From Hormiphora californensis (Eukaryota > Animalia > Ctenophora), in assembly GCA_020137815.1 (NCBI GenBank), contig CM035350.1, forward strand, positions 1,116,001-1,180,000: a stretch of DNA of 64,000 nucleotides, written 5' to 3'. Shown here in pieces: positions 1-64,000 of this stretch. Within the stretch, counting starts at the first letter, position 1, and each line of letters opens with the position of its first letter. The notes under the pieces were generated by a model. That model was not told the origin of the DNA. It was given only the letters and a program-made list of their open reading frames with translations, and made no database searches. The translations under genes and the position numbers were made by a program.

Positions 1-43
1 GTTTTTGTGTGATGTTCTATCTAAAACTATTCCAATTACCCAG

Positions 44-3000
44 TGTTGATACAGATGGAGAACAGTCAGAGGAGATCTTTGTGAAGTGTAGTGGGGGAAC
101 TTTCAAGCCTGATATCTTCAAAGACCAGGACACCTGGTGTAAAGGTAGAGACTAGAGTACACAATACCATGTATGTTGTACAGTGTTGCTATATAGTAGG
201 GACGAATCTTAATTTTTTGACACACTATTTGGTGAAAAGCAAATTCCGGTTGTAACACACCTATTTTGACCCGCTGAACAAGATCCCGTTCATAGGTAAG
301 GTCGCAAAATTGGAGAACATGCCCAAATCGGCCACGCCCTTTTACCTGTATTTTTAGCCTGTAGCCAAAAACATAAATCCTCTTAGAATAGGAGTAGAGA
401 CAAATCTAAGGGCACTAAAGTGATCAGCGCCCTCGCATTAGTGGGGGTAGGTACCGGAATTAAGTCTCTATCTCATCTGGTTAATTAGATAATTGGATAA
501 TTATACAAATTAAAAACAACAGCAGTTTTTAAGGTCTATACACATGTTTCATGGTGCCCCACGAGGAGGCACCAATCATCAGTAGACAAAGATCAAAATG
601 AGAATGAATTGGGATAAAGTATGACTCCTTCATAAAAACAGTCAGTCGAACGTTCCTATTTAGAATTAGTAGCTCCATTTCACGTCACATCTTTGTATCT
701 TGGACCTCTAGATTCCCCAGTTTCAAAGTACGTCAACCATTTCCCTTTCTTGGAGTGTGTAATCTGTATTCCATTTTGATCATTGTTCCTCAAAACCAGA
801 CGTCGTACGTGTCCTCAGATCCACAAGAGAGCTCAACCACAAATAAATTGAGGGAGCATTGCATTATAGCGAGTTTAGTAGATTGATGACAAGATAGATA
901 TCCTGTCCCTTGGTCCGAGATCAACAGAGAGCTCTAGCACGGGGTTAGCCGGCGAGCAGTTTATACAAATTAAAAACAACAGCAGTTTTTAAGGTCTATA
1001 CACATGTTTCATGGTGCCCCACGAGGAGGCACCAATCATCAGTAGACAAAGATCAAAATGAGAATGAATTGGGATAAAGTATGACTCCTTCATAAAAACA
1101 GTCAGTCGAACGTTCCTATTTAGAATTAGTAGCTCCATTTCACGTCACATCTTTGTATCTTGGACCTCTAGATTCCCCAGTTTCAAAGTACGTCAACCAT
1201 TTCCCTTTCTTGGAGTGTGTAATCTGTATTCCATTTTGATCATTGTTCCTCAAAACCAGACGTCGTACGTGTCCTCAGATCCACAAGAGAGCTCAACCAC
1301 AAATAAATTGAGGGAGCATTGCATTATAGCGAGTTTAGTAGATTGATGACAAGATAGATATCCTGTCCCTTGGTCCGAGATCAACAGAGAGCTCTAGCAC
1401 GGGGTTAGCCGGCGAGCAGTTTATACAAATTAAAAACAACAGCAGTTTTTAAGGTCTATACACATGTTTCATGGTGCCCCACGAGGAGGCACCAATCATC
1501 AGTAGACAAAGATCAAAATGAGAATGAATTGGGATAAAGTATGACTCCTTCATAAAAACAGTCAGTCGAACGTTCCTATTTAGAATTAGTAGCTCCATTT
1601 CACGTCACATCTTTGTATCTTGGACCTCTAGATTCCCCAGTTTCAAAGTACGTCAACCATTTCCCTTTCTTGGAGTGTGTAATCTGTATTCCATTTTGAT
1701 CATTGTTCCTCAAAACCAGACGTCGTACGTGTCCTCAGATCCACAAGAGAGCTCAACCACAAATAAATTGAGGGAGCATTGCATTATAGCGAGTTTAGTA
1801 GATTGATGACAAGATAGATATCCTGTCCCTTGGTCCGAGATCAACAGAGAGCTCTATCTCCAACCGGTTAGCCGTTATTTGGCTTAAACGATGCTCAAAA
1901 TGAGCGAAAAACGGTAAAAAGCCCGATTTTGAGCATCGTTTAAGCCAAATAACGGTTAAACGGTTGGAGATACAGCTTAAAAGTCCGATGTCGACCCCCC
2001 ATAACTTGGCTATTGCCTACAAAATGGCGCCACTGAAAAGCCTCTAAACCATTCCCAAGTGGCTATAGCCATATAGCCAAAAAACGGTTATGCGCAAACC
2101 TAATTATCCAATTATCTAATTAACCAGATGAGATAGAGACTTAATTCCGGCACCTACCCCCACTAATGCGAGGGCGCTGATCACTTTAGTGCCCTCAGAT
2201 TTGTCTCTACTCCTATTCTAAGAGGATTTGTGTTTTTGTCTACAGGCTAAAAATACAGGTAAAAGGGCGTGGCCGATTTGGGCATGTTCTCCAATTTTGC
2301 GACCTTACCTATGAACGGGATCTTGTTCAGCGGGTCAAAATAGGTAGGTTACAACCGGCATTTGCTTTTCACCAAATAGTGTGTCAACCACTTCTTTTTA
2401 TAAGAGATACGTCCCTACTATATAGGTAGAGACCACCAGAAACACTTGTGATCCCATTTGTTAATCCAGCCCCGATCCCTCCACAGTGGGATGTGCTCCT
2501 ATTCCTGAGGACTACACTAACTTCTGGCAACCGACATACAATGCAAGATCTCAAGGCCTCGCTACTAAGGGTGTCCCCATCCTAGCTGATTCAGACCTGG
2601 TAAGAAAACCAAACACTATTCAGTTCTCTTGTTATGACCCAATTAGTTCTGGTTTAATGACTTCATTTTCAGAAAATAGCAGTGTTGTGTAAGGATGGAT
2701 TTGCTCAAAAGAATGGGGATGTGGGGGATAATAGTTTGTACTGTACTAACTTTGGTTGGTCTCCTGCTCTAAAGAATCTTCTCAAGTGTACTAGTGAGTT
2801 TCAAACTTGACCCTTGATCACTTGCCCCTGCTGCGTTTACCATTACATTTAACGTTCTGTGTTTGTTAATCCGGCCCTGTCGAACAATCCTCCTATAACA
2901 CGGACCCATCTCTCTCAGGTGGTTGCCGGGATATCACTGGTAACATTGAGAACGGTGCAGCTGTCTACATGAAGAATGAGGTGTTAGGAGAGGCACCCTT

Positions 3001-3205
3001 TACAGTCGGGGACAGGATCAGTTTCAGCTGTGATGAGAAGTTTGAGTTATCTGGGGTGGACGTTGTGACATGTGATAGTGGCTTCAAGTGGACTTCATCT
3101 ACCCCTACATGTGTGTCAGAAAGTGCTACCACGTCTGCAGCTGGTAGTTTACAAGCTGGTGCAGTGGTAGTGTTGTTGATTTTTAATGTACTGAACGGAC
3201 TATAA
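44..3205 (+). CDS. Sushi/CCP-domain surface protein, 3' part (exons ~44-143, ~2487-2598, ~2671-2792, ~2919-3205); 5' end outside window
   Basis: Last exon encodes a CCP module (GC..I.NG...F.VGD.ISFSCDE.F.L.G....TC.....W....PTC), then a Ser/Thr/Ala spacer and a hydrophobic C-terminus resembling a GPI signal; GT-AG borders. Confidence 0.65.
192..2422. mobile_element. Non-autonomous DNA transposon with ~310-bp TIRs, inserted at a TA run in the sushi-gene intron
   Basis: ~192-500 is the reverse complement of ~2103-2422 (TAGTAGGGACG...CGTCCCTACTA); TA on both sides; no transposase ORF. Confidence 0.85.
501..1856. repeat. Tandem repeat, 460-bp unit, ~2.95 copies, inside the TIR element
   Basis: TTATACAAATTAAAAACAAC recurs at 501, 961 and 1421; units look essentially identical. 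Confidence 0.95.
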
Positions 3206-3232
3206 GAGCATAGATTTGACAGTTTTTTATTA

Positions 3233-3419
3233 CAGTCGGACCCCGATTTAACGGCCCCCGATTTAGCGGCCCCCGATTTAGCGGCACCCCGATTTAACGG
3301 CAGCATAATCTTCCCCCGATATGGGAAATTAACATTATTTGACCCCGATTTAGCGGACACCCCGATTTAGCGGACAAAATCCTTTCCCCCGAGGGTGCCG
3401 TTAAATCGGGGTCCGACTG
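3233..3419. mobile_element. Tc1/mariner-pogo-type MITE
   Basis: TIR CAGTCGGACCCCGATTTAACGGC / GCCGTTAAATCGGGGTCCGACTG, TA target duplication, internal 15-bp CCCCGATTTAGCGG repeats. Confidence 0.9.
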
Positions 3420-3463
3420 TATTAGAAAAGTTATATTTATGATTATTTTGTAACCCCAATTAC

Positions 3464-6400
3464 CTGTATTTCAAGTGGCTCCTCACGCATGCACCAGAGA
3501 AGACTGGGTGTAACGGTGAAGGGGAGTGTGACACTAAAGGTGGCGTCACTATAGCTCTTGCCATCCTTTGCAATGTCACTAAACTGGATCAAGTCAGAAC
3601 ACACCGCTTCACTGTTGTAGAACTAAGAAGGGAAGATGGTGTTAGAACCAGTGGGCAGTTTGTAGTTGTTTTAGAAAGCCTTTTTGTAGAACCTAGAAAG
3701 TGAAACTTAAACTAAGATATTTCCTACCTTGATCCGAAGGTAGCAGTGTCGATCCTCATAAACTACATCCTGGGCACTTTTGTATCTCATCAACACATCC
3801 TCCCCTATCCAGACCTTGTCTACCCCTAATGTTAGGGTAAGGTACTCAGTGGTCACTTTGGGAAGGGGTGGAGGTAGCCAGCCTCGCCGACTGGCATCCT
3901 CCATTACTAGCTCTCGTTCTGTTACCTCCCCAAAATTAACCTGAACGAAGAACATGATCAGAAACAGGAAATTACATTTATTAAACTCATGAAACATACT
4001 AATTGCATCCTGCTAATTTTTACTAATTACACTGCACACTCCGACCTACCTCCAACTCGAGAGCTGCCACAGCGTCTTTATCCCGTACAGTAGGGGAGAA
4101 GAGAGGTACCCAGTTGTGCATTCCCGTGTGTTTTGTTAGTAGCGCTGACAAGGGAACATGTGCTCTACACAACAGAATATCCCCTCCTTTCTTGTTGCTA
4201 GTTGTTTCTTTGTGAAACACGCACACTATCAAATGCCCCTTACTGAAAAAGAGATGGTATTAGTTGGGAATTATACATCTACCTGCATTACTCAAACGTT
4301 TTGAGACTCAAGTTTCTTCAAAGTTTCTTGCGAACATACCTAAGATTTTCTGCCAATGTAGGCGGTCCACTGTGCGACTGAGACATGACAGTGGGCAGAG
4401 TAAGGGAGAAGTGTGACCCATAGTTAGGGGTAAAACTCCTCGCTCTAACCCCAGTTTCCCTCTCTATCCCTGCGAAGGACAGCTCCACTGTTGTGTAGGA
4501 GTTCAGACCGGTAGTGGCTGCATGGTTGAGGGGTGCTCCTGAAGAGAGGGCTTGACGGGCAGCATACTGTAATCCACAACACCGTCCCACTGTCACACAC
4601 AACTGCAGGGAGTTACCATGAGTTAGAACGATAAACAATTGCCAATAATTGTAAAATAGAAAATGGGGAGGCCGAAGGGGAGGCTTTTATTAAATCCCAT
4701 ATCTTCCAGTACGAACCTGCACAAAGTTTTCAGGTTTATTTGTCACTTCAGCCGCTGTTTCTGAGGTATATCCCACTGTCACACTGAGTGTCCCCGCCTT
4801 GTATCCCCCTTCTGTCTCATCGCGGTGTTGGGTAGAGGTGACTGGTATTGCAATCACCTCACTAACACCCTTAGTTAGTGACACCAGATGGGATAGTTGC
4901 TGGAGGGGTAGGACGCCCCTAGCACACGAGATATCCCTGATATTGGGGTAGTATACCCTCCTCCAGACCTCAAACACCACTGCATTATCTGTCAGATGTC
5001 TGGAGAGGTGTTGTAGAAGGGAGGTTGTGTCAGGGAGGATCATGCTAGCACTGGTATTATAGTTGAACTTGAGGTGCGGAGCCGAGGGGCAGATGGGGCT
5101 GGTGAACGTCCTGTTAGTTGAGTCAGCAGGAAGGGAGAAGGTGACATAGCAATCAGTGTCTGCAGATGCTTCAAACACCACCGCATCAGATAGAGAATTG
5201 ATAGTGATGTCTAGGGTGTGTCTTATCCGCGGTCTCTCCTCCTCTCCCTCTTCCTCTACAACATGGTGGTCACGTGATCCAGGGACAATATCACGTGACA
5301 CTATGTTCTTAGTAGCCATGAACTCGTTTAGTTGGCCATGTGTACCTGCCGCTAGGACACATTGTAGTATCCCACATCTCTCACTAGATAGAGGATTCAC
5401 TATAGGCATGTACCCATCCACAGCAACCACAGCAGACGAAGTGGCCATGTGAGACAGGGATAGGTAGAGTTGACTGGTGGGTAGTTTGGTTAGACCCAGT
5501 AACTTGTCATCCTTCCCAATCTTGTTCCATACTTCCAGTATTATGAAGTTGTCCCGGAGCCGCTCCACAAAAGCGGTTGTGTGGGTGAAGGGGATCATGT
5601 GCCGGATGTTGTAGGTAGGGTGGTGCGAGTTCCATACCACTTCTGAGAGAGGGAGGGGGTGAGATAGTATTAGGAAGTGTGTAACTTTGTTAGAAACTAA
5701 CTAGCAACACCACACTCCAGGAAAACCAACTGTCACATTTTCCTCAACATTTCAAGAAACATTTTACACAAAACTGCGAATTAATAAAATCATGGGCTAG
5801 TTTTGGGAGCCCTACCTGATGTGAGACGATCTACAGAGTCGATCATTCGAACCACGATGTATGAGTTGACTGGGGCACCCTTATCGGCTCCCTGAAGAGC
5901 CTTGCCACAACCCACAGACACGAGTATAGCCAGAGCTGAAAGGGGGAGAATTTTATACAACTGAAAAGAAACAACGCAAGAATCTGGTTTTCTCGACCCT
6001 ATCTCACTGCAATTCTTGTAAAGTAGGTTTAAAACAAGATCACTCACGTTCTTGTTGTACAGGGGGTGCAGGTCCAGGTAGATCCACCATGGCACCACTG
6101 TTGAGGGTAACACTCCCACATACCAACCCCAAATAATCATCCGTCTTAGTGCACCTCATTTGGCTGGAGAACTGGAGGTGAAACTTGTCTGCCCTCAGAA
6201 CACTGTCCAGCTTCACCGAACTCTCAGCGATAACACCAGGACTATCCTCCAGCCTCTCCTTGTAGTAAATACTCAACTGTACATCCCTCTCACCCCACTG
6301 TCGGATCAGTACTTCATCGAACATCACAGGAAACACGTTGGTGTGGGCCAGAGAGACAGATGGTCCGGATACCTTCCGACTAGTGATGGTACGGCATTCT

Positions 6401-7654
6401 GAGTCCGAGCCAAGGGGGATAGAGTACTCTAGGAAGTAGGTTCCAGAAGCAGCAGTAGTATCAAACTGGAGATTCTCAATGTGTACTTTGCATTTGTTAA
6501 CTCGACCCAGAGCAGTTAGCCGGTTTAGCGAGAGGGGTTGTTCTGAAAGGAGGGGTACTGGAGAGAATGCTCTCATCTCATGGTGCTGCTGATATCTTGC
6601 CTTCTCTGGGGATCTCTGTTTAGTTACCACTTCTTCGACCTCAGAATCAGACGAGACAGGAGACTCAACCCCTCCCCGCTTGTAGAACAGATGCTCAATC
6701 AGAGACTCATCTGGGAGAGAGCTAGAACTGGAACAACTTGAAACATCCAAACCATGTTTCTTGAGTACTGAATCTATCTTATCCTTTCCAAACAGTAGAT
6801 CTAGAGTATTGTCAGCAGCATCCTCATCCTCTTCCTCTACCTCTCTAACCTGGCTGGCAGGGAGTTTATCCACACTCTCCCTGAGGTACTCAGTTATCTG
6901 GTCTATCTCTACCTCACTACTGTTCATCTGACACTTCACTATGTCACTCTTCAACCGCCGACTCTTGGCTAGCACCTCACCAATCAGATCTGTTACCTGC
7001 CCCCGGTTATGTAGGGACCGCGAGGGGAAGATATTCTCCTTATCTGTGGGTTGGTAGGATTTCTGGGGGCTAACAGCACGTCGCGTGGTGGGGCTCTTTC
7101 TAGGATGCTGTTTAGCTGGTGAGACTTTTAGGCACGGAGGAGGAGTCTAGGGTGGGGTCTTCTGGTTGTGGTTTTGGAGCTGCTACAATACTCAAACTCA
7201 CATTCACCCTCCCCAGGAGCCGCTCTGAGTTGCTAGGCTGGGTGATATCCAGATCTCTTGTTAGGCTCATACTTTTAGTGAGTTTGGCGATGGGAACCCT
7301 CGCATCCCCCTTTATCCGATACGATTTGCTGTCAATAAAATCAATCTGTAGTGTCCCCATATCGGCTACATAAGATGCGAACTGCTTAGGTCCACACTTG
7401 ATGGGGTACCGTGCTAGGGCTGGCAGTTTGCCACATTTGAATACCGCACCCTGACTAGTGTTCTCCCCACCATTTCACCACAGCATGAAGCTCGTTTAAG
7501 CAGTTTAGGACCATGCCCAGGTAAACCTGTCTAGTTTGAGGGTCAGGTAACACCGCACCTGTCCGTGTACATCTGGGGGCAGGTCAATGTATACTGGGAC
7601 CTCCTCTGGTTGCTGCTTCTTTCTGACAAAGAGGGCCTTCTTGGTAGGAGGCAT
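3464..7654 (-). CDS. C2CD3: C2 domain-containing protein 3-like centriole/cilium protein (multi-exon, with frameshifts; probably continues leftward)
   Basis: N-terminal LPPDVHGQVRCYLTLKL..VKWWGE..RYPIKCGPKQFASY..DMG matches the C2CD3 N-terminus; several C2-like segments (LEVWNK..DKLLGL, FEVWRRVYYPNIRD, CYLRIK|FYNSEA..SLLWCMREEPLEIQ). Confidence 0.85.
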
Positions 7655-7849
7655 GGCCCTGGGAAGAGAGAGGTTAGTTAGAGGCCAGAGGGAGAGGTTA
7701 GTTAGAGGGGTCCGGTTAGTATCGGGGAACAAGATGGATTTAGTTGGGAGTTGGGGGGGGGGGGTAGGGGTAAAGAGACGAGATGAAACAACGGTGTTTT
7801 TAGAACAAAGAAATATTCGCATGTAGTAACACATGATTGATCCCATTAA

Positions 7850-9152
7850 GGGTACACCTGGCGTTTTTCATCATCGAGTGCCCAACCAAATGACTTCACC
7901 AGGGTTTAGGCCATACAAAATGGACCTCAAATATGCAATTTTAGCCCTAAAGTTGAATTCATATTTTTGCTACAGCCTATTTTCAAAGTGGTGTTTTTTC
8001 AATTTTTGGTGGAATTTTTAACCTCAGGACCACTTTTTTTGAGATAGAAACATTAAATTCTTGGAATTTGAAGAGAATATAAAGGTAAATAAGCCCAAAG
8101 AAGGATTTTTGAAATGGAGCTAATTTATGGCCATGAGAACGGTTTACTTTTTTGCTTCTTTGACACGCTGGCTGAGAATGTTCCCATGCTTCATTAGAGA
8201 TGAAAATCTGGAAATAGTTGCTCAAAACGATTATCTATGTGGCCCAAAAATTTTGGAACTTTCCCGCCAAAGATGTGGTGTACAGAGCTTGTTTTGTGAA
8301 ACCCATCTTTTTGAAAAAGAGGGAGATTCCCTGTATCTCAAAAACGGATGATCGTAGAGACCTGCGACCAAGCTTAATCGATTCAGAAGGTCCGATTTTG
8401 GGGGGGTCTTCTGAGAGACATTTTGCTCCTACTCCAACCGTTTTTGCTGTACTTGCAAAAAACCAATTCTATGAAAAGGGGGAACAACTATATTCCAGTA
8501 GCCTGCTTCGGGCTGATTTCCCCCTTACTTGCTGATACCTTTTTCGCAATTACAGCAAAAACGGTTGGAGTAGGAGCAAAATGTCTCTCAGAAGACCCCC
8601 CCAAAATCGGACCTTCTGAATCGATTAAGCTTGGTCGCAGGTCTCTACGATCATCCGTTTTTGAGATACAGGGAATTTCCCTCTTTTTCAAAAAGATGGG
8701 TTTCACAAAACAAGCTCTGTACACCACATCTTTGGCGGGAAAGTTCCAAAATTTTTGGGCCACATAGATAATCGTTTTGAGCAACTATTTCCCGATTTTC
8801 ATCTCTAATGAAGCATGGGAACATTCTCAGCCAGCGTGTCAAAGAAGCAAAAAAGTAAACCGTTCTCATGGCCATAAATTAGCTCCATTTCAAAAATCCT
8901 TCTTTGGGCTTATTTACCTTTATATTCTCTTCAAATTCCAAGAATTTAATGTTTCTATCTCAAAAAAAGTGGTCCTGAGGTTAAAAATTCCACCAAAAAT
9001 TGAAAAAACACCACTTTGAAAATAGGCTGTAGCAAAAATATGAATTCAACTTTAGGGCTAAAATTGCATATTTGAGGTCCATTTTGTATGGCCTAAACCC
9101 TGGTGAAGTCATTTGGTTGGGCACTCGATGATGAAAAACGCCAGGTGTACCC
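7850..9152. mobile_element. Foldback non-autonomous element with ~600-bp near-perfect TIRs and TTAA target duplication (Kolobok-like termini)
   Basis: TTAA|GGGTACACC...GGTGTACCC|TTAA; arms mirror each other, giving mirrored ORFs; GG..CC ends with TTAA fit Kolobok better than piggyBac (CC..GG). Confidence 0.88.
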
Positions 9153-9241
9153 TTAAAACATGAATGATGTTAATAAATAAATCACCACTTTTTTGCGAAG
9201 AAAAAGAAAAATTCCTAAAAACCTAAAGGTCGGATATCACA

Positions 9242-12200
9242 CTACTTCATTTTAGAGTCAGCATATTGCTTAGCAAGGTTCAGTGCCTTCTCCACCTGGG
9301 CGGCTCCCTTTCCACTACCCTGTGCGTACAGGTCCTTCCCTCCACACTTGGCACCTAGCATTCCTGAGAAGGTTCCCAGCCACTCATCAGCCTTCAGACC
9401 CAGACCACTGGACAACTTCTTGGGGACGAGACAGTGGAAGAACACATCATCATCATTCACAGCAATGATGACAGCAGCAGTTTCAGGGGCCTTCTTCCTC
9501 ATGGTCTTCAGACCCTCCGAGATACCCTTACTGGTACCCTTAGTCTTCAGCACCTCTACAATTACAGGGGCGTCCTTGTTCTTAGCGATGAGAGAAGGCA
9601 ATCTCAGCAGCATTCTCTGTTGCAAGTCCTTTCTCTGCCTCATTCTTGGCCTTGTCCAACTTAGGCCTTGATACCAGATACATGGTCCCTGATCCTATCT
9701 CTCCTCCACGCAGGGATCACACTCTTGTCATTGCTCTGGATGAGGGTGTTAACCTGACTGATAATCTTACTGTACTCGTACTTGCCTCCCTCTATCTGGG
9801 CAGTAATGGCATCTGCCTCAGCCTGGATAGGCCTCACCTCGTGCCACAGCAGCAGCAGCCTCAGCACCAGTAACAGCAAAGATCCTCCTGATTACCCTTA
9901 GCAATGGGCTTCTCACTGACCACAGTGAATGTGTTCATGTGGCCTGCCCTCTTGAGATGGGTACCCCCACAGAACTCAACACTGGTCACACTCCCAGCAG
10001 GGGCAGAGGGGTCAGCTGTCAGGGTATCCACATCAATTACCTACCTGATACAACTCGGACATGGATCAGGGTAGGTCTCATCGAACATAGCCCTCAGTCC
10101 CTGGATCTCCCGAGCAATACCAAGGGATGCTTCCTTAGCGTAGACAACACCAGTTCTGAGGCAATAAACTCCTGAGACAACCTGATCAACACCCTTCCAG
10201 CTGTGTGTCAGTAAGGGGAGTTTTGTAGGAGAAATCAAACCTTAACTTGTCAGTCAGTAACTAGCGATCCTTTCTGGTCAGCCTGTCCATGAGCAGTGCT
10301 TTCTTAGTGCGTAGTTAAGGAGATGAGTTGCAGTGTGGTTGTTCATGATCTTCCTCCTTCTCTCCTCATCGAACGAGATCTTGACAATGTCCCCGAACAG
10401 ACTAGTGATCCCTCCACGATACCCTTATGGATGATATACCCTGCCTTCACCTGGATAGTTATTGATCAGGATACCAGAGTCAGAGTTGTTGACAGTGATA
10501 TACCCTGTATCGTAGATCTGTCCTCCTTGTTCAGCGTACATACAGGTCTTGTCCAGGATAACTCCCACCCTGTCACCACTCTCAACACTCTGGGCGAACT
10601 TGCCCCCGCACCTGATGGCCTTTACAGTAGCCTCAATAACATCAAAGTTGTAGGTACCAGCCTCGTCAGCAGTGTAACTGTACTTAGTGCTGTCATCAGT
10701 TGGCACAATGCCAGTCTTCTGTAGCTCACTAATGGCATGAACATCAATATCAGTCTTATCATCAGCTGCAACATCCCCACACCGAGACATCTCCTGGGCC
10801 TTGGCCTTGGCTGCCTCGTACCCAGCACAATCCACACTGAGGTTCCTCTCCTCCGCCATGAGACAGGTGAGATCCAGTGGGAACCCGAATGTGTCATACA
10901 ACCTCCACGCTACATCACCCGGGATAGTATCACCCTGGAGAGAGTTAGCGGTCTTATCAAACAGCTTCTTTCCGTAGTTCAGGGTCTTCAGGAACTGTGT
11001 CTCCTCCTCGTTGATCACTTCCATGGTGTACTCAGGATCCTTCAGCAGCTCAGGGAACTCATCCTTGAGGGTGTCATTCACCACAGGTAACAAGAGAGGC
11101 AAACATACCTTGGGAGCACCTAGTTTCTCTACCGCATACCGGACTGCTCTTCTCAAGATCCTCCTCAAGACATAGCCCCGTCCTAACATTGTCAGGTAAT
11201 CCGCCGTCACAGATAGCAACAGTGATGGTTCGGGCGTGATCTGCGAGTACTCGGTAAGCCATGTCAACACCATCAACATCATCAGCACCAACCTTGCCAG
11301 GTGTAAGGTCGTGCTCCATGTCTTCTCCTGGATGGCATCAAAGATGGGGGTAAACACATCGGTGTCATAGTTTGATGATTTGTTCTGCATCACAGAGATA
11401 ACTCTCTCCAAACCCAATCCACAATCAATGTGCTTAGGCAGGGAGCTGTGTGAGACTTTGGTCTGGTTCCCTGTTGAACTGAATGAACACCAAATTCCAG
11501 ATCTCCAGAACATTAGGATCGTCCATGTTGACCAACTCAGGGACCTCTCTCCCTCCAATCCTGTCATAGTGGATCTCTGAACAGGGGCCACACGGACCTG
11601 TGTCTCCCATCTCCCAGAAGTTATCTTTACAGTCGAAGGGCAGGACTCTGTTAGAAGGTAGACCCTGATCCAACCAGAACTGTCTGGCCTCCTCATCAGG
11701 AGCAAGACCAAGTTTCTCATCTCCTCCAAAGTAGGTAACATACAGCCTGTCCTTCTCCAGCCCCCAAACGTCCGTGAGGAGCTCCCAGGACCATGATATG
11801 ATCTCTTTCTTGAAGTAGTCTCCAAAACTCCAGTTACCCATCATCTCGAAGAAGGTGTGATGGTAGACATCCTTACCAACATCGTCCAGATCGTTGTGTT
11901 TACCTCCTGCCCTGATACATTTCTGAGAGTTAACCACCCTCTTCCACTTGGCCATGTCACTGTTGGGGTCCACTGTACCCAGGAAGATGGGTTTAAACTG
12001 GTTCATACCAGCATTAGCGAACAGTAGTGTAGGATCATCATGAGGGACAACACTGGAAGAGTGAACTTCAAGATGACCCTTCTTCTCAATAAAGAAGTCA
12101 ATGAAGGATCTCCTGATTTCAGAGGCAGTCTTGGGCCGGGTATCCTTGTGAGGGGCATCCATGGTTTGTAGATTACGGATGTGCGAAGACCAACGTTTAA

Positions 12201-12363
12201 CGTGAACTTGATTACACACAGAGGGGACGTCCTTCAACACTCGGTCGTCTTCTTCTGTGTAGTTGTAACCAGAAATGTAGCTTCTACTGGCTAGAAACTC
12301 GTTGAGGTCACCACTGACGCTGGCCATACACTTACGCCCTAAAGCAGAAATACATCTAATCAT
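9242..12363 (-). CDS. AARS1: Alanyl-tRNA synthetase, apparently intronless, broken by several frameshifts
   Basis: [72 protein letters not shown], editing motifs NHTATH and VEFCGGTH, C-Ala [11 protein letters not shown]. Confidence 0.95.
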
Positions 12364-12753
12364 TCAACATCCTGAAACAAAAACCCGAATACAAACTGGA
12401 CAGAAAATGTGCTGCAAAACAGAGAAAGCAGAGATCAAATTAAAAGGATTGATGGTACAAAAAAGCTTGATGTGTTTTACGTTCTAAAAGAAATATAAAA
12501 TGACTTAGTACCCCAACCGGGGACAGAAGAGTAGCAAAAACTGAAACCAGCGTGTAAAAAACAAAGAAAGCTTTTAAAAATTCCCACGCGCACGCATTTT
12601 AATTTTGTCGGAGTTGAGAAACGCGGACGCGCACAACACGACCCTGCCCGGCTCAGAAGACGCAGCGTGCTGTATAAAACGTTTATTTCGCGCGTTACAT
12701 TTAATTCTCTAGACGATACCCCGCCAAGAAGAGTCTGAGACAGTCCGCTAATA

Positions 12754-13391
12754 CAGGGTGTTCATATGGGATCTTTACAAGCGTTGGGCTTCACCCAGAA
12801 AAAAGTTGATAAAATTAGCTTATGAAACTTCATACTTGGACTATTCTATACCCTCATTCAAGGTTCCTGGTGTTTCCGGAGCTCTAATACCCCTGGAAGT
12901 GTGTTTTTGGCATCAAAACCACCAGAAGGAATTTTTTGCTGGTGCTGAGACTTTGCTAAAATGTTTTTTGGGTATTTTCTATGTCAATTCCAAAGTTTCA
13001 TGATGATTGGATGTGTGGTTTAGTCACAAAGTTCCAAATAAACTGGCTAGAAAGGCCCAAAAACAGCTCAAAAACGACAAAAATTGATATTTTAGAGTCT
13101 TTCCAGGCAATTTTTTCGAAATTTTGAGTTCATCAAATCATCATGAAACTTTGGAATTGACATAGAAAATACCCAAAAAAACATTCTAGCAAAGTATCAG
13201 CACCAGCAAAAAATTCCTTCTGGTGGTTCTGATGCCAAAAACACACTTCCAGGGGTAGTAGAGCTCCGGAAACACCAGGAACCTTGAATGAGGGTATAGA
13301 ATAGTCCAAGTATGAAGTTTCAAAAGCCAATTTTATCAACTTTTTTCTGGGTGAAGCCCAACGCTTGTAAAGATCCCATATGAACACCCTG
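12754..13391. mobile_element. Tc1/mariner-type MITE with ~255-bp TIRs
   Basis: TA|CAGGGTGTTCATATGGG...CCCATATGAACACCCTG|TA. Confidence 0.9.
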
Positions 13392-14133
13392 TATATAAAG
13401 GCTGATCACCCTGATCAGTGACAACTGTTCCCGCGGCCACTGGTCAGGCATCAGGCATCAAGAGTCTGATAAGTTTTCAGCAGTTATCAAGCATTTGCAG
13501 TCATTAAAGCTGATTCCGAGAGAATCTCTCAGAGTTCCTAAAATAGATACCATGATCTCGCCGCACGGCACTTCCGTCTCTCAGGTAATGCATGTGCAAC
13601 AGAAAAGAGAATGCATGTATTGCATCATTTCCTTGGTCATCTTGGGGTGACGGTGCGTGTAACGTTTACTCCGCGCACTGCCCTTCATGCCTGTGTTGCT
13701 GCGCGTTACAGACCAGTGCATGGGGGGGGCAGGACGGCAGGTGTGTGAGAGGTGAAATGAGCTCTATAGATTCGGGTAAAAAAGTGATGAGCCTACACTC
13801 TATCTGGTAATTATCGGGGCACCGGTGTGTGTTATAGAGGAAGGGGGCTCTGAATAGACCTATGCTATGAATCAAAAGAGAGAGGTTGCAAAGAAATACA
13901 GATCGATTTATTTCTGTTACCAATTCAAATAATTTACAGACACATGACACGGGGAAATAAATAGTGATCTTTCTCTTTCGCTCTCCACTTTTGGAATACA
14001 TACAACATACACGCACTTTTCTACACACAAACAAACATAAAATTCCTCCCTCGCACACACACAGAAGCACACACACACACACACCCCAAATAAAACACTG
14101 TACATACAACACTGAACACATTTATATTGTTTC

Positions 14134-23111
<8,978 letters not shown>

Positions 23112-23924
23112 AACATCCTGTTAAACTATACATGTCGTGTTAGGATGATCAAGGAACTGATAACATTAGAAACCAAGAACACCTTGATCTGGTTCGTTGT
23201 TTCTCTGTTCTAGTGATGGTCACGAACTTGTAGTCCGAACTGCACTAGGTGGATGAGGGCGTCATGATTGGCGAGACAAATTGTATGTCGTCAGCAACAG
23301 GAGGTTGATTAATAAGGGGCGAGAAAAAAAGTGAACAAAGGGTAGAGAAAAAGAGTGAAACAAAACGATAGTTCTATAGAAAAAAAAGATAAAGACTAGA
23401 TTGAAGATAAATGCGAACGTATGACATAAAGAAATGAAGGGGTACACAGAAAGTTAAGTGGATTTTATAGCCAAATATAGTATAATTCAAGTATTAGGAA
23501 TCGTAACTGGTTGAGTTGAGAATATTCTTTGTTAAATGAGCAGAACGGAGAACCAATACGGCGATATTTTAATTTGTCTATCATTCACGTCAGAGAAATA
23601 ATTTAGTGATATTACGAATGTAGCCTGGATACAACGACGAGAAAGTGCAAGCCATTTTGTCCAACGGTTTGCCAAGAAAACAATACTCGACGATAAACAT
23701 CATTAAATGACATATTCTATCATTTATATCATCTCGTATGAGCTACACCCGTGTGTTTAATGTTCAATATAACTCATTGAATGAGTGTGTAAATTTTGTG
23801 TAATCGGGTTCTTAGCGATCAAAGAAATGAAGGTAAGTTTTGGTGCCAATTTTTCCGTGACCGACGCTCGTAAGACATTATTTTTTATTATTATTAAATC
23901 TAAAAATATATACATTGCATTATA

Positions 23925-24688
23925 ACGGGTGACAACTAAAAATCTGGACAATTTTCTGTGAGCTCTAGCGCCGGCCCCGCTTGAGATACAGCTTCAGGCC
24001 AGTGATAGAACGATTTTTCAGACAATTTTGAATCAGAATAACACAACTGGAAAAACTAAAAAGTTCATTTTCATTGCGATATCGCATCATTTCCTCTTGA
24101 CCCACCAAAGCATGTAGTACTTGAAATTTACACACTTTTCTAGCACCTCTAGCGCCTGTTATTTTTGAGATACAGCTTCGGGGCAGCGATAGAATGATTT
24201 TTCAGACGATTTTGAACGAAATTAACTTTGTTTCACACTCCGATAATCTCAATTCTAATCACAGAATCATCTGTAACAAACCCTTCAAAGCGTAGTTTAC
24301 AGGTAATTTGAGAAATCGCCATTTTGACGATTTCTCGAAACATTTATGACTTGGAAAACCAACTTCCTGATAAGCTAAATTGTTGAAACTTGGCAGTTAT
24401 GTTGGTTATGGCATGAACAACCATTATTTCAAATTTGAGAATTTTATGTCATCGGGAAGGTCGTTTCTGATCACACGGAAATCTCAAATCTCCGTACACA
24501 TGCTTTGGTGGGTCAAGAGGAAATGATGCGATAACGCAATGAAAATGAACTTTTTAGTTTTTTCCGTTGTGTTATTCTGATTCAAAATTGTCTGAAAAAT
24601 CGTTCTATCACTGGCCTGAAGCTGTATCTCAAGCGGGACCGGCGCTAGAGCTCACAGAAAATTGTCCAGATTTTTAGTTGTCACCCGT
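23925..24688. mobile_element. Tc1/mariner-type MITE with ~190-bp TIRs
   Basis: TA|ACGGGTGACAACTAAAAATCTGGAC...GTCCAGATTTTTAGTTGTCACCCGT|TA. Confidence 0.88.
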
Positions 24689-25115
24689 TAATCAACATAT
24701 ACGCCCCTTTTTGTGGGCAATTTGGATAGTCCTTTCTATTTAAAATGCAATGGTTAGAGTTCACTTAGCCACATTTGATGACCCCCTTAGGTACTAATCC
24801 AATAACGTCCATTCGGAGTATCTCGTTTTAGTTCTTTCAGAGTATCAACAAGAGATTTCCGCTCTCGCTGTTCGTATGGTGATAGGTCGGGAGAGAGAAA
24901 AACGGATGAAAACTTCTCTGAACTCTGTAGCTGCTTTGCTTTCCGAAGAAGCTGCAGCAAGGATTCTCTTCTTTCAAGGGTGACGATAACAGGTCTCGCT
25001 CGGTTGTGGAGGTCACGACAGGTTTCTCATTTAGCTCAGCAAAGATATCCTGAACTTCATGATCAGTAGCCCTGGCAGTTGGCATACGTTGCAGGCCCCT
25101 TATAATATAATATAA

Positions 25116-25610
25116 GGGGCCTGGAGGGAATACCGCGCTAGGGGGGAATACATAATCAATCATATCTCCGGTTCCAGATAAGGTACAGAAATCGTTTTGG
25201 TAGCGTTGGAAAGAGAAAGATAACAGCTTTCAAATGCAACCGGTTGCAGGTCTCTATCTTATCAGGAACAGAAGATATGAACCAAACTCCGCAAAATCGA
25301 GTGCGGTAAAATAAAAAATTCGAGATTTTAATTCAAATTTGAAACAAAGTGTCCCTGCATGGACCTGTGACGTCACTTTTTGAAAACAACCAATCTTTGA
25401 ACGGTTATTGCTCAGCCTCCTGAAGTCCAATTAACTCCTCTCAAAAACAGCAAGGTAGATAATTGTCAGATCTAACAGCTAGTGAAAGAATCAAGTCAAA
25501 CGGACTTCAGGGGCCAAAGTTATAAGCACCGCCGTTTTTTCGCTCGCAAAGTTATTTTCGACCCAGCCGGGCTCAGGCCAAACGCGCGCGCGGCATTCCC
25601 TCCAGTCCCC
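25116..25610. mobile_element. Possible non-autonomous element bounded by a 23-bp imperfect inverted repeat
   Basis: GGGGCCTGGAGGGAATACCGCGC vs GCGCGGCATTCCCTCCAGTCCCC; no clear target duplication. Confidence 0.45.
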
Positions 25611-26248
25611 TCGTTGCGGGGGTGCGCGCATGAGGGGGCTGCAGCGCATTCCAACCCTGGCAGTGGTTTCTGGAAGCCCAAATAAAACCAAATTCAGCTT
25701 TCTATCCGGAGTAAGACAACTAACACTTTAATTAACTTAACTCCACTAATACTTAAAGTGTTTAAAGATACTTTTTCCATGATATGCATCGTGTAAGACT
25801 TCTGGAGGCCTGCTTGCGAGTTGCGAGGCTGAAGGGAGAAGAAGAAAAAGTTCTCAAGAAAAATTTCAAAAGTTCTGAAAATATTTTTTCTAAAAAAGCT
25901 ACAACGCGCAAAGCAGCGCTGTTTAAAAGTTTCTGCCGCCGCCGATTAACTGTCGCCGCGCAGAAAATGTGCGAATTAAAAGTTCAGAACTTGAAACTTG
26001 AAAAATATGAACGCGAATTTAACAGCAGCCGAGGCCCCGAAAGTTATCAGCTTATCCTGAGCTGCTCAGCCTCAGGCCTCAGTTAAACAAATTGAAAAGT
26101 GCTGTCTTATCCCGCACTTCGCATCTCAATGGGGTTTGTAGCAATATCCAAGTAATCAAATTTTTCACGGCCCGATTTTGTCGCCTATCGTACTTTATCT
26201 CTCCGGTCTCTCCCCCCCCCCCAACCCGTTTTCCATTTTGTAAGCGAT

Positions 26249-26806
26249 ATGGCGATATCTCGATATTTAAAAAAGTCGAAACTTTTCTATGGATTTATCA
26301 ACGTTGCATTCAATCATTACGACAAGGAGAGAGTTAATAAAATAGGTCCTGATGCTGCGGCAGCCGAATGGCTTCTGAAAAATGAGGGATCAGTTAGAGG
26401 CAGGGGATTCAGTACATGGATAGAGGACTACAGCGGAGTTTCTGTCTGTTACACCCCCTCATTCAAAATAGCACAGATTAAAGCAGTGGATGCCGATATT
26501 ACCTCTGGTGGTTGTGAACATTTCAAAGGTTTAGATTACCTCCAATCAGTTACCCTCACCGGCTGTGTCAATATTGGGGACCATGGTCTACAGTTGATCT
26601 GTAGATATTGCCACAAGACTGTGGAGACCATTGATGTCTCCGGAACTGGGGTGTCAACATCTGGACTAAAACATTTACTTGCCTGTTCAAATCTCAAGTC
26701 GCTGACGCACGATCAACGGCTATGTTATTCAAATGAACAATTGTACAGCGAAACTTTGAAGGAGTTGAAAGAATTGAATAAGGAGTTAGAAGTTGTTGTT
26801 TTGTGA
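26249..26806 (+). CDS. ATP5S: ATP synthase subunit s / factor B-like mitochondrial LRR protein, single exon
   Basis: FYGFINVAFNHYDKERVNKIGPDAAAAEWLL resembles the factor B motif FWGWLN.VFN..D..RI...GPDRAASEWLL, followed by LRR-like repeats. Confidence 0.85.
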   Translation: MAISRYLKKSKLFYGFINVAFNHYDKERVNKIGPDAAAAEWLLKNEGSVRGRGFSTWIEDYSGVSVCYTPSFKIAQIKAVDADITSGGCEHFKGLDYLQSVTLTGCVNIGDHGLQLICRYCHKTVETIDVSGTGVSTSGLKHLLACSNLKSLTHDQRLCYSNEQLYSETLKELKELNKELEVVVL

Positions 26807-26876
26807 TTACATTATTGTTCGTCTGACTTAACCCAATCCTGGAAAACTATTCCTCAAAATAATCCCTTATATAGCA

Positions 26877-28458
26877 ATGACAACGCGGCCCCTGCCCGTT
26901 CAGCCACAGTTCAAGGAAGGGAGTGACGAAACTCCAGTGAAGGGGGACAAGAAGAAAGGGCGTAGGAAAAAAGCAGATCCTGCAAAGTATGATGATGGTG
27001 ACAAGGTAAACGTTTTTCCTAACTGTTTTTCATTAATTACTTTTCAATCAAAAAGTTATTCTTCAGCGCAAGTCACACCCTAAATCCCTATCAGGGTGAA
27101 GACACGTATGACGAGTATTACGAGCCATGAGCTAGTTGAAATGAGTGGAGGGTTTACATCCTAAACTGGGAGACAGTGTGGAGCCACTGAACAGTCAGGC
27201 AGCAGCTGAGGCAGCGGCAGATTTGGCACTCAGTGCCATCAGATCGGGACGAAGACACAAGAGCACTCCCAAACACCATGATTACGAGAAGATTCACACA
27301 TCAGACAGAATGCCAAGGTAAGTTACACATTCAAGGAATTAACTCGTGGTGTAATGTTCGTTGTAGAATGCTCATTACCAATATTTCCCCCAGTCCATCG
27401 GGTAGGAGGGCAGCAGCCAAGATCAAGAGGATGTCCCAGGAGGTTAAGAACTGGAAGGAGGTGGTAGTGGATGGGGATCAACAGGGCCAGATAGTGCACC
27501 ATGAGGGCCGTCTACCTCACACCTCATCCCCCAAATCTGGGGCTAGGAAAAAGAAACCTAAAAAGAGGTAAGATAGTTCTTTCATCCTCTATCTCTGGCC
27601 ACAAACCCTTTCCACTGTTATTGTTTCCTTTATAAACACTCCATTCTCTACCAGGGACAGGCCAGGTGCAGTGTCAGCGTATGAGGAGAGTGGGTTAGAT
27701 GCCCTGATAGACGAGGCAGATGTCATATCCCATGTCCCTGAGAAGGGAGCGGGGGATGACGCCCCTAAGATGGGAGGTGTTAGTGCTGGGGTGGTGTACC
27801 ATGAGAAGGATGATGGCACTGGGTTCGTCAGGAAGAATGTGAACGATCAGGAGAGCACTGTGAACCTGGTCGAGAGGAACACAATTATAGAGTTGTCCAC
27901 ACTGGATGTTTCATATTCCCTCCAAAACTGGTTCTTTGTATTCTCCCTCTTTATCCACGGTCTTCTAGCTGGTTTTGCCGCATGGCAGACCCTCCAGATC
28001 TACATTGAGAACAAGTCCTAACCTGGACTTCCTGACTGAGTACAAGAGTCTCGCCTGGCCAGCTGCCAGCGCTTACTTTGTGTGTACCTGCTATCTGTAC
28101 AGTCAGTTCCCTGGATATTCTGGAGGTCGCCCTGTCACATTCCAAAGAGGACATCCTAGGAGGTCTCATTCGGTTCCCTACCCACACCCTCACAGTCTCA
28201 TTCTATGTGTTAGCACTCATTCTCACATGTGGTTTAGCATCTATTGATGACAAGTTGTCTCTCTACTCCATTGATAACTCTCTATGGGAGGATGCTGCAA
28301 GTGATATCCAGATGTGGAAGATAATCAATACTCTCAGGATGTTCTTCTCTGTCCTGGGTTTCCTGTTGCTGTGTTACTGTTTCTTGTTCTCTGTGCGACC
28401 CACTAAGAAGGTTGTACATAATAACACCCAGATTATCAGCACACCTTTCAGAAGTTAG
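26877..28458 (+). CDS. TMEM237: TMEM237-like ciliary transition-zone membrane protein (multi-exon, frameshifts near 28020 and 28080)
   Basis: Basic, disordered N-terminus then four hydrophobic segments including SLFIHGLLAGFAAWQ and FLTEYKSLAWP, matching the TMEM237 pattern. Confidence 0.72.
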
Positions 28459-28915
28459 GACACTGTTGTGGAGGTACACATTGTAAATACAGTAGATAAA
28501 CTATACATTTAGTGAGAGAGGGAGATTCAGAGAGAGTGAGGTATTGTCTCTCTAGTTAGTAGAGAAGTGTGATGTTGACTGGTTCACGACTTTTAAAGGG
28601 CTGTACAGGGTTTCACAGAGTGATTATCTTATTTTGACTGAGAGTGCTGCCGCAGAGAGAGTGTGGAGTTTATAACATGATGTCACATATATTCAAGTGT
28701 TTATTTTTGTACATTACATACACCATATTATATTATGCCACGTTTCAGAACTGTGTCTATACAACTACTACTACTTCTCTCTCCCCCGTGTCTCATCAAT
28801 CACCCTCTACCCCCGCTTTTTACCCCAATATCTCTTCCCCCATGCTATGTCGACCCCACTTTTTACTACTATCTGTTCCCCACCTTTTACCACACTCCAT
28901 GTTGTAGCTAGTCCG

Positions 28916-31900
28916 ATGGGAGGGGAGAAGCGACCAGTAGAAGAGGAGCTCAGTGATGAGCTGACAATAACACCCCTGGGAGCTGGCCAGGAGGTCGGCA
29001 GATCCTGTATCCTACTCCAATTCAAGGGCAAGAGAGTACTGTTAGATATTGGTATTCACCCTGGTCTATCTGGGTTAGAGGCACTACCCTTTATTGATGT
29101 TATTGATACCAGCCAAATTGGTAAGGGACCAGGCTGGGAGTTGTGTGATTAATTGATATTACCATTACTTCCATTAATTTTGTGTTGTAAGACAGCACCC
29201 CCTAACATCATTCTCTCCCCAGATCTCCTTCTGGTGTCACATTTCCATCTTGACCATTGTGGGGCACTACCCTACCTACTGGAGAAGACTAGTTTCAAGG
29301 GTCGCACCTTTATGACCCACGCTACTAAAGCCATCTACAAGTGGCTACTGGCTGATTACATCAAGGTCAGTTCCCCAGAATAATACTTGTTGAATATTGA
29401 ACTGTAATTTGTCCATAATTGTGAGTTTTAGATGTACACGTGAGTAGTGAGTACCCCAAAAAGTTGTAACAGTAATGAGTCCCCAGTAAAATTTACCATA
29501 TTAAATCTTAACTCACTAGGTCAGCAACATCACATCCCCCTCCCACTAGGTCAGCAACATCACATCCCCCTCCCACTAGGTCAGTAATATCACATCCCCC
29601 TCCCACTAGGTCAGCAACATCACATCCCCCTCCCACTAGGTCAGCAATATCACATCCCTCTCCCACTAGGTCAGCAACATCACATCCCCCTCCCACTAGG
29701 TCAGTAACATCACATCCCCCTCCCACTAGGTCAGCAACATCACATCCCCCTCCCACTAGGTCAGCAACATCACATCCCCCTCCCACTAGGTCAGCAACAT
29801 CACATCCCTCTCCCACTAGGTCAGTAATATCACATCCCCCTCCCACTAGGTCAGCAACATCACATCCCCCTCCCACTAGGTCAGCAACATCACATCCCCC
29901 TCCCACTAGGTCAGCACCCAGTGCCCCGAATTTCAGAAATCTAAAAAAATATTTTTCTATGCCTTCAGCTAGGCTGCAAGATTCTATTCGCTAGGCTGCA
30001 AATTTTTGCTCGGTCTCGGCTGCTACGCAGCCTCGACCTCGCGACGTACGTCAGCATCGTAGAAGTTGGGCTAATAGAGAAAAAAAGTACCATTTTCGGC
30101 GCAAAATCATCGTGCAGCCCAGAATAGGAAAATTTCCTCAAAATTTTCTGCAGCCGGGCTGCAAGAATTTCGACACCGAAATACATATGTATTTCACACT
30201 CTAATGAGGGGGATGGATATGTGACACCATTCTGGGACGCCCTGTTAGAGCATTGGCCTGACAGGGGACGCCTAATTAGCAAAATCATCGTGCAGCCCAG
30301 AATGGGAAAATTTCCTCGAAATTTTCTGCAGCCGGGCTGCAAGAATCTCGACACCGAAATACGTATGTATTTCATACTCTAATGAGGGGGATGGATATGT
30401 GACACCATTCTGGGACGCCTTATTAGCACTGTTAGCCAATACGGGATATATATACACAAGTGATTCGGGGAAGCTTATATTTCATATTTATATTTTCTGC
30501 AGCCCGGGCTGCAATATCAGTCGAGGTTATTTTATTTAGGCTGCAAAAAATCAGTCAGGCTGCAAATATTTGCTCAAAAAATTACACGGGTTTGCAATAT
30601 CGGGGCACTGGGGGTCAGCAACATCACATCCCCCTCCCACTAGGTCAGCAACATCACATCCCCCTCCCACTAGGTCAGCAACATCACATCCCCCTCCCAC
30701 TAGGTCAGCAACATCACATCCCCCTCCCACTAGGTCAGCAACATCACATCCCCCTCCCACTAGGTCAGCAATATCACATCCCTCTCCCACTAGGTCAGCA
30801 ACATCACATCCCCCTCCCACTAGGTCAGTAACATCACATCCCCCTCCCACTAGGTCAGCAACATCACATCCCCCTCCCACTAGGTCAGCAACATCACATC
30901 CCTCTCCCACTAGGTCAGTAACATCACATCCCCCTCCCACTAGGTCAGCAACATCACATCCCCCTCCCACTAGGTCAGCAATATCACATCCCTCTCCCAC
31001 TAGGTCAGCAATATCACATCCCCCTCCCACTAGGTCAGCAACATCACATCCCCCTCCCACTAGGTCAGTAACATCACATCCCCCTCCCACTAGGTCAGCA
31101 ACATCACATCCCCCTCCCACTAGGTCAGCAACATCACATCCCCCTCCCACTAGGTCAGCAACATCACATCTTCCCTCCCACTAGGTCAGCAACATCACAT
31201 CCCCCTCCCACTAGGTCAGCAACATCACATCCCCCTCCCACTAGGTCAGCAACATCACATCCCCCTCCCACTAGGTCAGCAACATCACATCCCCCTCCCA
31301 CTAGGTCAGCAACATCACATCCCCCTCCCACTAGGTCAGTAACATCACATCTTCCCTCCCACTAGGTCAGCAACATCACATCCCCCTCCCACTAGGTCAG
31401 CAACATCACATCCCCCTCCCACTAGGTCAGCAACATCACATCCCCCTCCCACTAGGTCAGTAATATCACATCCCCCTCCCACTAGGTCAGCAACATCACA
31501 TCCCCTCCCACTAGGTCAGTAATATCACATCCCTCTCCCACTAGGTCAGTAATATCACATCCCCCTCCCACTTTTGCAACCACATCTTCCCTCCCACTAG
31601 GTCAGTAATATCTCCACTGAGGACAGGGGTGTTCTCTATACAGACAAGGATCTGGACAACTCTCTCGATAAGATTGAAACCCTCAACTTCCACGAGGAAA
31701 AGGAGGTACTTCTGTCTGTACCATAAACAGTCATGTCAAGTACTGTCTGGTTCTATCATGCAGTTCACAGTTGTTCACATTTTAATAATTTCCCTATCAG
31801 GTTAATGGTATCAAGTTTTGGAGCTATAACGCTGGTCACGTGCTGGGGGCGGCGATGTTTATGATTGAAATCGCTGGAGTGAAGATCTTATACACAGGTA

Positions 31901-32594
31901 GATATACCAAGAGATATATAGAGATTATATTAGAGAACCAGAAGGGGTTAAAAATGATATCTTAATGAGAGGGGAGTGGTACTTTGTTTTTCTTTCTCTC
32001 AACTCCCAACCTCCTCCCAGGTGATTTCTCCCGAGAAGAGGACCGTCATCTGATGGCTGCAGAGGTTCCCAATGTCCGTCCTGACATCTGCATTATAGAG
32101 AGCACGTACGGAACCCACATCCACGAGAAACGAGAAGTGAGGGAGGCTCGGTTCACCCAATCTGTCCACGAGACCATTAAAAGGGATGGAAGATGTCTGA
32201 TTCCCGTGTTTGCCCTGGGTAGAGCCCAAGAGTTGATGTTGATTCTAGATGAGTACTGGGAGGCACATCCTGAGCTACACGATGTACCCATTTACTATGC
32301 ATCATCCCTCGCTAAGAAATGTATGGCTGTTTTCCAGACATATGTTAACGCGATGAATGAGAGGATTAGGAGGCAGATATCCATCAACAACCCTTTTGTG
32401 TTCAAACACATCAGTAATCTGAAGAATATCGACCAGTTCCAAGACATTGGTAAGTATTGTTGTATAGTGCAGCAATATACAGTCAGCACTGTGTGTGGTA
32501 CATTTCACACGCATTTACATGTAGCATGAGAATATTATGCATAAAACGATGTCCTCTATCTCTATACTTCTCTCTATATTTCTCTCTCTCTCTC

Positions 32595-32684
<90 letters not shown>

Positions 32685-34697
32685 CTCATTAAAGAATGGG
32701 TGTGTTATGTAGGCGCGATTTGAATTACAAGTCTCTCTCTAGCTTGCTCCTCCCTCTGACCAAAACAAGGTCCTACCTTCATTCATCAGTAGGCCCTAAT
32801 AACCCAACAATATTTCTACACGTTCACCTCCCCCTCCGCCGTTATATATGTGAGAGTGTCTATTTTCTTTTCCGCTCAGGAAAGATTCTCTCAGTGCCTC
32901 TCCCAGGTCCTCTCTCCCCTAATACTTACTTTCCTTCTTCCCCTGCCAGGTCCCTCAGTGGTAATGGCATCTCCAGGTATGCTCCAGAGTGGTCTCTCCC
33001 GGGAACTATTTGAAACATGGTGTCCAGACCCCCGTAACAGCGTCATCATTGCTGGGTACTGTGTCGAGGGTACCCTTGCCAAGATGATCATGTCTGAACC
33101 AGAGGAGATAGTATCTGTAACAGGACAAAGACTACCCCTGAAGTGTTCTGTGAACTACATTTCATTTAGTGCACACACTGACTACAATCAGACCAGTGAG
33201 TTCCTAATGTTGTTGAAACCAGCCCATATTATCCTGGTACACGGGGAGCAGAGTGAGATGCAGAGGCTGAGGACCGCTCTAAAGAGGGAGTATGAGGATA
33301 CACCTGATCCTGCTGAGATATTTGCACCTGCTAACAATGAGGAGATCGTGCTGAACTTCAGGGGAGAGAAAATGGCAAAGGTAGCTATGTCCTTGTTGGT
33401 AACTGTCATTGTTTTTTTCTGTTTTTTTCTCGCGTTCTTAGTGTCAGGTAGCGGAGGTAGATCCATGCACTATTTTAATTGTTTTCCTATTTACACCATG
33501 TTTAGCCAATGCTACAATTTACCTCTCCCCCACCCCTAGATTGTGGGTAGGCTGGCGGCTAAGAAGCCTAAAGCAGGAGACAAGATTAGTGGAGTGTTGG
33601 TAAAGAGAGGATTCAACTATCATATTGTCAGTCCAGACGAGTTGGAACATTACACAGACCTGAAACAGGGTGTTGTCCTACAGAAACAGGTGACACTTGG
33701 GTCTTGGGAACACTGAACAGATTGTAATGTGGTCATGTATCTGGCATTCTGTATAATATGGCAGTCTAAATTAGTTACCACCAGTTGTCAATAACAAACC
33801 ATCCCCTTCTTCCCCAGACGATCCCGTTCACTGCCCCCTTCTCCCTTCTTCATCACTGTCTCCAACAACTTGCTGGCACTGTTGAACAGAGTGAAAAGGG
33901 AAGCCGGAGTTGCCTGAAAGTGTTTGAAAGTGTGAGTTCGGGGGTATTTAGGTTGTATAAGGATGACATTGCGATCATGCCTTGAATTCTCTAGTTTTTT
34001 TGAAAAGTTACAAAAACTCGACAACTTCCGAGTTCGTTCACTATGTTTTGTTTAGGTGACTGTACAGCAAGAACACAACAAGATATCGATTGAGTGGGAA
34101 GGAAGTGAGATGGGGGACATGTATGCCGATGCTGTTCTCACATTGTGTCTCCAAATTGAGGCAAACCCCCAGGCTATAAAACAGAGCTCTCTTCGTAGTA
34201 TCACAAAGGTACAGAACCAGTTTTATAAACCTCACATTTAACAAAATTACTAGGTATCCCATCCACCACAAGTGTTCTAACTCCCCCTCCCCAACTCAGG
34301 GCCAAGACAAGAGTTCGTTTGAGGATCGAGTTGAGAAGTTGATGATAGAGCTGTATGGAGAGGATAATGTTAGCTATCAACCGAAACTAAAATACATTAC
34401 AGTCACCCTGGACAGCCACAAAGCAGTCATCAACCTCAAATCTTACACAGGTGAGACATCATAATTCTTAGCAGTCTAAGTGTACGAAGTCACCCCTATT
34501 ATTGCGTGAGCTTTCGCGGAGGGGTAATTTCATTACCAAGTGTACAACTTAGATAATAGGTAGTACATCGTTAAACTACCTTCCCCCTTCCAGTGCAATG
34601 TGCGAACGAGTCTCTACACCAGATGGTATCTTCAGCAATACGGCGACTTCACAACGCTCTTACACCCGTCAATGTTCCGATAATACCCGCCACGTGA
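28916..34697 (+). CDS. CPSF3: Cleavage and polyadenylation specificity factor 73 kDa endonuclease (MBL/beta-CASP), ~11 exons
   Basis: [78 protein letters not shown]. Confidence 0.97.
29514..31612 (+). repeat. 30-bp minisatellite (~45 units, GTCAGCAACATCACATCCCCCTCCCACTAG) filling CPSF3 intron 2
   Basis: Direct reading; two blocks (~29514-29916 and ~30613-31571) plus the real acceptor at 31600, which shares the unit sequence. Confidence 0.97.
29917..30612. mobile_element. Non-autonomous DNA transposon inserted in the 30-bp array
   Basis: TIR CCCAGTGCCCCGA / TCGGGGCACTGGG with 8-bp duplication GGTCAGCA; internal direct repeat with ~180-bp period. Confidence 0.85.
32581..32680. repeat. (CT)n microsatellite in CPSF3 intron
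   Basis: Direct reading. Confidence 0.95.
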
Positions 34698-34948
34698 GAT
34701 AGACAAATATAACCTGCCTATTATAAAGTAGTCTATATTGGATGGAGAGAGAGACTAGGTGTTTGACAAGGTTGATTGCACCCCTATTTTAACTATTTAT
34801 TGTTGTTTTTTCTTATTTTAACGTTTTTACAACAGACTCTTGTATTGATTTATTGAACTCTTACATACATTTTCAAAACACCGTTGTTTTACTATCTCTC
34901 TCCTCTCTACAAACCCCCTAACCCCTCTATTTACCTGTCTAGCATTCT

Positions 34949-37900
34949 ATGAGAGAAGGACGAGATGAGAGGACACTGAAAAGCTCGAGACGGTATCAAC
35001 TGAACACATCCCCTCCCACCAGCACCATCACGCCATCCTCCAACATGAGACGGGAGGAATTCTCAGTGGGTGATCTGGTCCTGGCTGATTTCCCTGGCTG
35101 CAGCTGGCCTGCCCTGGTGACGAGTGTCACCACACGACACCTACAGGTGGTCACCCTGATCTCTGAACAAGAGGAGACGGTGACACGGGAACATGCCCAC
35201 CTTTTCAAGGGTTCAGATCACCTCAGACAGAAACTCAGCAGCCTCACCCCAGGACAGAGACACGAGTTTGCTGATGCGGAGGCAGCCCTGAAGACTATGA
35301 GTAGGATGAATAGAGAGGAGAGGATGGAGCATATGAGGTGTAGGAAGCAGCCTGGGGAGGAGAGTGGATCAGCTGCTGGAGGGGGTGGTGGGTTCAAAGA
35401 GAATGTGAGGAAGCTGCCTTGTGATGTGGATGATATAACACTGGATGGGAGCCACTTGGAGCAGATAATGAATGGTAAAGATGGCCACCCCTCTCACAAC
35501 TCCCCACCTACACCAGAGATGTCCCTACCCTCTCAGATGAGGGGAGATGTAGACCCCGTACCAGGTGCTGCTGCCTCCTCTAAGATTAGTGCCAAACAGC
35601 AGAGGGATGAGAGCTATATTGTTAGTACAATGGAGCAGATAAACAAATTCCACCAGATACCCGCCCCTGTTCCCCTGCCCCCTCCCACTACAGAACCATC
35701 TCCCAACAAGAAGCCACAAGAGGAGCACACGATGAGCAAGTTGCTAACTGATCACCTCAAGGCTACCCGGGCTGCTCAGAAGAAAGCTCTGAAGATCCAT
35801 GCAAATGTTACCTTTGAAATCGTCCAAACAACAGAGCGGAATCCCTCCAAGCGGGGCCGGAAACCCAGGACAAGCAGTAAAAACACCTCTAATAGATCGA
35901 GGAACACCCATCACCCCCATCACCTTCCCTCGCCAGAACAGATTGTAAATGCCCTGAAAGCAGTGCCACCCCTGGTGGATGTGAAACCAGAACACTTCCT
36001 CCCTCCACCCCCCACACACCATGGATCACCCCTCAAACCATCACCCCTCAAACCAGTCCCCCTATCCTTCTTCAGTTCCCCTCCACCGCTACTAAAGGCA
36101 CCCTCTTATGTCAAATCACCACCCATCATCCCCACCCCAATTATAAAACCTGAACCTATCATGGCCACCACCTCCCCGGAGTCTCTGAAACTGATAGCCC
36201 AGTTGAAACAGAGTCCCAGTCCCAACAAGATAGCTCCTATCATAGTGATACAGCCCAGTCCCAACAAGAAGAAGTTGTTACTTCAACAACAACAGCAGGC
36301 TGCTAGACGGCCCCGGGGTCGACCTAGAAAGAACGCTGCTACAGCTGCCCCTCACTCCCAGGAGGAGTTCTCCCTCGAATCTCTACCCACCATGGTTAAC
36401 ACTTCCAAACTGACGAGCCCACCAAGAGCACTCTCTCCTCCTCCCCCAGCCCCAGTGGTTAAATCACCTTCTCCCCCACCACAGCAGATGATAACCCCAA
36501 CTCCTCCTCCTGCCTCAACATCACGATCAGGAATTGTAATTGAGTTCCCTACTACTGCAGCACAACCCATTCTAGACCCGGCTCCACCTGCCAATGATAT
36601 TGTCAGTTTCCTGATTCCATACTACACCGCTACCTTCCCTACAAAGAGCAGGGAGGAGCTAGAGGCGGCAATAATCGAGGATTTGGAGTTACTGAGTGAT
36701 GGAGAGAGGGATATCTTGTTCAAACTTGCCATGGGTAGCACGAGGACGGCCAAGAAGCGAGGTGAAGAGATTATCTCTAAACTTCTTGATAAAACCCCAG
36801 CTCTCCCACCTCCCCCTACCATTACTCCAGCCCCTACTATCAAACAAGAGCCCATTGAGGCAGTCCCCCCTGTAGTGGTCGAGAAGAAACCCAGACCGTC
36901 CACCAACAAGCGCCGTAAAGAGAACGCCCCTGCTCCACCACCCCCTCCTACAATCAAAACAGAGTTTGATGTTGAGCACTTTGCAGTTCTTCTCTTTGTA
37001 CGAGACATGCAGGACCAGGGAACTGATTTATCGGAACTACGATGGAGCCAAGTTGAGGAGAGGGAGCTGTATACTAAACTAGCTGAGAGGTTAGCGGGAC
37101 TGAGTGTGGAGGAGAGGAGGGTTGAAACTGGTGCAATGGAGGTATTTGTAAGAGAAACACCTGCTATGAGTCGACCTATGTGGAGTGAACTGAAAGTGAC
37201 TAAACAGAAGAAGTATAGGAAGGAAGCCCAGAAGGAGGGACTATCTCTTGAGATGAGTGATGGGAATAGGAAACTTGTGGAGAAGTTGCTGAGATCAGCA
37301 GAGAGCAGGAAGAGGAAGAGGGAGGGAAGTGAGAAGACAGGGTCAGATAGTCAGAGTAGTGGCGGTGGTCCTAGTGGAAAGAAGGAGAGGGGAGATAATG
37401 GTGGTGGAGGGGGAATTGTCCAGGACTTTTTCTGTATGGACTGTTTCACTCTAGGTAAGTGTACCTGATTGAGATGGGAAGAGTGTTTGCGAGAGAAAGA
37501 ACGGGAGAGAGGGTAAGAGTTGGTGTGAGAGAGAGTGGGGTTTAGAGAATTTTCCAGATCATGTTTCCCATGTATATGTGATAACACATTCTATTACCAG
37601 ACTACAACAGTAAGCATTATTCGACCTGTGCCGACTGCCACGCCATCTTCCACAGAGCTTGTCTGGAGAACCAATCAAAAACATCAAAAAACAAGTAAAT
37701 GAAAGGAAATTTGAAATTAGGTTAGAGTAAACATAAAAAACATCGATTCTGAGAGAGAAAAACTACAAAACTAACACGCCCCACCGCACAGTAGGTTGCT
37801 GTGTAGAGAGTGCCAATCTGGTGAGATATGTGGTATCTGCAGGAAAGGAGGGGAGTTAAAAATGTGTTCCCAGTGCCCACACAAGTACCATGAATCATGT

Positions 37901-40900
37901 GCCCTCCCTCACATGTCTACACAGGTACTAGCTGGGTGTGGGACCCTCATGCTGGGAGTACACTGGAGTCAATACCAGTGATCTTATTACACCAAGTTTT
38001 ACATTCTCCTCCTAGATGTGTTACGTCATCTGCTTTACCTCAATCTACTAACCCATCCCTTTATTTCAGACACTAGCTGGTGGCAGCAAGTTTATCTGCC
38101 CCTATCATGTGTGTGGGAGCTGTGAGGCGAGGAGTCAGTCTAACATTAAAACCTTTGTCCGCTGTGTCCGCTGTCCCCTTTCTTTCCACGAGAACCATAT
38201 CCCTGCTGGATGTATGAGGATATCAAAGAACCATATCCTGTGTTATAGGTAAGCAGGGCTGTCAGAAGTTAGAACATTGTCTTGTTAGTAGATGCATTGT
38301 CGATCTCTGTCATGTGAATTAGGTATTTCCTTGAATATAATGTAAAATATCTTTCTCTCCCGCATTGTACACAGCTGTGTGTGAGGGAAGGTAGCACTTT
38401 GTATGTGTTTCCGTGTGTACAGAGCAATAGGGAGAGACGGGTGAGAGAGAGAAGGGTGAGGGAGAGAGAGTTTGTGTGTTGGTGAGAGAGAGATGGGTGA
38501 GAGAGAGAGAGAGTGTGTGTGTGTGTGTGTTTGTGAGAGAGGCGGCATTCTTAGAAACATACCCGCGCTCGCTTTCCCTGCAGTTGTGTGTGCGGCCAAC
38601 TCATAGCAACACGCATCCCTTCTTTTCTTTCTCTCTCTCTATCTCTCTCTCTCTATCTCTCTCACCTTCATTCTCTCTAGTAGTATTGGTATGCGAGAAA
38701 GTCAAAGGGTATGCACATTATATGCGAGTATTCAGAGGAGTATTCTATGCCCCCAGTTATACACTAACCCCGCCCTCTTTTATCAGGCACCACAGAGGGT
38801 TCAATAGCAACACCCAACCAACCCAGGGGAGAGAAGAAAACCAGGCAAAACGAAAAAGGAAAACTAAAACCAAAACACGAAAACCTCAAGTGCACATAAA
38901 TGTATCATTTTGTTTCCAGTGTACATTTGGAGGGGAATTGTTGTGTTGTGAGTGGTGTCCAGCCGCTTACCATAATGAATGTATGCCTGAGGAAAATCGA
39001 ATGAGAGAAGGTACTAGGGAGAATATTCTTGTTTTTAGTAAACGTGGTCTAAAGTTAGGAGAAAGTACTCCAGCTTTTAGTTGACCTGTTATTTCTAATA
39101 TATTGGCACTAAACAGACTGGTAGCCTGATTTATTCTATCAAACACCTAACCACCCTCTCTCCAGGTGAAGCATCGTGGGTCTGTCCTGACTGCATTGTG
39201 GGTAAAAAGCCATTCACAGACGACGTTGTTTGGGTGAAATTTGGATCGTACAGGTAAGTGAGAGGGGTAGCGGGGGGAGCGGTGCGCGGTTTAAAATGAA
39301 ACCACACTTTTCAGCAATCTCATGTGCGCGCAGTGTCTTGTGTATTACACACACAATATAGAATGTGTACTAGAAGAAGGAGGCGCGGGATGTCTCTCTG
39401 TTATAATACACAGTGTACATTACACAGAGAGAGGCGGGGTCCGGGGAGAGAGTGTTAATACACACAATGTCTCCATCTCACTCACTCTCTATCAGGTGGT
39501 GGCCATGTCAAGTAATGGACGAGATGGATCTACCAGATAACATATTCGCCCTGCCCCACAAACCCTGCCAGTTCCCAGTACAGTGTCTGGGCTCCCAGGA
39601 CTATGCCTGGATCGATGTTAGTCGTGTCTATCTATATGAAGATGGAGATAAGGGGTCTAGTAACAGCGGATCAATACCTGGTAGCTTCAAAACTGGTAAG
39701 ATTCTCTCTCTGATATGAGTTTTTGCTCAAGTCTTAACTTTAACCTCTTGTCTAGCCATAGTTTCTGGAATAATTCACAATAGTTTAACTACCTCCTATT
39801 CTTTACTAACCCGTCTACAATTCCCATTCAGCACTAAGAGAAGCAATGGAGCTGCACGCTGAAGTGAAACCCATCAAGCAGGCCTTGTTACTGGAAACTG
39901 TTACAGCTGATAAACCTAGCTCCAGAAAACCAGCTCCCTTCAAGTTTATTAACAAAAATGTACCATACTGCTCCACTATGCGAGAATATGAGAAACAGTT
40001 AAAGCTTGAAAGGATGCCATTTCCCTGTGATTGTACAAGAGAGGAGAAGTGTTCAGCGGAGAGTAACTGTATTAACCGTGTTCTACTAACTGAGTGTCCC
40101 CCAAGTATGTAGCAGTACTGCCAAAATTACCAGAATAAACGGAACCAGTAGTTGTTGTAGATAAACTAATCAATGTCTCCCTCTACCTCTGTAGAAACAT
40201 AATAAACTAATTCATGTCTCCCTCTCTCTCTAGAAACACAATAAACTAATCCCTCCTTTCCTTTCTCCAGGCTGTCAATGGGCGGGAGAGTGTGAGAACC
40301 AGCGGTTTCAGAGGCGCTCCTATCCAGATACAAAACTAGTTAAAACAGAGGGAAGGGGTTGGGGGATGATAGCGTTGGAGGAGATTAAGGAGGGAGAGTT
40401 TGTTCATGAATATGTTGGAGAGATTATAGACGAGCAGGAGGTTGCAAGGAGGTTACAGCTATACCAGGCTACTGGAGTTACCGACTACTACATTGTGAGT
40501 ATTGTGAGAGTTGTCTTCCTAATAACATCCCTTCGTTTGCTTTGTGCGGCTGGTAGTGGAGGGGTGACAGCATCACCAACCCTGCATACATGATGATGTT
40601 TGAGTTCCTAACACACAGTTTTTGTTACAGCTGACTGTAGAAACATCACGGATTATCGATGCCAAACCGAAAGCTAACAATGCCCGCTTTATGAATCACG
40701 CCTGTGATCCGAACTGTGAAACCCAGAAATGGAACGTCTGTGGGCTAACCTGTATTGGACTGTTTGCGAAGTAAGGAAATAAATAATAGGATTTTCAGTG
40801 AAGAATCTTTAAATGTAATTTTCTTGGATTATTCTAATTTCCTGTTATTCTAACTCTTTTTCTCCCCAGGCGTACAATTGCAGTGGGCGAAGAGCTAACA

Positions 40901-41372
40901 TTTGATTACCAATTTGATACCCGAGGTGAGGAGAAGAAGGCATGCCTGTGTGGGTCTGTCAACTGCAGTGGGTATCTGGGGGTACCAGCCAAGAAGACAG
41001 AGGAAAAGAAACGAGAGAAAATGCCTTCTAAGAAGAAAAACAAGAAAAAGGTCCGTTCTATTTCCCTTTTCTCATTGCCCTTTTTTCCTCTATTTGTCAT
41101 CTGGTTGTCTATTGTACCCATTTTGTAACAGTTCACATTGTCTCTAACCCCCTCTTCCCTCTACACAGAAGTCAGTTGGAAGACCCCGACGGAAGCCACA
41201 AGATGCCCCTGCCACCCCCTCCTCCTCCACCGCCTCTACACCTGCCCAAAGTGACTCCAACACAGCCAGCAGTGTATCCGGGGCTACCTCTGCAGTCAGT
41301 AGTACTACAGGGGACGATATAGAGGACGATCTACTGAAGATTAATGCAATAGTGAACGGAGTGGACTTGTAA
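34949..41372 (+). CDS. NSD: NSD-family histone H3K36 methyltransferase (PWWP-like, AT-hooks, PHD fingers, PWWP, AWS, SET, post-SET), ~12 exons
   Basis: [15 protein letters not shown]; PHD motifs ([15 protein letters not shown]); [13 protein letters not shown]; [49 protein letters not shown]. Confidence 0.9.
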
Positions 41373-42491
41373 CACACATAGAGATACTTGATGTTGAACT
41401 GTTATCTTACAAATATATGTTATCGAACACTCCACTTTTAGAATACAATGGTGTGGTGTATTTAATAATAGTATATCAAACTTGAATTAGTTAATTGCGA
41501 GGGTCAGAACGTGTCAGGGGGTGCTATTTGCTTACCTCAGGGCATTCTTTATTATATATATATAGCAGGTTTTTGTTTGGGATATTGGATAAGGGAACAG
41601 TTTATACGTCTTTATAACTCGCTATGAATTCTAGTAAAATGGGGTTAGATGAGAAGTGATCGAGATCAAATGTTATTGGAACGCTGTTTTCGTTAGTTTA
41701 GAAGATTAATAAGTCCCTCACTTTTATGTTTATTCGAGGTTTCCCTTGCCTAGCTAGACTGTGTTTCGCGCACCCCTTTATAAATGTAAAGGAGGGTTAG
41801 AACATAACAAGGTTTCCCATGGTACTAGCTCATTCAGCTCATAAGACGTGACCCCCGCACCGAATTGTTGGAAAGAGCTCATCTTGCTCAAACACGCCTT
41901 TTGGTACACTCTATCGTATAACTGTCTGACGACTCCGTTTTGATCCGCGATAGTGCACCTAGATCGTGTCGGCGTCACCAGAGAGTCTTATTAGGGGATG
42001 AGCTATGACCATGGAAATTTTGGGATAACTGTAAGTGCTATAATTGTTGTTTGGGGTTTGCTAAAGGTATTGTTGGTTTATCTAACATGAGGGTAATTTT
42101 GATCTGCCTCGTTTGGAACTATATCTCTCTCTCTAACTTATTTTCTGCTAATTGTGTTATGTGAACATCCCATGCTAAGTATTTTTACCCCTATTAAAAT
42201 AAACGTGTTTCACTTCGCCAGGAATGGTTGTTGAGTACTCAACAAGAGAATGGTGGCCGTGGGATTTGGATGGGAGCCAAAAATGGCACCTTTCATTTTT
42301 CAAATGAGGGGGTTATTTTGCGAACAAGCTGAATACACTCAGGGCAGCTTGCAGCAGTTTTTCTCTCAGCGGTTCATCCTAATTTCAAACCCTCTCACAT
42401 TTGACAGCAGCAGCGGCTGTCTCTAAGTGAGATGCTTGCACACTAAGTAACACACACCCTCCCCCCTCTCTGTTATTTCCTTGTTTTGAAG

Positions 42492-43552
42492 ATGCAAGCC
42501 TCTACAAGTTAAACTAACTCCACAGCAACTAGCTGCAATCCGCTCTGCGAACAACCCTCCCCCACCACCTGCTAGCAACTCTCCCTCTCTGACCCGGATT
42601 CTTGGATCCAAGCCAGACCAACTGCTCTCACCCCCGGCCACCCAGCACCTCAAACTAACCCGCTCATGAGTCAGGTGATACCTACACGGTGCCTGGGAGG
42701 AGGAGCACTGCTAGCTCCTCAGTGGACAATGTGGCGGATAGGAAGACACCCCTGGCATTCAGGGGTGTCAGGATTAAAGAGACGGTCAGCAGTTCTAGTG
42801 GCACTCTCCCCACTACCACTTCAGGGTCTGAGAAAGCTTGTTGTAGTGTGACAACAGATGTTACTACAAGTCTGAACAGCCCTGGAGAGGAGTCAGGAAG
42901 GGGCAGGATAATCAGGCGGAAACCCATCTACAAGACACCCAAACCTGTCCAGAGGGATCTGGGTATGGACGATGGAGAGATCAGTGAGATACTCCTGATG
43001 CCCAACAAACCACCGTTTCAACTGCCCAAAGTGGAATATCCAAAGGTGCAGCATAATAGGGCGACATCTAGTCTGTGAACGTCACTATTACTATTAGTCA
43101 CTGTCAGTCATTGTTGAGTAAGGGGGAAGAGTGTCTCACACTCTTCCCCCTTACTCAACAAGTCAGTCATGGGTAGAGCCACTAGGACAAATAGTCCATA
43201 TAGGGTGTAGTCCTAATCTGTCTCAGTATTTCCTTCTAGTACCATATTGATTAGATCATGCCAATCTAATCACTGCACTGACCCCCTTCCAACATCATGC
43301 CAGTGAATCACTGACACCCTTCCAATTACACAGGTCCTGAAGATCAGTATGCTGGACGAATTGAGGCGCAATAAACGTACTAACGCCATGTTTTCTGGCC
43401 CCGCTGCACAGCGGGAACTGACTACCAAGATAACCGAGAAGCAACCCCCTCAAGAAGAGGAAGACCTGGGGGAGGTAGACCTGGCAGCCCTGAAACAGAA
43501 CCTGGATAATGTCTATGAGAAACTCCAGGAACTGTCTAGTATCATTGGTTAG
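42492..43552 (+). CDS. Unknown Pro/Ser-rich protein with C-terminal coiled coil (last two exons; 5' exons unresolved)
   Basis: ORFs 42689-43044 and 43334-43552 joined by a plausible GT-AG intron; no recognisable domain. Confidence 0.4.
43111..43161. mobile_element. 51-bp perfect hairpin mini-MITE
   Basis: 24-bp perfect stem, 3-nt loop, flanked by 8-bp direct repeat GTCAGTCA. Confidence 0.8.
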
Positions 43553-44531
43553 GTGAATAGAACCAGACCCAATGTTTTTAGGAAACATGCCACGCTTTGC
43601 TGAATATATTATTTTACCCTTTCCATCCAATTAACAATTAAAATAGTCGATTGTTTTGGGTATAGAAGGAGAAAATGAAATAAAGACAAAAACAGCACAT
43701 TAAATTGGAACGACTTCGAACAACTTTCATCGATTCGATGATCGATTTTGACCCAAAAACCCCAAACTCTAGCCGTTTCATAGAGAATATTTGTATGGTC
43801 GTTTCCGAGGAGCAACAGAATACAAATGTGTCCCAAAGTGTTCTTTCAGATTCCAATTCCAATCCTATTCAATTCTTCAATGCGTATCATGATACTATTT
43901 TGTTTCTAGCTCGTATCGTATCAAACGTAATAAAATATCCCTAGAAATAAAAACTGGCTCTCACACAAACAGGCGTGTAATAGACACACACATGACCCTA
44001 ATAGATAATAATAAAATGAATCACAGGCGGCAGTACAAGATAGTAGATTACTTGCTATAGGGTAACTTCACACCATTTGTCCCAGACCCCTCACCGTTCT
44101 GATCGAGGAAGGGCCTGGAGAGTAGGCCAGACAATCCTTGACTCAAACAGAAGAAAAATTCCATCACACTTCCACAGGCAACTCATCAAAATTCAAAAGG
44201 TTACACTCCACAACTCACACAAAACTCTCAATACAATAACACTCATTTTTCCTACCGCTCCGATCGACTGCTCGAAAGTTGCAGATTACCATAAATAATG
44301 CCTTCATAATCAAAGGTAATAATTTTAAACAAACAAATAGATAACTTCTTATTATTTTATGCCCTAGGATAATAATGTGGATAATAATAAACACCAGAAA
44401 TCAGAATGACAGTCAGTGCTCTCTGGAGACTGGTCACACTGCTGCTGCAACAGAGGTAACCGGATCACCAAGATATGTCTACTTGGTTATCACGACTACC
44501 TCTATCTAGCCCGGTATTGTTCAGTGTCTGT

Positions 44532-45040
44532 CTAGTTCATACAGCAATTGTTACAGGGGCAATTGTTCCCTGGAACAGCCCCTGGTGGTATCCGCCTCAT
44601 CACCACAGGGGGACCTGCTGCAGGGAGGGGGTGGTGCTCTGGTGGGACTGGTAACGCAGCAGCATGGGCAGGGCTGGTGTGAGCTGAGTGGGTTCTAACA
44701 GGTACACTGCCATGTCTCACAGCCGGTCTAGCAGCTGCTCCAGTGTTCCAGTAGGAAGATGGGAGAAGGACTGCAGAGGAATAGGCACTGTCACCTGATA
44801 CACTCCCTGAACTCAGACTGATGTTACTGTGCATGCTCCTGTCTCTGTGGTCGGCAGCGGTAGAGTGGTGGAAGGAAGAGGGAGGGAGGTGACAGGTACA
44901 CTCTTCCCGGAATATGGCTGAGCAGGAGGACCTGAGATAGCTGATTGGGGGACCAGATCCTTGAACAACATTGTTTTGTACTGCATCAGGAGCACTGTTA
45001 CTGCGCCTGGGGGGATAGGATGTTTTAGAGGTGGGGTTGT
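44532..45040 (-). CDS. Pro/Ser-rich terminal exon, possibly the last exon of the SAM-domain gene
   Basis: Acceptor TCTGTATTTCAG at ~45041 followed by an open frame to the stop at 44532. Confidence 0.4.
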
Positions 45041-45185
45041 CTGAAATACAGAGAGGGGAATGAATACTTCAACAATAATACTGTTTGGAGATGGTGGAGG
45101 CTGGTGGGGTAGTATATCTTGGTTCCATTGTTCACACCAATATTGTTGGAGGCCGGAGGGCGCGATATGACATTGAAGACGCTCA

Positions 45186-45226
45186 TTTATTAGACGTTTC
45201 GGCTGTACGGCCATTATCAATAATGC
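45186..45226 (-). ncRNA. Minimal type-I hammerhead-ribozyme-like motif (U3-A8 variant)
   Basis: Minus strand reads ATTA-TTGATAA-T-GGC CGTACA GCC-GAAAC-GTC-TAAT. Confidence 0.6.
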
Positions 45227-45410
45227 TATGGGGGAATTTACATTAGCACATTACATAAGACATCAATATGTACATAGGGGACAAAATTGTAAAAGACTGG
45301 ACCAAACGGCAAACACACACAACATAAACAGAAGCCAAAAACAACAAACAATCGAATCCACGATACTGCTCCTTCATAAAAAACTCTTATTTACATTAAT
45401 TTACACATGA

Positions 45411-46726
45411 AATATAATAATAATAATAATAATATCAGCATTTATATACACGCTCAGACCCCGTAGAATACTAGAAATTAAAAATCCTAGTAACACGGAG
45501 CATCAGAGCGGTTCACCTTTGCTGCAAACCCTTAAAAAATATATTAAGTTATAATGTCTATAATAATCCAGTTTAATGTCCAGTGCTCTGATGCTCAAAA
45601 ATCTGCTCACAAAACCTAGCAATTCATGTATAATCAGTCCCACAGTCCACACACACACGCCCACACACTCAAATCACCACCTCCACCACCTTGCCTCCTC
45701 TGATCCCAAAGGTCTTCCCAGGTTTCTCCTCCTTCCTCGCCCTCAGGTCAGCAACCAACTTCCTCCTCTCCTCTCTCTCCTCGGGAGAACGATCAGGGGA
45801 TATGAAAGTCTTACTGTAATCTTTAGATTTCTTCAGACTATTCTTGCAGGATAGAATTCGATCTCGGAAATGCCGGCCACTCAACCGCAGCTTTACTGGT
45901 CGGTCAGTACCCTCCTTGTACCTACCGAGGCGCTCCATACCCCAAACATCGGTAGTACACTCACCCATACAATCAAAAAGGCGTCTAACATCTATATCCA
46001 AATCGTGGTTGTTCTCACTTTTACAATCCAACAACCCATGGACAATCACGTTGCTCATCCTGTCGTCTGTTGCACTGCTAATTGCTGTGCTGATTCGCTT
46101 AGGAGCCAGGGCAGTGTCGCATTGCTTCTTGAGGACAGAAGAAAAGGTCTTAATTTCCTCTTCTGCTGTAGACTGTACTGCAGAGATCTCCTTATCTCGC
46201 TTCTCCAACAACTCGCACTGCAACTTAACAAGCTGTCCTTGGGCCTCCACCAATCCTCTCTGAGAAGCAACCAACTCCTCTTGACTATCCATTAGCCTCC
46301 TTTCACTGTCCTCAACTTCATTACTAAGACGATCAAGCAGAGGGTAACATCTCTCCATCAGGAAATGACACACTTTCTCTGTGAAATCCTCTAGTTCTGG
46401 CTTCTTTATCCCCTTGATCTTACTCTTACTGGGACACTTTAAACTATCCCACACACTACGTCCGGCAGTCAAACTTTTAGGGAAGGAATCCTTAATACCA
46501 GCATGAGTAAACAGGTCCCGTACCAGGTCAAATAGCTCACCCTGCACTTCACCATAAACTCTTCTCTGTACCCTTTCATCGCTATACACTCTCAGCCGGT
46601 CTTTGAAACTACAAGCAGAGGCTGTACTACCACTCATAGCAGGAGAGATAGATATCTCACAATTAGAGAGATTCGCAACGGTTCACAAGCAAAACAGAGA
46701 TAAGGGAGCTCTGACCAAATGTGATG
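45411..46726 (-). mobile_element. ORF1-only non-LTR retroelement (CR1/L2-type ORF1, CDS 45669-46637)
   Basis: Intact 322-aa ORF: coiled coil, then NVIVHGL, ERLGRY..RPVKL, FISPDRSPEER, IRGGKVV; short 3' UTR and (TTA)n tail; no ORF2. Confidence 0.78.
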
Positions 46727-46745
46727 TAAATATTATAACAAAATA

Positions 46746-47700
46746 CTAAAAAATGAACCCGTTGTTGCACATTTTGTTCAATGGTGGCCTTAGTCGTGTA
46801 ATGGCACGGCTCTCTCTGAGATAGGCGTCTATGGGGTCTCTACCCTTATTTATTATATCAAAATTGAAAATATTGAAGAATGCATCGTATTCCCTTCTCC
46901 CTGCTTGTCCGTATATGAGCTCCGGGTGCATCTCATTAGCTTGTTCTGCTACAGCGGAGCAGTCCACATGTCCCAATCTGGTGTGAGTCTCGTGCTCGGC
47001 GATCCGGTGTTTCAGTGGTCGGCTTGTCACACCTATGTAGGTACCGTTGTTGCATAGGTTGCACGAAGCACGGTACACTACGTTTTCCGTCGAGCATGGA
47101 ATGCCATGTTGATGCAGCTCGCATTCACAGTTTTGACTGTTTTCTTCTTTGTTGTTGTAATGGTTTTTCACCATGCTAGCAACAGTTCTTCCTGAAGATG
47201 TTACCACACGGATCGGCAGCCCAGATTCTTTAACTGCTTTCTTCACCTTTCGTAGGGCGCCCTCATTGGTGTATGGCAGTTTCATGATGTATATTTTGTT
47301 GGATTTTTCATCATCTGGTGGGGCCGGGCTTGTAGTCGGGGTGGATAACTGCTTCGCAATTTCCAAGCTAACAGTTTTTATCGGGTAGCCTGAGTTGACT
47401 AGATTTTCTCTCAGTTTTTCAAGGTGAGGGAATGCTAGGTCAACTGTGGAACACCTGTTGAGGATGCGTTTTGTTTCTGTGCGGATTATATTTAGTTTTA
47501 TAACTTCTGCACAGTGGGAGTGATAGTTGAGGTAGCTTCCACTGTGGGTGCTCTTCTGAAAGAGTTCCCACGTTAGAGATGTTTCTCCTCCGTTGTTGGT
47601 GGTTCTAACGGTCAGGTCGAGAAAAGAGATTTCTGAGACTCCTACTGCTGGTTCTGTTGCCTCTTCTCTTGTAAATTTTACTGATGACCAGATGTTTCCG
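46746..47700 (-). mobile_element. Penelope ORF, 5'-truncated: RT C-terminus/thumb plus GIY-YIG endonuclease
   Basis: ISFLDL..FQKSTHSGSYLNYHSH, then NVVYRASC..C...YIGVTSRPLKHRIAEH..E...I....P.LN. Confidence 0.92.
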
Positions 47701-47721
47701 AGTTTTTTTTTTTTTTTTTTC

Positions 47722-48305
47722 AATGAAAAATCCAACAAAATATACATCATGAAACTGCCATACACCAATGAGGGCGCCCTACGAAAGGTGAAGAAAGCAG
47801 TTAAAGAATCTGGGCTGCCGATCCGTGTGGTAACATCTTCAGGAAGAACTGTTGCTAGCATGGTGAAAAACCATTACAACAACAAAGAAGAAAACAGTCA
47901 AAACTGTGAATGCGAGCTGCATCAACATGGCATTCCATGCTCGACGGAAAACGTAGTGTACCGTGCTTCGTGCAACCTATGCAACAACGGTACCTACATA
48001 GGTGTGACAAGCCGACCACTGAAACACCGGATCGCCGAGCACGAGACTCACACCAGATTGGGACATGTGGACTGCTCCGCTGTAGCAGAACATGCTAATG
48101 AGATGCACCCGGAGCTCATATACGGACAAGCAGGGAGAAGGGAATACGATGCATTCTTCAATATTTTCAATTTTGATATAATAAATAAGGGTAGAGACCC
48201 CATAGACGCCTATCTCAGAGAGAGCCGTGCCATTACACGACTAAGGCCACCATTGAACAAAATGTGCAACAACGGGTTCATTTTTTAGTATTTTGTTATA
48301 ATATT
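47722..48305 (+). mobile_element. Inverted duplicate of the Penelope GIY-YIG region
   Basis: Near-exact reverse complement of ~46729-47312 (one Q/H change); joined through a T run at ~47703-47720. Confidence 0.92.
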
Positions 48306-49213
48306 TCATGCGTACCTAACATGTCTACCCATCCAACAACTAAATTTCAACCTGAATAGACAGGAATTCCAAGATGCCCTGTCAATCCGGTACAATTTAC
48401 CAATCGTTGGAGAGGCTAGGCCCACAAACTGTGCATGCGATGAACTGAACACCGTTGAACATGCACTATCATGCAAAAAGGGCGGATTTGTAGCTCTGAG
48501 GCACAACCGAGTTAGGGACTACATAGCAGCGGAGCTTACTCGGGTATGTGACGGTACGGAAATTGAGCCCTCTCTGCTCCCCACCTACGGAAGAGACCTC
48601 CCTGAAGGAACGATCACAGAAGATAACGCCAGATTAGATATCGCAACGAGAGGATTCTGGAATCCAATGGATAAGGCAATGTTCGATGTAAGAGCTTTTA
48701 ATGCTCAGGCCCCATCCAACTGTAACCAGACTATTCCCCTTACATATGCAAAGCATGAGACCCAGAAGAAAACAGCTTATCTTCACCGAGTCCGGGAAAT
48801 AGAAGGAGGGTTCTTCAGTCCACTGGTGATCAGCACAACTGGGGGACTTGCCAAGGAGTTTACCAAAGTGGTCAAACACATTGCAGAACTGAAGGCAAAC
48901 AGATCAGGAAACAGTCATGGCGACTGCATCAGATACATCAGACTCCGACTAAGCTTCTCGATGGTCAGAAGTGTCACCCTTTCCATCCGTGGTTTCCGTG
49001 GGAAAAAGGCTGAAGCTACATCTGACGATCTATGGAACATGAGAGTGTGTGTGTAGTCAATGAACAATTGTTTTTAATTTATTATTTTATTCCGTGATAG
49101 CGCTAGAGCGCATTTATTTTTATATCAACTGAGAACTCTCAGCATCATAGAATTTTTCAAAATCGTTGAATTTTGATTTTTTTTGTGTAAATTAATGTAA
49201 ATAAGAGTTTTTT
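48306..49213 (+). mobile_element. CRE-clade non-LTR retrotransposon 3' fragment (zinc knuckle plus restriction-like endonuclease; frame ends 49056)
   Basis: CAC..EHALSCKKGG..RHNRVRD, ARLDIATRGFW, FDVR, HETQKKTAY, FSPLVISTTGG, RLRLSF..IRG.R. Confidence 0.8.
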
Positions 49214-49568
49214 ATGAAGGAGCAGTATCGTGGATTCGATTGAGAAAACCGCGGAGATCCATGAAGGTCAGAAGAAAAGGGCCTATGGGGAGAGAATCCT
49301 AAATGTGGAACGAGCTACCTTCACCCCACTTGTGTTCTCAACAATCGGAACATTCGGACCAGAAGCAGAGCGGTTCTACAAGCGTCTGGCTGGCCTGTAC
49401 TCGGTTAAGTCAAAACAAAGCTACAATGACGCCATTAGATACATTAGATTACGATTATCATTTTGCATCCTCAAATCAGTACTAATTCAAATTCGAGGCT
49501 ACCGAGGGTCTCTCCCATTCTATCCTGATCTAATAGATATGAATTTAGTACCTCTATTCCTTTTATAA
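49214..49568 (+). mobile_element. Second, divergent CRE-clade 3' fragment
   Basis: HEGQKKRAY..FTPLVFSTIGTFG..RLRLSFCILKS..IRGYRG, homologous to but distinct from the first. Confidence 0.78.
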
Positions 49569-49783
49569 ATCACGTTATTAGTATAACCCATTTCTATCTA
49601 TTATGCGAGATGTTGTATAACATGACATTGTAAATTTGTTCTATCTTTTCGGATTCGATTGTTTGTTGTTTTTGGCTTCTGTTTATGTTGTGTGTGTTTG
49701 CCGTTTGGTCCAGTCTTTTACAATTTTGTCCCCTATGTACATATTGATGTCTTATGTAATGTGCTAATGTAAATTCCCCCATA

Positions 49784-49824
49784 GCATTATTGATAATGGC
49801 CGTACAGCCGAAACGTCTAATAAA
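49784..49824 (+). ncRNA. Minimal type-I hammerhead-ribozyme-like motif (U3-A8 variant)
   Basis: ATTA-TTGATAA-T-GGC CGTACA GCC-GAAAC-GTC-TAAT. Confidence 0.6.
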
Positions 49825-51004
49825 TGAGCGTCTTCGATGTCATATCGCGCCCTCCAACAATATTGGTGTGAACAATGGAACCAAGAAATAATACTGTTGT
49901 TTACAGTAAAAACATAGAAGGCAGCTACATGGAGCTAGTCGAACTGTTAAAGTATATGAGCATCTTATTCCATAACAATATGGTAATGGTATACTTACGA
50001 TTACGTACGATAATGCCTACGGTCAATAATGCCTACAGGGTATATAGGCATATATAATTGGGTGTAGGCAAAACCGTCAAAACGGCAATAATGCCTACGG
50101 TGGCAATAATGCCTACGATAAAGTACGATAATGCCTACGATCAATAATGCCTACATTATTGATAGTTGGGTGTAGGCAAAAGCGTCAATATTATTGTTGA
50201 TATGGCGATAATGCCTACAGGGGTGATTGGGTGTAGGCAAAAGCGTCAATATTATTGTTGATATGGCGATAATGCCTACAAGCGTCAAATCATCATATCC
50301 CGATTGGTAACGTGACCCTGAGGGCGGCACCAATACGATATAGGAGATATGGCTCGTTCGTTATTGGAGTAAACCGATTGACATGAGAGCTCCTCTAATC
50401 GGTAAGGCTTAAGCTCTCATGTCTCATGTCGGATTGGATACGTGATATGGGCGGTTCATCTAACGGCTTGTTACAACGATTAGAGGAGCTCTCATGTCTC
50501 ATTCACTATGCTAATCGGTTGTATCGGATGCCCGGATACGTGATATGGGCAGTTCATCTAACGGTGGCAAAGAGGTATAAAGGTCGAGGTCACACAGCCA
50601 CAACTAACAATCATGTCTCTACCATTATCAACAGCTCTTCGAACAGCAATGGACTCCCTACTCGATACTACACCTCCTCCTCCTCCTCCTCCTCCACCAC
50701 ATCCTGATCCTTCTACACCTTCCTTACCTACTCCTCCTCCTCTTCCTGCTACACCTACCCTACCCACCCTACCTACCCCTCCTCCTCCTCCGCCTGCTAC
50801 ACCTACCCTACCTACCCCTCCTCCTCCTGTCACATCCTCTCTTCAATTCCTGACTGGGGCTAAAGGTGGACGACAGGCCGCCTACAATGGATACCTCTAC
50901 TGTGGAAACAGGAAAACCCAGAAAGTCCAGCACTGGGCCTGATCTTTGAGCAGACTTGTGTAAAATTCTCTCTTCTATTTTCAGTCTCTTTTCTATCAAT
51001 ATAT

Positions 51005-54000
51005 AGTTTAGTTTAGTTTAGTTTAAAATAAATGGAACGAGAAACAGTGAGAATTAATAAATAATTGTACCACCTCGTTCGGACTAAAAAAAGGAAGAAA
51101 AGAATATACACACGGTCACTCCCGCACACACCACTCTCTCACCCCTACCCATCACCCCCCCCCCCCCCCCCTTTCCCTCACCATCCCCCCGCCCCCCCGT
51201 CCCCCCTCTCCCGCCCCCCTTCCCACATTTGGCCCCCCTCCCCCCCACTTACTTCTTTTTCCTTCCTATTTAGCGCTGGAGAAGGCTGTTCCAGAGGTTT
51301 TTGGGGTCTTTAGCTTGCCATTGAACCCCTTGGGTGCTGTTTTGGCTGGTTTGTCTGAATTCAAACAGGTGTTTTTTTTATTTGACTATGAGTCCTCAGT
51401 TTAAATGTAGTGGGCGGTGGTCAGATATGGGGTTGACTGGGCCGACTATTAGAGAGTCGACCATGTCAAAAACGGTGCTCGTAGTGCAGAAGTAATCAAC
51501 TGTGCTGGAACCGTTAGGACGAATGCATGTTGTTGCACCGTATATATCGCCAACTACTCTGCCGTTCAGGATCGCCAATCCTGAGCTCTGGATAAAGTCA
51601 AGGAAGCTCTTGTTTCTGTTGTTAGTTTTCATATCTTCTGACGATCGGGGAGGGAGGAATGCAAGGTGGTCTGATTCAAGAAGGTCGGAGCTTGCTTCGG
51701 GTAGACCATGGAGAGGGGACAGGAGTTCGGCGTGCTCGTTCGGTAGGTTGTTACCAAGTCGAGCATTGAAGTCACCGCAAACTATGAACTCAGTTAAAGG
51801 ATCTGACCGACCGATTAGTTCTTGAATACAATCGGTGACTGATTCCAGTTCGTTAGTTTTGTTCCGTTTCTTGTATGAGCTTTCACTAGGTGAGTCGTAG
51901 GCGGAAACAAGAATGACATGGTACCCTAGTAGAGTACTTCGTATCTTTATGGCTACTACGTCGGGGTGGGTGGTCGGCACTGAGCTCACCAAAGTTGAGA
52001 GGCCGTTGGTAACAGCGATGCATACGCCACCCGATCTTGAGTCTTTCCTGTTGGAGTTGAAACACCGATATCCTTTGATTTTGATGGATTGTTTAGTCTC
52101 TTGGAGACAGACAAAGTTAGCCCCTTTCGCCACTGTTAGGTAGTCTGACATGTTTGTTTTAACACCTTCGTCACGTGTTTGAATGTCGTGTATATTCCAG
52201 GATACGAGCTTCAGCGTGTTGTTGCGAACAGGGGAGAGTTCAGGAGTTGAATTGTTTTTATTCATGGCTGGTGTTGTTAGTTTGGGAACGTTGATTTGGG
52301 TTTGGGTGAAGGCGCAGAGCTTTCAGGATGCTGCTTCTAAGTCGAAGCCAGTTCCGCTTCTCTCCATATTCGTTCGGGGTAGGTTGTGACGTGTTGTCGG
52401 GACTTGATACGCACAGATTAGGGAGTTTTCCGCTGTGGTATGAGAAAACACGTTTGGAAAAGGAGGAGCTTTGTTGTCTATAGGAGGAAACGAACTGTTC
52501 AATGAACTTAGATGTGTTGGATGAGGTCTCGGAATTTTGGAGCCCTTTGGTGCACACAACAGGTTCCATGAAGCAGATGTTGGCTTTTTTGTTCGCATTT
52601 GTTAGTATGTTAGATGTTATCTTGGAGCACCATTCAGTAATTTCATTCATGGTGGCACCACTTTGGATGTCAAACCAGCCAACGTTGATGCAAATGCAGT
52701 CGGGGTTTGTTTTAGCTACCAGTTCGTTTATGCGGCTGGAGTCGTTGGATGCAAGACCCTTTAGTGTCTTGCACGGAATCAATTTTACCTTGAGGTGGCT
52801 TGCAAAAGCACTTTCATCAAATTTAGACAGTGAGCCATCATCTATTACTAGAGCGTACTGTTTTCTGTAGGATCGACCAGTACTGGACCTCGAGTCACGT
52901 CTGGAGCGGTCTGAGGAGGTGATTCGATGATTGCCGCTGAGTATGATTGTTGTCTTTGGTCTGAGGTACTGTGGATTCGATTCTAGGTTTTTGAGTTGGT
53001 ACAGGTAGCAGGGGCTTCCTTTTGTTTGTTGCCAATGTCCAGGGAAGTTCTTGGCCGCCATTGTTGTCTGATGATTCAGAGATAGCATGTCCTTGGAATG
53101 ACTGTTGGGCAGTGGTAACCGGTGTTTCAGAGGAAACAGATGCTGGTGCTGGAGGTACTGCATTGCTGGGCGGCTGTTGAGCTGTGGTAGCCGGTGTTTC
53201 AGAGGAAACAGATGCTGGAGCTGCATTTCTGGACGGCTGTTGAGCTGTGGTAACCGGTGTTTCGGAGGAAGCAGGTACTAGCTCTGGGGGTGCTGTATTG
53301 CTGGAAAGCTGTTGAGCTTTGGTAACCGGTCTTTCGGAGGAAGCAGGTACTAGGTCTGGGGGTGCTGAATTGCTGGACAGCTGTTGGGCCGTGGTATCAG
53401 ATGTTTCAGAGGAAGCAGGTGCTGGCTCTGAGGGTGCTGGGTTGCTTAACGGCTGTTGAGTCGTGGAGATAGTATTGGTATGGGTGCCGTTTGAACTTGC
53501 TCTGGTGTTTACCTGGGGTTTGTTTTGGCGGATGATGGATTTGAGAGCCTCGTTTTCCGTCTTTAGTTTGACTATCTCTAGAAAGGTTGCATCTTGGCAT
53601 TTCAGTAGGTCCGAGTTCTGGTTTCCGAGAGTGTCCACTTTTTCCATTAGTTGTGAGAGCATATCCATAAGCTGATTGTAGTTGTGGTTATGGTTTTGGG
53701 ACTGCACTTCTTTTCCTGAAGAGGTTTTTCGAGCTTTACCCGTAGATTGGGCAGTCTTACCTACTAGAGAGTCGATCTTTTGACTGTTTTCCTCAACAAC
53801 CTCTTTGAGACTGAGTATTCCATTTTCCAGGGCTTTCAGGGGTCTCAAGGCCTGCTCCGAGCATGTACATTTCTGAATGTTACCAGTACTTGCTGGGATG
53901 TGTGAAGATGCGGGCTTGGAGGTTTGGTGGTTTTCCTCGTTTGTTGTAGGTGTAGTCAGTGACTCAATGGTGTTTGTTGGTTTTTCTACTTGCGGTGACT

Positions 54001-54125
54001 TGGTACTCGTGTGAGGGTCTTCTGTTTCTTCCGGTTGGGGTGGTTTGTGTTGGATGGGGCTTCGGTTAGAGTAGATTGGGAGAGGATCTTTTTCATCCGT
54101 CTGCGTTGTCTCTTTTTCAAGGTGG
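51005..54125 (-). mobile_element. RTEX-like LINE lacking RT: ORF1 (coiled coil, repeats, esterase-like; ~52258-54096, frameshifted) and APE endonuclease (51396-52265)
   Basis: APE motifs SWNI, LQETK, SGGV, GDFNAR, LNGR..GD..G..TC, VDY, SDH; ORF1 PDCICINVG resembles an SGNH esterase block; (AAACT)n tail near 51005-51022. Confidence 0.8.
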
Positions 54126-54174
54126 ATGAGTTAATATATATATTTCTATATATTGAAATATTGATAGAAAAGAG

Positions 54175-54271
54175 ATTGCATTGCAGTTGACAACTCGCTA
54201 AGAATATCTCGATTCGATAAATATATATACCGAATCGAGATATCCTTAGCGAGTTGTCAACTGCAATGCAA
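54175..54271. repeat. Near-perfect ~42-bp-arm hairpin
   Basis: ATTGCATTGCAGTTGACAACTCGCTAAG..TCGATTCG pairs with CGAATCGA..CTTAGCGAGTTGTCAACTGCAATGCAAT. Confidence 0.85.
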
Positions 54272-54490
54272 TACTGCCTACACTGCTCGTAGGCATTATT
54301 GTCAACATCAGTGGTAAAATCACAGTTTTGCCTAATGGTAGGCAATGTACCGTAGGCAAAACTGCGGTTTACCCCCCTGGTGTTGACGATAATGCCTACA
54401 AGCAGTTTTGCCTACCCTCCACCTCTAATTAGGTGTTTTAGGGTGTAGGCATTATTGACCGTAGGCATTATTGTATGCTACCATACTTAC

Positions 54491-55470
54491 TGTCGCTCGA
54501 AAAGTGCAGACTTTTCCTTCTTGGATCTATTCTTGTTAAAGAAAGATAGTCGAGGGGACGTTTTTGAGTGTAATAAAGTGGAATTCATTACAGTGTGTTA
54601 CAGTGCAAGATGGTGTGTGGTTGGGTACTAACTAATCCACCACCACATGGTAATATATATGCTGTGTCTGTCCTACGTGCCCTTCTCTCTTTCCTCTCAT
54701 TTTGGTATTAAAAGGGCGCCCACGGTCTAATCGGGTTAGCACACTTACTAAACTTGTGAAACCCCAGAGATTGGACAGAGAGTGTGTGGTAAAGCAGACT
54801 AAATAGGCGGGAACCAGTGCTTTCGTGGCATATATTCAGTGTGGGTGAGAAAATAGTGCAAAGTAAAGTTGCCGGCCGGCTTTATACATATAATATTAGC
54901 TCAGTCAGCAGTGAAACAACTACTGCTGGGGGAGAGCCGGGAGGAAAATATACCTCATGAACTAACTGACCTTGATGTAGCGTTCAAAGTCATATGGATC
55001 CAATGTCACTTCATCCTCGTCCAGTTTCTCTACAACCAGGACATCAACATCCCTTCCTGTGGGGAGGGTGCCCGTCCGTAGTATCTTGTCCTTTAGTGCC
55101 CTCATTATCTTCTCTCTCCGCAACACACGATACGTCTGTTCATCTTCCACGGACATGTAACTGGGGAGGGGGGAGGTTAACTAAATAATAAATTGTGATA
55201 GAGAGGATTCATTTCTACTGTGAGGCGAGAGCATTCATTCTCCCCCGGGACTCACTTGTCAAATATGTTGGAGAGTGTTGAGAGGATGAGATCTCTCTGC
55301 TTTAAGCAAATAATACCCATGGCATCTAAATCCTTTTCATTGATCTGTCGAATCACTTCAATGTCATCATATCCGTTATCCAAAAAAGTATCCGCAAATT
55401 GGTCCAAGTTCCATGTTGATAATCGTTCCCTTATGTAGGGTTCACTAACTTGCAAATTTTGCAAAATCAT
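54491..55470 (-). CDS. SAM-domain protein, SAMD5-like (exons ~55256-55470, ~54971-55160, probable ~54491-54531)
   Basis: LDQFADTFLDNGYDDIEVIRQINEKDLDAMGI resembles the SAMD5 SAM domain (F.DNGYDDLEV..QI...DLDAIG). Confidence 0.7.
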
Positions 55471-57335
55471 CCTAATCCTAAAGTAACTGGTTAACGGTTA
55501 TCACAGAAGAACATGGCATATATTCTGATATTGCAGACAGCAGACACCGAGGAAACGGAGGTAGTCACTACGACCATTGGAGCCAAATTGTGCACACTCT
55601 TGTCTGTTGTCAAGATTTTCAAAATAAGGAGTAACTAAAGAAAACACTAAACAGCGACCCTTAAAAAGCCTCCACGAGACACACAGAAAGACAGGTCACA
55701 GGAAGACACATGGAGGACTCACCACAGCACGAGAGGACTGCGACCAGTAGCAGAAGACTCACAGATATCACGCATGACGATTGAACTTAATATTGGTAAA
55801 TCTTCTAAGGTTCTACTAATGGTCACTGTCATCTCATGTTGTGGTGGGTCTCCTTTCCTCTTCGGAGTTCGGTGTGTCTCATGAACATTTTTACGAGTGG
55901 CTCTGGGATAGATATCTGTCAACGGGAAAATTTGGCCGGCACTACTGCAGTCCCCTATATCATGTGGCAGTCAGAAACGCCTGCACTGTCCACTGGTCGA
56001 CCGCAGCGCATGCCAACGAGAGATGTGTTTAAAGATTTTTTAACCTGCGAAATAAATAAAATAAAAACTTGATCTGATATAAAGTTGCGCGCGCTAATTG
56101 TGCGCGGACCTTAAAATGCAGTGTACTTTTTTTGAATTTCGCAATTTACGGAATAACGCGCGTTCAGCTCAGTTCCCGCGCTCGGGTCTGGATTCTGGAA
56201 ATTTCCAGGCGACACTGTCACTGCTGCAGCACAGTGCACACATCTGTGTTTGTTCATGATAACGGTGTAATTTGGTGGTCGCATCCATTGTTTAATATGC
56301 AATTGCATTTGCACCTGAATTTGCCAGTTACTTTTGCTTCCAGTTACCAGCTTGGTGATTCAACTTCAAACTTCCACCTTCCAGTTCCCAAGATTCGATT
56401 GACAATTACAGATTAGAGTACCTAATTACTAATTACTAATTAGTGTTAACTTTTACTTAGTTCAGACTGCTCAAAGTTCATCTATAATTCTGTTTAATTC
56501 TCCGTTTTGATTTTCAAATTCGACAGTGTTGAGTGTGCCCAAATACATTCCTCTTGAGTCTCGACTCTCGGGACGATAGGTATTTGATAGTTATTAGTTA
56601 AGCCTCAAGCCATTGTTAGCCATTATTAGTCAGGGGGACAGTAATAAAGCCCCTTTCCCTTCTAGAACATATCCAGGCAATGCTGCATATTTTACCAGTC
56701 TGCATATGCCGCCCCTCTCTCACTCAGGTAAATCAATGTGTGCTATCCCGCCTCTTCTCCAGGGACCCTTGATTCGATTTGGGGGCTCTAATTTTGTTTG
56801 TTGGGCAGTTTCCATGAGAACAATAAAATGGCCGTTAGAAATGGGTGGGGAGGGAGATGAAAATGTTTGAACAAGAGCGGGACAACGGTCACAGCTGATA
56901 TGAAAAAGAGACTGATATGTAAGGTGGGTTTGAGGGTGGTAGAGAAAAAGGTATCATGCACAGAGAAATGATCACTGATTGCTTGATATATTCAAGATGA
57001 CTTAGTATTTACTGAGAGGTGTTTACACCCAGCCTTCATGTTAGCTGTGAGACGATGGATGATTAGGTGATTATGGTGAAACTTCATGAACCATTGCACC
57101 ATTGAGTTGTGATTAAGTTATGAACGGATATTTTCGTGGATGAATTATGAACTGTGTATTAAACGTGACCATTTTACTTTTAGTTTTAGGAAAAACAAAT
57201 TAAAACAAAATGGCTAAAGAGGTTTGGTAAACTGAAATGGGTAAATTTTTACAATGGTCACTTTGTCAGAAAAATAAATGTGTGTTCGTCAAGATCTCGT
57301 TGTCATGGTGAAAAAGAGAGTTCATCAGATACTGT

Positions 57336-58830
<1,495 letters not shown>

Positions 58831-59141
58831 GGTAACGGGGTTTAAAACTTCTGCGATGTAGCAACGAAATCGGAAGAAATGGAAATGAGTTGTAGAGAGC
58901 GGTGAGCGGGAGCCTTTATCCTCTCCCTCTCTCCCTGCCGTGAGTCACGTGGGTTCAGGTCACGTGACATGCCACCTGGGCACCAGGTGACATGGCTACT
59001 AGATTGCTCCTTAGTGTAAGTGATATGCCATCCTCTCATTGGTGTCCCATCCCCTCACGTGACCATAACACGTGGTCTATAAGGGGTGGGCACGTGATAG
59101 CTTTAACGACGCCCAAGTTATTAGGAGATTATTACACACTC

Positions 59142-59155
59142 GTTGCCATGGTAAC
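59142..59155. promoter_or_regulatory. RFX X-box upstream of alpha-tubulin 1
   Basis: GTTGCCATGGTAAC matches the X-box consensus; nearby CACGTG E-boxes and a CCAAT. Confidence 0.65.
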
Positions 59156-60002
59156 CATGCATACCAAACACAAACCGCTGCTGCTGCAGCAGGGGTTAAT
59201 GAGGGCCCACCTTCCTGCCACCTATCTGGGTAGGGGCCAATCAGAGAGCTAGTGTGCAATCACTTTGCATCAGAATGTATGCCCCCCCCCCCAGCAACCG
59301 TTACCACACACGAACAATCAGACCAGATCAGACCACCAATATTAGATCACACCAACTTCTAACAGTTTCTCTTTACCCTCTCTCTTTCTAGTCTCTCTTT
59401 CTCTCACTTCCACCTCCCTTCCACCTCCCTATTTCTGTTCTATTCGTATAGAACCACTGACAGAGTGACAGCTGGGACCAGTAGCAAATAAGAATTATAT
59501 GGAGAGGTTTAATTTTTGTAGGTAAATCCAAAGGTGAGGGAGGCATTTACATTGTTCACAGTCGCATGCTGTTACATATGAACTCACTCTCAAGAAATGA
59601 TGTAATAGAAATGATATTTTACCCGGCCACCCTGTATAGAATCTCGAATCACCTTCACAGCTCTAATTAGAACACTTTGCTTCATGTTGGGTGCTATGGA
59701 AACAGAGTCCTAGCTTAAACCCTCATCTGGAAATGCACATGGGAAATTACCCAACTAAATATATCTATGCAAGTAAGCAAATGTTTGTCAGACCAATTTA
59801 AGGAAATGTGAGTGTGTGAATTTTTCTTTACTTTGGAAGTCCTGACCTTTCGGAAATAAAAAGCAAATTAAAACAAGTTGGCTAAAGAGGTTTGGTAACT
59901 GAAATGGGTAAATTTTTACAATGGTCACTTTGTCAGAAAAATAAATGTGTGTTCGTCAAGATCTCGTTGTCATGGTGAAAAAGAGAGTTCATCAGATACT
60001 GT

Positions 60003-61475
<1,473 letters not shown>

Positions 61476-61673
61476 GGTAACGGGGTTTAAAACTTCTGCG
61501 ATGTAGCAACGAAATCGGAAGAAATGAAATTTGTCGTAGATGGCGGTGAGCGGGAGCCTTTATCCCCTCCCCAGTCTCCCTGCCGTGAGTCATGTGGGGT
61601 CACGTGACAAGCCACCCAGGTAGTCGAGATTACTCCAAGGTGTATGTACTGTTATAGTTCTCTCCTGACAGTT

Positions 61674-61687
61674 GTTGTCATGGAGAC
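61674..61687. promoter_or_regulatory. X-box-like site upstream of alpha-tubulin 2
   Basis: GTTGTCATGGAGAC at the position homologous to the copy-1 X-box. Confidence 0.45.
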
Positions 61688-61868
61688 CGTGTATATACAA
61701 ACTGCAGCCGGGTTAATGAGGGAGCGGCCACCTCTCTGCCACCTGCTAGAGAGGGCCATTCAATGTGTGCTAGTATGCAATCTGAACGCCCCCAGCAACC
61801 GTTACCCCACACGAACAGTCAGACCACTAACGTTGGATCACACTGACTTCTAACTGCTGAGAAAGAAT

Positions 61869-61871
<3 letters not shown>

Positions 61872-61948
<77 letters not shown>
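61872..61948. repeat. (GA)n microsatellite
   Basis: Direct reading. Confidence 0.95.
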
Positions 61949-61952
<4 letters not shown>

Positions 61953-62673
61953 TAGCCCTCTCTTCCTATTCTATTCTATCCTATAATATCTAAGAGAACC
62001 ACTAGTTACATGATCATGTAACTCGTGGTTCTCTTACATGTAATGAGGGGCATGCCCGCATAGTAGAGATGTGGGAGAGTATGGAGGGGTTTCGAGGTTA
62101 GGAATAGAAGCCAGAAGGATCGAATGAAACAGCAGTCGAACCGAATGGATGGGGTTTCGAGGTTAGGGAGGATAGACAGCAGTCGAAAGAATAAAGAAAT
62201 ATCCAATAAAACTTCATGAACATGATGAACTTGTCTTCATGGAAGTTAAGACCTGCTCCTTTCATTTTCAGAAAGTTCTACGATTTACACGACATAGTAC
62301 TATAAACGATAAAGATTATACACCGGAAGATAATTCTGTGATGCAGCTGGAGCTATTATATCGATTGAGTCCACCACAACCGCAAATCAGTAAGTTCTCA
62401 TCCCAGCCATCATGATGATGATACAGGATATAATAGGTATGTGTGTTATACATCTCAGTGCTGTCATGCAGGTGGGAGATGTGTGCAGCAGGTTAGGAAG
62501 TGAGTACAATGTAGAGTTCCATGCAATATCAGCTATGCAATCCATGCACTGTCCCTCTCTCTCTCTCTGTCTACCCCATCTATCTGTTTTCTCTTTCTCT
62601 CTTTGGTAGTACCCACCTGTTACTTTCTGATCGTGCACAGGATTGTGAGAGGTTACGAGTAACCAATCTCGCT

Positions 62674-62680
<7 letters not shown>

Positions 62681-62739
<59 letters not shown>
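62681..62739. repeat. (CT)n microsatellite
   Basis: Direct reading. Confidence 0.95.
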
Positions 62740-62741
<2 letters not shown>

Positions 62742-63011
62742 GTCTCTCTATCTCTATCTCTCTCTAACTGTGGTCTGTAAGTTCACCAGGCAATAGCCAA
62801 TACAGGTACAATCTCATATAATAGAAGTAGTTAACCTCGCTCTAGATCTTCCTAGGTCTCGGCAGTATGTTAGAAAATGGTTCTCTTTCTTTCTCCTCTC
62901 AGTTTCTAATTGTCGTCTATTTCTAGTTCGTGGCCGTTTCTCTGTCAATCTAAAAACTGTTCCAATCGTTACATAAAAGACCCTTTAAATGTTCCTCTCA
63001 TATCTGGAGCT

Positions 63012-63086
63012 GCATTGGCCTGACCCTGAACTGCGGTCAGAGCATTGGCCTGACCCTGAACTGCGGTCAGAGCATTGGCCTGACAG
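63012..63086. repeat. 30-bp tandem repeat (2.5 copies) between 10-bp direct repeats
   Basis: GCATTGGCCTGACCCTGAACTGCGGTCAGA units flanked by ATCTGGAGCT. Confidence 0.75.
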
Positions 63087-64000
63087 ATCTGGAGCTCTAA
63101 ATAGGTCTACAATCCACAGATACACAGATACACAGTTTCGTTCTGGAATTCTTGTATGTATTTGTTTGTTGCATGTATTTATTTTCTCTCTCTTTCTCTC
63201 CATCTTGATAAACATGATTACCACTGTAATTGCAGTAAATGATTTACCTGTACACATTTCCTGCCATGTCTCCAACTATCAGCTCTTGTTTACCTCTGTC
63301 TCACTATTTTATCTTTCCTCTCTTTATTCGCATCTCTTCCTCGTTACCTCGATTCATTTTCTCTGCAACTCTCGCCTCTCTAGTCTTTTCTCGTTAGCGC
63401 AGCCTTTCTTTCTTTCTTTCTTCTATCGTTTTTTCTCTCCCACTTTCTTTTTCTCTATCTTTAGAGATCTCTCTCTCTCACACTCGCCCATTCTCTCTCT
63501 CACTCTCCCATGCAACTATAACCTCGTTGGTTCGATGCACACATGCTCTACACATCCATTAAGGTAGGGAGAGGACCTCTCTCTCCCGTCTGGGCACATC
63601 TTTTTCCATCTTTAGCAGGGCTCTCTCTAGTTATCATAGCACCTCTCTGTACATTTGTGCTATTCCTTGAACTAGCTACTCCCTGCTGGGGGGGGGGGGT
63701 ACTGGAGAGGGGCTAACGGCTGCCGTTCCTGACACATCTTTGACGGGGGGGGGGGGGGGGGAGAGGTATTAAAATTCACTTTCGGGTCTGAAATTCTAGT
63801 TGACATATTGAGATGTAATGATGGCTTCAGTGGGTTTATGAGTTGTTATTAGCACTGTTTATTAATTGGGGCGGGGTACTAAATGTGTAACAGGGAATGA
63901 TAGTAACAACGTGCTCTTGAGCATTAATATCCGGCCTCGCTAGAAGTAGTAAGAGTGAATTGCTTAGGAATGGCTGAGAGAGAGAGAGAGAGAGAGAGAG

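Follow-up and report, generated by a model that had tools for sequence, protein, structure and literature searches.

A candidate four-gene operon with spliced-leader addition in the ctenophore Hormiphora californensis

Introduction

Four genes follow one another closely on the plus strand of a 64,000-nt stretch of the Hormiphora californensis genome (the window, meaning the whole DNA analyzed), which raises the question of whether they are transcribed as an operon. The DNA is that of a ctenophore and resembles Pleurobrachia bachei closely. Trans-splicing in ctenophores is already known. According to a 2021 paper, ctenophores have spliced leaders and no reported operons (PMC7986045), and no report of a ctenophore operon was found in the main texts of the mostly open-access literature searched. 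The reading favored here, with a probability of roughly 0.58, is that the four genes are co-transcribed from one promoter upstream of ATP5S and that the TMEM237 and CPSF3 mRNAs bear the leader.

Gene order and identity

The cluster is arranged head-to-tail and consists of four unrelated housekeeping genes, of which ATP5S is likely the first of the unit.

26249..26806, plus strand: ATP5S/DMAC2L (ATP synthase subunit s), single exon, 185 aa
26877..28458, plus strand: TMEM237, four exons, introns 27006-27094, 27318-27393, and 27568-27654, PF15383
28916..34697, plus strand: CPSF3 (CPSF73 endonuclease), 11 exons, 10 GT-AG introns, 693 aa, intact
34949..41372, plus strand: NSD-type histone methyltransferase, 12 exons, 11 introns, 1481 aa, intact

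The names that the original prediction had assigned from the letters alone are borne out by domain or structure matches for all four genes. ATP5S matches the structure of ATP synthase subunit s (PDB 3e2j, E 6e-19), CPSF3 harbors Beta-Casp, RMMBL, and CPSF73-100_C domains, and the NSD-type protein combines PHD, PHDvar_NSD, PWWP, AWS, and SET domains. The start codons of ATP5S, TMEM237, and CPSF3 are shared with their homologs. Recomputed stop-to-ATG distances of 70 nt (ATP5S-TMEM237), 457 nt (TMEM237-CPSF3), and 251 nt (CPSF3-NSD) reproduce the spacings and the single strand proposed earlier. Measured from stop to acceptor, the first gap comprises 68 nt and the third 245 nt, while the second extends at most 363 nt past the furthest cover of the TMEM237 3′ UTR.

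Compared to RNA contigs, the TMEM237 frame is broken in the assembly by 1-nt insertions near 27128, 27162, 28026, and 28087-28089, which the original prediction does not mention.

Acceptor sites and leader addition

Each start codon is preceded by an AG, and the four sites differ in the evidence that they are used.

26220..26244, plus strand: predicted ATP5S trans-splice acceptor, AAG, score -1.4, 89th percentile of 8831 AGs
26873..26874, plus strand: TMEM237 trans-splice acceptor AG, leader 3′ end attached at this site in X1 record 3 (RNA contig)
28906..28907, plus strand: CPSF3 trans-splice acceptor AG, leader 3′ end in X1 record 7, leader-like end in X2
34941..34942, plus strand: predicted NSD trans-splice acceptor, X2 contig alignment starts at 34941

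The AGs end at 26244, 26874, 28907, and 34942, that is, 4, 2, 8, and 6 nt ahead of the ATG, and the 20 nt on their 5′ side contain 14, 12, 14, and 16 pyrimidines (ATP5S, TMEM237, CPSF3, and NSD, respectively). The earlier statement that every ATG lies 2-8 nt past a pyrimidine-rich AG holds at four of four sites. By chance, an AG of any kind at this distance precedes 910 of the 2199 ATGs on both strands (41%). The share falls to 10% (224/2199) when at least 12 of 20 pyrimidines are demanded and to 5.5% (120/2199) for a score of at least -2 in an acceptor matrix built from 24 cis introns. All four cluster starts pass both thresholds, which were chosen once the sites had been seen. With scores of -1.4 to 5.2, the cluster acceptors fall short of cis acceptors, whose leave-one-out median is 10.2, and the ATP5S site is an AAG instead of a YAG.

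RNA contigs were available from two shallow runs and represent mature RNA. X1 is a mixed metatranscriptome from a different individual that is 95-99% alike to the locus, and X2 stems from a more distant relative; the run shares of 0.06 and 0.00 have no bearing on habitat. Among the contigs listed, 12 of 32 loose ends show their letters. In X1 record 3 (TMEM237), nine nongenomic 5′ letters are joined at the AG at 26874. Record 7 (CPSF3) starts with seven letters, presumably derived from an adapter, that are followed by 10 nongenomic letters joined at 28907, not at the nearer AG at 28911. Taken together with the genomic AG, the nongenomic letters equal the last 11 (record 3) and 12 (record 7) letters of the published Hormiphora leader (PMC8527503). 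Leader addition at 26874 and 28907 is observed, with one X1 contig at each of the two sites, so two of the three downstream genes carry the leader. In X2, record 10 bears a 28-letter end before the CPSF3 ATG that resembles a leader by eye. The alignment of X2 record 8 (NSD) begins at 34941, the A of the acceptor AG, after 10 unaligned letters, which is suggestive of trans-splicing at 34942. ATP5S is at zero RNA depth, as are the inner parts of gaps 1-3, which speaks neither for nor against leader addition or co-transcription.

These contigs answer the check for a common leader at the named AGs, and the trans-splicing claim is confirmed at two of the four, TMEM237 and CPSF3. An explanation without any leader, by conventional introns in the 5′ UTR or by AGs present by chance, could draw on the 41% of ATGs that have some AG 2-8 nt ahead. 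For TMEM237 and CPSF3, this explanation is refuted by the nongenomic leader letters, and the first gap additionally contains no donor; it could apply to ATP5S and NSD, and its overall probability is vanishingly small.

Leaders are donated by an SL RNA that contains an Sm site and bears a hypermethylated cap. A further explanation replaces this donor with a distant upstream genomic first exon that is alternatively cis-spliced onto each gene. It is favored by the many genomic copies of the leader (718 in Hormiphora) and by some clusters whose members look as if they had one first exon in common, the latter being suggested by the same paper to be a mapping artifact of trans-splicing (PMC8527503). 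In the 64-kb window, including the 26 kb upstream of ATP5S, no leader copy was found (one match with three mismatches, where 0.39 are expected), and a shared genomic exon is accordingly very improbable.

The view that an AG just before the ATG is the signature of a polycistron has to be given up. Such an AG marks any trans-spliced gene and is present before the first gene ATP5S, too; because no less than 56% of the Iso-Seq reads of Hormiphora start with the leader (PMC8527503), it is not operon-specific. The commonness of the leader equally favors an alternative in which the four are tightly packed but separately transcribed genes, each having a promoter of its own that reaches into the preceding gene, and a short outron that is replaced by the leader. 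Further points in its favor are the AGs 4-11 nt before the ATG of ATP5S and of all three minus-strand genes, and the emphasis in PMC7986045 on monocistronic genes that are trans-spliced and so find their way into sets of called operons.

Room and signals in the gaps

The three gaps have the following features.

26807..26874, plus strand: gap 1, 68 nt between stop and acceptor, AATAAT at 26858, branch-like motif 47-52 nt ahead of the AG
28459..28907, plus strand: gap 2, TMEM237 3′ UTR extends to at least 28544
34698..34942, plus strand: gap 3, 245 nt with 2 CpG, T-rich at its center, branch motif 25 nt ahead of the AG

The original prediction had called the 70-nt gap tight, and rightly so: a mere 68 nt up to the acceptor would have to hold the 3′ UTR, poly(A) site, start site, and outron, which argues against separate promoters. 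Gap 1 contains no usable splice donor, its best score being 0.1 compared to 0.2-12.5 for 24 real donors. As a consequence, a promoter and outron of TMEM237 would have to sit within the coding sequence or 3′ end of ATP5S. This donor-less gap is the best case for the operon, and co-transcription of ATP5S and TMEM237 is quite probable. The CpG observed/expected ratio in the 300 nt before the acceptor is 1.10 for ATP5S, 0.61 for TMEM237, and 0.44 for CPSF3 (window 0.53), a depletion before the downstream genes that speaks weakly, given the few genes, against promoters of their own. No contig bridging any gap was found among those listed from the two shallow runs of mature RNA, which is in keeping with separate promoters and, from runs of this kind, no proof of them. 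Overall, separate transcription is unlikely while retaining appreciable weight. Of the operon claim, the trans-splicing part stands at two of four AGs, and co-transcription is likely, with zero bridging contigs among those listed.

Gaps 2 and 3 provide space enough for a compact promoter. Donor-like GTs score 6.3 in gap 2 and 4.2 in gap 3, and at CPSF3 the RNA carries the leader, not a cis exon, despite the donor-like GT. A partial operon is conceivable in which ATP5S-TMEM237, perhaps with CPSF3, is polycistronic and NSD or CPSF3 is expressed mainly from an internal promoter. It would fit the CpG ratio ahead of NSD (0.84 over 300 nt, 0.97 at 34500-34800), the length of gap 2 as the longest of the three, and the cryptic promoters that C. 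elegans has in intercistronic regions (PMC5025045). Against it stand the T-rich gap 3 of 245 nt with only 2 CpG and the apparent linkage of TMEM237 and NSD relatives (see below), and this arrangement is rated as distinctly unlikely. That all four genes belong to a single unit is an even bet.

The absence of AATAAA from the 70-nt gap, put forward earlier, is correct, and none occurs in gaps 1-3. Its weight as evidence for an operon is rejected, as both tubulin genes of the window likewise lack AATAAA within about 400 nt of the stop. At the CPSF3 3′ end, the alignment of the X1 contig ends at 34701 and is followed by 48 unaligned letters.

Flanking regions

Upstream, the cluster faces genes on the minus strand, the nearest being tankyrase (minus strand, ATG at 23111).

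23119..26219, no strand: divergent region from tankyrase to ATP5S, 3.1 kb, CpG observed/expected about 1.1 at 25500-26400
23923-24690: inverted-repeat element inside the divergent region
42224..43552, plus strand: candidate fifth gene, frameshifted, AG at 42221, 2 nt before the ATG, AATAAA at 42198

The divergent region presumably holds the promoter. The AGs before tankyrase and AARS count little because their scores are weak (79th-81st percentile) and an AG within 1-12 nt is common (60% of ATGs). Downstream, 849 nt, which include a CpG-rich stretch, separate the NSD stop from the AG of the fifth gene. Of the four to five genes proposed, a unit of four is likely, and membership of the fifth gene is doubtful. 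Neither the fifth gene nor the minus-strand gene at 7654 matched a Pfam family in the pieces scanned.

Linkage in other ctenophores

In Bolinopsis microptera, CPSF3 (XP_063693242.1) and TMEM237 are found on equally long contigs (26,206,493) with accessions 108-115 apart. Relatives of TMEM237 (P0007) and NSD (P0059) of about 71% identity are located on equally long ENA contigs (2,234,742). CPSF3 with TMEM237 and TMEM237 with NSD thus appear linked in distant ctenophores, judged by equal contig sizes rather than positions. The ATP5S relatives seen include none on a long contig. The Mnemiopsis CPSF3 is ACHWQZ_G008069, and none of the matches looked up for ATP5S (0/3), TMEM237 (0/9), and NSD (0/10, from a total of 244 NSD matches) had a Mnemiopsis locus tag. 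A metagenome scan with the ATP5S alignment retained 1 of 286 candidates, which was discarded as spurious since its contig is GC-rich and looks bacterial (FecR-like by eye).

Proposed mechanism and significance

For the four-gene operon, the following course can be proposed. RNA polymerase II would initiate ahead of ATP5S, where CpG is abundant, and read through the cluster. Each upstream mRNA would be cleaved and polyadenylated inside the short gap. The downstream RNA, left uncapped, would be saved when trans-splicing at the unpaired AG provides it with the capped leader. Trans-splicing may likewise act on ATP5S and NSD.

A broader reading, which is speculative and rather unlikely, holds that in ctenophores a large part of the housekeeping genes is transcribed in operons of several genes. 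At some junctions the poly(A) signal would lie almost on the trans-splice AG; hexamers precede the AG at 26874 by 11 nt and that at 42221 by 18 nt. Two head-to-head units would share the 3.1-kb region as their origin, a plus unit of ATP5S-TMEM237-CPSF3-NSD (perhaps with the fifth gene) and a minus unit of tankyrase, AARS, and a further gene. If this were true, the release of CPSF3 from its precursor would need its own cleavage activity and create a feedback loop.

If the operon is confirmed, a phylum near the animal base (ctenophores are possibly the earliest-branching animals) would join the debate on trans-splicing repeatedly giving rise to operons, and the assignment of ctenophore promoter and chromatin maps to genes would change. 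For transgenic work, the 68-nt gap could be used to build bicistronic constructs, following the example of Hydra.

Comparison with known systems

The closest system is SL trans-splicing in Hormiphora californensis itself, which shares the leader 3′ end over the 11-12 visible letters and the position of the AG next to the start codon. Its description covers leaders, not co-transcription, and the words “operon” and “polycistron” do not occur in it (PMC8527503).

In Ciona intestinalis, Oikopleura dioica, and Schistosoma mansoni, operons are recognized by short distance plus leader, and one leader type serves operon and monocistronic genes, as may be the case here (PMC7986045). In tunicates, gene boundaries have to lie within cut-offs of 60-84 bp. 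In this cluster, gap 1 (68 nt) is the one that is surely so short, and the precursor is presumed.

In the chaetognath Paraspadella gotoi, housekeeping-type genes lie less than 250 bp apart, at least one bears a leader, and no operon-specific leader is used (PMC12460157). Gaps 1 (68 nt) and 3 (245 nt) fall within this distance, and gap 2 (at most 363 nt) may exceed it. Phylum and leader differ from those of the ctenophore cluster.

C. elegans uses a specialized downstream leader, of which no sign is seen in the last 9-10 leader letters visible at TMEM237 and CPSF3. Its SL2 operons have gaps of about 100 bp and, like this cluster, contain an RNA-processing enzyme, xrn-2 there and CPSF3 here (PMC7986045 and PMC5025045).

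The RFC140-flp operon of Hydra comprises two genes and was proven by reporters, with a promoterless gap and a required AG, compared to the four genes and probable unit described here. It likewise belongs to a nonbilaterian animal, and in its second gene, as in the ctenophore cluster, the AG used for trans-splicing immediately precedes the start codon (PMC3273482).

Gene organization of the cluster

Four plus-strand genes follow each other in the order ATP5S, TMEM237, CPSF3, and NSD; their names, common strand, and spacing hold as originally predicted. The features of the region are as follows.

26249-26806, plus strand: ATP5S, match to a solved ATP synthase subunit s (E 6e-19)
26877-28458, plus strand: TMEM237, Pfam family match
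28916-34697, plus strand: CPSF3, Pfam family match; 693 aa, 10 introns, intact, GT-AG
34949-41372, plus strand: NSD, with PHD, PHDvar_NSD, PWWP, AWS, and SET in its exons; 1481 aa, 11 introns, intact, GT-AG
ATG 23111, minus strand: tankyrase, in a same-strand run (3430-23111) divergent from ATP5S
ATG 12327, minus strand: alanyl-tRNA synthetase (AARS), same run
ATG 7654, minus strand: third gene of this run
57339-58830 and 60006-61475, minus strand: a tandem pair of alpha-tubulin genes, both lacking an AG within 12 nt 5′ of the ATG
45100-54500: nested remnants of mobile elements, among them an endonuclease ORF (PF14529) at 51399-52322

The stop-to-ATG gaps measure 70 nt (ATP5S-TMEM237, gap 1), 457 nt (TMEM237-CPSF3, gap 2), and 251 nt (CPSF3-NSD, gap 3), short distances as in operons resolved by a spliced leader (SL). 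From the stop codon to the acceptor AG, gap 1 spans 68 nt and gap 3 245 nt, and at most 363 nt of gap 2 remain beyond the furthest cover of the TMEM237 3′ UTR. The start codons of ATP5S, TMEM237, and CPSF3 are shared with homologs. ATP5S is 94% identical to a Pleurobrachia bachei model across 54% of the protein, and pieces of TMEM237 and CPSF3 are 70% and 86% identical, respectively, to Bolinopsis and Mnemiopsis proteins. These identities make a pleurobrachiid ctenophore the very likely source of the window.

Frameshifts occur in TMEM237 (26877-28458), AARS (9242-12327), and a doubtful fifth gene (42224-43552), and none in the 6.5 kb of coding sequence of CPSF3 and NSD. Those in TMEM237 are likely local assembly errors, since the RNA contigs do not carry the extra bases.

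Bolinopsis CPSF3 (XP_063693242.1) and TMEM237 (XP_063693350.1, XP_063693357.1) lie on contigs of equal size (26,206,493), as do relatives of TMEM237 (P0007) and of an NSD exon (P0059) on ENA contigs (2,234,742). From equal sizes alone, not positions, we infer that each pair shares a contig. Relatives of ATP5S were confined to small contigs and a gene model.

Spliced-leader addition

Two sets of RNA contigs were aligned: X1, from an oligo-dT metatranscriptome (five of seven aligned records 95-99% alike to the window), and X2, from a more distant relative (<90% alike). Neither covers ATP5S. X1 record 3, spliced over the first TMEM237 intron, begins to align at 26873 after nine non-genomic letters. 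X1 record 7 begins at 28906, ahead of CPSF3, after ten non-genomic letters and seven adapter-like ones, which we take to be adapter. Together with the genomic AG, the non-genomic letters equal the last 11 (record 3) and 12 (record 7) letters of the Hormiphora leader as printed in PMC8527503. The leader is trans-spliced at two of the four sites, TMEM237 (26874) and CPSF3 (28907), both downstream genes of the cluster. Clipped RNA ends with a common leader, the check originally proposed, are seen at these AGs in one X1 contig each, and a complete lack of leader addition has next to no probability.

X2 record 10 has a 28-letter end ahead of the CPSF3 ATG that is leader-like as judged by eye. The alignment of X2 record 8 opens on the A (34941) of the NSD acceptor, preceded by 10 unaligned letters; this is the same pattern as at the two confirmed sites, short of proof. 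No contig among those listed bridges a cluster gap; the listings show 11 of 13 loose ends in 25400-29500 and 12 of 32 in 34040-43700, with 22 further pieces beyond the latter listing.

The 64-kb window holds no leader copy (one match with three mismatches, 0.39 expected), so the leader is not accounted for by cis-splicing of a nearby exon; its origin in a remote first exon common to these genes is very improbable.

Acceptors and poly(A) signals

The AGs end at 26244 (ATP5S), 26874 (TMEM237), 28907 (CPSF3), and 34942 (NSD), 4, 2, 8, and 6 nt 5′ of the ATG and inside the predicted range of 2-8 nt. The window contains 2199 ATGs, of which 910 follow some AG at this distance, 224 such an AG plus at least 12 pyrimidines in 20, and 120 such an AG scoring at least -2 (matrix from 24 cis introns). 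All four cluster starts pass both the pyrimidine and the score test; the thresholds were picked after the sites had been seen, which makes the joint chance, about 1e-4, optimistic. The cluster acceptors score between -1.4 and 5.2 and are weaker than those of cis introns (median 10.2).

AATAAA is absent from all three gaps, including the 70-nt one for which this had been pointed out. It was dropped as operon evidence and carries no weight, as both tubulin genes also lack it in the ~400 nt 3′ of their stops.

Operon or separately transcribed genes

We put the probability that the cluster is an operon at roughly 0.6, and the case is strongest for ATP5S-TMEM237. Their likely co-transcription is argued from geometry: gap 1 has 68 nt and no usable donor (best score 0.1; real donors 0.2-12.5). 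Any separate TMEM237 promoter would therefore fall inside ATP5S, which speaks against separate promoters with outrons for closely packed genes. Gaps 2 and 3, however, could accommodate a compact promoter and include GTs that resemble donors, and the leader is widespread, carried by 56% or more of the Iso-Seq reads of Hormiphora according to PMC8527503; separate promoters are still rather unlikely. CpG o/e 5′ of ATP5S, TMEM237, CPSF3, and NSD (1.10, 0.61, 0.44, and 0.84; window 0.53) weakly hints at a single promoter, with one value pointing the opposite way. A partial operon plus an internal promoter is improbable.

Leader addition by itself does not settle the matter, because so many reads are leadered, the first gene ATP5S bears the same signature, and all three minus-strand genes also show an AG near the ATG (4-11 nt 5′, two weak). 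Of the original prediction, trans-splicing is borne out for TMEM237 and CPSF3; its AG-before-ATG signature is not operon-specific.

The fifth gene (AG ending 42221) lies 849 nt beyond NSD, past a CpG-rich stretch, and is only a candidate member; of the four to five genes proposed, four are likely members, with gaps of 70-457 nt. In the stretch 41373-42221, the part at 42002-42171 is matched without a difference by an X1 contig that is unspliced, X2 has a conserved piece at ~42146-42166, and an AATAAA at 42198 lies 18 nt 5′ of the fifth gene's AG. The NSD 3′ UTR may be 850 nt long, ending nearly at the next trans-splice site.

Other features of the window

In CPSF3 intron 2 (29366-31600), 30-bp units are repeated in tandem at 29514-29916 and at 30613-31612, an array divided by a 700-bp inverted-repeat element. 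The unit copies the intron's own acceptor and first exon letters, giving 46 AG/GTCAG sites; only the last AG is functional, because any upstream AG brings an in-frame stop. In sequence, every unit is similar to a recursive splice site, as GTCAG also opens the intron's real donor. The array could be genuine or an assembly artefact.

The minus-strand run (3430-23111) is, by its layout, a candidate second operon. An inverted-repeat element sits in both of its gaps (0.64 kb in the 1.8-kb gap, 1.3 kb in the 1.6-kb gap); with the element removed, the second gap measures ~280 nt. AARS has an N-terminal extension of ~65 aa ahead of its Pfam domain (12120-12327, minus strand). The alpha-tubulin genes, with an intron directly after the ATG codon and common upstream motifs, are likely not trans-spliced. 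The mobile-element nest (45100-54500) breaks up a convergent minus-strand gene near 44400-45100.

Proposed mechanism and comparison with known systems

Following operon biology as outlined in PMC7986045, one promoter 5′ of ATP5S would yield a precursor RNA across the cluster, and cleavage and polyadenylation at putative poly(A) sites inside each gap would free the mRNA of the gene before it. The mRNA that follows would then be capped by trans-splicing at the unpaired AG, a splicing step observed for TMEM237 and CPSF3. CPSF3 is the cleavage endonuclease. Its position as a downstream cistron suggests a feedback that would resemble that sketched for xrn-2 of C. elegans in PMC5025045.

SL trans-splicing in ctenophores is already known (PMC8527503). 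A search of mostly open-access literature found no prior report of a ctenophore operon, and the cluster adds a likely one to a phylum for which that search gave none on record. Its mode of action would be that of the single-leader operons of tunicates and flatworms as outlined in PMC7986045, of chaetognaths as outlined in PMC12460157, and of the Hydra RFC140-flp operon as outlined in PMC3273482.

What the first reader, a model, noticed from the sequence alone, without database searches (positions are those of the whole stretch)
29366..31612. CPSF3 intron made of ~45 tandem GT...AG units: an array of candidate recursive splice sites
Seen: the 30-nt unit GTCAG(C/T)AA(C/T)ATCACATCCCCCTCCCACTAG copies the true acceptor (CCCTCCCACTAG at 31600) plus the first bases of the next exon (GTCAGTAATATC = VSNI). 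Each junction is a pyrimidine tract + AG followed immediately by GTCAG(T), the same sequence as the intron's real donor (AAG|GTCAGT, 29366). Splicing to an internal AG would regenerate a donor, and an unspliced unit reads [13 protein letters not shown]. Known: AG|GT ratchet points define recursive splicing. Inference: either the intron is removed stepwise, or dozens of decoy acceptors are bypassed or feed NMD, so copy number could tune an essential 3'-processing nuclease.
Basis: partly seen in the sequence, partly recalled or inferred. Interest (0 to 1): 0.8.

Follow-up and report, generated by a model that had tools for sequence, protein, structure and literature searches.

The report
Copied splice acceptors in comb-jelly CPSF3
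The 30 bases around the start of one exon of an essential RNA-processing gene, likely from a comb jelly, have been copied about 45 times inside the intron, a known kind of exon-boundary repeat that a related species lacks and that the splicing machinery likely just skips.

Summary
The array is real: 45 spare AG|GT junctions precede the true acceptor of CPSF3 intron 2, and read-derived contigs hold its units and its right end. It fits a known class, the 'mirage' minisatellites that copy an exon-intron boundary (amphioxus globins and Adh3; human F7, CBS). A related species has a plain 103-nt intron and no array; haplotypes of the host differ in layout; a donor-copying array sits in a neighbouring gene. 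The donor-like start of each unit follows from the conserved Val-Ser codons of exon 3, and only 10 of 45 units match the real donor to +6. Every decoy truncates the protein, so functional mRNA must join exon 2 to the last acceptor. Direct selection is likeliest; leakage to nearby decoys or stepwise removal is not excluded, because no RNA from an array-bearing animal could be examined. This scan has noted the same kind of array in other animals, one with the same AG|GT twist. Interest low.

The parts
28916..34697 (+). CPSF3 (CPSF73) gene, 11 coding exons, 693 aa, intact
   Evidence: exon model; PDB CPSF73 E 2.5e-77 for exon 5; Pfam Lactamase_B, Beta-Casp, RMMBL; 87% identical to Mnemiopsis leidyi P0002 over 691 columns
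29223..29365 (+). exon 2, ends ...YIK; donor AAG|GTCAGT
29366..29519 (+). unique 5' part of intron 2 (154 nt); ends in CACTAG, the first decoy AG
   Evidence: a second version of this part in sample S1 contigs
29520..29916 (+). left sub-array: 13 units of 30 nt plus the start of a 14th
29917..30612 (.). 696-bp non-autonomous DNA-transposon-like insert: 13-nt perfect terminal inverted repeats, 8-bp target duplication (29909-29916 / 30613-30620), internal 178-bp duplication
   Evidence: longest ATG frame 136 aa, too short for a transposase
30613..31570 (+). right sub-array: about 32 units (30 nt; two of 31 nt, one of 29 nt); each unit = about 11 nt of exon-3 start + about 19 nt of intron 3' end
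31571..31600 (+). last 30 nt of the intron with the true acceptor; in sample S1 contigs this stretch is entered both from the array and directly from an intron 5' part
31601..31705 (+). exon 3 (105 nt, VSNIS...KE); its first six bases are themselves donor-like
   Evidence: second allele and organism B version

Best explanation
This is a minisatellite whose 30-nt unit copies the intron-2/exon-3 boundary of CPSF3, absent from a related species and split by a transposon-like insert, and it is likely a neutral 'mirage' repeat that the spliceosome likely bypasses by choosing the last acceptor in one step. Steps: (shown) unit = exon start + intron end, 45 decoy junctions, all non-productive, absent from organism B, layout differs between haplotypes of organism A. 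(Inferred) it began as a short tandem duplication of the junction, grew by slippage and unequal crossing-over, and exchanged sequence with working exon-3 alleles, since the exon-derived part varies only at the two wobble positions, in the states seen in organism B (C/C) and in this window's exon (T/T). (Inferred from known cases) the last acceptor wins because only it is followed by the whole 105-nt exon and its downstream donor, while decoys carry about 11 nt of exon; rare mis-spliced RNAs would carry a stop and likely be degraded. (Inferred) the donor regenerated by any splice into GTCAG is likely masked by the exon junction complex, as it must be at the true exon 2/exon 3 join, which regenerates the same donor.
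For: Organism B: contig of run X7 places exon 2 and exon 3 103 nt apart with no array (record 23); a 1697-nt contig of run X8 has a plain acceptor before exon 3. Organism A: X1 and X3 hold a second exon-3 allele preceded directly by an array unit; both exon-3 contigs of X6 (274.6 + 412.7 of 687.3 depth) are preceded by array-type acceptor sequence. 45 of 45 one-step splices to decoys and 990 of 990 unit-bounded mini-exons close the frame. Variation in the 40 exact 30-nt units is confined to positions 6, 9 and 20, and a variant run recurs imperfectly on both sides of the insert. [K/R]|VS in 102 of 120 fetched CPSF3 proteins; 5 of 10 CPSF3 exons start with GT. A second junction array in the same window copies a donor five times. 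Known class: amphioxus mirages span exon-intron boundaries, vary in copy number between haplotypes and are reported not to disturb splicing (PMC3087553, PMC3902484, passages); CBS 844ins68 uses the distal copy of a duplicated intron 7/exon 8 junction (PMC2630376, passage); EJC suppresses regenerated splice sites in fly and mammals (PMC8184009, PMC8605326, passages).
Against: No RNA from an array-bearing animal was examined, so exclusive use of the last acceptor is not shown. In two human donor-side cases (6-16 gene, CBS intron 13) two pseudo-sites are used besides the real one (PMC1557585, Introduction passage), so leakage has precedent. The other nine CPSF3 introns are 91-500 nt, which could favour pairing across short introns and so the nearest decoy. 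The array folds less than its shuffles, so structure does not hide the decoys. In sample S2 and in the second S1 allele the acceptor used looks like any other unit, leaving position as the only cue. EJC function in comb jellies was not tested.
Confidence: 0.72

Rival explanations
1. Leaky decoys: a measurable share of transcripts is spliced to one of the nearest decoy acceptors and lost to nonsense-mediated decay, so array length or layout shifts CPSF3 dose as a mild cis-regulatory polymorphism (incidental, not built for it).
For: All decoys have a pyrimidine tract and TAG like the real site, and all give stops. Pseudo-site use is reported for the 6-16 and CBS intron-13 minisatellites, and a cited title links the CBS repeat to lower enzyme activity (PMC1557585 passages and reference list). 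Layout differs between haplotypes.
Against: The array precedes exon 3 on both S2 exon-3 contigs and on at least one S1 haplotype, so it is common and tolerated in an essential gene; mirages are reported not to give aberrant mRNA.
Confidence: 0.14
2. Recursive removal: the 154-nt first segment is spliced to an internal AG, the join regenerates AAG|GTCAG, and the rest is removed in one or more further steps of two or more units.
For: 45 juxtaposed acceptor-donor sites; 10 regenerate the real donor to +6; each unit is followed 30 nt later by another donor, which formally gives the short cryptic exon that fly ratchet points need (PMC8605326 passages); short neighbouring introns.
Against: Ratchet points are conserved and lie in long introns; this array is absent from organism B and the intron is short without it. 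35 of 45 units keep C at +6. The true join regenerates the same donor and must not be re-used, or in-frame exon 3 would be lost (658-aa product). GT is forced by the Val codon.
Confidence: 0.09
3. The window's sequence is a mis-assembly: an expanded repeat.
For: Two phasings fit the S1 contigs; in one, the window is a mosaic of an array allele and an array-less allele joined at the shared last 30 nt of the intron.
Against: The array-to-acceptor junction is an exact contig in X1; unit contigs were laid in X2, X5, X6 from two samples; units carry a non-periodic variant pattern and an insert with a clean target duplication. A phase switch would change the layout, not the existence of the array.
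Confidence: 0.05

Closest known systems
'Mirage' minisatellites of amphioxus (Adh3, troponin C, globins BflGb6/BflGb9, PGBD5; PMC3087553, PMC3902484, passages read)
   Same: Tandem units spanning an exon-intron boundary; BflGb6 copies the intron 3' end plus the exon start, as here; units keep AG/GT; copy number differs between haplotypes; concerted turnover.
   Different: Here about 45 copies of a 30-nt unit (BflGb6: 3-6 copies of 150-160 nt), each acceptor abuts a donor-like hexamer, a TIR element splits the array, and the host is likely a ctenophore; splicing outcome untested here.
Human CBS 844ins68 (PMC2630376, passage read)
   Same: Duplicated intron/exon junction at an exon start; distal copy used, normal mRNA made. 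[quoted passage not shown]
   Different: One extra copy of 68 nt, against 45 of 30 nt.
Human F7 IVS7 37-bp VNTR, with 6-16, CBS intron 13, LMNB2, PDGF minisatellites (PMC1557585: abstract, Discussion, passages)
   Same: Polymorphic minisatellite reiterating a real splice site; pseudo-sites competent but mostly silent.
   Different: Donor side; the exon-adjacent (most upstream) site wins. The ankyrin-gene array in this window is the closer match to these.
Drosophila ratchet points / RS-exons (PMC8605326, PMC8184009, passages)
   Same: AG|GT juxtaposition; splicing would regenerate a donor; exon 3 itself has the form of an included RS-exon.
   Different: Those are single, conserved sites in introns of tens of kb with detected intermediates; this is an unconserved tandem array in a short intron with no RNA evidence.

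Membership tests
mirage / junction-spanning minisatellite | tandem unit spans an exon-intron boundary | tested here: met
   unit = exon-3 start + intron 3' end
mirage / junction-spanning minisatellite | units keep splice signals | tested here: met
   45 CTAG|GTCAG junctions
mirage / junction-spanning minisatellite | instability between haplotypes | tested here: met
   array end differs between S1 alleles and S2; copy number itself could not be measured from contigs
mirage / junction-spanning minisatellite | concerted turnover of units | tested here: met
   3 variable positions in 40 units; imperfect higher-order run on both sides of the insert
mirage / junction-spanning minisatellite | normal mRNA still made from the exon-adjacent site | not testable with these tools
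   no RNA of an array-bearing animal was available to lay; gene is intact
recursive-splicing ratchet point | juxtaposed acceptor and donor | tested here: met
recursive-splicing ratchet point | lies in a long intron | tested here: not met
   2.2 kb with array and insert; 103 nt in organism B
recursive-splicing ratchet point | site conserved across species | tested here: not met
   absent in 2 of 2 organism B runs laid (X7, X8)
recursive-splicing ratchet point | short cryptic exon with a downstream donor | tested here: inconclusive
   the next unit's GT 30 nt downstream would serve formally; use not shown
recursive-splicing ratchet point | splicing intermediates, saw-tooth coverage or recursive lariats | not testable with these tools
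   needs raw total or nascent RNA reads
non-autonomous TIR DNA transposon (insert) | terminal inverted repeats and target-site duplication | tested here: met
   13-nt perfect arms, 8-bp duplication
non-autonomous TIR DNA transposon (insert) | dispersed copies and a matching transposase family | not testable with these tools
   no genome held; no second copy in the window; superfamily not assigned

The most novel reading that the evidence does not exclude
A young junction repeat has turned a 0.2-kb intron of an essential gene into a true recursive-splicing substrate: the comb-jelly spliceosome enters the array at an internal AG and ratchets out through regenerated donors, with array length setting how much CPSF3 mRNA survives. 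It would show ratchet points arising de novo, by slippage, within one species and outside Bilateria.
Probability: 0.09. Interest if true: 0.65.

Novelty: new member of a known kind. Interest (0 to 1): 0.25.

Why it matters
As it stands it extends mirage minisatellites to (likely) ctenophores and offers a natural test substrate: 45 near-identical acceptors, allelic variants with and without a distinct last acceptor, and a donor-side mirror in the neighbouring gene. It could be used to ask how a short-intron animal picks a 3' splice site by position alone and whether EJC-type protection against re-splicing operates there. It is not evidence of a new regulatory device.

Tried and rejected
No whole genome is held, so no genome-wide count of junction arrays or of the insert's copies. 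Run search: no RNA holder listed. The one RNA-guessed run with the same species label (X12) gave three contigs only about 81-87% alike; they join exon 1 to exon 2 and exon 2 to exon-3-like sequence, but come from a diverged animal whose intron is unknown, so they say nothing on decoy use. 'An array-less allele exists in organism A' was my first reading (X2 record 10) and of the 585-nt X3 contig; I dropped it to 'one of two phasings', because the same contigs fit two array-bearing haplotypes if links into the high-depth repeat were pruned. Summed contig depths over units (27,848 in X2, 456,764 in X5) were not used as copy numbers. Exact unit in metagenome contigs: 0 matches. CPSF3 relatives in metagenome contigs (80 kept of 178) gave no close genomic locus; the best, L001 (81%), is intronless at this junction. 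RNA structure masking the decoys: rejected, folding is weaker than 30 shuffles in 3 of 3 stretches. Literature: 'ctenophore' + 'recursive splicing' 0 papers; 'mirage minisatellite splice exon' 2 papers, both amphioxus; 'VNTR UPF3A splice' 0; PMC10078293 and PMC8527503 passages held nothing on junction-copying arrays in the passages shown (12 of 12 and 12 of 15 places). PMC4974935 and PMC3443670 seen as search listings only. No supplements were opened; the BflGb6 alignment in PMC3087553 Additional file 4 could bear on the comparison.

Full report
Gene and organism. The finding lies in intron 2 of an intact CPSF3 (CPSF73) gene: 11 coding exons, 693 aa. Exon 5 matches human CPSF73 structures at E 2.5e-77 and exons 2, 5 and 6 carry the Lactamase_B, Beta-Casp and RMMBL families. 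Among the 120 listed homologues of exon 6 the highest identity is a Mnemiopsis leidyi protein (86%), and the spliced model is 87% identical to it over 691 columns with no gap at the exon 2/exon 3 join needed by the model, so the host is likely a ctenophore and the 29365-31601 join is the one that yields the protein. The other nine introns are 91-500 nt.

Observation. There are 46 CTAG|GTCAG junctions in 29366-31640: 45 in the intron and the true acceptor. The 9-mer is absent from the remaining 61,725 nt. Forty intervals are exactly 30 nt, two 31, one 29, one 56, and one is interrupted. A 154-nt unique segment opens the intron. Only 10 of 45 units repeat the real donor to +6; 35 have C there.

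Is it real? Contigs of public runs say yes. In run X1 a 58-nt contig equals 31545-31600 at depth 21.6, close to the depth of single exon-3 alleles (26.6 and 28.1). Unit-derived contigs were laid in X2 and X5 and X6, from two samples. The units also carry a non-periodic pattern of variants.

Is it conserved? No. In organism B one contig places exon 2 and exon 3 103 nt apart with no array (X7) and a 1697-nt contig has a plain acceptor before exon 3 (X8): 2 of 2 organism B runs laid. Within organism A the layout varies. X1 and X3 hold a second exon-3 allele (8 differences) preceded directly by an array unit, and both exon-3 contigs in X6, which make up the whole exon depth, are preceded by array-type acceptor sequence. 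In S1 the last 30 nt of the intron are entered both from the array and directly from a second version of the intron's 5' part. Two phasings fit: both haplotypes carry arrays, in different positions relative to those 30 nt; or one haplotype lacks the array and the window is a mosaic. Contigs cannot decide this.

Where does the AG|GT come from? From the protein. Exon 3 starts with Val-Ser; 102 of 120 fetched CPSF3 proteins read [K/R]|VS here (2 read K|VR, 16 did not match the pattern), and Val fixes GT. Five of the ten internal CPSF3 exon starts are GT, so a copy of an acceptor in this gene has about even odds of giving AG|GT. In the exon-derived part of the unit the only variable positions are 6 and 9, the wobble bases of Ser and Asn; the majority C/C state equals organism B's exon start (0 other letters over 18 nt) and T/T equals this window's exon, with both mixed states present (30, 5, 5, 4 of 44).

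What would splicing to a decoy give? Nothing functional: 45 of 45 single splices to decoys truncate (40 at 125 aa) and 990 of 990 unit-bounded mini-exons close the frame. The mature product is therefore the same under direct and recursive removal, and only nascent or lariat RNA can tell them apart. The true join itself regenerates AAG|GTCAGT; re-use of it would drop exon 3 in frame (658 aa), so the cell needs to leave this regenerated donor alone. In fly and mammals the exon junction complex does that (PMC8184009, 12 of 30 passages; PMC8605326, 12 of 26 passages); that it does so in ctenophores is inference. The same protection would block ratcheting from a decoy. The array is less structured than shuffles, so choice is likely by position and exon context: decoys carry about 11 nt of exon, the last site the full exon and its donor.

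It is not alone in the window. An ankyrin-repeat (tankyrase-like) gene on the minus strand has a 32-nt unit copying an exon end and donor five times, also split by an inverted-repeat element, and an intron of a SET-domain gene has two extra branch-like/pyrimidine/TAG modules before its acceptor. Three introns in three neighbouring genes point to a general tendency to duplicate junctions, not to a CPSF3-specific device; no genome-wide denominator was available.

Comparison with what is known. Tandem duplications of exon-intron boundaries are described as 'mirages' in amphioxus; BflGb6 copies an intron 3' end plus exon start, differs in copy number between haplotypes, and RT-PCR suggested normal splicing (PMC3087553, all 5 passages; PMC3902484, 1 passage). 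CBS 844ins68 is spliced at the distal copy (PMC2630376, passages). Donor-side minisatellites in F7, LMNB2 and PDGF use only the real site, while 6-16 and CBS intron 13 also use two pseudo-sites (PMC1557585, abstract, Discussion, passages), which keeps leakage open here. Ratchet points are conserved sites in long introns with detectable intermediates; two of those features were tested and not met, one is met, and the decisive one was not testable. I found no paper joining ctenophores and recursive splicing and only amphioxus papers for mirages. Earlier notes of this scan report the same class in an annelid, a chimaera, a mussel and an octopus, the last with the same acceptor-plus-donor twist; the term 'mirage' came to me through those notes and I then checked it in the papers.

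Verdict. Real, young, variable, and of a known kind. Direct use of the last acceptor 0.72; appreciable leakage to decoys 0.14; true recursive removal 0.09; mis-assembly 0.05. What stays open is the RNA test, for which this locus is a good natural substrate.

Noticed in passing
window 21892-22633 (minus strand): Ankyrin-repeat (tankyrase-like) gene: 32-nt unit spanning exon end and donor, five donor copies (first intron bases 22626, 22594, 22562, 22530, 21912), split by a 576-bp element (21934-22509) with short inverted ends and a 10-nt direct flank; a donor-side mirage like human F7.
   Followed up: partly
window 40161-40270: Intron of a SET-domain gene: 39-nt unit x2.3, each with CTAAT, pyrimidine tract and TAG, giving two decoy acceptors (40194, 40233) before the true AG (40270).
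   Followed up: partly
window 34483-34539: In CPSF3 intron 10, a 57-bp sequence made of the two ends of the element found in the ankyrin-gene intron, without its middle.
   Followed up: no
window 30206-30215 and 30384-30393: The insert carries twice a 10-mer complementary to the pyrimidine tract of every array unit; likely chance, untested.
   Followed up: no
L006, L035, L053, L061, L072, L077 at the KV motif: In these 6 of 48 loci the frame breaks at AG|GT five bases after the Lys codon, so other eukaryotes likely have this intron five bases downstream of the position seen here; possible intron sliding.
   Followed up: no
window 57300-58830 and 59960-61490 (minus strand): Two near-identical tandem alpha-tubulin-like genes, each with a short first intron (read from sequence; name recalled, not searched).
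   Followed up: no
window 46700-48310: Retroelement-like stretch with two inverted arms of about 1 kb overlap around a poly-T run near 47700 (read from sequence), resembling a Penelope-type inverted arrangement (name recalled).
   Followed up: no
window 501-1856: Three exact tandem copies of a 460-bp unit; perfect identity could be a very recent duplication or an assembly repeat.
   Followed up: no
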